Positions 1-58,821 of a stretch of 58,821 nucleotides of DNA are shown here, one piece after another (the first letter of the stretch is position 1; each line of letters starts with the position of its first letter). The translations under genes and the position numbers were made by a program. The stretch covers positions 1 through 58,821 of IMG/VR virus record IMGVR_UViG_3300049999_000147. One strand, 5' to 3'. Below the pieces are notes generated by a model. It saw only the letters and a program-made list of their open reading frames with translations, was not told the DNA's origin and searched no databases. The DNA is from a virus. Lineage: Duplodnaviria; Caudoviricetes.

Positions 1-1
1 G

Positions 2-3000
2 AATTTAAATGCACAAAACGTTGACTTAGAAACATTAACATTAGGACAAATTAGAAATCACTTAGTAGCATTAAGAGAGAATAGTACTGACATCACAGGT
101 AATATTCTTGCAGCAAGCAATTTGCGTGACAAAGATATTAGAGAACGTGGCGGCAATATTTTACAGCATAGTGGACCATTGCCATATGCATCGTTGTTCT
201 TACTAGATGATGCCGCGAACTTTGTTGATGGTGTTGCTTATGCATCTCGCGAATACGCTAAATTTAAATATAAATTTTTAGAATTAAGTAAATCGTTATC
301 GGGGGTTGATCCACAAGATCCGCCGGCTAGTGTAGACTTAATTTTAACAGCAATTAATGAAGTTAAAACAGTAGACTTTCCTTGGTACTACAGCGACATG
401 GTACCATACGGAGCCTCGAAGAATGAAATTAGTTATACAATTTTTAATCCCTTAATTCGTTCTTATGAAATTACAGAAATATTAGATGATACAGTATTAA
501 GCAATAGAGCGATACTAGTTTACTTAAACGGTTTGCAGTTAGTTAAAGATCGAGACTATATTTTTGAACAAGATCGTCCAGCAATATTAATACGCGAAAA
601 CATAACACTGGAAATTGATGACGTTCTTAAATTTGCCGAGTATGACAATACAGACGGCAATTATATTCCTGATACTCCTAGTAAGTTGGGATTATATCAC
701 AAGTATTATCCGATTAAGTTTTTAGATGATTCATACCAAACTCCTATAGATGTTATTTGCGGGCACGACGGTAGTATAACCCCATCGTTTGGAGACTTCC
801 GCGATGACTTCTTATTAGAATTAGAAAAACGAATTTATAATAATATCAAGGTAGCGGATAATGCAGTAACCGACGAATTGTATTATAATACAGTACCTGG
901 TAAATTTAGAAATAGTGATTATACACTAGAAGAATTTAACAATGTATTAAATTCTAGCTTCTTAGCATGGGTAGGTAATAATCGTTTAGACTTTTCCGCT
1001 AACGAAACATTTCAGGCCAGCGAGCCATTTACATGGAACTACGATAGACTACCGGATCGTATAGACGGAGAACTATTGCCTGGCTCTTGGAGAGCATGTT
1101 ACAGATATTATTATGACACAATAAATCCAAACTTAACTCCGTGGGAGATGTTAGGCTTCACTGTTATGCCAGAGTGGTGGGAATCATATTATGGTGGCGC
1201 ACCGTACACAGGCGGCAATGAATTACTATGGGAAGACTTAGAAGCAGGACTTATCAAAGAAGGATCACGTGCTGGTATAGACGAAAGATTTGTTCGTCCG
1301 GGCTTGTCGCAATCTATTCCTGTTGATGCAAACGGTAACTTATTAAGTCCGACAGCAATTATGGCAGCAACATTTAATCCTGGTCGTACAGCATCTGCAT
1401 GGGCCTCGGGTATGATGGGTCCTGTTGAAGCATCATGGAGAGCAAGCAGCGAGTACCCATTTGCAGTACAAAAAGCAATGGCAATTCTTAAACCAGCTAG
1501 ATACTTTGGTACATTAGCCGGTGTTAGTCATTATGTTAGAGACTTAGAGCTCAATCAAATTGTAGACAAAGAGTCCGGACATCATATAAGACAAACAGAT
1601 ATATTGTTAAACGGAAATGTTAATGCTGATTTTACAATTGACAGATCCGCAGGTTATTTAAACTGGATAGCAGATTATTTAACAAGCCAAGGTATGGCAG
1701 CAACAACAATTATATCACAATTGCTTGAAAACTATGATGTTAACTTAGCATATAGAATGGCAGGATTTAGTGACAAAGGATTAATAAAAGTATTAGCAGA
1801 ACAAAGTAGTCCATCAAGCACAAACGAAAGCGTATTGGTACCTGATGAAAACTATCATGTATATCTTGCTAAATCGGCACCTGTTAACAGATTATCTTAT
1901 AGTGCAGTTGTAATAGAAAAAACTAATTCTGGTTATGTAGTTAAAGGATACGATACAAATAATCCTTACTTTACAATTATACCAAGCGTGGTTAATTCCA
2001 ATTCTAATAGAATTAAAGTATTAGATAAAGACGCGGTTGTATTTTATGATTTCCAACCAAAAAAAATTAATGTTCCATATGGTTCACAGTTTTCAACTCA
2101 TCAACAAGTTGTTGACTTCTTAATAAGCTATCAACGTTACTTAGAAGCACAAGGATTTACATTCAATAGATTTGATGAAGAACTAATAGAAGCAAAAGAT
2201 TGGAAGTTGTCAGTACGTGAATTCTTATATTGGATACAACAAGGATGGAAACCATCAAGCATATTAATTTTAAGTCCAGTTGCAAGTCAAATTGACATAG
2301 TATCGGAAAATTCTGTATCAGATAAAATATCCAATAAACAGTATGCATCGAGACTATTAGATCAAAACTTTAAACTTCTTAAAAATAGCAAGTATAATGT
2401 TATGCGAGACGAAAGCGGAACCACTGTTAATGTTATTGATACGGGTTCGGTTATTTGTTACGCAGAAATAGATTTAGTACAATATGAACATGTATTGTTA
2501 TTTGACAATGTTACTGTATTTGATGATGTAATATATAAACCAGAACTAGGTAATAGACAGTTTAGATTACGTGTAGTAGGAAAGAAAACAGACGAGTGGG
2601 ACGGTAGTTTATACGCTCCGGGTTTTATTTATCAATCCGGTGAGTTAGATGATTGGACCTCAGGTCGGGACTATCTTAAAGGCGATATAGTATTATTTAA
2701 AACTAAACCGTACGTAGCATTGGAAAATTCTATTGCAGCGTCTGATTTTAATTATGCAGAATGGAAACAATTAGAGAAGGACGAACTAAAGTCGGGCCTA
2801 TTACCTAACTGGTCTACATTAGCCAAGAAGCCTCAGTCATACTATGATTCATACGGTGAGCTTAATACACAAGACGATATAGAATTTGGTCATGCATTAA
2901 TAGGATTTAAACCACGTTCATACTTAGATGAACTGGGCATTAACGAAACCACACAAATTGAATTATACAAAGGCTTCATTAAACAAAAAGGTACCGCTAA

Positions 3001-6000
3001 TGCTATTAACGAGATTACCGGAACAGAGTTTAAAAACTTACAGAACGATGTAACATTTTACGAAGACTGGGCAGTACGTGTCGGCGAATACGGTGCTATA
3101 GATACTAATCCGTTCTTGGAAATTGAGCTCGATGAACTTGCATATAGTGTGAATCCAGCACTTGTTAATTTTGCGTCTGCGGCAGATGCAGATGCGGCAG
3201 ATGGAATAACAATGTTTGCAGAACAACATTTACATAAAAGTTCTAACCAATATAATGGAACTATAGTATTAGACCGTGATTCTGCAAGCGATTACAGCAA
3301 CGACATTGCAACAGCAGGTTATGTGCGTATCGATGATACAAATACAACAATATTCAGTCTTGAAAATTATCTAGAATTGAATAATGTATTAGCAGACGTA
3401 GGGCGCGGATATACTATTTGGTGTGCTAAAGATTTAGCACAGCAATGGAATGTATTCAGAGTAACAGAAACAAACAATACAGTTACTGAAATTACTAATG
3501 CACTCGATGGATACATTACTGTTAAAACATTGGATCATCATAATTTAGAAGTCGATGATATATTTGTAATACTTGGGTTCGAACTCAATTACAATGGCTT
3601 TTTCCGTGTTGATTCTGTTGATGCATTAAACGAAGTTACTGTACAAACTACTAATGATAACCAAACATTAACTAGTATCGAGGGTACCGGTTCACTGTAT
3701 ACATTAGAAAGTGTACGCTTTGATTACATGAACGATGTAGACGCATTTAATCCATTGAACCAATGGCAACCAGATGAAAAAATATGGGTAGATAAAAACG
3801 TTGCAACAGTTGATTCTAATATTAATACATGGAATGTTTATAAAAAAACAATACCGTGGGATTTTAAAGAAAGCTTAGATAAATCAAGCCACAAAACAAA
3901 CAACGGCTTCGGCCAAGCGATAACCACAACAGTAGACGGCCTGATTGCACTTGTTAGTGAAACTGGGCTTAATGTCGTGCATACATTTATAAAGACCACC
4001 GAAGATAATTTTATACAAGGAACAACAATATTAGCAGATGGTAACGACACAGCGACATACGGTCAATCAATTGTAACATCAGCAGATAGATTAGCTGTAG
4101 GTGCTCCGGGGTCAAATAATACTAACGGATATGTTTATATATACGATAAGGATGTCTCGGCTGCATTTAACAGAAGTCAAATTATTCCTGGTAACTTAAC
4201 AGCAAAATTAGATACAAGTACAATTACTTTTACAGGCAACATCAGTTTAGCAGATCCGGGTGAATTTATTACACAAACTGTTAGTGGTGCAAATGCACAG
4301 GTTGTAGGACAACCTACTTTGTTCGGCACAATGAATTTTGTTGGTAACATTAGTACAGCTTCTGTAAATGATTATATAACACAATCAGTAAGTAGTGGTA
4401 ATGCACAAATAACATCAACGTCTACATTATTTGGTAATGTTAATTTTACAGGCAACATCAGTTTAGCAGATCCAGGTGAATATATTACACAAGCGGTAAG
4501 TGGTGCTAATATAGCAGTAATAAGTCAACCTACATTATTCGGTACAATGAACTTCAACGGCAACATTAGTACAGCTGATGTCGGAGAATATATTACACAA
4601 ACCGTTAGTGGCGCAAATGCAGAAGTAACAGCACAACCTACATTATTTGGTACAATGAATTTTGTTGGTAACATTAGTACAGCTGATGTTGGTGAGTTTA
4701 TTACACAAACTGTTAGTGGCGCAAATGCAGAAGTAACAGCACAACCTACATTATTTGGTACAATGAATTTTGTTGGTAATATTAGTACGGCCGATGTCGG
4801 AGAATATATTACACAAACCGTTAGTGGCGCAAATGCAGAAGTAACAGCACAACCTACATTATTTGGTAATATGGGTTTTGTTGGTAATCTTGAAGTAGCA
4901 ACTACCGGAGACTACATTACACAAGATGTCTCGGGAGCAAATGCTGAAGTAACAACAACTCCTCTACTATACGGCACAATGGATTTTGTTGCTAATATAA
5001 CTGCTAACATCGGAGAATATATTACTCAGTCAGTAAGTAGTGCAAATGCACTTGTGATAACTGCTAACGTTGTCTCTGGTACAACAGCAACCGTTCAATT
5101 TATCACAAACACATTTACAACCGGTTCAGGCAATATTGCTATAAGTGGAGGTAATGTAGACGTATATCCAACAACGTCCACTGTAACATCGTCTGTTGTA
5201 GACGTAGAATATTTAAGTGCTGGCGGTCCGTACATTAAGTTTACAACTGGTTCGGGTAACGTTGCTGTTAACGCAAGCGATGTTAATGTGTATCCAAGTT
5301 CAACTTCAGTAACATCTGGGGTCGCACTTGTAGAATACTTAAGCGGTGGCCCGTACATTAAGTTTACAAACGGTTCCGGTAATGTTGCTGTAGACGCAAC
5401 TAATGTCGCGGCTTATCCATCGGCTTCGACTGTAACAACTGGTGTCGCACTTGTTGAATATTTAAGTGGTGGTCCTTATATTAAATTTACAAACGGATCG
5501 GGCAATGTTGCTGTAGACGCAACTAATGTCGCGGCTTATCCATCGGCTTCGTCCGTAACATCTGGTGTCGCACTTGTTGAATATTTAAGTGGTGGATCTT
5601 ACATTAAGTTTACAGATGCCTCGGGTAACGTTGCTGTAAATGCAACTAATGTCGCGGCTTATCCAACATCAACTACAGTGACATCCGGTGCCGCAGCAGT
5701 ACAATATATTACTGTAAATCCATATGTTAAATTAACAAACGGTTCGGGTAATATTGCTATTAATGCAACTAATGTCGCATCATATCCAACATCAACTACA
5801 GTAACATCTGGTATAGTTGATGTAGAATATGTAAGTGCTGGTGGTTCATATATTAAATTTACAACCGGTTCGGGTAATATTGCTATTAATGCAGGTAACC
5901 TTGCTGTATATCCAACAGTATCTACAGTTACTTCAGGTATAGCTAATGTAGATTACTTAGCACATACCTTTGCTGGTCTTCCATCTTACATGACTATCGG

Positions 6001-9000
6001 ATCAGGCAACGTTGCTGTTAATGCAACTAATGTCGCTGCTTATCCATTAACAGAAACAATAACAGCAAATAGAGAACAGTTTGGTTCATCGATATCGATG
6101 AGTAGTGATAACAAGTGGTTGTATGTTGGTGCAATAGCAGCGAACAGAGTTTATATTTACGGTACAGATGACACAACTCCGACCAACATACAAGTTGAAT
6201 CGGTTAATAATAATAACTCAATTACAATGTCTGGTACTATTACAGCGGCGGCAGGACAATATATAATACAACCAGCAACAGGTGCCCAAGTTCAACTAAT
6301 AGGTAATGTGGCCGCTAGCAATACAGCCTTTGTTAATGTATTAACTAATATTGTTACTGGTGTGTCCGGCGGCAACTTACATATAGCAACAAGAAATGCA
6401 GAAGACGACGGATTTATTAGTAACGTCGATGCAAATGTAACAGCGATAAGCACATCATCAATACCAGAGACTGACACTATAACATTAGGGTTTACTCCAC
6501 ACGAAGCAAATGCAGCGGTATCCTTGCATATAACTACTGGCATAAAAACTTATATTCCAGAGTTAGACTACACATTGTTGGGCAATGTAATATCATTTAC
6601 TACAGCTATTGGTAACGGAGGCTTTTTACCTGTTGGTGATGTTGTTGTAAGACAACAACCATATTTTGTATTAGTAGATACTATACAAGGAACTATTGGT
6701 TCGGGCTTTGGTGATAGTGTTGAAGCATCTGCAGATAGTTTACAATTTGTTGTAACTGCACCAAACGCAACAGTACAAACAACAGAAACTATAGGAACAC
6801 TTAGTTTTGGTAATGTTGTTTCTGTTGTTACTGGTGATTATATTACACAAGAAACAACCGGTGCAAATGCCGTTGTTAGAATTAGTTCAACAGGGACCAC
6901 TGCTAATGTAAAATACTTATATGGTACATTTGCCGGAGGCAATGCAAACATTTTTGTTAACGGTAATAATATAACATCATCAAACCTAGCAAATTTAACA
7001 CTGACTGGCCTAACAACGGTAGCCAATGTTCTTAGTTCGTTTGCAAGTGCAGGAACAGCATATTTGTATGATAGACAAGTAGAATCATTTACTAGCACAG
7101 GAGTTAAAGAATATACAACAACTGGCAATATTGGAGATGTAAGACGTGTAACTATTAATGGTGAAGAAACAAGCAGATATACTGTACCTAGTGTAAATAC
7201 TATGCGCCTTAACGTAGTTTCGCCTGCCGGAAATACAATTGAAGTAGAAACTAATGCAATTAGATTAGTTGAACAGATAACACAACTTGATCCACAAACG
7301 GATGCCAAGTTCGGAACGTCGTTATCTATTTGTCCGTTTGGTTGTGCATTATATATTGGTGAACCGTACTACAACGAAAATAATATACGCAACACTGGCG
7401 CGGTTATTAAATTTCATAATAAATCAAAATTATATGGTTCTACAACAGGAACTGAAAAATTTCCATTACTTACAATAGGACATAGTATTCGTCTTAATAA
7501 TGTAGAAGTTACAGCAACAGGAACAACGCTTGATAGTTTTGTTGCTGATATTAATAATACAAATAATCTCGGTATAACTGCAATAAACGAAGACGATTTC
7601 CTTCGCTTAGATAGTACGCGAACAGTAACAAACAACAAAATTAGAGTTGGTACTGGTATTGGAACATTAGTTAGCGACTTAGGTCTACCTGTTTTCGAAG
7701 AAGCACAATTAATGACTAATCCGTTTGATACTCCTGGTGAGAATTTTGGTGATAGAATTACGATATCGGCCTCGGGTGATTTATTACTTATCGGAACAGA
7801 AGGTGGTACAACTATTGCAACTACAACGTTTGATTTAGCAGAAACTAGGTTTGATAATAATAGTATTTCGTTTAGTAGTTTTATTCCACGCAGCGGTAGT
7901 GCTTATGTTTACGAATCTTACGATGACCCTCGTAGCAATCCAGACTTCCCAACTCGGTTTACATATACTCAACAATTGAACCCAGGCGATTTAAATATTA
8001 ATGATGACTTTGGTTCAGCAGTACATGTTCGTGACAACAATATTTTTGTTGTAGCAAAAGATGATGACATGTTTGGTCCTGATACCGGAAGTCTTTACCG
8101 TTTTAAAAATGCCGATAGAGAAAAAGGTTGGAATTTACTACGCAACGAAGAAGATCAAGTCGACGTTGATACAATTAATAGAGTGTTCATGTATGATACA
8201 ACAACACAACATATTATCATAGACCTGCAAATATTTGATCCTGCAAAGGGCAAGATACTAGGCTTTGCTGAACAAGAGATATCGTTTGCAGCAGAGTTTG
8301 ACCCTGCAGTATATAATAGAGGAACAAACGAAGAAGCAAATATTAATGATAACCTATTTTGGAATACAAAACAAATTGGTAAAGTATGGTGGAATTTAGA
8401 TACACTACGCTACATAGATTACGAACAAGGTTCGTTAACATATCGTCAAGGAAATTGGGGGTCATTATTTCCTGGCTCTATTGTTGAAGTATGTGAGTGG
8501 GTAGAAAGCGATGTATTACCGAGCTCATATTCCGGAGATGGCGAGCCAAAATATGTAGACGATAGTGCGTATGTAGAAATTACGTTTGTTGATTCTATAA
8601 CAAATACTATTCGAAGCAAATATTATTATTGGGTTACAGGTAAATCATCATACGACCAAAATAATATTACACGTAACATTCCGCTTGAAACTATTAAGGG
8701 ATTTATCGAGGCACCAAAAACTCAAGGTGTGCCATATATCGCTGTTATTAAAAATTCTGCGATAGCAACATATAATATCGATACATTGTTAACAGATAAC
8801 ACCGTATTACATGTTGATCATGAGCTACTTAAAAATAATAATATTATACATTCAGAATACGAATTAATTCAAGAAGGCAATCCAAATACAAATATCGTAA
8901 CTCGTTTAGAAGATAAAATTATAGATAGTTTGTCCGGTGTTGATGCATACGGCAATTTAGTTCCTGACCCCGAACTATCAGATGCAGATAAGCTTGGTAT

Positions 9001-12000
9001 ACTTACTAGACCGAGACAATCTATGTTTGTCGATCAGCAAAAAGCATTGCGTGAATATATTGAATATGTTAATGGTGTATTAATTACTACACCGGTTGCA
9101 GTACAAACAGATCTGTCTGCACTTGATTCACAATCACCAAAACCAAAGTCGAGTGAATACGGAGTTGAAGTAGACACTGATGTTGATTTACAATATTTAA
9201 ATCCGCTGGCATATTCAACAGGATTCAAAGTATTGGTAATAGAAGACACAACACAAAACAATCTATGGACTGTATACGAATTAGATGAGTTTGATAAATG
9301 GGATCTTATACAGGTACAGGGATTTAAAACTAGTTTATTTTGGAATTATGTTGATTGGTTTGAAACTGGATATAGTTCGCTAACAAAGGTTGATTTTATA
9401 GCAGCAACTACACTTACCGCATTAACATTACCTTATGCACCGGGCGATTTAATAAAAATCGAAGATGCAGGTAAAGGACAATGGCAGGTAATATTAGTTA
9501 ATGCTAGTTCCAAGTTTGATGTCGTGGGGATTGAAAATGGCACAATAGCAGTTGATCCGGTATTAGCAGCAGGGTCCGACACTTCATTGGGGTTCGACAA
9601 CCAACGGTTTTCTGAAAAACGATTTGATCAGCAACCAGGACAAGAAGCGAGAGAAATTTTTACGACACTAAAGAATGATATCTTTGTAGATGAATTATAT
9701 GTGCAACGTAACAAATCTATATTCGTATTAATGAATTATATTTTCTCAGAACAACCAAGTGTTGACTGGGTATTTAAAACAAGCTTTATTGATGTAATAC
9801 ATAAATTAAGAAACTTAGAACAATATCCAAATTATATTAGAGATAACCAAACATACTACGAAGATTATATTGCTGAGGTTAAACCAGCAACGACTTCTAT
9901 TAGAGAATATTTAATACAATACGATGCGAATGATTTATTCGACGGTGTAATAAACGACTTTGATTTGCCTGGCTATTTTGATAGAGATTTAAATATGTTC
10001 CGTAGTCCAAGCGGCGAAATTGTACCCAAAGACACTCAGTTGCAAGCAACAGGATATATTGGCAACGAGTTAATAAACGACCAATATCCGTTATGGTACG
10101 CCAATAGACACGGTGAAGTAATGGATATAATTATAGTTAATCCTGGACTAGGGTATACAGAAGAACCAACAATTACAGTAGAAGGCGGTGGTGTTAATGC
10201 AGGTGGTGTAACTGCAAATGTAGCAGTAGATTTTGACACAGGGTCTCTTATTAGTATTACAGTTACAAGAACTGGTTCGGGATTCTCTGAAAGCCCGACT
10301 GTAATAATAAACGGTGGTGCTAATGTTACAGCAACAGCATATGCAACAATTAAAAACAATCAGGTTAGAAGCATTAATACCGACATGCGTTTTGACAGAA
10401 TAGGTTACAGTAGCCAGGTAAGACGTTGGGCAGCTAATACTTCTATTTTCTCCGGTGACTTAATTTCTCACAACGGAGTATGCTATCAAGCAAATGCAAA
10501 TGTAACAGCAGGAACAACATTTAATTCAGATAACTATGATGTTTATCACATAGATAATTTTGTGTCATCGAATGTAGCAGTTACTTATGGTGCAGCTGAT
10601 CGTATATTAGCTAACTACAATCCAACAGATGGCATGACGCAAATCGAAACAACCGAGAAAGAACTCTCAGTTAAAACAGCAACCGGCGGTATGATTTTTA
10701 CTGGAGATTTTGTTGCAAACATAGGTGCAACTATTAATCAGGGTGAGATAGCAAGCGCACGATTATTAGCTATATCTAGCATTAATGGTACAATGAAATT
10801 TGCTAGTAATGTATTCAGTACAAGCACAAACGATTATATAACGCAGACAGCAGGCGCCGCTAACGCACAAGCTATATCTAATTCTACTTTAACTGGCAAC
10901 ATTTCTTTTGCTGGAGATCTTGAAGCAAGAGCAAATGATTTTATAACACAAGGCAGTGGTAATGCATTGGTTCTTTCTAGATCTCTTAACGTTGGTAATG
11001 TTACTGTAAACGGAGATCTTAGTGCAAATATAGGCGACCTTATTACTCAACCATTACCAACAGGAACAATTTCGAGAATAACTGGTGCTACAACTAAATT
11101 TGGTAATATTACTTTAGAGGCAAATCTTACTGCCGACTTCACTGCTAATATTGGTGAATATATAACACAGGCACTAAGTGGTGCTAATGCACTTGTTACA
11201 TTAAGCCCGCATGATATAACAACAGCTATAACAACAGTAAAGGTAGAATATATATCCGGGTCATTTACAATCGGAGATGGTCCTGTCGCTACTACAGGTG
11301 GATGGACAGGAAACTTATTTCCAACTCAGACAACTGTTACATCATCTACAACACCAGTAGAATATGTTTACAGCAGGTTTACAACGGGTGCGGGCAATGT
11401 GTATATACAAGATGGTGTAATACTAAATGGAATTGATTCTGTTGATGTTAATGCGTACCCAACAATAGCAACAGTTACATCAAGTCAGGTAGATGTACAA
11501 TATAATAACGATGTGTTTACATTAGCAGCTAACGTTTCCGTTAACGGAGTCGATGCTAATATTGTTCCGTCTGCTAAGACAGTAATGAGTTCAGTAGATG
11601 TATCAATTTTAACTAATACATTTACAACCGGTAATGCAAATGTTTTTGTTAACGGAGTTGATGCAAATATTGCAATATCGACTTTCCCAATAACAACAGC
11701 GACAACTAACATAAAATACTTGTATGGAACATTTACTACAGGATCGGGTAACGTTACAATTAATGGAACAGACATTAATGCTTATCCTGCTAGTTTGAGT
11801 GTAGCCGCTAACACAACAGTATTTCTTGATTCAGTAGTTGATGTATTTTCAGGAATGTATATTACTGGTAACGGGGCAAATCTTGCAACAATTACCAGTT
11901 CTGTGTTTGATGCGACAACCGGTGACAAATATATTGTTTTAGATAGACCACAGACATTCCCTGTAGGAACATTAATTACAGCTAACTATGATAACTTAAG

Positions 12001-12913
12001 TCAAATATTAACTGGCGTAGATTACCCGGGCGTGGAAATTTCCGGTGTAGATTTTAATCAGCAAGTCGGCTTCGGCAACAATTACGATTTGTCAACATAT
12101 GACAACGTAACATACGATGCTGATGGTAACGCAATATTCGATGAGTCTGTACTAGATACTATTATTCGCAGTACATACACCGATGCAAGTTTAGGCATAC
12201 GCGCAGAGGATATAATAGTAGATGGTGGTGCATACGTAGATGATTATAGCAGTCATGCTCCAGAAGAATTAGTACCGGGTATTGTATTTGATACACTAGA
12301 TATGAAAATTTATACTAAGGTGTCCGGCGGCGCAAATACTGAAATTGCTGGGTACAGAGTATTCAGCGACATGCTACATATTCCGGAATATATTCGAATA
12401 GCAGATTCTGCTACTACAATATTAACTCAACCGTTGTTGTTGACAGATACCGAAATACATGTTGGCGATGCATCTGTATTATTAGTACCAAGTCCAAGCA
12501 ATACTACTCCGGGTGTTATTTTTATTGGTGCTGAGCGTATTACATATTATACACTAGATGCAACAACAAATACATTAGGACAATTACGCCGAGGCACAAG
12601 TGGTACAGGTGCTCCTACAGAACACACAATTGGAACCGAAGTGCAAAATGCTAGCTTTACTGAAGAGGTGCCAGATTTAGCAATCATCGGTGAAAAAATT
12701 AACGATATACAAGAATTACTAAATGCTGGTACAGTAACAGCGGTAGATGGCACTGGATTAGATGGTTCCACAACATCAGCAGCAAACTTTATTAAGGGCC
12801 AACCAGCAGCATATTATAACGTAGATAATGTACTAGCGATTGAAAACACGGTAAATATATTTGACGAGCTATTAATCACAGAATCCGGTGATACATTAAT
12901 AACAGAGAATTAA
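2..12913 (+). CDS. Giant virion structural protein (baseplate wedge/tail-associated), 5'-truncated; contains 7 FG-GAP-like propeller blades and nested repeats
   Basis: The frame is open from position 2 (NLNAQNVDLETLTLGQIRNHL...), so the TTG at 122 is not the true start. FG-GAP-like blades: GFGQAI, TYGQSI..LAVGAPG, QFGSSI..LYVGA, GFGDSV, KFGTSL..LYIGEP, NFGDRI, DFGSAV. Also has a NPGLGYTEEPTITV motif, and lies upstream of fibre genes. Confidence 0.75.
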   Translation, partial: NLNAQNVDLETLTLGQIRNHLVALRENSTDITGNILAASNLRDKDIRERGGNILQHSGPLPYASLFLLDDAANFVDGVAYASREYAKFKYKFLELSKSLSGVDPQDPPASVDLILTAINEVKTVDFPWYYSDMVPYGASKNEISYTIFNPLIRSYEITEILDDTVLSNRAILVYLNGLQLVKDRDYIFEQDRPAILIRENITLEIDDVLKFAEYDNTDGNYIPDTPSKLGLYHKYYPIKFLDDSYQTPIDVICGHDGSITPSFGDFRDDFLLELEKRIYNNIKVADNAVTDELYYNTVPGKFRNSDYTLEEFNNVLNSSFLAWVGNNRLDFSANETFQASEPFTWNYDRLPDRIDGELLPGSWRACYRYYYDTINPNLTPWEMLGFTVMPEWWESYYGGAPYTGGNELLWEDLEAGLIKEGSRAGIDERFVRPGLSQSIPVDANGNLLSPTAIMAATFNPGRTASAWASGMMGPVEASWRASSEYPFAVQKAMAILKPARYFGTLAGVSHYVRDLELNQIVDKESGHHIRQTDILLNGNVNADFTIDRSAGYLNWIADYLTSQGMAATTIISQLLENYDVNLAYRMAGFSDKGLIKVLAEQSSPSSTNESVLVPDENYHVYLAKSAPVNRLSYSAVVIEKTNSGYVVKGYDTNNPYFTIIPSVVNSNSNRIKVLDKDAVVFYDFQPKKINVPYGSQFSTHQQVVDFLISYQRYLEAQGFTFNRFDEELIEAKDWKLSVREFLYWIQQGWKPSSILILSPVASQIDIVSENSVSDKISNKQYASRLLDQNFKLLKNSKYNVMRDESGTTVNVIDTGSVICYAEIDLVQYEHVLLFDNVTVFDDVIYKPELGNRQFRLRVVGKKTDEWDGSLYAPGFIYQSGELDDWTSGRDYLKGDIVLFKTKPYVALENSIAASDFNYAEWKQLEKDELKSGLLPNWSTLAKKPQSYYDSYGELNTQDDIEFGHALIGFKPRSYLDELGINETTQIELYKGFIKQKGTANAINEITGTEFKNLQNDVTFYEDWAVRVGEYGAIDTNPFLEIELDELAYSVNPALVNFASAADADAADGITMFAEQHLHKSSNQYNGTIVLDRDSASDYSNDIATAGYVRIDDTNTTIFSLENYLELNNVLADVGRGYTIWCAKDLAQQWNVFRVTETNNTVTEITNALDGYITVKTLDHHNLEVDDIFVILGFELNYNGFFRVDSVDALNEVTVQTTNDNQTLTSIEGTGSLYTLESVRFDYMNDVDAFNPLNQWQPDEKIWVDKNVATVDSNINTWNVYKKTIPWDFKESLDKSSHKTNNGFGQAITTTVDGLIALVSETGLNVVHTFIKTTEDNFIQGTTILADGNDTATYGQSIVTSADRLAVGAPGSNNTNGYVYIYDKDVSAAFNRSQIIPGNLTAKLDTSTITFTGNISLADPGEFITQTVSGANAQVVGQPTLFGTMNFVGNISTASVNDYITQSVSSGNAQITSTSTLFGNVNFTGNISLADPGEYITQAVSGANIAVISQPTLFGTMNFNGNISTADVGEYITQTVSGANAEVTAQPTLFGTMNFVGNISTADVGEFITQTVSGANAEVTAQPTLFGTMNFVGNISTADVGEYITQTVSGANAEVTAQPTLFGNMGFVGNLEVATTGDYITQDVSGANAEVTTTPLLYGTMDFVANITANIGEYITQSVSSANALVITANVVSGTTATVQFITNTFTTGSGNIAISGGNVDVYPTTSTVTSSVVDVEYLSAGGPYIKFTTGSGNVAVNASDVNVYPSSTSVTSGVALVEYLSGGPYIKFTNGSGNVAVDATNVAAYPSASTVTTGVALVEYLSGGPYIKFTNGSGNVAVDATNVAAYPSASSVTSGVALVEYLSGGSYIKFTDASGNVAVNATNVAAYPTSTTVTSGAAAVQYITVNPYVKLTNGSGNIAINATNVASYPTSTTVTSGIVDVEYVSAGGSYIKFTTGSGNIAINAGNLAVYPTVSTVTSGIANVDYLAHTFAGLPSYMTIGSGNVAVNATNVAAYPLTETITANREQFGSSISMSSDNKWLYVGAIAANRVYIYGTDDTTPTNIQVESVNNNNSITMSGTITAAAGQYIIQPATGAQVQLIGNVAASNTAFVNVLTNIVTGVSGGNLHIATRNAEDDGFISNVDANVTAISTSSIPETDTITLGFTPHEANAAVSLHITTGIKTYIPELDYTLLGNVISFTTAIGNGGFLPVGDVVVRQQPYFVLVDTIQGTIGSGFGDSVEASADSLQFVVTAPNATVQTTETIGTLSFGNVVSVVTGDYITQETTGANAVVRISSTGTTANVKYLYGTFAGGNANIFVNGNNITSSNLANLTLTGLTTVANVLSSFASAGTAYLYDRQVESFTSTGVKEYTTTGNIGDVRRVTINGEETSRYTVPSVNTMRLNVVSPAGNTIEVETNAIRLVEQITQLDPQTDAKFGTSLSICPFGCALYIGEPYYNENNIRNTGAVIKFHNKSKLYGSTTGTEKFPLLTIGHSIRLNNVEVTATGTTLDSFVADINNTNNLGITAINEDDFLRLDSTRTVTNNKIRVGTGIGTLVSDLGLPVFEEAQLMTNPFDTPGENFGDRITISASGDLLLIGTEGGTTIATTTFDLAETRFDNNSISFSSFIPRSGSAYVYESYDDPRSNPDFPTRFTYTQQLNPGDLNINDDFGSAVHVRDNNIFVVAKDDDMFGPDTGSLYRFKNADREKGWNLLRNEEDQVDVDTINRVFMYDTTTQHIIIDLQIFDPAKGKILGFAEQEISFAAEFDPAVYNRGTNEEANINDNLFWNTKQIGKVWWNLDTLRYIDYEQGSLTYRQGNWGSLFPGSIVEVCEWVESDVLPSSYSGDGEPKYVDDSAYVEITFVDSITNTIRSKYYYWVTGKSSYDQNNITRNIPLETIKGFIEAPKTQGVPYIAVIKNSAIATYNIDTLLTDNTVLHVDHELLKNNNIIHSEYELIQEGNPNTNIVTRLEDKIIDSLSGVDAYGNLVPDPELSDADKLGILTRPRQSMFVDQQKALREYIEYVNGVLITTPVAVQTDLSALDSQSPKPKSSEYGVEVDTDVDLQYLNPLAYSTGFKVLVIEDTTQNNLWTVYELDEFDKWDLIQVQGFKTSLFWNYVDWFETGYSSLTKVDFIAATTLTALTLPYAPGDLIKIEDAGKGQWQVILVNASSKFDVVGIENGTIAVDPVLAAGSDTSLGFDNQRFSEKRFDQQPGQEAREIFTTLKNDIFVDELYVQRNKSIFVLMNYIFSEQPSVDWVFKTSFIDVIHKLRNLEQYPNYIRDNQTYYEDYIAEVKPATTSIREYLIQYDANDLFDGVINDFDLPGYFDRDLNMFRSPSGEIVPKDTQLQATGYIGNELINDQYPLWYANRHGEVMDIIIVNPGLGYTEEPTITVEGGGVNAGGVTANVAVDFDTGSLISITVTRTGSGFSESPTVIINGGANVTATAYATIKNNQVRSINTDMRFDRIGYSSQVRRWAANTSIFSGDLISHNGVCYQANANVTAGTTFNSDNYDVYHIDNFVSSNVAVTYGAADRILANYNPTDGMTQIETTEKELSVKTATGGMIFTGDFVANIGATINQGEIASARLLAISSINGTMKFASNVFSTSTNDYITQTAGAANAQAISNSTLTGNISFAGDLEARANDFITQGSGNALVLSRSLNVGNVTVNGDLSANIGDLITQPLPTGTISRITGATTKFGNITLEANLTADFTANIGEYITQALSGANALVTLSPHDITTAITTVKVEYISGSFTIGDGPVATTGGWTGNLFPTQTTVTSSTTPVEYVYSRFTTGAGNVYIQDGVILNGIDSVDVNAYPTIATVTSSQVDVQYNNDVFTLAANVSVNGVDANIVPSAKTVMSSVDVSILTNTFTTGNANVFVNGVDANIAISTFPITTATTNIKYLYGTFTTGSGNVTINGTDINAYPASLSVAANTTVFLDSVVDVFSGMYITGNGANLATITSSVFDATTGDKYIVLDRPQTFPVGTLITANYDNLSQILTGVDYPGVEISGVDFNQQVGFGNNYDLSTYDNVTYDADGNAIFDESVLDTIIRSTYTDASLGIRAEDIIVDGGAYVDDYSSHAPEELVPGIVFDTLDMKIYTKVSGGANTEIAGYRVFSDMLHIPEYIRIADSATTILTQPLLLTDTEIHVGDASVLLVPSPSNTTPGVIFIGAERITYYTLDATTNTLGQLRRGTSGTGAPTEHTIGTEVQNASFTEEVPDLAIIGEKINDIQELLNAGTVTAVDGTGLDGSTTSAANFIKGQPAAYYNVDNVLAIENTVNIFDELLITESGDTLITEN
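4217..5080 (+). repeat. Eight tandem 'A' repeats, ~108 bp / 36 aa (LFGTMNFVGNISTADVGEYITQTVSGANAEVTAQPT)
   Basis: caacctacattatttggtacaatgaat recurs at 4634 and 4742 (108 bp period); copies 4-6 are nearly identical. Confidence 0.95.
5087..6070 (+). repeat. Eight tandem 'B' repeats, ~123 bp / 41 aa (VALVEYLSGGPYIKFTNGSGNVAVDATNVAAYPSASTVTTG)
   Basis: gtcgcacttg recurs at 5321, 5444 and 5567 (123 bp period); copies 3-5 are nearly identical. Confidence 0.95.
10685..11812 (+). repeat. Second, more diverged block of five A-type then five B-type repeats
   Basis: Five G-x-x-x-F..(D/E)(Y/F/L)ITQ-like units are followed by five V-x-Y..FT(T)G..N(V)..NG..D.N.(Y)P-like units. Confidence 0.8.
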
Positions 12914-12922
12914 AGGAATAAC

Positions 12923-13843
12923 ATGGCAACAAAATTTACAGCATTACCGACAATAAATGACTCGGTAATAACCAGCGAAACAATAGTACCAATGTCGGCA
13001 AATGTCGCAGGAATTATGGATACAGTAACAGCAAATGCAACTATACTTAAAAGTTATTTTGTTAGTTCAACTGATAGCAATGTTGCTAATTTAACTGTTA
13101 CAACTACAAGTCAGGGTAGCTTAATTACTAACAATGCGACGTCTATTACCGCAATAGAAGGCAATGTAGCGAACTTGCAGGCACTTGATACAACAATCAA
13201 TAGTGATTTTGCAACGTTTGGGTACGCAATTATACCAGATACTGATGTTACATACGATTTAGGTTCCCCTATTAGAAAATGGCGCGACTTGTACTTAAGT
13301 GGATCAACAATTTATTTAGGTAATACCGCGACAATCACAGGGAATTCAATCTCCGGATTAGAGACCAATGTATCAACAGCACAAACTAATATAACAACAG
13401 CACAAGGTGATATAACAACAGCACAAGGTGATATAACTGGAATTACAAGTAATGTAACAACATTACAAGGAAGTATGACAACAGTCGAATCTGATGTTGT
13501 TGCAGCAGAAGCAAGTATAGTTACTTTACAAAGTGGTGTATCAGCAGTCGAAGGAAACATTGGCGCGTTGCAAAGTCTTTCGGCTAATGTTACTACATTA
13601 GAATCTACCCAATTGGGAATTACATCTAATGTAACATCTCTTCAAAGCGAGATATCTATAGGTGGTGCAGATATTACGATTTTACAAAATAACCAATACA
13701 CAACTATCGCAACTTTTGCAAATGCTACACCGGCATCAGCTACAGCAGTCGGAGTACAAGGAACGGTACAACATGATGCAAGTTACATTTATATATGTGT
13801 AGCGGCGAATGTATGGGTCAGAAGCGCAAGAGTAGCATGGTAA
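12923..13843 (+). CDS. Tail fibre-like protein with coiled-coil heptads
   Basis: Motif IIPDTDVTYDLGSPIRKWRDLYLSG; heptads TTAQGDI (21-bp tandem repeat near 13391-13432); C-terminal TPASATAVGVQGTVQHDASYIYICVAANVWVR typical of phage fibre ends; SD AAGGA upstream. Confidence 0.7.
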   Translation: MATKFTALPTINDSVITSETIVPMSANVAGIMDTVTANATILKSYFVSSTDSNVANLTVTTTSQGSLITNNATSITAIEGNVANLQALDTTINSDFATFGYAIIPDTDVTYDLGSPIRKWRDLYLSGSTIYLGNTATITGNSISGLETNVSTAQTNITTAQGDITTAQGDITGITSNVTTLQGSMTTVESDVVAAEASIVTLQSGVSAVEGNIGALQSLSANVTTLESTQLGITSNVTSLQSEISIGGADITILQNNQYTTIATFANATPASATAVGVQGTVQHDASYIYICVAANVWVRSARVAW

Positions 13844-13865
13844 AGTACATAAATAGTATAACAAT

Positions 13866-13991
13866 ATGAACGATAAAGATAACAAAGAGACTCCTGAAAA
13901 AGAGCCAGATGATTGTGGATCAATTCTTGTTGAAACACACGTAAAAATATTTGACCCTGAAACAGACGAAGTTTTTGTTAATAAAAGATAA
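13866..13991 (+). CDS. 41-aa protein not in the ORF track (MNDKDNKETPEKEPDDCGSILVETHVKIFDPETDEVFVNKR)
   Basis: ATG 13866 to TAA 13989-13991. Fills the intergenic gap, follows CATAAATA, and resembles the N-terminus of the next gene. Confidence 0.7.
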   Translation: MNDKDNKETPEKEPDDCGSILVETHVKIFDPETDEVFVNKR

Positions 13992-14003
13992 AGGAATAAT
14001 TTA

Positions 14004-14609
14004 GTGGATAGCAGTAAATTACATATTGAAGGATTCGTAAAAATACACAATCCTGAAACGGGCGAGGTGTTTGTTGATAAGAAAAATAGCATACATTTCG
14101 AAAACATGAGCGAGGCAATTGCCTCGAGTCTCGGCAATAAAAGTATTAATTTTATTTCCGAGATGCATTTTGGAAATGGCGGAACAACAGTTGATCCAAC
14201 AGGAGTTATTACTTATTCTCCGACTAATACAATAGGTCAAAATTCAGACCTATATTCAGGATCGTATTATAAAATTGTTGATGATACCAATGCTGTTAAT
14301 ACTAACGCATTAAGAAACAAAATTGTTATTAACCACGTACCGGGACAAATTTATTCAGATATCGTTGTTAGTTGTTTACTAGATTATGGCGAACCTTCTG
14401 GTCAAGCAGCTTTCGACAACAGTCAAGATTTAAGCAGTGATTTTACCTTTGATGAGCTGGCCTTAAAAGGCTTTTCAGTAGCAGGTGCAGGCACAGGTAA
14501 ATTGTTAACACATGTTATTTTTAGTCCTGTACAAAAATCATTAAATAGATTAATTCAAATAGACTACACCGTCCGCATACAGACTCTCACAAATCTGAGC
14601 ACAACTTAA
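14004..14609 (+). CDS. Putative baseplate/tail-collar structural protein
   Basis: MHFGNGGT...DELAL...LLTHVIFSPVQKSLNRLIQIDYTVRI resembles phage tail-collar/baseplate proteins; GTG start with AAGGA upstream; structural context. Confidence 0.55.
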   Translation: MDSSKLHIEGFVKIHNPETGEVFVDKKNSIHFENMSEAIASSLGNKSINFISEMHFGNGGTTVDPTGVITYSPTNTIGQNSDLYSGSYYKIVDDTNAVNTNALRNKIVINHVPGQIYSDIVVSCLLDYGEPSGQAAFDNSQDLSSDFTFDELALKGFSVAGAGTGKLLTHVIFSPVQKSLNRLIQIDYTVRIQTLTNLSTT

Positions 14610-14628
14610 TATTTTAGGAAAATAAAAA

Positions 14629-16260
14629 ATGGCTTACACAATTACAAAAACAGATGGTACTACTTTAGGCACAATTGCCGACGGTACCATTAATACGTCC
14701 GCAACTAGTTTAACACTAATAGGACGTAACTATAGTAACTACGGTCAGGCAATGACCGACAATTTAGTTTCTCTTTTAGAAAACTTTTCCGATACAGCAG
14801 AACCTACTAATCCATTAGAAGGACAGCTATATTGGAATAAATCAGATAAAAGATTGCGTATTTACAATGGCAGCACTTTTAAAATTATTGCTAAATTACA
14901 ATCTGCCATCACAGCACCTACTACCATAACAGCAGGTGATATGTGGTGGGATAGTGTAGAAGAACAATTGCATGTTTATAACGGATCTAATCCGTATGCG
15001 TCAACAGGGTGGATACTTATATCTCCATTATACAAAAAGTCAAAAGGCAAGAGTGGCGCAATTCCAGAACAACTTACAGACTCGGGCTTGCAAACACAGG
15101 ATGTTGTTTCTCTATATCACAATGGTACAAGAACTGCAATTATAAGCGCAAATACATTTGCCCCAAATGTAGCTATATCTGGATTTACAGTCGTTAACGC
15201 AGGATTAACATCAAACAGTACGTTAAACAGCGGACAATATTTTATAGTAGCTAACGATTCTAATCAGTTAGGCGGTATATTAGCAACAAATTATTTGCGG
15301 TCGGACATAAACGATCTCACAACAGGCAACCTAACAATTCAAAACAACGGTGGTCTAACACTTGGCCTAACTAGTAATTTATCGGTAACAACCGATAGTG
15401 CTGGCAGTGCAACAGTATCTACCACAAAAGACGGTGGCACATTAATATTTCAAAATACAAAAACAATTGGCGGTAGCCCATTTACTACTTTAACATTATC
15501 AGCAGATGATGCAGTAGGTATTACATCATCACGCAAATTAACAATCAGCGATGCAACCGTGTCTACTAACGCTACAACAGGTGCTCTTGTTGTTACCGGC
15601 GGTGTGGGAATAACTGGTGATACACATATAACTGGCAATGTTACTTCATCTACATGGTTTGTAGGCGATATAACAGGAACGTCTGACATGGTGCGAAGCA
15701 TTGTTCCTATTACATTAGGCGGCCATGGTGCAGATAACATAACCGAAGCACAACAAAATTTACTATTAGAACCTAACGTTAATGTACAGGCTTTTAATGT
15801 AGAACTAAGAGCTATTACGCTTGTTGGTGCTAACGGCTTATTAACACGTACCGCAAGTGGTGCAGCGACAGCTAGAGAAATTGTTTCAGCAGATGCTAAT
15901 ATAGCAGTTACTATGGGCGACGGTATTTCTGGCAATCCAACATTAACATTGAATAAAGATGCAGCATTTGACCAACCGACTTGTTTAACGCAACCAGAAA
16001 ACACATCCGATAAAACAATTGCTACCACAGAATTTGTAATAAATCAAATACCAGAAGTTACTTCAAATATTTGGTGGGCGGGCGCACCAAGTACAGGTCT
16101 CGCTACGCATGCCGCAGCATTGTATGGAACAATTTTAGTATCGCGAGTACGAAGAAGTCGTGTTATCGGTGGCGGTAATGGTAGTTATGTTCAGTACTAT
16201 TGGCAAACAGGTGGTTATATCAAAATAGACTCTAATAGTAATTCGTGGGTATCATTCTAA
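14629..16260 (+). CDS. Tail fibre / baseplate-attached fibre protein
   Basis: N-terminus MAYTITKTDG..NTSATSLTLIGRNY is shared with 17872; P-x-x-GQLYW and GDMWWD motifs; STNATTGALVVTGGVGI fibre motif. Confidence 0.75.
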   Translation: MAYTITKTDGTTLGTIADGTINTSATSLTLIGRNYSNYGQAMTDNLVSLLENFSDTAEPTNPLEGQLYWNKSDKRLRIYNGSTFKIIAKLQSAITAPTTITAGDMWWDSVEEQLHVYNGSNPYASTGWILISPLYKKSKGKSGAIPEQLTDSGLQTQDVVSLYHNGTRTAIISANTFAPNVAISGFTVVNAGLTSNSTLNSGQYFIVANDSNQLGGILATNYLRSDINDLTTGNLTIQNNGGLTLGLTSNLSVTTDSAGSATVSTTKDGGTLIFQNTKTIGGSPFTTLTLSADDAVGITSSRKLTISDATVSTNATTGALVVTGGVGITGDTHITGNVTSSTWFVGDITGTSDMVRSIVPITLGGHGADNITEAQQNLLLEPNVNVQAFNVELRAITLVGANGLLTRTASGAATAREIVSADANIAVTMGDGISGNPTLTLNKDAAFDQPTCLTQPENTSDKTIATTEFVINQIPEVTSNIWWAGAPSTGLATHAAALYGTILVSRVRRSRVIGGGNGSYVQYYWQTGGYIKIDSNSNSWVSF

Positions 16261-16275
16261 AGGAAATTAAAAAAC

Positions 16276-16929
16276 ATGGAAACATCAACTAGTACTAATG
16301 AAAGTACAGTAACATCAAGCAACAAAGAAAAGCAAATATTTAGTAATGCTGATATACATAAGATAGTGCCTTTGGGAGAAAAATCCGAAGCATGGGCATC
16401 GTTTAATAAGATAACTGGCGTGTTTTGCGGCATTTCTCAAAAGGTCGACATCAAAAAACTTAATCATGAATTTTTTGATTACAGGGCTGTTAACATAGAT
16501 ATTGGATCAGAAGAGATTATTGGTACCTTAGATGATTTTAAAATTGTAAAAATATCAGAGCAACCACAACCAATATACGAAACATCATTAGACAATGCTA
16601 TGTATGCTAAAATGGATAGGGTATGCAAAGTATATAAACGATTAGAAATAATTGAGAAAGCATGTTTAAACCTTTCAAAGACACTTAATGTTCCTAACGA
16701 AGACTTAGAAGAATTATGTAGTCTAATTAGTGAAATTAGACACGTAAACGAACTTACCAAAAAAGACTTTGAAACAGACACAGAATTTAACTATATATCA
16801 ATTCAACAAGAATTGGAGGATTTCGATGCAGAAATGGAAGGAGGATTACACGAGTTCGCTGGGATCCGTCAGCCTGTTCCCGCAATACTGGACCAGCCAG
16901 TTATCGACTACGGAGCTAGCAAATATTAA
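16276..16929 (+). CDS. Hypothetical protein (possibly fibre-associated or a chaperone)
   Basis: 217-aa ORF with SD AAGGA, directly after a fibre gene; no recognised motif. Confidence 0.55.
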   Translation: METSTSTNESTVTSSNKEKQIFSNADIHKIVPLGEKSEAWASFNKITGVFCGISQKVDIKKLNHEFFDYRAVNIDIGSEEIIGTLDDFKIVKISEQPQPIYETSLDNAMYAKMDRVCKVYKRLEIIEKACLNLSKTLNVPNEDLEELCSLISEIRHVNELTKKDFETDTEFNYISIQQELEDFDAEMEGGLHEFAGIRQPVPAILDQPVIDYGASKY

Positions 16930-17359
16930 AGAGTTGCATCCAGCTCGCTGGATCAAACGGACATCGATGGGCGAGTACCGAGGTACTACTAGTAACAAAT
17001 GCAGCTATCATTGTGCTTTAAATAGAGCACTGGGCAAAGATTATCTAGCGCATCTGAAAAGTTTAGCACAAGAGATAGAAGGCTGTACACTTTCAGAAGT
17101 GGTAATTAACAGATATGATCCTGGCGATTATATACCTGATCATTACGACAGATCTATTTACGCATTCAATCAAGTAATACACCTGGAAGATAGCGACGAA
17201 GAAGGTATAATCATTGATGGGGAATGGCATCCTCAGAGAGCAGGACAGTCAGTGGTATTCAAAGGTGCAGGAAAATTACATTCTGTGCCACCAGTAAAAA
17301 ACACTAGGTATACACTAATATATCTATTTTCAAGAGGATCAACATGTATAAACTTTTAG
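16826..17359 (+). CDS. 2OG-Fe(II) oxygenase-like protein
   Basis: NRYDPGDYIPDHYD (HxD) ... LHSVPPVKNTRYTLI (distal H and R). Likely start is ATG 16826 with GGAGG at 16815-16819. Confidence 0.75.
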   Translation: MQKWKEDYTSSLGSVSLFPQYWTSQLSTTELANIKELHPARWIKRTSMGEYRGTTSNKCSYHCALNRALGKDYLAHLKSLAQEIEGCTLSEVVINRYDPGDYIPDHYDRSIYAFNQVIHLEDSDEEGIIIDGEWHPQRAGQSVVFKGAGKLHSVPPVKNTRYTLIYLFSRGSTCINF

Positions 17360-17823
17360 AAGAACAAAGCGACGAGAGTCATCAAAATTTGTTAGACCTG
17401 CAAAGTCAAATCAAGCTATGGCCATGCAACAGCCATAGAAGAAGGGTCGGTGCTAACGGAATAAAACGATTGAGCATATATAATAGAAGTAAATATTTAA
17501 GTTGGAAAGCGGCGCAGAGAAAAACATTTCGCGAAAATTTTCCAGGAAAAGCAGCATCGATGGCTATGGTTCAGTTCTTTCAGGAATTTCCCCCAGAAAC
17601 AGGCTTTTTAGATTTAATGAATTATTGGGCTGATATGGCATCTCCTAGTTTTTTGACGGCTTTTTGTCTAAAAGGAAGTGGCGGACTAACATTTAACGAT
17701 GTAGACGTTGCTGTACCAGTAAAGCAAGGCATTGTGTATAGTTTAAATGAGTTACACGAAATTAAAGCTACAGAAGAGGGTAGTTTGTGGGCGTGTGTGC
17801 TTACTAGAACCAATCCTTGGTAA
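17344..17823 (+). CDS. Hypothetical protein, possibly a degenerate cupin/oxygenase fold
   Basis: C-terminal ELHEIKAT...WACVL parallels the HSV...Y end of the preceding oxygenase; overlapping start. Confidence 0.45.
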   Translation: MYKLLEEQSDESHQNLLDLQSQIKLWPCNSHRRRVGANGIKRLSIYNRSKYLSWKAAQRKTFRENFPGKAASMAMVQFFQEFPPETGFLDLMNYWADMASPSFLTAFCLKGSGGLTFNDVDVAVPVKQGIVYSLNELHEIKATEEGSLWACVLTRTNPW

Positions 17824-17871
17824 AGAACGGATAAATATAATTATAAATTATATCTAACAGGATTTTAAAAA

Positions 17872-19332
17872 ATGGCATATACAATTACAACAACAGACGG
17901 CAGCTCTTTAGCATCCGTTGCAGACGGTACAACTAATACGTCCGCAACTAGTTTAACATTAATAGGAAAAAACTACGCAGGATATGGTATTTTCTTAAAT
18001 GACAACTACGTGAAATTATTAGAGAATTTTTCCAATACAACAGCACCAAGCACACCTTTAACAGGTCAACTTTGGTACGATAGCTCACTTAGAATATTAA
18101 AGGTCTATGGTGACAGTCAGTGGAAAGCAATATCAAGTGCAACAACAGGCACCGCGCAACCAGCATCTCCGGTTGTTGGTGATTTGTGGTGGGACACTTC
18201 AAATTCACAACTTAAGGTTTATAGTGGTAGTGCATGGGTAACAGTAGGACCGGCATTTACAGCAGCTTCAGGTACATCTGGTGCGATCGTAGAAAGCATT
18301 GCAGATTCTACACCAAGTAACCACGTTGTTATTAAACTTTACGTTTCAACAACAGTAGTAGGTATTGTTAGCAAAGATGCTGAATTTACTCCTGCTTCTG
18401 CTATACCTGGTTTCTCAACAATTAAACCGGGTATTAACTTAATTAGCTCTGCTACATTAACTAACGCACAATTTACAGGTGATGCAAGTAATGCAAATAC
18501 ATTAAACAGTTTATCAGCAAGTTCATTTTTACGTTCAGATCAAGACACAACTACAGCCTATAGCATAACAGCCAGTGGCGGTGTAACTGTAGGTTCGTTT
18601 TTAGATTTATCATCAACAGCTGGTTCGGCATCGTTAATTAACACAAACTTAGGTGATGAGTTAAATCTTATTGTTACTACTGGCGGCGGTGCTATTATTG
18701 GTCTTAGTGTTGATGGAGCAACAGGCGATATTTCAACAGCAACAGATTTAACAGTTGGTGTGGATTTAACTGTTTCTGGAACAAGTACATTATCAGGCAC
18801 AACCAATTTACAAGCATTAACAGTATTATCTAATAATTTAGAATCGGATGTTACTGACACAAACACAATTGGTACAAGTCTCAAGAAGTTTAACGAAATG
18901 CATGCCACTACTTTTTATGGTACAGCAGTAACAGCACAATACGCGGATTTGGCTGAACGCTTCGAAGCAGATGCAGAATACACCGCAGGTACCGTTGTTG
19001 CATTAGGCGGCATTAATGAAATTACAAAAGAACAAGATGAATTAAGTGATAACGTTTTTGGTGTTATTAGTGGTAAGGCAGCATACTTAATGAATGATGC
19101 TTATGATAAAACAGATGAAACACATCCAGCAGTCGCAATGAGCGGACGAGTTCCAGTTAATGTAATTGGTCCTGTTGCAAAAGGCGATCGTTTAGTAAGC
19201 GCAGGAAATGGTTTAGCACGAAGCGCAGGCAAAGGTGAAATTACAGCATTTAACGTTATTGGACGAGCCTTAGAAGATAAGCCTTTAGAATCAGAAGGTA
19301 TTGTCGAAGCTATCGTTAAGATAAATAGTTAA
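17872..19332 (+). CDS. Tail fibre protein with C-terminal peptidase-G2-like intramolecular chaperone domain
   Basis: N-terminus paralogous to 14629; C-terminal YADLAERF...GTVV...VAMSGRVPVNVIGPVAKGDRLVS. Confidence 0.75.
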   Translation: MAYTITTTDGSSLASVADGTTNTSATSLTLIGKNYAGYGIFLNDNYVKLLENFSNTTAPSTPLTGQLWYDSSLRILKVYGDSQWKAISSATTGTAQPASPVVGDLWWDTSNSQLKVYSGSAWVTVGPAFTAASGTSGAIVESIADSTPSNHVVIKLYVSTTVVGIVSKDAEFTPASAIPGFSTIKPGINLISSATLTNAQFTGDASNANTLNSLSASSFLRSDQDTTTAYSITASGGVTVGSFLDLSSTAGSASLINTNLGDELNLIVTTGGGAIIGLSVDGATGDISTATDLTVGVDLTVSGTSTLSGTTNLQALTVLSNNLESDVTDTNTIGTSLKKFNEMHATTFYGTAVTAQYADLAERFEADAEYTAGTVVALGGINEITKEQDELSDNVFGVISGKAAYLMNDAYDKTDETHPAVAMSGRVPVNVIGPVAKGDRLVSAGNGLARSAGKGEITAFNVIGRALEDKPLESEGIVEAIVKINS

Positions 19333-19362
19333 CATAGCATATAACTATTTAAGGAACTTACA

Positions 19363-20301
19363 ATGGCTTATTCATCAACCGGGTTAATAGAAGCAACAGA
19401 CTTTAACAATTTCGCGTGGGGTGGAACACAAGGCGTATATGCATCAAGCCCAAATAATATTGCGTGGGTTATGGGTACAGGTAATGCAGAAGCAGGTTAC
19501 GGACAAAGTGTAACATCATTAAACACAGTTTCGGTTTCTACAGATGTAACGGCTGTTCAGTGGTCGGGACTAGTCACTACATTAAATTTAGCCTTAGGTC
19601 ACCAAAGCGGAGCGAACGCACAAGTCTCACCGAGTCCTACAATAACAGCAGGTAACACCGTTACATACGAAGCCAACGTTAATACCAAAGTCACTACAAT
19701 TAATACTAATAAAGCATTGTCTAACGCAGACGGTACTACAACAAACGGCACATACGAGAATACATCTGTTACTCCAGGCGTTGGCGCATACGATGCTGTA
19801 ACGTCTACATTTACTGTAACTTTTACTTCGGATAACGAAATGCGTTACTTTTTTAACGCAGGCGGATACTTGCAATTCCAAATGACAACATCCGGTGGTA
19901 CCGATACTATTAGAGAAACAGAAATAGGTAATTTAGTTACGCAGACAGATTCTGTTAATCTAACTAATCTTACTACTGATATGGTCGGCGCAGGTACTGG
20001 CTTCACAATAACCGAAAATACCGGAACAGGATATAGAGACCTAACAACTTCTTATGCGATACTTACTAAATTGGTGTCGCTTGGTACCTACGCAGGAGAC
20101 TACTTGCAGGTTTCGGCAAAGATCGATACTAGCAGTACAACCAATGGATCTGTTTCGAAAGAGGTAACCTTTCAGGGATATTTATTTTCGGCGGCCGATG
20201 CATGGTCTGGTGTTACAATGACACTTAGTTCTCGGGTTAACATTGTTTATCCGTCTACAACATATCTTTCGGATACATGGGGAACTGGAGTAGTAACTTA
20301 G
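19363..20301 (+). CDS. Virion structural protein (Thr/Ser/Gly-rich)
   Basis: MAYSSTGLIEATDFN..., RYFFNAGG motif; last gene of the structural run; SD AAGGA. Confidence 0.6.
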   Translation: MAYSSTGLIEATDFNNFAWGGTQGVYASSPNNIAWVMGTGNAEAGYGQSVTSLNTVSVSTDVTAVQWSGLVTTLNLALGHQSGANAQVSPSPTITAGNTVTYEANVNTKVTTINTNKALSNADGTTTNGTYENTSVTPGVGAYDAVTSTFTVTFTSDNEMRYFFNAGGYLQFQMTTSGGTDTIRETEIGNLVTQTDSVNLTNLTTDMVGAGTGFTITENTGTGYRDLTTSYAILTKLVSLGTYAGDYLQVSAKIDTSSTTNGSVSKEVTFQGYLFSAADAWSGVTMTLSSRVNIVYPSTTYLSDTWGTGVVT

Positions 20302-20330
20302 TTGACTTTGTAATTAATATATAATATAAT
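20302..20330 (+). promoter_or_regulatory. Sigma70-type promoter TTGACT-N17-TATAAT
   Basis: TTGACT 20302-20307 and TATAAT 20325-20330, upstream of the modification cluster. Confidence 0.65.
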
Positions 20331-20363
20331 ATAGGTAAGTTTTAAAAGCTTACCTATTTTTTT
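20331..20363 (+). terminator. Rho-independent terminator ending the structural operon
   Basis: ATAGGTAAGT-tttaaaa-GCTTACCTAT hairpin followed by a T run. Confidence 0.75.
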
Positions 20364-20383
20364 GATTAAATATATTATACACT

Positions 20384-20704
20384 ATGGATGCAGTTAGACA
20401 AGCTACTAAAGAATTATTTAGACGATATATCGAGGCAATGGACCACGAAGTGTTTAAGGTTCCAGACGAACGCATCGTTGCATTGTGTGAGCAGGCAATT
20501 AAGAATATTGAAGTTTACCCTATAGACAAACTTAGTAGATGGCTCGGTTTTGTGCAAGGTGTATTGTATAAAGAAAATATAATTGATGTGGATATTGAAC
20601 GAGATTTTAGTAGACCCTTATTCCACGATGCATACATGAGGGAAAACCTCGGGATACCAGAAACATATGACTACAAAGCCAACAGATCTAGTAAAAAAGA
20701 TTAA
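20384..20704 (+). CDS. Hypothetical phage protein
   Basis: 106-aa ORF containing DKLSRWLGFVQGVL. Confidence 0.55.
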   Translation: MDAVRQATKELFRRYIEAMDHEVFKVPDERIVALCEQAIKNIEVYPIDKLSRWLGFVQGVLYKENIIDVDIERDFSRPLFHDAYMRENLGIPETYDYKANRSSKKD

Positions 20705-20984
20705 ACAAGCAACTGACTACCAAACGAACAAGCAGATATTGCGTGAGAAGATTAACGCCGATTTGCATATAACGTTTAACGGTGGCATGTTTAAAGCCGA
20801 CAGAACCTTAATAGCATTTCTTTCTTCGTTAACACGTGATGAAGTGATAATAGAGGACATCTACGAAAACCCTATAAAAGTTGACCGCAAGCGCCTTTTG
20901 ATGTTAACAAAAGAACATTACCAGCTAGTAATGAACAGATGGTTGATCGAACACGCAGAGATACAACGTGCTAGAAAATTATGA
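20667..20984 (+). CDS. Hypothetical protein
   Basis: 105-aa ORF overlapping both neighbours. Confidence 0.6.
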   Translation: MTTKPTDLVKKIKQATDYQTNKQILREKINADLHITFNGGMFKADRTLIAFLSSLTRDEVIIEDIYENPIKVDRKRLLMLTKEHYQLVMNRWLIEHAEIQRARKL

Positions 20985-21807
20985 TCTTTCTAGGTATGGG
21001 GCAATACTATTTGCATTTAATACTAAAGAAGTAAATTACTTCAGCATCGCGGAAAATGCCGCACGTCTAATTAAGAAACACCTACACATGCCGGTAACAC
21101 TTGTTACCGACAGTACCTTTGATTTACTTAAAGTAAATAATAGATTGTTTGACGAAGTTAAGTATGTCAACAACGAATATAATAATATTAGACTAGGGTA
21201 CGGTAACGGCACCCAATGGCGTAACGGTGCAAGACATAAAGCGTACGAGTTATCTCATTATGAATATACATTATTATTAGACACAGACCTTTTAGTGTTA
21301 GATAATAATTTGTTAAAGCTATATTGGGCAGTAGACGATTATAAAATATTTTACGATAACAATGCAATACAACAGCCCGAAGCAACAAACATGGGTGTCA
21401 CTAGTTTACCGTATGTTTGGGCAACAGGTATTGTATTTAAAAAATGCGAAACGAGTAAAATGCTATTTGATTTAGTAGGAAAAATACAACGTAACTATCC
21501 TTATTACCGCGGTCTGTATAACATTAAAGAACCTAACTTTAGAAACGACTATGCGTTTGCTATTGCAAATTACATGCTAAACGGATATAGTGTTAACGAT
21601 AAAAACAGCATACCCTGGCCTCTTACAACGTTTAATGGAAAGGTAACTGACATAGAATTAAAAGAACACGAACAGCAAGTAATAGTACGTACCGACGACA
21701 AAGCATATTTAATGCCGAAACAAAACATGCACGTTATGGATAAAGATTACTTGCAAAGCGAAAGCTATCAAACATTAGTGGACACCTTATGTCAATCGGA
21801 TTCCTAA
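20968..21807 (+). CDS. Glycosyltransferase, GT-A fold (GT8-like)
   Basis: LSHYEYTLLLDTDLLV (DxD), WATGIVF, FRNDYAFAIA. Confidence 0.7.
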   Translation: MLENYDLSRYGAILFAFNTKEVNYFSIAENAARLIKKHLHMPVTLVTDSTFDLLKVNNRLFDEVKYVNNEYNNIRLGYGNGTQWRNGARHKAYELSHYEYTLLLDTDLLVLDNNLLKLYWAVDDYKIFYDNNAIQQPEATNMGVTSLPYVWATGIVFKKCETSKMLFDLVGKIQRNYPYYRGLYNIKEPNFRNDYAFAIANYMLNGYSVNDKNSIPWPLTTFNGKVTDIELKEHEQQVIVRTDDKAYLMPKQNMHVMDKDYLQSESYQTLVDTLCQSDS

Positions 21808-22628
21808 CAATAGCACAAAATACACCAGACGTTGATTACTTACGCATGGCGTATGTACAAGCAATGAGTATCAAGCTTACAATGCCTACGATGTCTTATG
21901 CTGTAATAGTAGACGAGGAAACCGCTAAAGAAGTAGACAAACTCCCTAACAAAGTATTTGATCATGTAATTACATTGCCGCATGATAGAGCTAAAGACGA
22001 TGACTGGAAGTTAGCAAACGAACCACAGGTATTTGCATTAACTCCGTTCAAAGAAACTATTAAAGTAGAAAGTGATATCCTGTTTACACGTAGCATTGAG
22101 CACTGGATACACTTGTTTAGAAAGCGTGATGTAGTTATGTCTACAGGTTGTAAAAACTTTATGCAGGTGCCAGCTACTAGTCGCAAGTATAGAACATTGT
22201 TTGATGACAACGATCTACCGGATGTGTACACAGGGTTAATGTATTTTAGGTTTAGTAGGACAGCAGAGCAATTCTTTAAAACAGCTGGCGACATATTTTT
22301 CCATTGGGATACAGTACATAAACAATTACTAAGGTGCTCGGATATAAAACCAACAACTGATGTGGTGTATGCATTAGCATCAAAAATAATTGGCGTGGAG
22401 CATACAACTATACCAACAGCAGACCATATTAATTTTGTACATATGAAAACTGCTATCAATAATTGGTATAATAATGATTGGCAAGACCAAGTTAACACAG
22501 AATTAGATTTGCCAATGATAAGAATTAACAATGTAAATCAATACCATCCCCTTCATTACCAAAGTAAGGAATGGTTAACAGACGATATAGTAAAAACATA
22601 TGAGCAATACCTTAACAGCAGCGATTAA
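21789..22628 (+). CDS. Glycosyltransferase, GT-A fold (paralog of 20968)
   Basis: LTPFKETIKVESDILF (ExD variant), YTGLMYF, TTDVVYALA, FVHMK, HY..K. Confidence 0.65.
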   Translation: MSIGFLTIAQNTPDVDYLRMAYVQAMSIKLTMPTMSYAVIVDEETAKEVDKLPNKVFDHVITLPHDRAKDDDWKLANEPQVFALTPFKETIKVESDILFTRSIEHWIHLFRKRDVVMSTGCKNFMQVPATSRKYRTLFDDNDLPDVYTGLMYFRFSRTAEQFFKTAGDIFFHWDTVHKQLLRCSDIKPTTDVVYALASKIIGVEHTTIPTADHINFVHMKTAINNWYNNDWQDQVNTELDLPMIRINNVNQYHPLHYQSKEWLTDDIVKTYEQYLNSSD

Positions 22629-22950
22629 CGCAATAAAACCCTTTGTGGAGGAAACGCCAGAATACCGTTGGTACTATAACGAATACGGTGACATAACCAC
22701 ATGTAGTATGCAAAACCATTCTGAAGATAAAGACTATATTGTGGTTGACAAAGCCCTGTATAAAAGTAATAATAAGTATTACGTTTTGAATGGCGAGCCC
22801 AAAACGATACCACTTCCGACCGCTGTTGTGTTAAGCCGTTTGATTAAGAGCGATAAGGGTTTCCCTGTTGTAAAAGGACACGCTAGTATATTGATAGAAG
22901 AAAATGAAACATATAAGGACATAGAATATTATGACAACAGAGATAGTTGA
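22600..22950 (+). CDS. Hypothetical protein
   Basis: 116-aa ORF overlapping both neighbours. Confidence 0.55.
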   Translation: MSNTLTAAINAIKPFVEETPEYRWYYNEYGDITTCSMQNHSEDKDYIVVDKALYKSNNKYYVLNGEPKTIPLPTAVVLSRLIKSDKGFPVVKGHASILIEENETYKDIEYYDNRDS

Positions 22951-23827
22951 TATAGCTGATCTTGATGTTATTTTTCTCACGTACAAAGAACCCAATGCTG
23001 AAATAAATTGGATTAAGGTTAAGAATATGGTACCGTGGGCAGTTCGTGTTGACGGCGTTAAAGGTAGCGATGCCGCACATAAAGCCGCTGCCGCAGCAAG
23101 TAATACAGAACGTTTTATTTTAATAGATGGCGACAATGTGCCCGACGAGGAATTCTTTGGTGAATCACTTGTATTAACAGATCAAAACAAAGACAACGTA
23201 TTTCGTTGGAAAGCACGTAACTCTATAAATGGTTTGCAGTATGGCAACGGTGGTATTAGTTGTTGGACAAAAGAATTTATAAACAATATGCAAACACACG
23301 AAGCAAGTGATGGATCTGCAAAGACCGCTGTTGAGTTTTGTTTTCATCCTGACTATTGGGCAATGCATGATTGTTACAGTACAACTTATATAGGTGAAAC
23401 AACAGAACAAGCATGGCAAGCAGGATTCCGCGAAGGTGTTAAAATGTGTTTAGATCAGGGTGTTAAGCCAACGTTAGAAGAATTTGTACAACGTGTACAT
23501 GAACGCAATTATGAACATTTAAGTATATGGCATAACATTGGTGCAGACATAACGCATGGGTTCTGGGCAATATTAGGTGCTAGGTACGGCACGTATATGA
23601 CTATGCTAACAGAATGGGATTATACCGAAGTACAGGATTTTGATAAACTAGAAGTGCTATGGAATGAATATTATCCTTCTAATGAGGAACTAGATATAAT
23701 AGTAGACAACTCGTTATCATCCCGCTTAGGACTAGCAATTTTAGATTATGACGACGATGATAGCTATTTCTTTAAGCGTCATTATAAAAGTAATTTTATG
23801 AACATAGGAGTAATGTTTCGTGAGTAA
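22931..23827 (+). CDS. Putative glycosyltransferase-like protein (GT-A)
   Basis: DVIFLTYKEPNAE...GVKGSDAAHKAAA...FILIDGDN (DxD); paralogous to the C-terminal half of 39741. Confidence 0.55.
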   Translation: MTTEIVDIADLDVIFLTYKEPNAEINWIKVKNMVPWAVRVDGVKGSDAAHKAAAAASNTERFILIDGDNVPDEEFFGESLVLTDQNKDNVFRWKARNSINGLQYGNGGISCWTKEFINNMQTHEASDGSAKTAVEFCFHPDYWAMHDCYSTTYIGETTEQAWQAGFREGVKMCLDQGVKPTLEEFVQRVHERNYEHLSIWHNIGADITHGFWAILGARYGTYMTMLTEWDYTEVQDFDKLEVLWNEYYPSNEELDIIVDNSLSSRLGLAILDYDDDDSYFFKRHYKSNFMNIGVMFRE

Positions 23828-24440
23828 TATAGATATGAATAGACCATGGCATAAATTAAACATAGATATTAGTAAGGCAATAAAAGATGAGTCTGCTATA
23901 TATGCATTAAAAGGTAATTTATCAATGGATAGATGGAGTTTTAATAAACAGGCCTTAACAGATATATTTAACGAAGAATGGATATCGTACATGGCTTCGC
24001 TGGGATTGAATTTAGATGGAGCATGTATTTTTTACCGAGATGTCAGTCATGCAGTAGATCCTGCTGCTCACACTGATTTATATAACAAATACAAAAATAG
24101 TAAACCAGTGTTTGCAATTAATTGGATGTTAGGCAACAACGATAGCGAAATGGTATGGTATGATGCAGAGAAAGTCGGTGAAGGAGTATTGACCTACGAT
24201 GAAAGAAAAAATGACACATTTATAGAACACGCCGATGTCGAAAATATAGATGATTTAGAAATTAGTCGATGTTGTATACAAAACAAACCTGTTATGCTAT
24301 CAATTTGCATACCGCATAATATTGCAATGGGAACACGCACACGCTGGTGTATTTCAGTTAGGTCTGTATACGATAAAAAGATACAAACCTGGAATGATGC
24401 TGTTGAACATTATAAGGAATTAATAGATGATACTAAATAA
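23820..24440 (+). CDS. Putative 2OG-Fe(II)/cupin-fold oxygenase
   Basis: AHTD (HxD), FAINW, PHNI, RWCISVR. Confidence 0.55.
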   Translation: MSNIDMNRPWHKLNIDISKAIKDESAIYALKGNLSMDRWSFNKQALTDIFNEEWISYMASLGLNLDGACIFYRDVSHAVDPAAHTDLYNKYKNSKPVFAINWMLGNNDSEMVWYDAEKVGEGVLTYDERKNDTFIEHADVENIDDLEISRCCIQNKPVMLSICIPHNIAMGTRTRWCISVRSVYDKKIQTWNDAVEHYKELIDDTK

Positions 24441-25050
24441 CCCATGGCATAAATTAAATATTGATATTAGCAATGCAATACGAAAGGATTTTGATTATAA
24501 TAAATTAAGAGAAGAATCTTTTTTTAAGGATGCGCCAGCCGCACTTTATCGATTTATAGACTATTCAGAAAATACACACGAATTTTTTAATAAAGAATGG
24601 CTAGAATATATGAGAGCACAAGGAATCCCTGTGATAGGGGGAGTATTATTTTATCGCAGGGCAGGTTATTTGGATTATCCACATATTGATTTGTCGTACA
24701 ATAAAACCCCAGGCGAATTTGCGCTAAACTGGGTAATCACTGATAATGATGATAGTAAAATGACTTGGTACAACGCAGAAAATTTAGCACCTTACGGCAA
24801 GGATATTCAATACAATAATGATCCCTCAGGAAATTGGGCAAATTTAACACGATTCACAATTGATAACTATAAACAATACGAAACTCATGAATGTACACTT
24901 GGTAAAACACTTACCCTTGTTGATGTTGCTACTCCTCATAATATAGTAATGGGGCTTAACGATAGGTGGTGTATTTCGGTTCGTTGTAATCTCAGAGTTG
25001 TGAGTAATTGGCAAGACACAGTTAACTATTTTGAAAAATTTATATTATGA
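24427..25050 (+). CDS. Putative 2OG-Fe(II)/cupin-fold oxygenase, tandem paralog of 23820
   Basis: Shares PWHKLNIDIS; has PHID, FALNW, PHNI, RWCISVR. Confidence 0.55.
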   Translation: MILNNPWHKLNIDISNAIRKDFDYNKLREESFFKDAPAALYRFIDYSENTHEFFNKEWLEYMRAQGIPVIGGVLFYRRAGYLDYPHIDLSYNKTPGEFALNWVITDNDDSKMTWYNAENLAPYGKDIQYNNDPSGNWANLTRFTIDNYKQYETHECTLGKTLTLVDVATPHNIVMGLNDRWCISVRCNLRVVSNWQDTVNYFEKFIL

Positions 25051-25697
25051 TATTAAGCAGAACTACAAAACCTGTTAGGGTAATTGGATTTAAAGAATCT
25101 ACAATGACACAAGAAGGCGTGTTCTGGTTAAGGCTAGAATGGAAAGGCACCGTTGAAATAATCAATCCAAACGATTTCTTAGAGTCAACTAACAAAGAAG
25201 ATTATCGTTATATGGTTTTCTTTACATTAGAAACTGAACTTCGAAAAGAAGTTATTAATGTAGTAAATGATTTAGATTTAGATTGCGTGACATTTATACA
25301 AGAAACTGCTATAGTATATAAAGATTTAAGTACCTTACAGTACGATGATGCTATTAAAATTGTTGGTAAAGGAAGTGTAGTGCATGCACATTCAATTGTT
25401 GCACTAAATTCTAAAATCGGAAATTATTGCATAGTAGAAGCATACTGTTTAGTATCACATTATGTTGAGTTAGGTGATAATGTAATATTACATTCTGGTA
25501 CAATGATAGCCGGAAAAACAAAAATTGGCGCAGGATCGGTATTTAATTTTAGATCGTCGGCACTTAATAATCTTTCAATTTGTAACGATGTTGAAATTGG
25601 TGCAATAAGTAATGTAACAAAAGATATAACAAAGCCCGGAAGATACATTGGTAGTATTGCTCGTTATGCAGGAGATGTAATACAAGCAGATGTATAA
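25047..25697 (+). CDS. Hexapeptide-repeat sugar acetyltransferase (PglD/NeuD-like)
   Basis: Left-handed beta-helix repeats: VGKGSVV, IGNYCIV, SHYVELGDNVIL, IGAGSVF, IGAISNVTKDI. Confidence 0.8.
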   Translation: MILSRTTKPVRVIGFKESTMTQEGVFWLRLEWKGTVEIINPNDFLESTNKEDYRYMVFFTLETELRKEVINVVNDLDLDCVTFIQETAIVYKDLSTLQYDDAIKIVGKGSVVHAHSIVALNSKIGNYCIVEAYCLVSHYVELGDNVILHSGTMIAGKTKIGAGSVFNFRSSALNNLSICNDVEIGAISNVTKDITKPGRYIGSIARYAGDVIQADV

Positions 25698-26364
25698 AAC
25701 TTGGCCAATAAAAAAAAATCAAAAGTTAAGACCTGAACTATTGGCATTGCAGAATGCCGGTTACTCATGGAATAATCCAGACGAAATTATCGCAATGTTT
25801 GAAGAAAAAGTTGCTACATTTGCTGGTAGTAAATATGCGGTCGCAGTCGACAGTTGCTCGCACGGTATTTTTTTGTCACTGAAATACTTCAAAAAAACCC
25901 GTACTGTTACTATACCTTCGCACACCTATATATCAGTTCCGATGCAGATAATACATGCTGGTTGCAATGTGCAGTTCGAAGATGTAGACTGGAGCGGAGT
26001 GTATCAACTTAAACCGTATCCAATTTTTGATGGAGCAGTACGTTGGAAAAAAGATATGTATAGTGGTGGCCTACATGTATTATCATTTCAAATGAAGAAG
26101 CGAATTCCAATCGGTAAAGGCGGCATGATATTAACTGATGATGAAGATACAGCTAAGTGGCTTAAAGCAGCAAGTCACGACGGTAGAACGCCAGGTGTCT
26201 GTTACAACAAAGATACCTTTACTACCTTGGGCTGGCATTATAATATGACACCCGAGGATGCTGCGAGAGGAATAGTGTTAATGGACAAAACACAAGACAT
26301 AACTGATGATTTCGCAGACCGAAGTTCTTATACTGATTTGTCTAAGCTGGATATATTTAAATAA
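25690..26364 (+). CDS. DegT/DnrJ/EryC1/StrS-family aminotransferase (short form)
   Basis: FEEKVATFAGSKYAVAVDSCS, IPSHTYISV, DGA, SFQMKKRIPIGKGGMILT, GWHYNM. Confidence 0.85.
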   Translation: MYKTWPIKKNQKLRPELLALQNAGYSWNNPDEIIAMFEEKVATFAGSKYAVAVDSCSHGIFLSLKYFKKTRTVTIPSHTYISVPMQIIHAGCNVQFEDVDWSGVYQLKPYPIFDGAVRWKKDMYSGGLHVLSFQMKKRIPIGKGGMILTDDEDTAKWLKAASHDGRTPGVCYNKDTFTTLGWHYNMTPEDAARGIVLMDKTQDITDDFADRSSYTDLSKLDIFK

Positions 26365-27368
26365 TGACAAAAATAAATATTCAACCTCATTTAGGCCAAC
26401 GCGAGATGTACAACGTAGGAATACTATGTTCTAAAATTATCCAGAGTATGGAAGAAACTGGTAAAGCATATCTTTACTCCTTAGAGTCTTGTGATAATTA
26501 TCATACCGGACTCTATGATTTACTTGATCAGTTATGCAGATATTGGAATTGGGATAAAAAGAATATAACAATAGATCAATGCAACCCATTTACACAACAC
26601 CCAGAGTATAATTTACTTTTGAGTTATTCAACGCAGAATATAGTCCTTGCCTGGATGGACCTTAATAAACAAGAAATAAAATCGTGGAACAAAGAAAAAT
26701 ATTACGGAATGTTTATTGGCAGAGCAGATGCTTCTCGAATAAGAGCTCTTTATAACCATAACTTGTTTGAATTTAAAGAGAAAGGATTAACATCATTCAA
26801 TGATGATTTATTTAACTATATGTGTTTACCAGAACTTTTTAATTACCTATCTGATTCGAAGCAAACGTATACAGAAATGTTAACAATGAAAACTCCGTAT
26901 AGTGATATCGATACAGTAATGGCTCCTCCTATAACCCCACCGTATAATACAGATGCTAAAATTTGGTCCAGAGTATACGAACGTATAGGTATAGAAATTA
27001 TTTGCGAAACTAATTTAATAGAATCAAATTTTGATGCAACAGAAAAATTATTTAGACCGATGTATTACAAGAAACCGTTTTTAGTAATTAGTGCACCGGA
27101 CTTTCTTCCAGTAGCTAGAAAAATATACGGTATTAAAACATTTTCTGATATATTTCCGGAAACATATGACGAGCTTGGCGGGAGCCTGCGTGTCGATGAA
27201 GTATTTAATGTTCTTAAAGGAATAATAACATCAGGATTAATACATGAGTTAGAAGAAAAGTGTAAAGAAATAACAGAACATAATTATAATATTGTTCTTG
27301 ACATGATGCAAAAAGATTTTGTACCAAAAAATATAGAAGATTATGCAAGAGAAAAAAATAAAAGATAA
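26364..27368 (+). CDS. Putative glycosyltransferase (GT-B-like C-terminus)
   Basis: EIICET...ATEKLFRPMYYKKPFLV...G.KTF...ETYD...EHNY, similar to GT10-like nucleotide-sugar binding motifs. Confidence 0.45.
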   Translation: MTKINIQPHLGQREMYNVGILCSKIIQSMEETGKAYLYSLESCDNYHTGLYDLLDQLCRYWNWDKKNITIDQCNPFTQHPEYNLLLSYSTQNIVLAWMDLNKQEIKSWNKEKYYGMFIGRADASRIRALYNHNLFEFKEKGLTSFNDDLFNYMCLPELFNYLSDSKQTYTEMLTMKTPYSDIDTVMAPPITPPYNTDAKIWSRVYERIGIEIICETNLIESNFDATEKLFRPMYYKKPFLVISAPDFLPVARKIYGIKTFSDIFPETYDELGGSLRVDEVFNVLKGIITSGLIHELEEKCKEITEHNYNIVLDMMQKDFVPKNIEDYAREKNKR

Positions 27369-28737
27369 TAAAAGTGTGTTCATGACAGCAGCAGACGAAA
27401 TGAAAGATAAGCTAGGTCCTAGCTTATGTTTAGCTAAGTGGCAGCAAGTAAGTTTACACCTGCCAACAGGAATGACTAACAGTTGTTATCACCCACCCTT
27501 ACATAAAATAGATGCAGAGCCGTTAAAGTTCCACCCTGGTAAGCTACATAATACAAAGCATAAGAAGCTTCAACGTAAACTAATGAAAGAAGGTATACGC
27601 CCAGAAGAATGTAGCACGTGTTGGAGTGCAGAAGATAACGGACAATTAAGCGACAGACACTATCGTTCTAGCGAGCCTTGGGCGTCGGAACATTATGATA
27701 AAATAACAAACGAAGCATGGGACAAAGATGTTGTTCCTAGTTATGTAGAAGTTAACTTTAGTCACGCATGTAATCTAGCTTGCAGTTATTGCAGCCCGCA
27801 GTTCTCATCTACGTGGGGCAAAGATGTTAATCGTTGGGGGCCGTATCCAACCAGCAAGCCACACAATAATCCGGAACACTTGCCAAAGCCCATACCAGTA
27901 CGCGAAGACAATCCGTACGTGGACGCATTTTGGAAATGGTGGCCGGAGTTGTATCCTAAGCTTAAACACTTTAGGATGACAGGTGGCGAACCCTTAATGG
28001 ATAAGAATACGCATCGCGTATTCGACTATATACTATCCTTTCCTAAGTCCGATTTGCACGTAGACGTCACTAGTAATTTTAGTGTAGAGCCTACATTATT
28101 TGACCCATACTTTGATAAGGTTAAACAGTTATGCAAAGGCGAACGTATAGAACATTTTATGCAGTATGTTAGCGTCGACACCGGGGATCCAATGAAAGCA
28201 GAATATATACGTGACGGCTTAGATTATAATAGACTAATAAGATATGTCGAAAAGTTTTTAGGGAAAATACCCGAGCGCAATAGTCTAACGTTTATTATAA
28301 CGTTAAACAATCTCAGCATCACAAGTCTACAATTATTATTGCAAAGGATATTAACTTATAGGAAAGCATACAACATAGACTATCAACGTGTTTGGTTTGA
28401 TACGCCAGTGCTTCGTTCGCCGACATGGCAGAGCATACAAATATTACCGTTGTCTTATGTTAGACAGCTAGAAGATATTGTAGAATGGATGAAGCGCAAC
28501 CAAACAGACGAAGAGGATAACAAGTTAATCGGATTTAAGGATTACGAAATACAACGTATGGAACGTAACTTAGCATGGATGAAAGAAGAGTTAGACGATA
28601 GCTATATTAAAGAACAACGTGCAGACTTTTACAGATTCTTTGAGGAATATGACTTACGTAGGAATAGAGATTTTGTAACAGTATTTCCAGAGATGCGTGA
28701 ATGGTATCAGGAGTGTAAATTTCATGCCGGGAAGTAA
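27343..28737 (+). CDS. Radical SAM protein with N-terminal twitch/SPASM-like Cys cluster
   Basis: CNLACSYC, TGGEP; N-terminal CLAKW..SCYHP..CSTCW. Confidence 0.9.
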   Translation: MQEKKIKDNKSVFMTAADEMKDKLGPSLCLAKWQQVSLHLPTGMTNSCYHPPLHKIDAEPLKFHPGKLHNTKHKKLQRKLMKEGIRPEECSTCWSAEDNGQLSDRHYRSSEPWASEHYDKITNEAWDKDVVPSYVEVNFSHACNLACSYCSPQFSSTWGKDVNRWGPYPTSKPHNNPEHLPKPIPVREDNPYVDAFWKWWPELYPKLKHFRMTGGEPLMDKNTHRVFDYILSFPKSDLHVDVTSNFSVEPTLFDPYFDKVKQLCKGERIEHFMQYVSVDTGDPMKAEYIRDGLDYNRLIRYVEKFLGKIPERNSLTFIITLNNLSITSLQLLLQRILTYRKAYNIDYQRVWFDTPVLRSPTWQSIQILPLSYVRQLEDIVEWMKRNQTDEEDNKLIGFKDYEIQRMERNLAWMKEELDDSYIKEQRADFYRFFEEYDLRRNRDFVTVFPEMREWYQECKFHAGK

Positions 28738-30061
28738 AGAGTATATAGATAACATTAACAAAACCTATAGCAAAACATTCTGTGGTGCTAAATATTATAA
28801 TGCCACTATCTGGTTAGGTAGTGGACAAACCTCTAGCTGCCACCATCCGCCGCAACATGCAATTGATGTTGATGCATTAAAAGCTAACCCAAAAGCATTG
28901 CACAACACAACACAAAAGAAATTAGAACGTTCGCAAATGCAAAAAGGAGAACGACCACCGGGCTGTGAATACTGCTGGAAGCTAGAAGATGCAGGACAGA
29001 TAAGTGATAGGGTGTGGAAAACTGGTCTTCACGATAAAGATAATTTATTAGAAAAAGCCTTTAATTCTAACAATAGCGAAGATTTCAATTTACGCACATT
29101 AGAAATAGCGTTTGATAGAACATGCCAGTTCGCTTGCTCTTACTGTAACCCGGCATTCTCTACAACATGGGTGCGTGATATAAAAGACAATGGACCGTAC
29201 ACAGATTTAACAAGCGATGGAGCCGGACACTTTGATCACGCACACGATGCCGCACAATTATTTAAAGCAAAGGACGATAACCCGTATGTAGAAGCGTTCT
29301 TTAAATGGTGGGAAAGTGACCTACATAAAACGTTAGACGAGTTACGTATTACTGGCGGAGAACCGTTAATGACAGAACACACATGGCGGCTATTAGATTG
29401 GTTCCAAAAGAACAAAGGACAAAGTAATACTCGCCTAGCAATTAATAGTAACTTAGGATTTGATACTTGTACAGTTGACAAGTTGCTAGATGCAACTGAG
29501 GGTATAGAGCTCGACTTGTACACCTCAAACGAAAGTATTGGTGCGCAGGCAGAATACATACGAGACGGACACAACTACGAGCAATGGAAAGATAACATAG
29601 AGTATCTGTTAAAGAGTAAACGGTTGCGTAGACTCCATATTATGTGTACAATAAATGCATTATGTTTAGAGAGTTTACCACAGTTATTAAATCAAATACT
29701 CAAGTGGAAAAAATTAGCGGATGTTAGTTTTTCTTTAAATATATTACAATATCCTAGATTTCAAAGTGTACTAGTGTTACCAAAAGAGCTTAGAGAGCGG
29801 TTCGAATATAATTTAATGTCGTGGATAGGACCTAATAATAATATGTTAGAAGAACACGAAAAAGATCATGTACTGAGATTGATAGGATATTTACAAAAAG
29901 ATAATAAAGACGATTATGGTAAAATGCAAATGCTACAGGAGCCCATTGAATCTCCGATGTTTAAAGATGATTTTAAGAATTTTTATAAACAGTATGATAA
30001 AAGACGTAATAAAAATTTTGCAGAAACATTTCCTATTATTAACAAATGGGTTGATATTTAA
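28697..30061 (+). CDS. Radical SAM protein with N-terminal twitch/SPASM-like cluster (start possibly 28724)
   Basis: CQFACSYC, TGGEP; N-terminal CGAKY..SCHHP..CEYCW; paralog of 27343. Confidence 0.9.
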   Translation: MNGIRSVNFMPGSKEYIDNINKTYSKTFCGAKYYNATIWLGSGQTSSCHHPPQHAIDVDALKANPKALHNTTQKKLERSQMQKGERPPGCEYCWKLEDAGQISDRVWKTGLHDKDNLLEKAFNSNNSEDFNLRTLEIAFDRTCQFACSYCNPAFSTTWVRDIKDNGPYTDLTSDGAGHFDHAHDAAQLFKAKDDNPYVEAFFKWWESDLHKTLDELRITGGEPLMTEHTWRLLDWFQKNKGQSNTRLAINSNLGFDTCTVDKLLDATEGIELDLYTSNESIGAQAEYIRDGHNYEQWKDNIEYLLKSKRLRRLHIMCTINALCLESLPQLLNQILKWKKLADVSFSLNILQYPRFQSVLVLPKELRERFEYNLMSWIGPNNNMLEEHEKDHVLRLIGYLQKDNKDDYGKMQMLQEPIESPMFKDDFKNFYKQYDKRRNKNFAETFPIINKWVDI

Positions 30062-32577
30062 TGACTAAAAAGAGCAACGAAGAAAAATACTATAATAACG
30101 AAAATAATAAATATCACACACCGAAACCTTTAAACGTAGAGTTAGAAGATTTACGCGATGACCAAAAAGAACGATTAACCGATAGTAAAACTTTTTGTAT
30201 GATTCCGTGGATTCATTTGCATTCATTTCCTAACGGTCAAGCGTATCCGTGTTGTTCATCTGACTCTGCTTACCCAGTAGGTAGTTTCAAAAAGGACACA
30301 ATGAAAACGGTATGGAATAACAAACCATTGCGTGACATGCGTAATAACATGTTAGAAAACAAAGAGTGCAAAGAATGTACACGATGTTATGAACGCGAAA
30401 ACAATGGCTTTTTTAGTATGCGCAACGAAAGTAATAAACGATTTGGTCACCATATTGATTTAGTTGACAAAACAAACAAAGACGGATCCCTTGATGAATT
30501 TAAACTGCGATACTATGATATCAGGTTTAGCAACTTATGTAATTTTAGTTGTCGTACATGCGGAACATGGTTTAGCAGTAGTTGGTACAAGGAACAAAAA
30601 GACACGCACGGATCGCCAGGTCACCCACAAATTATGTATGCTGGTCGTACAGAAGAAGATATGTGGGAGCAGATGCAGGAGCATATCCCTAATTTAGAAC
30701 AAATATATTTTGCTGGTGGCGAACCGTTGATAATGGAAGAACATTATAAATTGCTCGATGAATTAGTTGATCGTAAAATGTTTGATGTTAAATTATTATA
30801 TAATACCAATTTTAGTAAATTTATGCTTAAAGATAAGTCTGTATTAGAATACTGGAAGAAATTTAATAGTGTTAGTGTTGGCGCAAGTTTAGATGCAATG
30901 GGTTCTCGTGCTGAATATATGCGTAAAGGAACGGTGTGGACTGAAATTGAAGAGAATAGAAAACTAATGCAACAGGAATGTCCTAACGTAGATTTTTATG
31001 TAAGTTCAACAGTTAGTATCTATAATATATTACATATAACTGACTTTCATCGCGATTGGGCAGAACGTGGGCTAGTAAGAGCAGAGGATTGGAATATTAA
31101 TATTTTGCAAAGCCCGGAACATTGTCGGATTGACGTGTTACCGGAAGTCTACAAAGATATAGCACGTGAAAAAATTAATAAACATCTCGAGTGGCTAAAG
31201 GATAAAGATCCTTTGCAACGTGCAACAGAAGGATTTAAAGGAATATTACAATTTATTAACGACAACCAAGAAGCCAGGCTAGACGAGTTTTTTCGTGTTA
31301 ATAACTTTTCAGACAAATACAGAAAAGAAGTATTCGAAGATGCGTTCCCTGAATACAAAGATTTAAGAAGCTATAGTGCTTTACCAAAAAAAATATGTAT
31401 GTTGCCGTGGGTTAGTATAGAAACAAGTCCAACAGGGACAATTCGTCCTTGCTGTTTAGCGACAGAAGAAATTACAAAACCCGATGGTACTAAGTACAAC
31501 TTAAATAAGGATACATTAAAAGAAGCATTTAATAGTGAGTACATGCAAGACCTAAGAAAACAATTTTTGCAAGATAAACAACCAGAGACGTGTAAACGAT
31601 GTTGGGTAGAAGAAGATGCAGGTCGCACTAGTAAACGTATGCATAATCGGGTTAAATTAAAAGATCATTATCATGATGTAGATTGGCACAACACCGATCC
31701 AGACCAGCCCTGGTTTCTTGATCTCAAGTTAGGAAACATATGTAATTTAAAATGCAGAATATGCGGGTCGTGGTCAAGTAGTAAATGGGCAAAAGAAGAA
31801 GTAACAAATTCTCCATCTCCCGGCGATCCAAAATTACATATAGCTTACGAGCATTTACAAAAAGGTACGTGGCCGAGAAACAACGATTTGTTCTGGGATA
31901 ATTTAAAAACATTGTTACCGCACGTAAAGTATTTTGAATTTACTGGTGGCGAACCATTTTTAATTGATCAGCATTTTAAGATATTAGAGTATGCAGTAGA
32001 ACAAGGTTATGCTAAAGATATTGACATACATTATAATACAAATGGTACTGTATTTCCAGAGAAGCATTACCTATGGAAAGAATTTAAACATGTAGAGATT
32101 GCATTTAGTATTGATAACACAGGCAGTCGGTTTGAGTATGAACGGTTTGGTGCGAAGTGGTACGAAGTACAAGATAATATTAAAAAAATAACAGCAATGA
32201 AATCTGATAAATTGTCGACTCAGATATGCACTACGGTCAATATACAAAATGTTTATTATCTCCCGGAAATAATAGAATGGATAGAAACACAAGAATTTGA
32301 TTATGTGTATTTTAACATGTTACATGATCCACAGCATATGAATATTTCTAATATGACGTTTGATGCAATGATATTAGTAATGGACAAATTAACTTCTATA
32401 TCGTACAAAGAAGAATATGCAGATGAAATTAACAAAATATTAAATTTAGTGAATCCAAACGATATACACGAAAATAAAGAATTTAATAATTACATGAAAA
32501 AGACAGACAAGTTTAGAAAACAAAAGTTTAGCGACACTCATCCAGAGATTGCAAAGGCTATGGGCTATGACAAATAA
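30061..32577 (+). CDS. Tandem double radical SAM protein (two twitch+rSAM units)
   Basis: Unit 1: CMIPW..PCC..CTRC, CNFSCRTC, AGGEP. Unit 2: CMLPW..PCC..CKRC, CNLKCRIC, TGGEP. Confidence 0.9.
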   Translation: MTKKSNEEKYYNNENNKYHTPKPLNVELEDLRDDQKERLTDSKTFCMIPWIHLHSFPNGQAYPCCSSDSAYPVGSFKKDTMKTVWNNKPLRDMRNNMLENKECKECTRCYERENNGFFSMRNESNKRFGHHIDLVDKTNKDGSLDEFKLRYYDIRFSNLCNFSCRTCGTWFSSSWYKEQKDTHGSPGHPQIMYAGRTEEDMWEQMQEHIPNLEQIYFAGGEPLIMEEHYKLLDELVDRKMFDVKLLYNTNFSKFMLKDKSVLEYWKKFNSVSVGASLDAMGSRAEYMRKGTVWTEIEENRKLMQQECPNVDFYVSSTVSIYNILHITDFHRDWAERGLVRAEDWNINILQSPEHCRIDVLPEVYKDIAREKINKHLEWLKDKDPLQRATEGFKGILQFINDNQEARLDEFFRVNNFSDKYRKEVFEDAFPEYKDLRSYSALPKKICMLPWVSIETSPTGTIRPCCLATEEITKPDGTKYNLNKDTLKEAFNSEYMQDLRKQFLQDKQPETCKRCWVEEDAGRTSKRMHNRVKLKDHYHDVDWHNTDPDQPWFLDLKLGNICNLKCRICGSWSSSKWAKEEVTNSPSPGDPKLHIAYEHLQKGTWPRNNDLFWDNLKTLLPHVKYFEFTGGEPFLIDQHFKILEYAVEQGYAKDIDIHYNTNGTVFPEKHYLWKEFKHVEIAFSIDNTGSRFEYERFGAKWYEVQDNIKKITAMKSDKLSTQICTTVNIQNVYYLPEIIEWIETQEFDYVYFNMLHDPQHMNISNMTFDAMILVMDKLTSISYKEEYADEINKILNLVNPNDIHENKEFNNYMKKTDKFRKQKFSDTHPEIAKAMGYDK

Positions 32578-33727
32578 ATTAAATAAAGATATATGTCTTG
32601 CTCCGTATTTTTCAACATGGGTATCGCCAACTATTTTACGCCCTTGTCCTGTTATAACTGGGCATTGGAGTAATAATTGTGAAACAATTAAAGATGGTAT
32701 AAATTCGAGTAAGTGGGTTGAGTTACGAAAACATTTCATAGCAAATTCTTGTCATGATAATGCAGAATGTGTAGCTTGTGCGTATGCAGAACGTTCAAAC
32801 TCTATAAGTACAAGACAATTAAGTAATGATTTAGCATTTGAAAAATTTCCTATAAACGTAATTAACGAAGTGAACCAAATAATAGAAAATGATTGCAAGG
32901 TAGAAAACATTTATACCCTAGAGTATTTTCCTAGTAACTATTGTAATTATCAATGCATAATGTGTAACGGGGGTGCAAGTAGTAGTAGAAACACATTTGA
33001 ATTTAATATAACAGGCGTTAAGACAGAATTGCAAGATGATTTATTAGAGCCGGATTTTTATAATGTTATTAATAATCTAACGATATTAAGTTTAGTAGGT
33101 GGCGAAACTATATTGCAACCCCGAGTACATGAATTAATTGATCATCTTATAGATTGTGATATTGCTAATAATATCACAATAACTATGTTAACAAACGTTA
33201 GTTCATTCCCTGATAGCCTTATGGAAAAATTCAAACAGTTTAAAGAAGTGTTCTACACGTTAAGTATAGACGGAACAGAAGATGTAATAGAATATCAACG
33301 ACGCGGCGCTAAGTGGGAAGATGTAAAAACAAATGCAGTTAAAATTAATAGTAACTTTGGTTCTGTTGTTAATTATGTACTAACATCAGTTAATGTTTTT
33401 AGTTTTGATAAATTTGTTGCTTGGTTACACGAAGTACACTTAGACATTGTGTTTGTTACTATGGAAAATACCACAGGCTATCTCGGTGTTGAATCGCTAC
33501 CCGATGAACTTAGATTACCACTAATAGAAAAATTAAAGATGGAAAAAGCAAAGTATACAGAGCAATGGTGTATTGATTTATTAGACGAAGTTGTAAACAT
33601 ACTTAGTAAACAAACACACGACCCGCAACAGTTAGAACGTTTTATAGAACATATAAAAATTGAAGATTCTGTTAGTAAAAAATCTCTAGTAGAAGTTGTA
33701 CCAGAATGGATACCATACTTTGAGTAA
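32549..33727 (+). CDS. Radical SAM protein with N-terminal Cys cluster (start probably 32567)
   Basis: CNYQCIMC, VGGET; N-terminal CLAPY..RPC..CVAC. Confidence 0.85.
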   Translation: MQRLWAMTNKLNKDICLAPYFSTWVSPTILRPCPVITGHWSNNCETIKDGINSSKWVELRKHFIANSCHDNAECVACAYAERSNSISTRQLSNDLAFEKFPINVINEVNQIIENDCKVENIYTLEYFPSNYCNYQCIMCNGGASSSRNTFEFNITGVKTELQDDLLEPDFYNVINNLTILSLVGGETILQPRVHELIDHLIDCDIANNITITMLTNVSSFPDSLMEKFKQFKEVFYTLSIDGTEDVIEYQRRGAKWEDVKTNAVKINSNFGSVVNYVLTSVNVFSFDKFVAWLHEVHLDIVFVTMENTTGYLGVESLPDELRLPLIEKLKMEKAKYTEQWCIDLLDEVVNILSKQTHDPQQLERFIEHIKIEDSVSKKSLVEVVPEWIPYFE

Positions 33728-35009
33728 ACCAAAAACAATGTGCTATGCTCCGTGGGTGCATACGTACTTAAGCCCACAAACAGAACGACGAATGTGTTGT
33801 GCTAGTCGCGAGCCAGCGCAAAACTTTAAGCAATACATAGACACCGAAGCAGGTGATGGCAACTATAATCCGTTGACGTTAGAGGAACACTGGAACAGCG
33901 ACCACATGCGTAGTGTACGTCGAAGAATGTTAGCAGGCGAAACGCTTCCTGAGTGCGAGGTGTGTAATGACAAGCTCTTAAACACAGATGTTTACCGCAG
34001 TTATTTCGACCACATGTTTGGTGATAAATATTATGACATACAGACACAAACAGATGAAACAGGATATACAACTTTAAAGCCTATCTCTTGGGATTATAGA
34101 TTTAGCAATCTATGCAATTTTAAATGTCGTATGTGCGGTGACATGCTATCAAGTTCTTGGGAAACAGAACAAAAACAGCATAACATGTTAGACCTAAACA
34201 ATCCAAAAAATGCTTGGATGAAACCAGAAGTAAAAGGTCAAATTACTGACTTTCAAAATACACAAATCGAAAAGGAATTTGCTCAGGCAGTTGAAGAGCA
34301 CAGAATCGAGGAAGTGTACTGGGTGGGTGGTGAACCGCTTATGTACGAACAACACTGGCGTTACATGAAACGCATAATTGAATTAGGAGATGGACCAAAA
34401 ATTTATGTTAGATACAACACAAATCTTAGTCGGGTTACTTACGGCACCGACAATCTTTATACTGATATATTACCTCGGGTACGCGACTGGCAAATCTGCG
34501 CGAGCATCGACGGAACTAAAGAAATTGGAGAGTATTGTAGAACAGGACTTAACTACAATACGTGGCTTAAAAACTTCGCCGAAGGAGTTAGAAGCAGAAC
34601 TACACGAGACCAACTTAGAATTGACTTTACTCTTACACTGCCAGGAATGTTTGAACTTAAACGAATCGAAGACCTGTCGAGAACACACGAAGTAGATATA
34701 CTTGCTAAAGTTATCTTTAGCTTTACCCCGGACATCTTATTAAGCCCGCTAGCACTACCCCGCAAGCTATTAAACAATTGGATAGATGATATTTTAGGTA
34801 CTATAGATAGTGTACCTTTAACAGATCTTCTGCTACAATTAAAGACTAGACCGAACTTTGAAGAACAATGGCCAGATGAATATGTAGCTGGCATAAAGAA
34901 GGGCAAGGCACGTGTCTTGCAAATTGAAAAGATCCGCAACGATACATATACGTTAGCGGATATATTATCAACAAGGAAAGAAGTTTATGATTGGTACAAA
35001 TCAATCTAA
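33696..35009 (+). CDS. Radical SAM protein with N-terminal twitch/SPASM-like cluster (start possibly TTG 33720)
   Basis: CNFKCRMC, VGGEP; N-terminal CYAPW..MCC..CEVC. Confidence 0.9.
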   Translation: MYQNGYHTLSKPKTMCYAPWVHTYLSPQTERRMCCASREPAQNFKQYIDTEAGDGNYNPLTLEEHWNSDHMRSVRRRMLAGETLPECEVCNDKLLNTDVYRSYFDHMFGDKYYDIQTQTDETGYTTLKPISWDYRFSNLCNFKCRMCGDMLSSSWETEQKQHNMLDLNNPKNAWMKPEVKGQITDFQNTQIEKEFAQAVEEHRIEEVYWVGGEPLMYEQHWRYMKRIIELGDGPKIYVRYNTNLSRVTYGTDNLYTDILPRVRDWQICASIDGTKEIGEYCRTGLNYNTWLKNFAEGVRSRTTRDQLRIDFTLTLPGMFELKRIEDLSRTHEVDILAKVIFSFTPDILLSPLALPRKLLNNWIDDILGTIDSVPLTDLLLQLKTRPNFEEQWPDEYVAGIKKGKARVLQIEKIRNDTYTLADILSTRKEVYDWYKSI

Positions 35010-36141
35010 GGTACGTGTAATATTACGAGACCCAAAAAATCTTAATACTAAATTAACATATATAATTAATCCCTGTGATACCCCAATTGCTAAAGATTGG
35101 ATTGTAGCATTAAAAGGTATTTTAGAACAGAAGCTTTACTTAGAAAAGAATTACTGCTTTTTGGGTTTCCCTAATTCGGCTCGAGATTTAAATTATCTCT
35201 GTGATAAAATGAATGAAGCAGTAGAGATAATAAACAATTTTAATCAGAGTGGTCCTTGGATCGAAGCAGGCATTCCGTATTTAATCGAAGAACACTTTAC
35301 ACCCGATGCAGTACGTTACAGCGAAAATTATCCTGTTGCAACAATAGATGATCACGAGCCAATCGGACTTACACTTAAGCATGGTATAATGAATCGTATA
35401 CATAATCACTTTGAACGATTACAAGGTACGTTGGGTAATCTAAGCAAGTGGTACAAACTAGCAGACGATAAAACAAAGTATGCTATTAGGCAGACTAACA
35501 TTCTTTGTCACGAAATAGAGTCTTTAGCAATGGGACAACGTATGTCAAAACATGCACCGGAGTGGGTGCGCCCTAGTCAAATAACCACGTACATAGGTGA
35601 CATCCAACGCTTTCCATTGAAAGACAATCATAAGCAATCGTTTATCGACAACGGGTACGATAGAGAGTTTGCGCACGTATACATGCACTGGACACAAATA
35701 GGTAAAACATTAGTAGAAGTATTCCGCGACGAACGTGGTCCTGAAATGGATAGAACAATATGCGAAGCAATTAACTCATTAAAGAATTATAGCGGAGAGT
35801 TTGATGTAGAGTGGGGTAAGGATGTTACTTACTCGGATAAATGTCCGTGGCACGTCGAAGAGCAAGATGCATATAAGATTTGGCTACAGGATAACGATAT
35901 TGATCCTAACGACCCCGAGCTTTGCTTGGGCTTTATGCAAATTGGTGAAATAGACTTAGAGGAAAGTTTTGGTACAACAGATCAAGTTGAAATTAGAAAA
36001 ATACTAGGAAACTTTCAAGACTTGTATTCCATCGAAGTAGACGGAGTTAAAGCAGTTTATGACTATTGTTGGACAGACGAAGATTACAAAGAACAACAAA
36101 TAGCAATTATGAAAGATGGCTACGCACAGACTAGTGAATAA
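34987..36141 (+). CDS. Hypothetical protein in the modification cluster
   Basis: 384-aa ORF overlapping the last rSAM gene; His-containing motifs NRIHNHFE and ILCHEIE. Confidence 0.6.
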   Translation: MIGTNQSKVRVILRDPKNLNTKLTYIINPCDTPIAKDWIVALKGILEQKLYLEKNYCFLGFPNSARDLNYLCDKMNEAVEIINNFNQSGPWIEAGIPYLIEEHFTPDAVRYSENYPVATIDDHEPIGLTLKHGIMNRIHNHFERLQGTLGNLSKWYKLADDKTKYAIRQTNILCHEIESLAMGQRMSKHAPEWVRPSQITTYIGDIQRFPLKDNHKQSFIDNGYDREFAHVYMHWTQIGKTLVEVFRDERGPEMDRTICEAINSLKNYSGEFDVEWGKDVTYSDKCPWHVEEQDAYKIWLQDNDIDPNDPELCLGFMQIGEIDLEESFGTTDQVEIRKILGNFQDLYSIEVDGVKAVYDYCWTDEDYKEQQIAIMKDGYAQTSE

Positions 36142-36142
36142 A

Positions 36143-36150
36143 TATAAATA
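36143..36150 (+). promoter_or_regulatory. T4-like late promoter TATAAATA
   Basis: Exact T4 gp55 consensus in the only clear intergenic gap within the plus-strand cluster. Related NATAAATA motifs lie before genes at 13848, 17830, 19320 and (minus) 53304-53311. Confidence 0.5.
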
Positions 36151-36167
36151 CAGTATAGGAGAATTTA

Positions 36168-36290
36168 ATGAAGATAATAGAAAAAATTACTAGCCCTTTT
36201 AAAAAGATACGTAATAGAATAAAACTTGAAATACAGTATCGCAAAAAGTTAAAAGAACTAAAGCGTAGAGACCCGTTTATATACAAATAA
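36168..36290 (+). CDS. 40-aa basic peptide not in the ORF track (MKIIEKITSPFKKIRNRIKLEIQYRKKLKELKRRDPFIYK)
   Basis: AGGAG SD at 36157-36161, ATG 36168, TAA abutting the next ATG at 36291. Confidence 0.8.
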   Translation: MKIIEKITSPFKKIRNRIKLEIQYRKKLKELKRRDPFIYK

Positions 36291-36926
36291 ATGAACATCC
36301 TGGCAATTGGTGATAGTTTTACTTACGGTGAGGAACTCAAAGATAGAAATAATGCATGGCCTCAACTAATACAACAACAAACTGGCTGTAATGTTACTAA
36401 CCTCGGCGATCCCGGGGCAGGCAACACACGCATTATCCGAGAAATTGTTAGTCGAATAGATGATTACGATTTATTTATTATAGCATGGAGCCACTATGCT
36501 AGAGTAGAATTTGCTGATTGTTATGGGGTATTTGATATATGGCCAGGGGCTATTAATTTGTTTAATCACTTACCGGAGCTAGCACATCGTGTACAACTTA
36601 TAAAGCATATAACACGGCATCACAACGACGAGTATGAATTTCAGCAATTTTTAGTTAATGCAATTATGCTGCAGAATTACTTGAAGTGTCATGATAAAAA
36701 GTATATAATGGTTAATACATCATGCGACGATATAACAGATTTTATTGATAACAGTTTAACAGATCAATTAGATAAAGAATGTTTTATGGGATGGCCAAAT
36801 GAATCCTTGCAACAATGGGCAAAAGAAACGCCACACGGAAAAGGCGGTCACTTCTTAGAAGAAGGACATCAACTAGTAGCGGAGAAAGTATATCAAGATC
36901 TTAGGAATAAGCAGTGGCTTCCATGA
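36291..36926 (+). CDS. SGNH/GDSL hydrolase-like protein
   Basis: GDSFTYG block I, NLGDPGAGN, GGHF..EGH. Confidence 0.8.
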   Translation: MNILAIGDSFTYGEELKDRNNAWPQLIQQQTGCNVTNLGDPGAGNTRIIREIVSRIDDYDLFIIAWSHYARVEFADCYGVFDIWPGAINLFNHLPELAHRVQLIKHITRHHNDEYEFQQFLVNAIMLQNYLKCHDKKYIMVNTSCDDITDFIDNSLTDQLDKECFMGWPNESLQQWAKETPHGKGGHFLEEGHQLVAEKVYQDLRNKQWLP

Positions 36927-38415
36927 TGCAGCCGCAACAGTAATAGAAGACGAACGCATACTGTTTGCAGGTCATTCGGAACGCTACAGTAAAATCAAAA
37001 ACGATCCAAACATACATCCTGACTTAATAGAAGATTGTATAGTTGCTGCCGGCGGCGGTATAGATGAGATTGCTTATTACGAACGTCCGTGGGTTAAAAA
37101 GACTAGACAAATATACGCAGGACAATCCAAAGGTGCAGACTTACTCAAAGGTTGGACTGGTGAAAGTACATTAACAGACATACGCTCGCATTGTGAATTA
37201 AAGAACCTTCCGGTAAAATATTATAACCATCACCTTAGTCATGCAGCCGCAGGATTCCAGACCAGTCCGTTTAACGAAGCTGCGGTTGTAGTAATTGATG
37301 CTATTGGAGAATGGGACACTATTTCTATATACTCTGCGAAGTATGATGCAAACGGAAAGGCAGAGTATATAAAGTTATGGGGACAAAAATATCCGCATAG
37401 CATAGGACTGATGTATTCTGCATTTACAGAAAAAGCAGGATTAAAACCAAACGAAGAAGAATATATTTTAATGGGGATGAGTGGTTATGCTAGCCCAACA
37501 CTTACAGGGCACCACAAATACATGAACGATTTCCTAACGTTGTTAATAGACGACCCTTGGGATTTAACGTTTAAAGATAATTTGCATACAGGGTTACCAG
37601 AACAAAATATAGGCAAATTAATAGATATCGATTATGCAGGTGCAGCACAAGGTCTTATAGAATTACTAATAGAAAAAGTAATGTCTCGTGCAGCGCAGTT
37701 AAGCGGTTCTCGGAATTTAGTATTTACAGGCGGCGTCGCATTAAATTGTTTAGCAAATAGAAACTTACAGTATCACTTTCTTAACACATGGATAATGCCA
37801 AACCCAGGAGATGCTGGTAGTAGCTTGGGTGCTGCTGCATTAACATACGGTAAGAAATTAGATTGGCAAGGACCGTATCTCGGACGTAACATAGAAGGCA
37901 ACTATCCTATATGTGATGCAGTTAGCGAACTGTCGGAAAATAGAATAGTAGGTGTAGCAAACGGACGAGCAGAGTTTGGTCCACGTGCGTTAGGCAACAG
38001 GAGTTTGTTTGCTGACCCACGTGGCGAAGATATAAAAGACCTTGTTAACAATATAAAGCATAGACAGAAGTTTAGACCATTTGCACCTGTAATACTAGAA
38101 GAGTTTGTTAGTGAGTATTTTGTAATGGGCTTTGGTCCAGACCCAAAGTCACCATATATGCAAACCGTAGGTAGGTGTTTACGTCCTGACTTATTCCCTG
38201 CTATCACTCATATAGATAATACAAGTAGAGTACAAACTGTTCCTAAGGATTGTCCAAGCGGTGTAAGACAATTGCTTGAGTTTTGGTATTACTGGACAGG
38301 ATGCCCTATGCTATTAAACACAAGCTTAAACATACGCGGCGAGCCAATGGTAAATGATTTAGAGGATGCCGCCCGTTTTGAAAAAGAATATGGCGTTAAG
38401 GTACTGTCATGTTAA
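36892..38415 (+). CDS. Carbamoyltransferase, NodU/CmcH family (ORF track start at 37411 misses the N-terminus)
   Basis: The in-frame upstream region encodes (I)KILGISSGFHDAAA...ERYSKIK...HHLSHAA...DAIGE. Downstream: GGVALNC, PGDAG, EFGPRALGNRS, RPFAP, LLNTSLN. Start appears to be ATC 36892 with GGAG 7 nt upstream. Confidence 0.9.
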   Translation: MKILGISSGFHDAAATVIEDERILFAGHSERYSKIKNDPNIHPDLIEDCIVAAGGGIDEIAYYERPWVKKTRQIYAGQSKGADLLKGWTGESTLTDIRSHCELKNLPVKYYNHHLSHAAAGFQTSPFNEAAVVVIDAIGEWDTISIYSAKYDANGKAEYIKLWGQKYPHSIGLMYSAFTEKAGLKPNEEEYILMGMSGYASPTLTGHHKYMNDFLTLLIDDPWDLTFKDNLHTGLPEQNIGKLIDIDYAGAAQGLIELLIEKVMSRAAQLSGSRNLVFTGGVALNCLANRNLQYHFLNTWIMPNPGDAGSSLGAAALTYGKKLDWQGPYLGRNIEGNYPICDAVSELSENRIVGVANGRAEFGPRALGNRSLFADPRGEDIKDLVNNIKHRQKFRPFAPVILEEFVSEYFVMGFGPDPKSPYMQTVGRCLRPDLFPAITHIDNTSRVQTVPKDCPSGVRQLLEFWYYWTGCPMLLNTSLNIRGEPMVNDLEDAARFEKEYGVKVLSC

Positions 38416-39107
38416 ATCACTGGAAACTAGGAGTTACTATTGCTAGAGGACGTTATTCGCCTAACACCAAAACTCAATTTAGTGAAATGGATTACGACAC
38501 AGAAGAAAACTGGAAAAAGAATCCGAACCTCGAGTGGAGTGCAGATAGTTTTACATATAAGTTTAATTCACATGGGTATAGGTCCCGTGAATTTAAAACT
38601 AATGATGAGCGTCCGTTAATGATCGGACTAGGATGTAGTCACACAATGGGAGTTGGCATCCCATTTAAAGACACGTGGGTTGAACAACTAGGTAAACAAT
38701 TATCGTGGTCCAGAGTTTATAACTTAGGACAGGGCGGTTGTAGTAATGATGCTATTGCTCGGTTAGCAACAAATGTAATACCGATTATGAGGCCAGAGGT
38801 TGTTTCGATACTATGGACTAACTACGAAAGATTTGAAACATACGAAAATAATAAATTGGTACAACACGGTCCTTGGTCAGAGAAAAAGCTTGTGTCGCAG
38901 ATGCAAGAAGATAATGCTTATAATAACTATACAAGAAATAAGTTAATTGTAGAGTTGCTACAACGTGAATATAAATTTAAATTAGTAGAATTTTATATAG
39001 AAGACATGCACAAGAAGCATCGAGACTTACCGCTAGCACGTGATAACATGCATAACGGATCGCAATGGCATAAAGCAGTAGCAGAAGAATTTAATACATT
39101 ACTATGA
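38409..39107 (+). CDS. SGNH hydrolase-like protein
   Basis: NSHGYRS, GCSHTMGVG, NLGQGGCSN, RDNMHNG. Confidence 0.75.
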   Translation: MLNHWKLGVTIARGRYSPNTKTQFSEMDYDTEENWKKNPNLEWSADSFTYKFNSHGYRSREFKTNDERPLMIGLGCSHTMGVGIPFKDTWVEQLGKQLSWSRVYNLGQGGCSNDAIARLATNVIPIMRPEVVSILWTNYERFETYENNKLVQHGPWSEKKLVSQMQEDNAYNNYTRNKLIVELLQREYKFKLVEFYIEDMHKKHRDLPLARDNMHNGSQWHKAVAEEFNTLL

Positions 39108-39748
39108 AAAAATTATTAATATCGGGCTGTTCAATAACACACGGTGCAGAACTTGACAACGGGTTTATGAGTAACAAGAATATCGAAGGATCTTTCTCTA
39201 CACCGCTGGCTGAAAAATTCGGAATGGACAGGTTAAACGTTGCGATGTCGGGCTCGTCGAATGAATACATATTTCATTCACTACTAGATAAAATTTATAC
39301 CGAAACAGACTTAGGATTAGTAATTGCGGTGTGGACTTATACTCCGCGACTGTATTGGAAAGCTAATAATAGACATTGGTTCTTTAATCTAAACTGGGGC
39401 CTTAGTACTGCTGATTTATTTGATTTTGAAATGCATGATAAAAATACACACGATATGTGGTTAACTGGTGATTCTGATGAAGTTGTAGATAAGTTATCTA
39501 ACATTTCTAAATTTATTATAACCGATTACCTTGATGTTAAAGAACAAGATAAAAAGACCGAAACATATAAACAGGTTATAAATGATATTTGCACCGCTAG
39601 ACAAGTGCCATGTCTTAATTTATCAGTGTACGACTTGGAACATATTGGTACATGGAAGAAGGAAAAGCGACACCCCAACTCACAAGAACATATCGAAATA
39701 GCAGATTTTTTATATAACTATATTAACAAGCGATCAAACAATGTTTGA
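39104..39748 (+). CDS. SGNH hydrolase-like protein
   Basis: GCSITHG, NVAMSGSSN, RHPNSQEH. Confidence 0.75.
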   Translation: MKKLLISGCSITHGAELDNGFMSNKNIEGSFSTPLAEKFGMDRLNVAMSGSSNEYIFHSLLDKIYTETDLGLVIAVWTYTPRLYWKANNRHWFFNLNWGLSTADLFDFEMHDKNTHDMWLTGDSDEVVDKLSNISKFIITDYLDVKEQDKKTETYKQVINDICTARQVPCLNLSVYDLEHIGTWKKEKRHPNSQEHIEIADFLYNYINKRSNNV

Positions 39749-41060
39749 TATGTTTATAATGAACATGGGCGGGCACGACGAAAACTTAAATATATTGCAA
39801 GAATCCTATCCACATGCAAAAGTTATTAGATATTATAATAACCACTTGGATACTATAAAGAGATGCTTGCCACGTGCCCGAACCTCTTATATATGGGTCA
39901 TTGCTAGTTGCTGCGATTATAGCGATTTTGACTTCGATTATCAAGCGGCACCTTGGGAAGGAGATCAAATACATTGCTGGGCTAGTGGTGAACAACAGTA
40001 TGGTGAAACCTTTCTAATTCCAGTTAATGAATTTAATAAACAATTAAATAATGTAGGCGATATACTAGAATGGTATAAGGATATCAATTGGCATACAGAC
40101 GGTGTGCCACGTTTATCTTGGCCAGTGTTAAAATTAGATATAGACCCAGTTAAAGACATAATGGAGTTCGAAAACAATGCACCTTACTTTTGGATTAATC
40201 AAGAAGCTAAGTTAGATCTTAACTTATGGCGTAAACCGTGGTATTTTCACAAGCTTACACAGACAGGAAGCGTATCGTTAGCACCCCGTGAAATTAGAGG
40301 TTATTTAGACGCACATATCTACGATTATCCGTGGATAAAGAATACAAAAGCAGGCGATATAGAGGAGAAATCAATGGATATTATTCACATCTCGAATAAC
40401 GAACCGCAAGCAGATGAGTGGTATAATCAACTATGCGACATAGTACCTAACAAGACTGTTAAACGTATAACAGGCGTCAACGGAAGAGCAGAAGCATTAA
40501 AGGCAGCAGCACGTCTAAGCGACACTCCGTGGTTCTTTGCTGTACCTGCTAAACTAGAAGTATTACCAGATTTTGATTTTAGTTGGGATCCGGACATATT
40601 ACATTTAGAAGAAGAGCCTAAGCATTATATTTTTCATGCTATGAATCCTGTTAACGGATTAGAATATGGGCATATGGGCATCGTGGCATATAATAAAAAG
40701 CTGGTGTTAGAAACAGAAGAATATGGACTTGATTTTACACTTAGTAAGCCTCATATGGTTAATACAGAAATAAGCGGTATTGCACATTATAACGCGACTC
40801 CGCACATGACATGGCGTACAGCATTTCGCGAAACAATAAAACTTAAAGATGATGTAGAAAGGAACGATTCTTTAGAAAGTGAACATAGATTAAACACCTG
40901 GCTTACAGTAGCAGAAGGCGATAATGCAGAATGGAGTTTACGTGGTGCAGAAGATGCTATGCAGTATTATAATGATACAGGATCTGACTACAAGAAATTA
41001 ATGTTTAGTTTTGATTGGAGTTGGTTAAAAGAATACTACGATTTAAAGTATTCAATTTAA
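39741..41060 (+). CDS. Putative glycosyltransferase-like protein (two GT-A-like halves)
   Basis: C-terminal DIIHISNNEP..GVNGRAEALKAAA..NPVNGLEYGHMG..WRTAFRE matches 22931. Confidence 0.55.
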   Translation: MFDMFIMNMGGHDENLNILQESYPHAKVIRYYNNHLDTIKRCLPRARTSYIWVIASCCDYSDFDFDYQAAPWEGDQIHCWASGEQQYGETFLIPVNEFNKQLNNVGDILEWYKDINWHTDGVPRLSWPVLKLDIDPVKDIMEFENNAPYFWINQEAKLDLNLWRKPWYFHKLTQTGSVSLAPREIRGYLDAHIYDYPWIKNTKAGDIEEKSMDIIHISNNEPQADEWYNQLCDIVPNKTVKRITGVNGRAEALKAAARLSDTPWFFAVPAKLEVLPDFDFSWDPDILHLEEEPKHYIFHAMNPVNGLEYGHMGIVAYNKKLVLETEEYGLDFTLSKPHMVNTEISGIAHYNATPHMTWRTAFRETIKLKDDVERNDSLESEHRLNTWLTVAEGDNAEWSLRGAEDAMQYYNDTGSDYKKLMFSFDWSWLKEYYDLKYSI

Positions 41061-42014
41061 AAGTTCTGGGTGTTTCTTATACCAGTTTATATATTTTTCT
41101 ATTCCTTCTTTGAAACTTACCTTAGGATTGTAGTTAAGATCGGTTCTAGCTTTTGTAATATCTAGCAGGCCTCTTGTTGGGAACGACAGATCTCGTTCTT
41201 CTATTTCGATATTTCCAGTACCAATTAAATCAACGATTAAATTAGCGGCATCTAGTAACGTGTATCTCTCTGTTCCGCGTGTAATATTATATGTTTCGTT
41301 GCTTACTTCGCTAGTCGCAGCAAGAACAATTCCATTTACCGCATCGCTAACATACGTGAAGTCTAATACTTCTTTAGAACCTCTTACTGTTAATGTTTTG
41401 CTTTGTAATGCCCTGCATACAAATTGACTAATAACTCTGTTTATACTATCTAATTCACCATACACCGCACTCGGTCTAATAATAGTGTATTCTATTCCTA
41501 GTCTATTAGCATAGTCTTTAACAATTAACTCTCCGGCGTATTTCATTATAGCGTATTGCCCTATCGGAGTACATGCAGCATCTTCTGTTATAGGATCAGT
41601 AACAAAGTTACCGTAGACCATGCTGCTACTAACATAAACAAATCGTTTAACATCGTGTTTCTTGCATTCCTCTAGCAGTTTAATTAACCCTGTTATCATA
41701 GTTTCGGAACCTAGTGCAGGATTCTCATTAACTATTTTCTGTCTTGGAAAACTTGCTGTATGTATCACTATGTCGGGGTGTGCTCGTAAAAATACAGAAT
41801 TGGTGTCAACGGTGTTGATGTTGTTATTGTACATCGCAACCATTTTTAATTTAGATAAACGGTAACTATAAAGATAATTAAGTTCGATTTGATTTATAAA
41901 ATCATAATTAGTAAAGTTGTCTATGATAGAAACATCATGCCCGTCACGTGTTAATTCTGTAACAACATTATGTCCTATAAACCCAGCACCACCTGTGACT
42001 AGTATTTTGCTCAA
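41052..42014 (-). CDS. NAD-dependent nucleotide-sugar epimerase/dehydratase
   Basis: TGGAGFIG, SSSMVYG, YAIMK (YxxxK), DFTYVSD. Confidence 0.92.
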   Translation of the reverse strand: MSKILVTGGAGFIGHNVVTELTRDGHDVSIIDNFTNYDFINQIELNYLYSYRLSKLKMVAMYNNNINTVDTNSVFLRAHPDIVIHTASFPRQKIVNENPALGSETMITGLIKLLEECKKHDVKRFVYVSSSMVYGNFVTDPITEDAACTPIGQYAIMKYAGELIVKDYANRLGIEYTIIRPSAVYGELDSINRVISQFVCRALQSKTLTVRGSKEVLDFTYVSDAVNGIVLAATSEVSNETYNITRGTERYTLLDAANLIVDLIGTGNIEIEERDLSFPTRGLLDITKARTDLNYNPKVSFKEGIEKYINWYKKHPELLN

Positions 42015-42145
42015 TGCTTATACTCGTCTGGATATTTTAATTTTGGATTTGCTTTTTCGGGCGATACCCAACGCCAGCGTCTTTCGTATGCAGGATAGCC
42101 CGGAATGTATTCTCTTACGGCTTTTTTTGGTTTAGTTTCTTCCAT
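42011..42145 (-). CDS. 44-aa ORF not in the track (MEETKPKKAVREYIPGYPAYERRWRWVSPEKANPKLKYPDEYKH), probably leaderless
   Basis: ATG at 42145 lies 7 nt downstream of a consensus -10; its TGA overlaps the TTG start of the epimerase. Confidence 0.6.
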   Translation of the reverse strand: MEETKPKKAVREYIPGYPAYERRWRWVSPEKANPKLKYPDEYKH

Positions 42146-42152
42146 ATAATAT

Positions 42153-42181
42153 ATTATACAGAAGTATTTTGGGTGTGTCAA
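42153..42181 (-). promoter_or_regulatory. Sigma70 promoter TTGACA-N17-TATAAT
   Basis: tgtcaa 42176-42181 and attata 42153-42158 on the + strand. Confidence 0.8.
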
Positions 42182-42215
42182 CAACACCGCTACAAAATAG
42201 TAACGGTGCTATTGA

Positions 42216-42599
42216 TTAAAGGTGTTTTAGAAGTGCGTTAGTTTTAGGTTGTATTTGGTTAGCTACTTTATCAACGTCTATATAAAAATCTACAGATTCG
42301 ATATAATCACCTAACTCGTTAAACCTAGCGTCTAACATATCTTCTATTTCGAACGTGGTTTGACCTGCTTCTAAAAGACACTTAACATCTATATAAACAA
42401 GTGTGCTATCTATTAATTGTACACCAACTTGGTCTAACAAATTAATAGGAACCTCTTTCTTGTCTGCCTTATTAACTAAGTCCTTCCACTTCTTTTTAAT
42501 ACTAAGGTCCAATTTCTTTCCTTTGACCCTAGGCTGTTGCTTTTTTCTTGGTTGCTCGTTTTTTTCTTGTTGCTTTTTTCTTTGTGGTTTTTCTAGCAT
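42216..42599 (-). CDS. Hypothetical protein
   Basis: ORF with a Lys-rich N-terminus overlapping the end of 42529; start uncertain. Confidence 0.55.
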   Translation of the reverse strand: MLEKPQRKKQQEKNEQPRKKQQPRVKGKKLDLSIKKKWKDLVNKADKKEVPINLLDQVGVQLIDSTLVYIDVKCLLEAGQTTFEIEDMLDARFNELGDYIESVDFYIDVDKVANQIQPKTNALLKHL

Positions 42600-43206
42600 T
42601 CTTCTTATCCTTTGGGGCAAGTGCTTCTGCCTCGTCGTCTAATCGCGTAGCTTCGGCCAGTAACTGCTCCGCATCGTTACGCATTCTTGCTGCCTGTTCC
42701 CGTTGTTGTGTTGCTATAACAGTATCGGTTAATACACTGTCTGTTGCAGCAGCAACTTCGCCAGTAACATCAGCACTACTAGTAGTATTTACACTTTTTG
42801 AAGGATCTCGTAGCCCTTGATTTGCATCCAGTTCCGCAAGGCGTTTAACTGCATCATCTCCGGTAGCCATCTCGTTAAGTATCTTATTTAGCTCATCTAG
42901 GCGACAATTACTATTAGCAGTTGGAGTAACGATAACTTGGTTAGTTGGAACTTTTTTCATGAAGTTATCTTTGTGGATTGTATTTAAACAATTTCTACCA
43001 TCGGGCATTATGTGTCTAAATGCAGCATCCGCTAAGTTTGCTTCATTCTGTCCTACTTCACTTTCTAATACCTTCATTAGTTCGTCGTGTATAAGGCTAG
43101 GTAATTTAGTACTATATACTATTAATGCCATATGAGCTTCATCAGGAACCTCTCTGTACATAATAACAATTTTTTCGTTGTTGTGTCTTCCTACGTGTTT
43201 AATCAT
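42529..43206 (-). CDS. Hypothetical phage protein
   Basis: 225-aa ORF (MIKHVGR...) with C-terminal coiled coil and basic tail. Confidence 0.65.
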   Translation of the reverse strand: MIKHVGRHNNEKIVIMYREVPDEAHMALIVYSTKLPSLIHDELMKVLESEVGQNEANLADAAFRHIMPDGRNCLNTIHKDNFMKKVPTNQVIVTPTANSNCRLDELNKILNEMATGDDAVKRLAELDANQGLRDPSKSVNTTSSADVTGEVAAATDSVLTDTVIATQQREQAARMRNDAEQLLAEATRLDDEAEALAPKDKKNARKTTKKKATRKKRATKKKATA

Positions 43207-43469
43207 TGTGTTGTTTCCTCTGTTGCTGGTGCTTGTTGCTGGTTAGCTTTAATTGCACCAGATGCTTCTAGGAAAGCAAGTAACTTAGTATATACTTTCC
43301 CGACGTTAGTCATTTCTTCGGGTTTGATTGCACCGCGATCAGCCGCTACTTGTATAATTTGCGTAACAAGTAAAAGGTCTTCTACGGTTAATGTTGTTGG
43401 AGCCGGTTGTGGTGCTTCTACTTGTTCTTCAACAGCAGGTACCTGCTCTTCACTGGATACTTCGGTCAT
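43203..43469 (-). CDS. Hypothetical protein
   Basis: SD AAGGAG upstream; LTVEDL..IIQVAADRGAIKPEEM..VGKVY core. Confidence 0.65.
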   Translation of the reverse strand: MTEVSSEEQVPAVEEQVEAPQPAPTTLTVEDLLLVTQIIQVAADRGAIKPEEMTNVGKVYTKLLAFLEASGAIKANQQQAPATEETTQ

Positions 43470-43539
43470 GTTAAAACTCTCCTTTATGTTCTATACTCGT
43501 ATTTAACTACGTATATAACTAAGGGGTTTCTTTCTGATA

Positions 43540-43809
43540 TTAATTTACGTTAATATTTGGTAGGAATAAAGAAAAATAGCTAGCTTCTGCGTGGTCTTCG
43601 AATGATACTACAAATTTCATGGTAGATCTACCGGTATCGCTGTCCATTATTTCTATATTGTCAGCGTAGAATCTACTATGTAAATTTTCGTATATCCAGT
43701 TAATAATGTCTTGCTTACTGGCACGTAGATCAAACGTTACACGTATAAAGTGCGGCGGTATATGTTCTACTTTGCGTATATCGTTTATGTTAAGCGGGTT
43801 AGGAAACAT
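43540..43809 (-). CDS. Hypothetical protein
   Basis: NPLNINDIR...WIYENL..RF...FED.AEASYF; likely start 43809. Confidence 0.55.
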   Translation of the reverse strand: MFPNPLNINDIRKVEHIPPHFIRVTFDLRASKQDIINWIYENLHSRFYADNIEIMDSDTGRSTMKFVVSFEDHAEASYFSLFLPNINVN

Positions 43810-44203
43810 CGTCTGTCTCGCTTGCATTACTATAATCAAACCAATCCATGACATCCATTGCAGTATATTTCTCTTGGAAGTTATGTGCTTTTTCGTGCAT
43901 TAAGTTTCTTAAATATGGATAGGCACGGTTGTTAATATTATCGCATAATATATGGTCCCAATCCCTATGTCCAAACGCATTAGATTGATACAACAAACGA
44001 TAATTGTCTTCTATGTGACCCAGCATTTTAGGAGTCGGAAAGATACCAAACCTTTCCATTGCTATATTTAATGCTGCTAAGTGAGTTAATTGCACTCCTT
44101 TCCAAAATACAATACAATCATCGTGTTTTGGTAAATGTACTAACACTGGCTTATTGTCTAATGAACTCCATGCTATGTATTTGTCAAAAGTCATAATCAT
44201 CAT
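43799..44203 (-). CDS. Hypothetical protein
   Basis: 134-aa ORF packed between neighbours. Confidence 0.5.
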   Translation of the reverse strand: MMIMTFDKYIAWSSLDNKPVLVHLPKHDDCIVFWKGVQLTHLAALNIAMERFGIFPTPKMLGHIEDNYRLLYQSNAFGHRDWDHILCDNINNRAYPYLRNLMHEKAHNFQEKYTAMDVMDWFDYSNASETDDVS

Positions 44204-44903
44204 CCATACTAAATTCGTAATCTTTGTTAAACATAGTTCTTATGTTTTCGAGTGTTCCTTCTGCAGGACGATAACCGTATGTCCAATACTTTGATAGCCG
44301 CTTTACAGAATCTTCTCTGTAGTTAACAAACCGTAGTTTCTTTTCGCGTATATCACGTGCAGTAGTTTCGCCTAACAATAATGTATTATGGTCCATTACA
44401 ATTTGACATACTGAGATGTCAAAGTTATCTAGTACTTCTTGCGCCGACTTGTAAAATCGTTTTGTTATAACTTGCAAGTGCCAGTCCTTGTCCATCTGCA
44501 TTGTTATCGAAGGTACCGCCGGTGCTACTCTTGTAAAATTTTTATAGCTGCCGTAACGAAAGGTAGTGGCATTATCTGTTTTGTAATGTTGACTTGCTCT
44601 GTTAGTTGCCTCTAAACGTTTTATAACTTCTTTTGCTTGTTTGAGACTATTGCAAAAGATATCAACGTCACCTGCCTCTAACGGCATCTTATTGTACCAA
44701 CTCAATGGTGCGCCACCAGCAACCCACGGTCCACGTTCCATATCAGGTCTAATAACATCCATTGCTTCGCGATCTTCGTTATGTATTAAGTTTGTAGGAG
44801 GAGAATATGGCACACTAGTCTTATTTTTGCGTTTGGGATTATGCGAGAATAAACTTCCTACATCGTTGAGGTTGTCAAACGGACTGTCGGATATTATAGG
44901 CAT
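44184..44903 (-). CDS. Nucleotidyltransferase-fold protein (poly(A) polymerase/CCA head-like)
   Basis: WVAGGA...GDVDIF...FDISVCQ...RLSKY..YGY. Confidence 0.65.
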   Translation of the reverse strand: MPIISDSPFDNLNDVGSLFSHNPKRKNKTSVPYSPPTNLIHNEDREAMDVIRPDMERGPWVAGGAPLSWYNKMPLEAGDVDIFCNSLKQAKEVIKRLEATNRASQHYKTDNATTFRYGSYKNFTRVAPAVPSITMQMDKDWHLQVITKRFYKSAQEVLDNFDISVCQIVMDHNTLLLGETTARDIREKKLRFVNYREDSVKRLSKYWTYGYRPAEGTLENIRTMFNKDYEFSMDDDYDF

Positions 44904-45253
44904 TATGTTATCACATCCTCTGTTACTTTTCTATCACTGTAAATTTTAACGCCTCTTTCTCGTACCATGTCAGCAGTTTCCTGTGGCATCTCTTCCCACT
45001 GTAATCTCCACCAATCTTCATCTATCTCTTTGCTATCGCAATCAATAAAATAAATTTCATAGTGTCGTTGTGGGTTAGCTTGCGCTCGTATTGTTAAGTG
45101 TTGCATAATAGATATAAGAGGGTTACGTTCCTCTTCATCGTTCTTAAGAATGTTAAACGTATTTCGAACGTCCCATTCTTCATATTGGGTAATAGGAATA
45201 ATAGCTTCTATTCCTGAGTTATCCCAACTGAATATAAATGCGTTAGTTGTCAC
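44903..45253 (-). CDS. Hypothetical protein
   Basis: 116-aa ORF, translationally coupled to neighbours. Confidence 0.6.
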   Translation of the reverse strand: MTTNAFIFSWDNSGIEAIIPITQYEEWDVRNTFNILKNDEEERNPLISIMQHLTIRAQANPQRHYEIYFIDCDSKEIDEDWWRLQWEEMPQETADMVRERGVKIYSDRKVTEDVIT

Positions 45254-45404
45254 GTTTAGCAGCTTCTATATCTAACTGCTCACCTAATGCTATAACATAA
45301 TCTTTCAACGCATGTATGTCGCCACTAAAATCAAGACACGAACCGTTGTTATTATCAATCCTAACATTGTCCCAATCCACAACTGGATTATTTGGTATAA
45401 TCAT
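45243..45404 (-). CDS. Small hypothetical protein (MIIIPNNP...)
   Basis: ATG at 45404 with GAGGAG upstream; overlaps the stop of the upstream ORF. Confidence 0.5.
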   Translation of the reverse strand: MIIPNNPVVDWDNVRIDNNNGSCLDFSGDIHALKDYVIALGEQLDIEAAKRDN

Positions 45405-45577
45405 TATTCGTTCTCCTCTAGTTCGCTTTCGTTTATTTTTTGTACGTTGGTCCATGAAGTCCAACTTGGTCTAATACTGTAATCGTTAAATGCTCTTTTA
45501 GAACGAAACTGCAATACTTCGCTACCGTCTTCTTTTACAATTATCCTTACTTCAAATGTATTGTTATCGTTATACAT
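45404..45577 (-). CDS. 57-aa hypothetical protein not in the track (MYNDNNTFEVRIIVKEDGSEVLQFR...)
   Basis: Fills the gap between 45404 and 45581; ATG 45577 to TAA 45406-45404. Confidence 0.55.
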   Translation of the reverse strand: MYNDNNTFEVRIIVKEDGSEVLQFRSKRAFNDYSIRPSWTSWTNVQKINESELEENE

Positions 45578-45580
45578 AAT

Positions 45581-46000
45581 TTAACACCCGTCGTATGCTA
45601 TATCGGAGTAATCCACTTCGTTAATAATCTCGTTAATGTTTACACTTTCTTTTAACGTAATATCAAATTCGATTAATTCAATTGTTATATCTGGAAAGTC
45701 TGGGTCTAAAAACCATGCTCTGTCATGTGCTAATCTTTTATCGACTAACTTTCGTTTAGTAAATATCTTTGCGGCATGAATATCATCTACTTTGGTGTAA
45801 TGCTTATTTAATGCCCATGTAACAGTTGACACCCCATCTGCCTCAACTATAGTTCGTTTAATGGCGTATCCTTCTAACTTCATTTTAATCTCCTTAATAC
45901 ATTTACTACAATTAATATCGTTGTGCAGTAATCGTTCGTTTAATTTATCTGTAGTATCAAAATCATTAGTGCTAATATTACGACAACTGCATACAATCAT
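45581..46000 (-). CDS. Protein with an N-terminal BFD-like [2Fe-2S] motif in frame with a hypothetical domain
   Basis: MIVCSCRNIS...CSKC; internal AAGGAG plus ATG at 45883. Confidence 0.55.
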   Translation of the reverse strand: MIVCSCRNISTNDFDTTDKLNERLLHNDINCSKCIKEIKMKLEGYAIKRTIVEADGVSTVTWALNKHYTKVDDIHAAKIFTKRKLVDKRLAHDRAWFLDPDFPDITIELIEFDITLKESVNINEIINEVDYSDIAYDGC

Positions 46001-47253
46001 GTAGTCTCCTTAGCTTCATCGTAATAAGCATGTTGTCCGAAGTCTGGTTCTATAGTAGTGTTACCATGTATAACAAACAAAGTATCACAGTAGTCTTCTT
46101 CACCCCAAGTACCACAAGGATAACCGTCTGTAAACATAATTAACAGTTTTGGTTGGTAGTCGTTTTCTTTCATCCATTCCCAGTTACATTCAAACATTGT
46201 ACCACCACCACCTTGCATTTCATACTCATCAATGTCATCAATGTTATCCGGGCTATAGTCTTCTTCGCCGTATACTTTAGTATCAAACGTCCAAACTTTA
46301 AGTTTAAAGTCATCATATGATTGCATGATACCTTTAACTTCGCTTAAGATTTCATGTAACATTTCGTCTGTCATTGAACCCGAAGTGTCCCCGCATATAG
46401 CTACATCAATTGTATTCTCATAATCACTACCGGGAAGTACTGCGTCCATGTGCCAACTCTTACGATTTGGTCTTGTCCAAGCATAATCAGTCTTAATCAA
46501 ACTTTGGATTTGTTGCTGTATAAGTTCACGCCAGTTTAACTGTGGTTCTGTTAATTCTTTAATAATACGTTTAACGCCTGCTGGTAAGTCGTCTGCACCA
46601 CAAGTTTCTGCTGCTTGCAACATTGCATCACGAATTTCATTTTGTAACTGTTTCTTTTCTTCGTTTGTCATGCGTCCTGGACGACCGCCTTCTCCTTCTC
46701 CTTCATCGCCGTCACCATCTCCATCCAGGTGCTCATCAATTAATTGCTTCATTAAATCATCAATATCGATTTGCTCTGCATTCTCGTACAAGTCGTCATA
46801 CACTTCTTCTGCAGACATACCTTTGTACTTAGAATCATATAAACCTATTGGAATAAATTCGCCAATGTGTTGAGCTTTAAGATCTGCATTAACACAATAA
46901 TCTGCCGCGCAGTTAAATAAACGTGGGTCTCTGTCATCGCGTCTAAACATGTGGTCATATACTACGTGGAGTATTTCGTGTCCAACTAAGAATTCAATTT
47001 GTTTTTGCGGTAATGCATTTACAAATTCGGAATTGTAATAAAATTTACGTCCGTCTGTTGCTGCTGTACCACACCATCCATCTGCATTAACTAATTCTAA
47101 TCTACTTGCTAATGTACCAAAAAATGGTGCTTTTAGGAGTAATGCAATACGAGCAGTAATTAATTTCTCGCGTACTTCTGCATCCACTTTAGGATCTGTT
47201 ATAATAACAGATCCTTTGCCTTTTTCTGAACTTGTTGTGTCTTTTGCTGACAT
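45997..47253 (-). CDS. vWA-domain putative metallopeptidase (DUF2201-like), MoxR partner
   Basis: TAATDG, GHEILH (HExxH), acidic Gly linker, DTSGSM MIDAS, GGGGT, FTDG. Confidence 0.88.
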   Translation of the reverse strand: MSAKDTTSSEKGKGSVIITDPKVDAEVREKLITARIALLLKAPFFGTLASRLELVNADGWCGTAATDGRKFYYNSEFVNALPQKQIEFLVGHEILHVVYDHMFRRDDRDPRLFNCAADYCVNADLKAQHIGEFIPIGLYDSKYKGMSAEEVYDDLYENAEQIDIDDLMKQLIDEHLDGDGDGDEGEGEGGRPGRMTNEEKKQLQNEIRDAMLQAAETCGADDLPAGVKRIIKELTEPQLNWRELIQQQIQSLIKTDYAWTRPNRKSWHMDAVLPGSDYENTIDVAICGDTSGSMTDEMLHEILSEVKGIMQSYDDFKLKVWTFDTKVYGEEDYSPDNIDDIDEYEMQGGGGTMFECNWEWMKENDYQPKLLIMFTDGYPCGTWGEEDYCDTLFVIHGNTTIEPDFGQHAYYDEAKETT

Positions 47254-47286
47254 TTATTATATACTCCAAATTGTGTTATACTGCGT

Positions 47287-47315
47287 ATTATACGCAGATT
47301 TAGGTAAATTGTCAA
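47287..47315 (-). promoter_or_regulatory. Sigma70 promoter TTGACA-N17-TATAAT with an upstream IHF-like site (47342-47354)
   Basis: tgtcaa 47310-47315 and attata 47287-47292; AATCAAcaacTTA on the minus strand. Confidence 0.8.
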
Positions 47316-47463
47316 CCTAATCCGCACTAAAATACCCACTGTAAGTTGTTGATTTATAAATGTATTTAATATTAATTTTCCTGCATTTTACCGCTTTTTT
47401 AAGCAATATATGTATCTTTACCAGCTTATGATTATAACGGCGCTTAGAGACGCTTAAATTAGC

Positions 47464-47703
47464 TCAAAATAGCCCTTTTAAGCCCAGAATTATGAGGTAT
47501 TGCTCGTAAAATTGTGCGAAAGTATTAGACTCACCCTTGTCATATTCCACCTTTGCAGCCCTTCTAGCGTACAGCAAATATGAATCCGGAGCGTCCTTTT
47601 CGTCCCATTTTTCCCTGATCATTTCGAGCCAGAGTTGGTCCTTTTCTTCAACGTGTTCTTCTGCGTCGAAGTTAGATGTTGTTGTTGCTATAGCAAATAC
47701 CAT
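47464..47703 (-). CDS. Small paralog family member 4 (..FYEQYLIILGLKG)
   Basis: Shares W and (L/F)YE(Q/K)Y motifs with three neighbours. Confidence 0.65.
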   Translation of the reverse strand: MVFAIATTTSNFDAEEHVEEKDQLWLEMIREKWDEKDAPDSYLLYARRAAKVEYDKGESNTFAQFYEQYLIILGLKGLF

Positions 47704-47939
47704 TACATATTACTCAGTTTAATAAACATATAATATTTCTCATACAGCTCTTTGTAAATATCATCAATATCGTGTGCAAAATTCATTGCAGCTACCTTTC
47801 TTATTTCTAATAATTCCTGATCACTTTTCTCAGGGAAGTCTTTACGTGCTAATCCAATCCAGTGCTCACGCAATTTCTCGGAGCGTATTTTCTCTGCATC
47901 CCACTCATCTGGATCTTGTCCCATTCCCCATTTACTCAT
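47703..47939 (-). CDS. Small paralog family member 3 (..LYEKYYMFIKL)
   Basis: Shared motif; coupled start/stop. Confidence 0.65.
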   Translation of the reverse strand: MSKWGMGQDPDEWDAEKIRSEKLREHWIGLARKDFPEKSDQELLEIRKVAAMNFAHDIDDIYKELYEKYYMFIKLSNM

Positions 47940-48217
47940 AATCCTTTTAACGTCCTCATAACAAGATATTGTTCGTACAGTTTAACCAACTCAGTATCTC
48001 TTTCGTTGATGTGATCTACTGCCGCAGTACCACGCAGTCGTTCTCTTCCCACGGCTTTTCCCACTCTTCTCATTAGCAATCTAACATCGTCTGCGTCAGG
48101 CATAATATCGCTGGCCATTTCTAACCAAAGTTGTTGACGCCTGTGGCTTTTTTCAAACTTGGTTGTTAACTGTTGTTCCTCTTCGTCTGACATGTATCTA
48201 CCAGCTCGCACTCGCAT
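47936..48217 (-). CDS. Small paralog family member 2 (..LYEQYLVMRTLKGL)
   Basis: QLWLEM is shared with 47464. Confidence 0.65.
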   Translation of the reverse strand: MRVRAGRYMSDEEEQQLTTKFEKSHRRQQLWLEMASDIMPDADDVRLLMRRVGKAVGRERLRGTAAVDHINERDTELVKLYEQYLVMRTLKGL

Positions 48218-48218
48218 A

Positions 48219-48470
48219 TCATTTCAACCCTTTAAGTGTAGTTATTACAAGATACTGTTCGTATAGTTCTACTAGCCTTGTCTTTTTCTTTTGCTCAAAT
48301 TCTCTTCTTGCTTGTGTTCTTAAATTGTTATAATCTTTAGGATCCTCATAACATTCTGGATAGTCGGTTTTTGTTAAGTCGCGCCATATACACATTTTCT
48401 TTCTATGCGCTTCCATCATTAGCCCGATGCTCTTTTGAATCTCGGTAAATTGTATTCTATTATCAATCAT
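48219..48470 (-). CDS. Small paralog family member 1 (..LYEQYLVITTLKGL)
   Basis: Shared C-terminal motif. Confidence 0.65.
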   Translation of the reverse strand: MIDNRIQFTEIQKSIGLMMEAHRKKMCIWRDLTKTDYPECYEDPKDYNNLRTQARREFEQKKKTRLVELYEQYLVITTLKGLK

Positions 48471-48479
48471 AGTCTACCT

Positions 48480-48503
48480 AAAAAAAAGGGCTCCGAAGAG
48501 CCC
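48480..48503 (-). terminator. Rho-independent terminator after the MoxR gene
   Basis: Minus strand GGGCTC-TTCG-GAGCCC followed by T8 (cUUCGg tetraloop). Confidence 0.9.
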
Positions 48504-48526
48504 AAAGTGTAACACAACGGAAACCT

Positions 48527-49621
48527 TTAAGCTATTGCGGCAACAATGTACTTGCCAAAACGCTTGTGAAACTCATCAAAGTTCTTTAACTTGTTAGCAA
48601 CTATTGGAAGATCAAACTTAGTTAATGCAGTTCGAGCACCCATTACAGTTACTTCAGTTGTAAAGTTCTTCATTGTAAATTCAAAGAAGTTATCAACCAT
48701 TGCATGCCATTCCTTGTTTTTAGACTTTCCTATCTTTTCATGTGCATCCTGTAGTTCATAACAAAGTGACATTGTTAAAGAGTACATTGCTGAAATCTCT
48801 TTTGTATCTAAAGTCTTAATCTTACCAGCTAAAATATCTTCTGGATTAGGAAGCTTGCCAGCAATCTTGCGATGTGCCATAAACTTGCCTGCAACACCTT
48901 CGCCAACAGTACCTGCAACTAAATCAGTTAATGTGGAATCAGGCATGTTGTCATCCAACAATTCGCTTACAAAAGTCCACGAACGCGGAGTAGCAAAAGA
49001 ACGACTTGAGCTCTTAGGATCAAAGTCAAACAGTTCGTTCTTAGCAAATGTGATGTAACCAATAACATCTTTGTGGATGCGATTTTCTGTAGCCCAATCC
49101 AACCAGCTATCATAATCAACACGCATTTCAAAGTGAATAAATCTGTTCGCTAACGGACTAGGCATACGATATGTAACACCCTTGTCGCCTTCTCTGTTAC
49201 CTGCTGCAATCATTACAACATTATCAGGAAGTTTATATTTGCCAATACGTCTGTTAAGTATAAGTTGGTAAGCGGCTGCCTGTACACTTGGAGCGGCTGC
49301 ATTCATTTCATCCATAAACAATACAACTATTGGATATTGTGATGCAAGTTCTTCGTTTGGTAAATCAATTGGCGGAGCCCAATCCATAACACCTAAATCG
49401 CTGTTATAAAATGGAATGCCCTTAATATCTGTTGGATCCATTTGGCTTAAACGTAAATCAATCATTAAACCATCTAAATTTTTAGTAATGCCTTCTACTA
49501 ATTCTGATTTGCCAATACCTGGAGGACCCCATAAGAATGCTGGGCGTTGTTTGTTAAAGCATCGTAAAATCGCGTCTCGCGCTGCAAATGCTGTAACAGT
49601 TCTATTTTCTAATATAGCCAT
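48527..49621 (-). CDS. MoxR-like AAA+ ATPase
   Basis: Walker A GPPGIGKS, Walker B LFMDEMN, AAGNR, PLANRF, TPRSW. Confidence 0.92.
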   Translation of the reverse strand: MAILENRTVTAFAARDAILRCFNKQRPAFLWGPPGIGKSELVEGITKNLDGLMIDLRLSQMDPTDIKGIPFYNSDLGVMDWAPPIDLPNEELASQYPIVVLFMDEMNAAAPSVQAAAYQLILNRRIGKYKLPDNVVMIAAGNREGDKGVTYRMPSPLANRFIHFEMRVDYDSWLDWATENRIHKDVIGYITFAKNELFDFDPKSSSRSFATPRSWTFVSELLDDNMPDSTLTDLVAGTVGEGVAGKFMAHRKIAGKLPNPEDILAGKIKTLDTKEISAMYSLTMSLCYELQDAHEKIGKSKNKEWHAMVDNFFEFTMKNFTTEVTVMGARTALTKFDLPIVANKLKNFDEFHKRFGKYIVAAIA

Positions 49622-49668
49622 ATTATTTTCCTCGTTGTGTTAAATAATGTGTTTTTTGATTGTATGTT

Positions 49669-49696
49669 ATTATAGCATCTTGTACCAAAATGTCAA
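49669..49696 (-). promoter_or_regulatory. Sigma70 promoter TTGACA-N16-TATAAT
   Basis: tgtcaa 49691-49696 and attata 49669-49674. Confidence 0.7.
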
Positions 49697-49701
49697 CCTG
49701 T

Positions 49702-50118
49702 TTATACAAGTTCGTACTCTTTATTCCATTTGCCTACATTAATGCTCATATAGTATGCTGTATGGAAATAATCTGATTGTGAATCTGATTTATCAAACCA
49801 TCTGTTACCTTTCATTGCAGTAATAAGCTCTTCAAAGAACTTACCAATTTTAGGATTAACTGCGGTTTCGGCAGCATAGAATTGATTAACTTGATAATGA
49901 TTGTTACTAATTGGATAAAAATCATGCCCACGTTGCGCAGCCTGTTTTTTCCTTCCTGCTTCTTCGTCGCCAATTAAATCAAGCTTGCCTTTGGAAATGT
50001 TAACTACTAGTTCTGAATGATGATGTATTCCAATACTGCCCTTTACATCATATTTTTTGAATACTGCTTTAATAGCTGGTGCTAGTTCTTTTTTCTCTTC
50101 TTGCCCTATATAAGCCAT
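49702..50118 (-). CDS. Hypothetical early phage protein
   Basis: DKSDSQSDYFHTAYY..INVGKWNK.Y; directly downstream of a strong promoter. Confidence 0.7.
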   Translation of the reverse strand: MAYIGQEEKKELAPAIKAVFKKYDVKGSIGIHHHSELVVNISKGKLDLIGDEEAGRKKQAAQRGHDFYPISNNHYQVNQFYAAETAVNPKIGKFFEELITAMKGNRWFDKSDSQSDYFHTAYYMSINVGKWNKEYELV

Positions 50119-50145
50119 ATTATTTGCCCTGTGTTTTATTTAATA

Positions 50146-50252
50146 TACTGCGTATTATACAGGTTTATACCAAAAGGTCAACCACTTTTTGACATTATTT
50201 GTAAGTGCTTGATTTCATTACGATTATTATTTCTATATAAATCAATGACTTA
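50146..50252 (-). promoter_or_regulatory. Repeated early promoter element (TTGACC-N16-TATAAT-ACGCAGTA) with inverted IHF-like sites
   Basis: Near-identical to 52051-52090; WATCAANNNNTTR matches at 50202-50214 (-) and 50240-50252 (+). Confidence 0.75.
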
Positions 50253-50729
50253 TTACAACAGGGAAACCCTGCTACATACCACCGCTTCTAAGCAGGTGCC
50301 ATAATACTGCAAAGCTTCATCGAGTACTTTCTGTGCTTTCGCTATAGTTGGACTTTCGCGCCCATCATAATATGTATTCATTTCCGGATGCCATTTATAA
50401 GCAATTTCTTTTAGACATGCAAGATGTAATTGACTATTAGGTACAACCATATCTAAATATTTTTGTCTCTGTGTTAGCCAACTAGCACTAAATAGTCCTC
50501 GCTCATTTTCGAGGAATGTAACTCTAGATGTCTTGTCAAACTTATCATCAGACACAATATCCATCTCAACAATTAAATTACTTGAACCTGTTTTACTGCG
50601 GTGGATAACATCACCGACTTTGAGATCGGACCAAAGAGTATTAACGGTCTGTTTGTTTAGACTGTTCCATACCATTTCCTTTTCTTGCGTTTCGTTCATT
50701 ACTGGTGTGGGTACTCGCTGTACAAGCAT
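50253..50729 (-). CDS. Hypothetical protein
   Basis: 158-aa ORF; start uncertain. Confidence 0.45.
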   Translation of the reverse strand: MLVQRVPTPVMNETQEKEMVWNSLNKQTVNTLWSDLKVGDVIHRSKTGSSNLIVEMDIVSDDKFDKTSRVTFLENERGLFSASWLTQRQKYLDMVVPNSQLHLACLKEIAYKWHPEMNTYYDGRESPTIAKAQKVLDEALQYYGTCLEAVVCSRVSLL

Positions 50730-50810
50730 GAATTGATTTTAAACCAAATCATATGTGCTAGGTTGGAGTTATTTCGATATCTAATAATGTGTGGTATTTT
50801 GATTTCATTA

Positions 50811-51104
50811 TTAAGGTAAATGTTGTTGAAAGATAGGAAGTACACGTTTATACATTTTTTCCTGCCGCATATCTAAGCGTTCATAACGGTCTCGATGTGT
50901 GTATGCATGACCCAACCGACACCACCAATCGTAGCAAGATCTGCTTGCATACCATTCGGCAGCTTTAGCGGCTTTCCTAAATGTTTTAGTTTCTTTCCAG
51001 TTTTTAGTTGTATCAACATGATCTCGACTAACGATAGTAACTGATATAACGTTAATTTGACTTATTGTATTTGCTGGTTTTATTGCAGTGGATATCTTTT
51101 TCAT
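50811..51104 (-). CDS. Hypothetical protein (MKKIST...)
   Basis: GAGGA upstream of ATG 51104. Confidence 0.5.
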   Translation of the reverse strand: MKKISTAIKPANTISQINVISVTIVSRDHVDTTKNWKETKTFRKAAKAAEWYASRSCYDWWCRLGHAYTHRDRYERLDMRQEKMYKRVLPIFQQHLP

Positions 51105-51108
51105 AATG

Positions 51109-51312
51109 CTATCCTCTGTTATAATGCACAGGGCGTTCGTAACGTCCATCATTTTCACGTGTAATAGATATAAGATGTCCATGCTTGGAACCATCTTGCC
51201 AAGTGTAACGGAATGTCTCACTATAACCAATTGGACTAAAACTAATGTCCCAAGATTCCATTAAATTCTCTGCTGCCAATGCTTCGTTTAATGTATTAAA
51301 CCAATTTTGCAT
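51109..51312 (-). CDS. Hypothetical protein
   Basis: 67-aa ORF ending GRYERPVHYNRG; coupled to 51312. Confidence 0.6.
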   Translation of the reverse strand: MQNWFNTLNEALAAENLMESWDISFSPIGYSETFRYTWQDGSKHGHLISITRENDGRYERPVHYNRG

Positions 51313-51662
51313 TATACAGCCACCTTAGCCGCTTGGGCCTTTTTAACTGCTTCTTCGTTTATTTGTTTCCAGTACTTTGAAAGACGTGCGTAACCTTTAC
51401 CATTCTTTTTAACCCAACGATCTACTTGCCAATCTAGCAATGTACGATGTTTCAAATAATACTTTGCAGTAATAGAACCACTGTAAGCATCAGCACCAGT
51501 GAACCCACGAGCATTGTGAACGTGGGTATCATTTGTTGCTTGTTCATCATCTGTTTGTCTGTTAAACAAGTGAACTAGAGCTTTGCCAATTGCATGAACT
51601 GCGCGAGGATCACCCGCGCTTATCATGTTATCAAAATGAACTTTGTCTATTATAGTTCTCAT
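51312..51662 (-). CDS. Hypothetical phage protein
   Basis: RQTDDEQ..HNARGFTGADA..KYWKQI. Confidence 0.65.
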   Translation of the reverse strand: MRTIIDKVHFDNMISAGDPRAVHAIGKALVHLFNRQTDDEQATNDTHVHNARGFTGADAYSGSITAKYYLKHRTLLDWQVDRWVKKNGKGYARLSKYWKQINEEAVKKAQAAKVAV

Positions 51663-51663
51663 G

Positions 51664-52026
51664 TTATGCGCTAAAAAGTCTTTTAGCTTGATCTATGCTA
51701 CATTTATAATTTGCACCACGTACAGTAACATATGAGAACGGATATTTAGGACGGCGTGTGTTATAGCCTATAAGCTTTTCGCCTTTTGCACTTGTAAATT
51801 TAAGACCATGTGCTGACATCATGCTTTTTAACATTCTGTCATCTGCTGTAACTGCGCCAGCTATTTTACCTGCTACTTTAATATTAACAGTATTGTCAGC
51901 GGCATAACTCATATTGCCTACTTTAAATTCCATGTTAGCCGAAACGCCATACTTGTCTAAAACAGCTTGCATTTCATCACGTATCTGTCTACAAGCTTTT
52001 TTATCTATTTTAGTGATTTTGCCCAT
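51664..52026 (-). CDS. Hypothetical early phage protein
   Basis: GYNTRRPKYP; first gene after a promoter. Confidence 0.65.
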   Translation of the reverse strand: MGKITKIDKKACRQIRDEMQAVLDKYGVSANMEFKVGNMSYAADNTVNIKVAGKIAGAVTADDRMLKSMMSAHGLKFTSAKGEKLIGYNTRRPKYPFSYVTVRGANYKCSIDQAKRLFSA

Positions 52027-52050
52027 TTGTAATGCCCTCTTGTTTAGTTA

Positions 52051-52168
52051 ATATACTGCGTATTATACAGGTTTATACCGAAAGGTCAACCTTTTTATGT
52101 GATTATTTTACCGAGTTGTAAGTCGTTGAAATATAAGGGAATTAAAATCTAATGAAATCAAAGACTTA
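52051..52168 (-). promoter_or_regulatory. Second copy of the early promoter element with inverted IHF-like sites
   Basis: ggtcaa 52084-52089 and attata 52062-52067; IHF-like sites at 52119-52131 (-, one mismatch) and 52156-52168 (+). Confidence 0.75.
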
Positions 52169-52465
52169 GTCTTTATCTTTTTTGGGCTTGTGTAGCAAGG
52201 CTTCTAACGTTTTATAATGCTCATACGCTTCACGCAATGTTTCGTACTCTGCTAACAGTTCTGGGTCCGGTATTAATATTGCTAGGCGTTTGTTAATTGC
52301 TTCTATTTGTTCTTTCATGCTAACGCCATCTATTACTACATCTTCTGCTGCTATTTTTCCTTTACAACCGGTAGAGGCATTGTTAACAGTAAGTGTTGAA
52401 CCACTTATTGCTAAGTTGGACATATTGTATGTTGGGTTTAACATAGTTGGGTCTATTATTGACAT
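52166..52465 (-). CDS. Hypothetical protein, probably leaderless
   Basis: RLAILIPDPE..LREAYEHYK; ATG lies 6 nt after the -10 of TTGACT-N17-TATATT (52472-52500). Confidence 0.6.
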   Translation of the reverse strand: MSIIDPTMLNPTYNMSNLAISGSTLTVNNASTGCKGKIAAEDVVIDGVSMKEQIEAINKRLAILIPDPELLAEYETLREAYEHYKTLEALLHKPKKDKD

Positions 52466-52500
52466 TATATTAATATAGCAAGATTTATACGTGTAGTCAA

Positions 52501-52890
52501 CTATTCTGATGCATTATCTAAATACTTTTGTAAATTGTTATCGTGCAATGTTACCATAACTAAATCCTTCTCACCATGTAGATGAATGGTTTTGTTGTTT
52601 TCGATATAGTATGGTTCGGCAAATAAATCTTCTAATTGTAAATATGTTTTTGGTTTGACAGATTCATCTAATTTTACACGATGCATTTTATAGTCTGCAA
52701 GTAGGCGCAATATACGATAGGCATCTCTTGTTATACGAAGACTTGCTGGATTAATAGAATTTACCCACCAAAATGCAGGTTTATCTGGATTCTTGTTTCT
52801 GAGGTTTATTGCTTTTAATACGTCAGGATAATTTTTAATAGCTTCCACAAACTCTGCTTGCCATGCAGCTTGTGGTTTTCTATCAGACAT
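52501..52890 (-). CDS. Hypothetical protein
   Basis: 129-aa ORF abutting 52891. Confidence 0.6.
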   Translation of the reverse strand: MSDRKPQAAWQAEFVEAIKNYPDVLKAINLRNKNPDKPAFWWVNSINPASLRITRDAYRILRLLADYKMHRVKLDESVKPKTYLQLEDLFAEPYYIENNKTIHLHGEKDLVMVTLHDNNLQKYLDNASE

Positions 52891-53178
52891 TTACGGATAT
52901 ATCTGTTTACCGGCGGTTAGTTGAACTACGGTAAACTCGTTAGTTTTGAATTGTTTATTTAATTTTTTAGCTAGATTAACTGCGTGACCACTGTTACTAA
53001 ACGAGACTTTTTTATATTTAGGTCCGGGGTACGCAACTAAAATATTTTGAGTTTTTAAGTTAATTGGTTGATTATTGTAAAATACAGCCCAGATTGCTTC
53101 GGAGCTTAATACCTGATCACTCTTGTATGTTTCTTTGTTTATGTTCTCAAGCAGAACATTTGGCTTAGGTCGACTCAC
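52891..53178 (-). CDS. Hypothetical phage protein
   Basis: GTG start with GGAG upstream; SRPKP...GPKYKKVSFSNSGHA.NLAKKLN. Confidence 0.7.
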   Translation of the reverse strand: MSRPKPNVLLENINKETYKSDQVLSSEAIWAVFYNNQPINLKTQNILVAYPGPKYKKVSFSNSGHAVNLAKKLNKQFKTNEFTVVQLTAGKQIYP

Positions 53179-53298
53179 GACGTTACTCCAAGTTTTGTGT
53201 CTCTAATTTTTTGTTTTGTCTCAGTAGAATGTTTTTTGCCCAGCATTGGTGGCACCTGTGCTATTGTGTTCTTTTAAATATAAATATGTTGGTTCCAT
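53175..53298 (-). pseudogene. Relic of a GIY-YIG/NUMOD3 homing endonuclease
   Basis: Frame 1 reads MEPTYLYLKEHNSTG; the +1 frame reads MLGKKHSTETKQKIRDTKLG. Confidence 0.6.
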
Positions 53299-53329
53299 AC
53301 AGTTATTTATCAATAACTACATACTTAAT

Positions 53330-53551
53330 TTAGAATGTTCCGCCGTCCATGCTAACATTTACCACTTCATCTTCGACACGTTTCTCTTGAATTTCTGTTA
53401 AATCTGCTATTTTTGTTAATAGATCAAATATGCTTGCTTGCATATTTCTAGCATCTTTAGCACTAAGGGTTAAATCCTTAGCATTTGTTTGATTCATTAC
53501 TTTAACACGATTGTTAAAATTCTCTAAATGTATTCCTACTTTTGCAGCCAA
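53330..53551 (-). CDS. Hypothetical protein
   Basis: 73-aa ORF ending MDGGTF; GGAG upstream. Confidence 0.6.
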   Translation of the reverse strand: MAAKVGIHLENFNNRVKVMNQTNAKDLTLSAKDARNMQASIFDLLTKIADLTEIQEKRVEDEVVNVSMDGGTF

Positions 53552-53910
53552 TTTTCCATCTCCTTATATACTAGTTTTGACCCATCATCGCTAACAACCT
53601 TAATTGGTTTGCCGCGAAAGTGTGTCACTATCAAACTCGTCATTACTTTACGTATAAGCGGTATGAATATAGAGGTTTGTTCTATAAAGTAACTTCGGTA
53701 GGTTAACCCAAGTAATCCTCTCATTGTATGATATTGTTCGATTTTGTTAGATTCAACCAGTCCGCGTAACGAAACATTTTCACAACATATACTCTCGTGC
53801 CATTCTACTGGTGACTTTAACTTTTGATCCTGTAGTCCGGTAGTTTTAGCTGACGATAGGTAATTTTCAAACAGTTCATTTTCGTCCGCAGATACTAGTT
53901 CCTCATACAT
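53536..53910 (-). CDS. Hypothetical protein
   Basis: 124-aa ORF. Confidence 0.5.
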   Translation of the reverse strand: MYEELVSADENELFENYLSSAKTTGLQDQKLKSPVEWHESICCENVSLRGLVESNKIEQYHTMRGLLGLTYRSYFIEQTSIFIPLIRKVMTSLIVTHFRGKPIKVVSDDGSKLVYKEMENWLQK

Positions 53911-54379
53911 TTTTGTTTTTCTTATTAGCCTCGCGTAAATGTTCTTGCATTTCTTCTTGTGTATGAAATGGTCCTTGATACGGGTATCTGCTAAGTGATA
54001 TTAACTTAGGGCAATAACTCCTTGCCCAGTTGTTTGTGAATTTAATAATGTAATAGCCGGCACAAAAGAAACTCTTGCTTTTGTTTGTTTTTGTAAACAC
54101 AGGCAAGCTATGTTGCACATTCCACAATACATTAAAAGGATCTTGCTTACAAGGATAGCTGTAAACGGTTTGACATTGAACAGGTTCCTTACTGTTTTCT
54201 TTTTGTACTTTAACATTGTATTCGTTAACAAAGTCACGCCAACTATTAAATGTTTCGCGTGTGTTATGCTTTACTAGTGTTACACCTTCGGGACCGGATA
54301 AGACCGAACCGACCTTCTCACCGTTGTCCTCTACTATCCAACATTTATTCTTTACAATTGTTTTTGCTTTAAGTGTCAT
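53903..54379 (-). CDS. Hypothetical phage protein
   Basis: FTKTNKSKSFFCAGYY..SYCPKLI.L.RY.YQGPF. Confidence 0.65.
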   Translation of the reverse strand: MTLKAKTIVKNKCWIVEDNGEKVGSVLSGPEGVTLVKHNTRETFNSWRDFVNEYNVKVQKENSKEPVQCQTVYSYPCKQDPFNVLWNVQHSLPVFTKTNKSKSFFCAGYYIIKFTNNWARSYCPKLISLSRYPYQGPFHTQEEMQEHLREANKKNKNV

Positions 54380-55372
54380 TTAACTTTCCTTGTATGCTGC
54401 GCTCAACCACTTTGAAAATACCTGTGCTTGCTCAGACAGCTTTACGAGTTCATACTTACCACAAAACTTTAAAAACTGCGCGCCAATCATAGGCAAATCT
54501 TTAGCTACAGAATTCTCCATTATAGTAGTATATATCTTAACTTTAATTTCTTCGGGCTGTTCATTTAAGTCAATTAAAATCTTATTACGTTTGTAATCAT
54601 CCAACACGCGATGCTCCTCGCCATTGTGGTCTACCCACTTTTGTAGCATCATGTTATTCCAATTAAATCCTTTTGCATTGCGATCTGCATATGCTTCTAA
54701 TAGTCCGACTTTCTTCTTTGTTCCTTTCTTACGTACTCCCGGAAAGGCACTAAAGATATTATCACTTGTATCTCCACGCATAATTTTTTCAAATAATAGC
54801 CATTGCGGATCTGGAATTATTTTTGCTTCTTTAGTTTTCTTGTCTAGTACGGGCTTGCCACGTCTATCAAATATACCTAAGAGCGTGTGTAGTTCATCGT
54901 TAACACCGTTGTATTGTTGTACATTTTCTGCAAGCAATTGATGGAAGTCGCTGTCTGTAGAAACTATTACATGTCTGTCTAACGGATGTGATTGTATCCA
55001 CCCTGCAATAAGATCATCCGCTTCTAGCTCTTCGTGTTGTAATGTTGTGCAGTTAGTACGCTCAACTAGAAACTTTTGTAATGCTTCGAACCCTTCCCAA
55101 AACAGTTTATCCTCTTCTAGTTCGGCATCTGTTAACGCGGCTTTCTTTGCTGCCCTGTTTTTCTTGTAAGGCGGATAAATGTCCTTGCGCCAGCTACGTC
55201 CTTCAAAACAAATAACAACATGGTCACCGTCATTGTCACGAAAGCATTTGTTAATACTTCCTAATGTTGTATGTACAGCAAAGCCAACCTTTTCCCAAGA
55301 GTCACTATGTCTATGTGCCGCGTGTCGCGCACGAAAGAATGTGTTTGCCGCATCTACTATTAAATAGTTCAT
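54380..55372 (-). CDS. rnh: 5'-3' exonuclease / T4 RNase H-like flap nuclease
   Basis: LIVDAAN, YKKNR, LEADDLIA, VSTDSDFHQL, RGDTSDNI. Confidence 0.85.
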   Translation of the reverse strand: MNYLIVDAANTFFRARHAAHRHSDSWEKVGFAVHTTLGSINKCFRDNDGDHVVICFEGRSWRKDIYPPYKKNRAAKKAALTDAELEEDKLFWEGFEALQKFLVERTNCTTLQHEELEADDLIAGWIQSHPLDRHVIVSTDSDFHQLLAENVQQYNGVNDELHTLLGIFDRRGKPVLDKKTKEAKIIPDPQWLLFEKIMRGDTSDNIFSAFPGVRKKGTKKKVGLLEAYADRNAKGFNWNNMMLQKWVDHNGEEHRVLDDYKRNKILIDLNEQPEEIKVKIYTTIMENSVAKDLPMIGAQFLKFCGKYELVKLSEQAQVFSKWLSAAYKES

Positions 55373-55752
55373 TATCTGTATTCAGATTTCCCATCGCCTA
55401 AGTCGGTTCTATTACCTTTAGCACGTTTCTCTGGATCTGCTTGTGCTTGTTGATATGTTTCGGCCACAACATTTTTACATACATCGTTGAACCAATTGTC
55501 CACGATGTCTTGGTCTGTCTTGCCCTTGTAGCCTGCTTTGAGTAAATGTGCAACAAAGATATCATTCCAATCGATTTCAAACGAACCTTCTGCCATATCG
55601 TCTTCGATAGAAAAGCTTATTACATCAACCCATGCTTCGCCGGCTGCTGTTGCTTTTTCCTTTTCAGACAGTTCTTTTTTCTTTGGCTTTGTCGCTTCTT
55701 TCTTTTTCCCATCATCAAACAACCAACTACGTAACTTTTTAAATTTACCCAT
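55372..55752 (-). CDS. Hypothetical phage protein
   Basis: GSFEIDWNDIFV..L..AGY...IVDNWF. Confidence 0.65.
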   Translation of the reverse strand: MGKFKKLRSWLFDDGKKKEATKPKKKELSEKEKATAAGEAWVDVISFSIEDDMAEGSFEIDWNDIFVAHLLKAGYKGKTDQDIVDNWFNDVCKNVVAETYQQAQADPEKRAKGNRTDLGDGKSEYR

Positions 55753-56238
55753 TTACTCTACCTCTGTCCATACCGCGTTCTTTTCTTTAAGAGATTGTTG
55801 TTCACTTGCTACTAAGTCGTCGCGCATTTGTTGTGCTTCTTCGAACGTTGTAAACCTATCTATAGTGAAACTGCTTACATTTCCCCAAGCAGCAACGGTG
55901 TATCTTGTTTCGCCGTTAATTTCAGCAGTTAATACTTTCCACTTATCGTCAATTGACTGTTCTGTAACCTCTGCTTCGGGCACTGATGGCATATCACCTG
56001 TTTGTTCTGGTAGTGGCGCAGGCTGCGCAGGAGCAGTACCGCCTTGAGTTTTTTCGTCGTTGTTATCACTTCTACCTAAATTCTGCACATATTTAACCGC
56101 ATTACCAATCAATATATCATACATACTATTACCAGCAGCTAATTTTTCGTTATCGTCAATTGACTGTTCTGTAACCTCTGCTCCGTAAACTGCACCTGTT
56201 AATAAAACCGCTAAAATAATACCTGTTAATATTTTCAT
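55753..56238 (-). CDS. Secreted/periplasmic hypothetical protein with an internal repeat
   Basis: Signal-peptide-like MKILTGIILAVLLTGAVYGA; AEVTEQSIDD occurs twice. Confidence 0.6.
   Translation of the reverse strand: MKILTGIILAVLLTGAVYGAEVTEQSIDDNEKLAAGNSMYDILIGNAVKYVQNLGRSDNNDEKTQGGTAPAQPAPLPEQTGDMPSVPEAEVTEQSIDDKWKVLTAEINGETRYTVAAWGNVSSFTIDRFTTFEEAQQMRDDLVASEQQSLKEKNAVWTEVE
55943..56182. repeat. 33-bp perfect direct repeat (55943-55975 and 56150-56182)
   Basis: ttatcgtcaattgactgttctgtaacctctgct occurs twice, 207 bp apart. Confidence 0.9.
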
Positions 56239-56537
56239 TGTGTTACCTCGTTGTATAAAAAAATTTTGTAAAAATGACTACTACTGAGATTAAGTATTCT
56301 CTTATTACATGCATCGCATACTATGCTCTCTCCGATCTGCATCGGCGTATGATCTGTATGATACATTCCTTCGGACATCATTAGAGATCCTTCTTCTGGT
56401 TTGTAGTTAGATATAAACGCTACACCTCCGCATTCGTCGTGTACATATCTGTATTTGATAACGTGGGAATGTTTTAGTATATCCCATGTTAACTGTTGCT
56501 CTTGTGTTAAGTCCCTCAGACTTTTTCCTTTATCCAA
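56235..56537 (-). CDS. Small putative Zn-binding protein
   Basis: HDECG...CDAC. Confidence 0.5.
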   Translation of the reverse strand: MDKGKSLRDLTQEQQLTWDILKHSHVIKYRYVHDECGGVAFISNYKPEEGSLMMSEGMYHTDHTPMQIGESIVCDACNKRILNLSSSHFYKIFLYNEVTQ

Positions 56538-56767
56538 TTTTTACCTTGTTTGTATAATATATCAAATGCGTCTTGATCTGATTTTATCCGTTCTTCAATC
56601 CAATCCTTTTTCATCTTTTCGAGCTCTTTAATCTCTTTTGCAAAGTGTTTCAACATGCTTTCCTCTGCATCATTCCTTACAGAATATAATCTTTTCTCTG
56701 CGTCTTTTACATATTGTGGTGTACAGTTATCGCAGCTACCATAACCACATCCCATACTCTCACACAA
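56516..56767 (-). CDS. Small Cys-rich hypothetical protein
   Basis: CESMGCGYGSCDNC. Confidence 0.5.
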   Translation of the reverse strand: MCESMGCGYGSCDNCTPQYVKDAEKRLYSVRNDAEESMLKHFAKEIKELEKMKKDWIEERIKSDQDAFDILYKQGKNWIKEKV

Positions 56768-56791
56768 TGACTACAATCATAATGTGCCATC

Positions 56792-57637
56792 TTAAGTTCC
56801 CCAAGCGTTTTTAAATAATGGTACTTGTAATCTATCACTATAACGTAAACCGTTGTTCATTGCAAACTCAGCAACGGCTTTGTTATTCATGTTATAAGAT
56901 TCGGTAGTACCGCCCACTGGCATTAAGTAACAATGCCCTGAAAAACCATGTTCCTGATACTTGTTATATGCTTCTAATGCTTCGTGCGCATCGTCTTCTG
57001 TTGCTACAACAAATTTCAAAAACACAATACCAATGTCTTCATACTCAACTACTATCTCGGGCTTAATAGCATCCGCTTCATCTTCACCACTGCAACTTAA
57101 CTTAGCACTGACACTGAATGTTATTTCTCTGCCTGCTGTTGCCCAATCCTTAAGATACTCTTTAAATCCTGGCATTAGTTTTTGTGTACCGTTTGTTTCG
57201 AATGTTATTTCCTTTAACAATTCCATATCTGGTTGATCTAACAATTCAGTAAATGAACGTTGCCATCCCGCTAACAAAGGTTCGCCACCTGTTATAACTA
57301 AGTGTTCGTCATTCCATTCTTTGTGTGGTAATAGGTCTGCTATTGCTATTGCTAATTTATCTGTTTCGTATACATTTGAGAACTGTTTGAACTTTGGATG
57401 CCAGCTTGCATAACTGTCACAACCAAATTTTACAATTGGTAAGTCCTTGTATGTTTCGTATTGTTCGATGTTCTTTGCAATCTCATCAGGTTCGGTTGTG
57501 CGTTCACCTAATGGCAATCCAAAACCACGACAGCTGAAATTACAACCGAATGTACGCAAGAACACAGACGGAACGCCCATGTACCTTCCTTCGCCTTGGA
57601 TTGAATAAAATAACTCTGCTACTTTAATTATCGCCAT
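56792..57637 (-). CDS. queE: 7-carboxy-7-deazaguanine synthase (QueE-like radical SAM)
   Basis: ELFYSIQGEG..GVPSVFLRTFGCN, CDS, VITGGEP, ETNGT, SVSAK, LKFVV, LMP, RYSDRLQ. Confidence 0.8.
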   Translation of the reverse strand: MAIIKVAELFYSIQGEGRYMGVPSVFLRTFGCNFSCRGFGLPLGERTTEPDEIAKNIEQYETYKDLPIVKFGCDSYASWHPKFKQFSNVYETDKLAIAIADLLPHKEWNDEHLVITGGEPLLAGWQRSFTELLDQPDMELLKEITFETNGTQKLMPGFKEYLKDWATAGREITFSVSAKLSCSGEDEADAIKPEIVVEYEDIGIVFLKFVVATEDDAHEALEAYNKYQEHGFSGHCYLMPVGGTTESYNMNNKAVAEFAMNNGLRYSDRLQVPLFKNAWGT

Positions 57638-57770
57638 TTGCTTCCTTCTCTACAGCCTCGCCTAGTATTCTAACGATTAACGCATTTAACGTTATGTCCT
57701 GTTTATGTGCTTCTAACATTAAATTAAATAGATCGCAGTTATCAATATCAATTTCTATTTCTTCAGCCAT
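57624..57770 (-). CDS. 48-aa ribbon-helix-helix-like protein not in the track (MAEEIEIDID..LMLEAHKQDITLNALIVRIL)
   Basis: GAGG SD; A-x-x-x-x-x-(S/T)-L-N pattern of Arc/HicB-like RHH domains. Confidence 0.5.
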   Translation of the reverse strand: MAEEIEIDIDNCDLFNLMLEAHKQDITLNALIVRILGEAVEKEANGDN

Positions 57771-57903
57771 TTGTTAAATACCTCTTTTAAATTTTCATTG
57801 GGTCTATCTAATAACCATTGCTTCGCTTCAAAATATTTTTCTGCTAGTTCGAGTCCGTCTGTAAAACCTTTGTAATAATCATCTATCATTTTAATATTAT
57901 ACA

Positions 57904-58212
57904 CTATAATTCATCATCGAACAAGTTAGACCAGTGTTTTAATTTTTCGGTTTTGGCTTGCTTTGCAGTAATCATTTCTGCTGTATCTAATACACCTCGG
58001 TCCACTAATATGTCTACCATTGCTAGTAAGTCCCCTACTTCTTTGGTAAGTTTTTCGTGATTTGATATTGTTGTTTCAGGGTAATAGCTATCTATACCAA
58101 AACGTTCTATCTTACATATAACTTGTATAACCTCAGCACATTCTTCTTGTAATATTTCTAATGCTTCATCTACGTCTGCAGTTACGAATCCTTCTTTTTC
58201 TATTGTTGGCAT
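57904..58212 (-). CDS. MazG-like NTP pyrophosphohydrolase
   Basis: QEECAEVIQ...KEVGDLL. Confidence 0.65.
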   Translation of the reverse strand: MPTIEKEGFVTADVDEALEILQEECAEVIQVICKIERFGIDSYYPETTISNHEKLTKEVGDLLAMVDILVDRGVLDTAEMITAKQAKTEKLKHWSNLFDDEL

Positions 58213-58472
58213 TCTAAGTCCTCTAATTGTTTACCTATCCAAATATATGTTGCTCTACCGTCGGCGCTACAATAATCAGATGCTAACGTTCTTATTGTTT
58301 TAATTGCTTCTATAGCATGTTTCCTAGCTTCGTCTTGCTTTAAACTATTACCGCCTTCTTCCCAGGCTGGCTTCTCACCAACAGCATCTTTGCCATTTAA
58401 TTCAACGTATGGCATAACATCATAAAATGTTTTAGCTACTTCGTCTACAAATTTATTTGTTTTCATTATCAT
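58200..58472 (-). CDS. Hypothetical protein
   Basis: 90-aa ORF containing WEEGGNSLKQDEAR. Confidence 0.55.
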   Translation of the reverse strand: MIMKTNKFVDEVAKTFYDVMPYVELNGKDAVGEKPAWEEGGNSLKQDEARKHAIEAIKTIRTLASDYCSADGRATYIWIGKQLEDLECQQ

Positions 58473-58529
58473 ACCCCATATTTAAATCTTGTGCTTGCGC
58501 AGTTAACTCGTTTAATATTTCTACCAACA

Positions 58530-58751
58530 TTATTCATCTACCTCCATAAAGTGAGAATCTAATTGACGATCGATCACTTCTTTTACTGCTTCTTTTGCAG
58601 CGGCTTCTGAATCATACAAATGCGTTGTTTTGAATTTACCTGGCTTCCCGCTGTCATACCAGAAGAACCAACCTATGTTGTATGCGTATGAATATTTTTT
58701 AGTATGTTTATTGAAAAGTATTTTATATTGTTTGTTTCTATATAGTTTCAT
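58530..58751 (-). CDS. Hypothetical protein
   Basis: 73-aa ORF with AAGGA SD. Confidence 0.55.
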   Translation of the reverse strand: MKLYRNKQYKILFNKHTKKYSYAYNIGWFFWYDSGKPGKFKTTHLYDSEAAAKEAVKEVIDRQLDSHFMEVDE

Positions 58752-58821
58752 ATTATTTCCTTTTGGTGTATCTGCGGGTCAAACAGGTACGATATATCAG
58801 AAAAATTAAAATCCAATTTGT

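Follow-up and report, generated by a model that had tools for sequence, protein, structure and literature searches.

Predicted recursive self-insertion of a small beta-barrel domain in a giant phage baseplate-region protein

A giant structural protein with two blocks of half-domains

The window (the whole stretch of DNA analysed, 58,821 nucleotides, from an uncultured jumbo phage) begins within a giant virion/baseplate-region gene on the plus strand (positions 2–12913), which is open at its 5' end, with the start beyond the window edge, and encodes 4303 aa within the window. The N-terminal part matches the "virion structural protein" profile phrog_10938 over residues 6–877 (E-value 2.5e-233, 778.6 bits), the N-terminal 866 aa are ~33% identical to proteins of PA5oct-like jumbo phages, and the same 866 aa matched 93 phage records in tblastn, 12 of them with a coverage of at least 80%. 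Judged by its sequence and this profile, the giant protein is a member of the PA5oct gp355-like proteins. According to its annotation, PA5oct gp355 was seen in virions by mass spectrometry, and its gene lies 3' of baseplate hub and gp6-like wedge genes and 5' of a gp10-like gene; a possible match of this gene order to that of T4 gp7 is read from the PA5oct annotation, the upstream genes being outside the window.

A PDB search by sequence matched the giant protein to no solved chain. Pfam model PF14312 (FG-GAP_2) scored 36.2 bits vs. a cut-off of 23 (best stretch aa 1345–1381), and this score above the curated cut-off identifies the region hosting the first repeat block, at the sequence level, as FG-GAP-like. 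The host sequence directly 5' of this block, QIIPGNLTA (4172–4198, plus strand), was placed in the same region by homologue alignment. Block 1 comprises eight A halves (4202–5062; 36 aa each, except A8 with 35) followed by eight B halves (5075–6064; 38–44 aa), both delimited with HMMs and both detected by Tandem Repeats Finder (TRF; periods of 108 and 123 nt, respectively). Profile searches also located two single A-B domains, a diverged one at 6197–6406 and another at 6782–7006, both weak matches to the block 1 HMMs. All of these lie on the plus strand.

Block 2 (10673–11812, plus strand) is made up of five A first halves and then five B second halves of a ~75-residue domain. The first halves are A1 (motif ATINQ; 10673–10777), outermost and divergent, placed by motif, HMM and its phase with A2; A2 (DYITQ; 10778–10879), placed by motif and HMM; and A3 (DFITQ; 10880–10981), A4 (DLITQ; 10982–11086) and the innermost A5 (EYITQ; 11090–11203), placed by HMM. 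The translation then gives a 9-residue A5-B1 turn (11204–11230), the tip of a putative rod, followed by the HMM-placed second halves: the innermost B1 (VEYISGSFT; 11231–11341), B2 (VEYVYSRFT; 11342–11479) with an extra 9-residue loop, B3 (VQYNNDVFT; 11480–11587), which is weak by HMM, B4 (VSILTNTFT; 11588–11698) and the outermost B5 (IKYLYGTFT; 11699–11812). A motifs start at aa 3577, 3612, 3647, 3680 and 3720 (nt 10730–11159). All ten motifs named in the initial annotation, five A and then five B near the C-terminus, were thus recovered in the order quoted, both in the translation and with HMMs, and its borders for the block (10685–11812) hold up against the unit borders found here (10673–11812).

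Unit counts and age of the blocks

When HMMs built from block 1 only were applied to block 2, they returned five A units (independent E-values 0.02, 2.3e-8 for A2, 2.1e-7, 5.8e-4 and 7.6e-13 for A5) and five B units (3e-5, 5.1e-6, 0.057, 0.16 and 4.8e-11 for B5). A profile built from four contiguous A-B domains, with both single copies in its seed, gave E-values of 5e-5 for A2, 7.4e-6 for B4 and 1e-8 for B5; A1 (0.039) and B3 (0.050) were each marginal alone, but both lie precisely in phase. Read at 5 bits or more, a broader HMM of the family missed A1 and described block 2 as AAA[AB]BBBB. Across the six frames of the whole 58,821-base record, the A-B profile produced 26 matches, every one within the giant ORF: four full A-B matches, seven A-only and seven B-only in block 1, and four A-only and four B-only in block 2. 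This objective HMM count, which had been suggested earlier, bears out both the five A and five B units of block 2 and the statement that equal numbers occur four times in the protein (8/8, 1/1, 1/1 and 5/5).

At the DNA level, units A4–A6 of block 1 are 89–93% identical and units B3–B5 81–89%, which points to a recent expansion. TRF called no repeat in block 2, which, like the far lower similarity of its units, agrees with the earlier suggestion that block 2 is the older of the two. In a unit-similarity test, the mirror order gave r = 0.78 for block 1 (32 of 40,320 orders equal or better) and the collinear order r = 0.46 (2,180 of 40,320), most of the mirror signal coming from the near-identical units in the middle, for which independent contigs confirm neither number nor order. 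The same test gave no signal for block 2 in either order (mirror r = -0.20, rank 80/120; collinear r = 0.07, rank 54/120).

Insertion sites and relatives of the A-B domain

In alignments, block 1 occupies 619 aa where five homologues have 2–5 aa, and block 2 occupies ~395 aa between flanks that are 30 aa apart in protein P0009. On this alignment evidence each nest as a whole is an insertion with its ends meeting in a host loop: both blocks are inserted in otherwise continuous host sequence, and the two ends must therefore meet.

Among 1,835,955,588 representatives, the A-B profile recovered 54 proteins at E ≤0.001, most of them over the whole profile; two of these (P0034 and P0048) were set aside as apparently unrelated repeats, and they also fall outside the A/B-string scripts. 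By eye, an A-A-B-B layout was recognized in eight relatives (P0003, P0010, P0012, P0019, P0024, P0025, P0027 and P0029) and 3+3 halves in P0028. P0016 has three first halves vs. four second halves, so that the rule of equality is not absolute. The initial annotation read the equal counts as the mark of a structural constraint, and this view is supported by the four equal pairs and by the predicted pairing (see below); equality is strongly favoured but not obligatory. In P0012, P0024 and P0027, A-A-B-B stands at the site of a plain A-B in eight other relatives (P0031, P0045, P0041, P0035, P0049, P0038, P0026 and P0055). MAFFT aligned the outer B of these three proteins with the plain B and placed the inner B as an insertion, and their outer A was nearer to the plain A in 7/8, 3/8 and 8/8 comparisons.

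Automated family-wide A/B strings, derived under three schemes, gave inconsistent results, a family-wide HMM count being unreliable because the B halves are poorly conserved. A search for nests of other depths yielded five viral and seven metagenome loci with only single, tandem or A[AB] patterns, and a scan of close relatives for other depths found none. When block 2, block 1 and one of the single domains were compared by tblastn (low-complexity filter on) with 50,697 phage records, no match was obtained, nor did a word-index search with residues 3545–3950 find one among candidates of 2366–7531 aa.

Predicted structure and proposed architecture of block 2

An AlphaFold2 model was built for the inner three layers (aa 3627–3862) from a 37-row alignment in which the third layer is covered by only two rows, both from the window, and the last 2–4 residues of the A-A-B-B rows are misplaced. 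Mean pLDDT was 77.7 and pTM 0.56, with values of 83–89 in the outer A3 (model residues 1–34) and 81–85 in the outer B3 (201–236); A4, A5, B1 and B2 correspond to model residues 35–70, 71–108, 118–154 and 155–200. Strands 146–162 and 193–208 cross the B1/B2 and B2/B3 borders unbroken, an 8-residue gap separates strands 102–108 and 117–126 at the A5-B1 turn, and the B2 loop (180–187) falls below a pLDDT of 50. A five-layer alignment was dropped because, in the A-A-B-B rows, MAFFT drew the outer B onto B5, and AlphaFold2 on the whole of block 2 without an alignment was unusable (pLDDT 40.3).

Compared with 48,161 chains by VIA-align, the AlphaFold2 model gave 50 listed matches, whose topology was read from the first and last aligned residue only. 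Of these, 36 correspond to the contiguous inner A5-B1 barrel (from about 70–74 to 139–172; barrel ~73–156), six to a discontinuous A4+B2 shell (from 37 to 179–201, with only 55–73 residues aligned), six to a discontinuous A3+B3 shell (from 1–3 to 222–236, with only 53–67 residues aligned) and two to other kinds. Among the listed matches, ATPase N-terminal barrels fit all three layers and the pyruvate kinase B domain the inner and outer ones. The Z-scores are middling (best 7.3, most 4–5), and the fold assignment is therefore not secure.

When the A arm and the B arm of the inner three layers were given to ESMFold2 as a split chain, ipSAE reached 0.73 (runs of 0.70, 0.73 and 0.73) vs. 0.00 for the best of three controls; 58 of 80 solved complexes attain the ipSAE mark used, as do 2 of 110 mismatched pairs, and these counts apply only roughly here because our own alignment was used. 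The runs agreed on at least 94% of their 454–460 contacts, with a partner pLDDT of at least 84. The 25 most certain contacts comprise 8 A3-B3, 14 A4-B2, two between A5 and the start of B2 and one between A4 and the start of B3, with no A3-B1 and no A5-B3 pair among them. This result, which supports a predicted binding of the two arms, is unlikely to reflect memorization by the predictor, since the protein has no sequence relative in the PDB; the AlphaFold2 and ESMFold2 predictions rest on one common alignment. The structure prediction proposed for this block in the initial annotation thus gives contacts that are nested rather than collinear over the inner three layers, both in the barrel matches (AlphaFold2 and VIA-align) and in the A3-B3 and A4-B2 contacts (ESMFold2). 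The view of A and B as halves of one domain also stands, as A-B recurs as a stand-alone domain and the same barrel appears three times in the model.

We thus propose, with a probability of about 0.8, that block 2 is a five-deep recursive self-insertion of a ~75-residue beta-barrel domain, arranged as an out-and-back rod. Each copy would be cut at the loop between strands 3 and 4, where a whole further copy would sit; with copy within copy five deep, the chain would therefore run outward through A1 to A5, turn within 9 residues and come back through B1 to B5, and the barrels from tip to base would be A5+B1, A4+B2, A3+B3, A2+B4 and A1+B5. A domain split by a full further copy of itself is what the models predict at three levels, levels four and five (A1, A2, B4 and B5) being placed from sequence, with A1 weak by HMM. 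Equal counts would result because each barrel takes up a single A and a single B. The rod ends would lie side by side, as suits a block inserted into one loop of the giant baseplate-region protein, and block 1 would repeat this arrangement to a depth of eight within a loop of the FG-GAP-type region. From strand lengths only, each layer may add very roughly 2.5–3 nm, and the putative rods may act as stalks or spacers projecting from the baseplate.

Relation to known domains and nested proteins

The A-B domain is left unnamed by Pfam, PHROGs, PDB sequence search and the ESM Atlas. A Baseplate_J-type Pfam model matched neither the giant protein nor four A-B units even at E-values up to 10, and Foldseek against PDB and BFVD returned, at E ≤0.001, only a single BFVD row lying right on that limit (1.0e-03). 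Proteins labelled "Baseplate J like" in BFVD matched over ~100 columns (probability 1.00, E 0.02). Among the VIA-align matches listed, the closest to A5-B1 are barrels like the P2 gpJ and T4 gp6-like wedge barrels, from the same baseplate-module setting: 9f4a_AY (Z 7.3, rmsd 3.3, 77 residues aligned), which we guess from its size (1031 residues) to be a gp7 homologue, then 7kh1_A5 and 9ay5_Y (5.2), 9g8s_C (4.8), 8v3w_E (4.7), and 8kea_b and 9ki1_H (4.5). The chains come from the solved baseplates of KP1, XM1, P1, Mu, A-1(L), diffocin and phiCD508; the gpJ-like ones overall score Z 4.1–5.2, and the wedge barrel scores are below the tool's level for more than a common arrangement and equalled by translation-factor, pyruvate kinase and ATPase barrels. 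Unlike these wedge barrels, to which it has no sequence relation, the A-B domain is predicted to be self-nested, which is reported for none of the matched domains.

In its tip, the T4 long tail fibre gp37 offers a comparable path, in which the chain of a needle-like structure runs to the tip and back, so that its N-proximal segments are paired with its C-proximal ones along the length of a rod. This out-and-back pairing would be shared with block 2, but the gp37 tip is a trimer of interwoven chains and has no discrete repeated barrels.

The nearest known case, by analogy, is the recursively nested Si3 insertion of the cyanobacterial RNA polymerase beta' subunit (RpoC2). In Si3, as is predicted here, copies of a small beta domain (sandwich-barrel hybrid, or HABAS, in Si3) are inserted into each other, domains are formed from distant chain parts, the chain doubles back into an elongated body (~150 Å in Si3), and the entire nest is itself inserted in a loop of its host. 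Si3 appears to differ in its domain family, and the host here is a phage baseplate-region protein; the SBHM/HABAS fold (CATH 2.40.50.100) is absent from the 50 listed VIA-align matches and gave no Pfam hit, and Foldseek matched the Si3 entry 8emb_E at E 0.3 and probability 0.07. The predicted layout here is of clean A(n)B(n) runs with a single tip domain, whereas Si3 is branched, and its head contains continuous domains. As assembled, block 1 reaches a depth of eight, vs. six levels for the deepest recursive nesting found in print (PMC13114784).

The architecture is thus a further example of a rare, already described mode of protein building. What is added is an undescribed domain family, missing from both Pfam and PHROGs and rare among the 1.84 billion representatives, which joins the few natural recursive insertions, with a five-deep and, as assembled, an eight-deep block in one window. 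Since block 1 has near-identical units on both arms, it offers a rare chance to study the growth of balanced architectures. In standard tools, A(n)B(n) proteins pass for two unrelated tandem repeats and mislead domain callers, and their layout defeats single-sequence structure prediction.

Alternative explanations

Repeat counts in a metagenome contig could be an assembly artefact, and the near-identical middle of block 1 (about 4606–4839 and 5410–5504) is indeed bridged by none of the listed independent Logan contigs, its count of eight coming from the original assembly alone. Block 2 is not such an artefact: its units are too diverged for collapse or multiplication, it is covered piecewise with 0 differences by Logan contigs from X4, X5 and X7, three further runs, and one 36.6-kb contig of X1, possibly the source sample, spans 6023–12000 with no indel or joint in the block. 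We therefore consider an artefactual origin of the counts extremely improbable. That A and B are unrelated solenoids, two tandem arrays with copy numbers equal by chance, would suit the dissimilarity of the A and B profiles (hhalign probability 0.6%) and the TRF picture of block 1 as two separate arrays; it becomes very improbable given equal counts four times in one protein, the recurrence of A-B elsewhere as a single compact unit and the interleaved prediction of the arms (454–460 contacts, 0.73 vs. 0.00).

Different pairings of genuine halves have also to be weighed. Collinear pairing from A1-B1 to A5-B5, which a closed ring or a compact cluster might contain, is compatible with the block 2 similarity test and with the weak positive correlation in block 1. 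Against it stand the nested barrel matches, the absence of A3-B1 and A5-B3 pairs vs. eight A3-B3 among the 25 best contacts, the alignment of the outer B of A-A-B-B relatives with the B of plain relatives, and a 9-residue turn that would be too short to span a rod of several domains, and we give this pairing scarcely any weight. Baseplate proteins are present in several copies, and an A arm and a B arm from adjacent subunits might pair, as in a domain swap, the rods then being shared. Such pairing in trans is physically conceivable because the split-chain arms assemble in ESMFold2 without a covalent link, and, according to PMC11515920, elements of secondary structure are sometimes swapped between the nested domains of Si3. 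It is nonetheless unlikely: the A5-B1 turn has only 9 residues, dozens of proteins carry A-B as one contiguous domain, AlphaFold2 run on a single chain confidently closes all three layers, and the host loops that hold the two blocks have adjoining ends in homologues.

A possible mode of rod-length change

Taking block 2 as a self-nested rod within one chain, the layout would serve as a natural template from which rods of different lengths could be made. Arm length may change by unequal recombination among similar units, and since pairing would be set from the tip outward, one half at the base would stay unpaired if the counts were out of balance. It is tempting, if speculative and rather doubtful at present, to see nested rods as length-tunable organs, with a baseplate stalk altered one barrel at a time within a phage lineage. 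Gain or loss of a unit on either arm by such recombination would leave a dangling half at the base only, and a second event on the opposite arm would complete a new layer. The mirror similarity of block 1 (A4–A6 with B5–B3) could then be a record of recent steps, and P0016, with its three first and four second halves, could be an intermediate caught between two such events.

The A-B domain and its half-domain blocks in a giant virion protein

The first 12.9 kb of the window, an IMG/VR virus contig of 58,821 bases with an estimated completeness of 17%, consist of a single + strand ORF (2-12913; 4303 aa) which is open at the 5' edge. It has a match to phrog_10938 ("virion structural protein"; E 2.5e-233). 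Over its N-terminal 866 residues it shares ~33% identity with giant proteins from jumbo phages, both PA5oct-like ones and others; 93 phage records matched, 12 of them with at least 80% coverage. According to annotation, the PA5oct homologue (gp355, 3857 aa) was detected in virions by MS, and is preceded by baseplate hub/lysozyme and wedge genes and followed by a gp10-like gene. The ORFs downstream of the giant ORF have PHROG matches of tail-needle and fibre-like kinds, and DNA near-identical to the window is present in hydrothermal-vent metagenomes.

Within this protein, the ten motifs from which the initial annotation derived a block of five first halves (A) followed by five second halves (B) of one domain were all found, in the order described. 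When four contiguous A-B domains were made into a profile and this was run over all six frames of the record, there were 26 matches, every one inside the giant ORF, and the proposed equal counts (8/8, 1/1, 1/1, 5/5) were reproduced. HMMs trained on the units of block 1 (4202-6064) alone likewise recovered 5 A and 5 B units in block 2 (10673-11812). In the profile search, A1 (E 0.039) and B3 (E 0.050) of block 2 were individually marginal yet exactly in phase; A1 was not detected with a broader family HMM. The presence and order of the A and B halves in the window are thus confirmed. Across the family, automated A/B strings were inconsistent because B is poorly conserved, and the unit patterns reported below for relatives are examples identified by eye.

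Contigs from three further runs cover all of block 2 with zero differences, as does one 36.6-kb contig from a run (X1) that is possibly the source. In block 1, none of the Logan contigs listed bridges the near-identical units of the middle (4606-4839 and 5410-5504), where the summed contig depth in run X1 was ~2x that of the flanks, so that the 8+8 count is that of the original assembly only. Tandem Repeats Finder reported periods of 108 and 123 nt in block 1 and no repeat in block 2, which, together with the low similarity of block 2 units, supports the earlier suggestion that block 2 is the older expansion.

Both blocks are insertions, as judged from comparison with homologues. Block 1 occupies 619 residues (between QIIPGNLTA and TANREQFGSS) in an FG-GAP-like repeat region where five homologues have 2-5 residues at the same point, and the flanks of block 2 lie ~395 residues apart in the window vs. 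30 in P0009, a protein from the A-B profile search. Such an insertion requires adjacent ends, which a nested out-and-back chain would provide, unlike a collinear rod.

Two side observations concern other parts of this protein. Just upstream of block 2, a CBM_5_12 match falls below cut-off (10427-10510, aa 3476-3503; 22.1 bits vs. 26.2), and in one PA5oct-like homologue the annotation names a chitin-binding type-3 domain. An acidic C-terminal tail (~12700-12910), conserved across giant proteins and fragments (P0012, P0024, P0026, P0027, P0031 and others), may act as a signal for docking or for assembly.

Predicted nested pairing of A and B halves

In block 1, DNA identity matrices of A and B units agreed best in mirror order (r = 0.78; 32 of 40,320 orders equal or better), as compared to r = 0.46 for the collinear order (2,180 of 40,320), and the closest A pair (A5 and A6, 93%) corresponds to the closest B pair (B4 and B3, 89%); this signal depends largely on the near-identical middle units, unconfirmed by independent contigs. 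The same test gave no signal in block 2.

For block 2, AlphaFold2 without an alignment gave no usable model of the whole block (pLDDT 40.3). The inner three layers (aa 3627-3862) were modeled, at a mean pLDDT of 77.7 and pTM of 0.56, from an alignment of 37 rows: the query, the three corresponding block 1 layers, the window's two single copies, 27 rows with a single A-B and six with A-A-B-B. The outermost modeled halves had pLDDT 81-89. Topology was read from the ranges of this model aligned by VIA-align against 48,161 chains, and from ESMFold2 contacts. Among the 50 VIA-align rows listed, 36 covered the innermost domain, A5+B1 (residues ~70-74 to 139-172), six spanned A4+B2 (37 to 179-201, with just 55-73 residues aligned), six spanned A3+B3 (1-3 to 222-236, with just 53-67 aligned), and two were of other kinds. 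ATPase N-terminal barrels matched all three shells among these rows, and pyruvate kinase B domains the inner and outer ones.

When folded by ESMFold2 as two chains, the A arm (model residues 1-111) and B arm (112-236) scored 0.73 (0.70, 0.73 and 0.73 across runs, with contact agreement of at least 94% and partner pLDDT of at least 84); of three controls, the highest scored 0.00. As a rough guide only, since our own alignment was used, 58 of 80 solved complexes scored at this level, compared to 2 of 110 mismatched pairs. This model supports binding between the two arms. The 25 most certain contacts comprised 14 between A4 and B2, eight between A3 and B3, two between A5 and the start of B2 and one between A4 and the start of B3, with none for A3-B1 or A5-B3, which is the nested register. 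Hence, for the inner three layers, both these contacts and the discontinuous VIA-align shells are predicted to be nested rather than collinear, as had been proposed, and the models support a nested reading of block 2 directly for three layers and by inference for five.

In these models the ~75-residue A-B domain is a small closed beta-barrel. Among the VIA-align rows listed, the best match of the inner domain was a Klebsiella phage baseplate chain (9f4a_AY, residues 767-847; Z 7.3, rmsd 3.3, 77 aligned), followed by gpJ-like wedge chains from several solved baseplates (Z 4.1-5.2), with translation-factor, pyruvate kinase and ATPase barrels scoring equally. Foldseek returned no PDB match at E <= 0.001, and only borderline rows from BFVD, "Baseplate J like" proteins among them. 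The barrel is possibly related to those of baseplate wedges.

Relatives and known architectures

A-B recurs as one domain. A search with its profile retrieved just 54 proteins at E <= 0.001 from 1.84 billion representatives, most matching the profile over near-full length and frequently in several copies; two resembled unrelated repeats and were excluded. The domain is absent from Pfam and PHROGs in profile searches, no PDB chain is related to it by sequence, and its A and B halves have no detectable relation to each other.

An A-A-B-B pattern was seen by eye in eight relatives (P0003, P0010, P0012, P0019, P0024, P0025, P0027 and P0029). In P0012, P0024 and P0027 it occurs in a C-terminal module that is plain A-B in eight other proteins; in the MAFFT alignment the plain B lined up with the outer B, the inner B being placed as an insertion, and the outer A was closer than the inner A to the plain A in 7/8, 3/8 and 8/8 comparisons, respectively. 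By eye, P0028 has three first and three second halves, and P0016 (467 aa) three first halves vs. four second ones, of which two are nearly identical; this imbalance is due either to misassembly or to a natural intermediate. In both proteins the cut lies elsewhere, in the loop that follows the second strand (after ITQ) instead of the third, and from these sequences self-nesting seems to have arisen at two loops within the family.

In a family of 1300-1600 aa proteins (P0004, P0006, P0007, P0023, P0032, P0040, P0050 and similar), a short segment stands in place of a normal B after an A-type half, possibly as a variant domain, and ordinary A-B domains come next. This family has no Pfam or PHROG match, and proteins annotated as proteases in jumbo phages Atu_ph07 and Phosso are related to its C-terminal part. 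Glycine-rich proteins with Pfam Gly_rich_2 and tail-type PHROG matches (P0017 and P0044) contain A-B domains too, so the domain is not restricted to giant baseplate proteins.

A domain family inserted recursively into itself, as proposed for block 2, is known from the Si3 insertion of cyanobacterial RNA polymerase, which one report describes as eight SBHM domains, four from distant chain segments, ~150 Å long (PMC10895346), another as HABAS domains "inserted into other HABAS domains" (PMC11515920), and a survey of 48,551 insertion events as "Six-level nested" (PMC13114784). Keyword searches of an open-access library listed no phage example. A-B is a new domain family, and the giant protein a new host, for this known, rare architecture. 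We infer that the rods which the nested blocks would form may act as a stalk or spacer on the baseplate, as we do the way in which they would grow.

Other features of the window

Five consecutive + strand ORFs (27343-35009; 464, 454, 838, 392 and 437 aa) all have radical SAM PHROG matches, chiefly phrog_14086, a tandem run which is unusual for a phage. The + strand ORFs at 14629-16260 and 17872-19332 have N-terminal PHROG matches in common (phrog_14394, 15511, 8309 and 1325) and different C-termini, the latter ORF also matching tail-fibre families; the pair resembles paralogous fibre proteins whose distal parts have been exchanged. At ~41000-42000, both GC skew and AT skew reverse sign and the long ORFs pass from the + strand onto the - strand. 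Two divergent gene blocks thus adjoin here, the one on the - side including an HNH endonuclease (45997-47253) and an ATPase (48527-49621).
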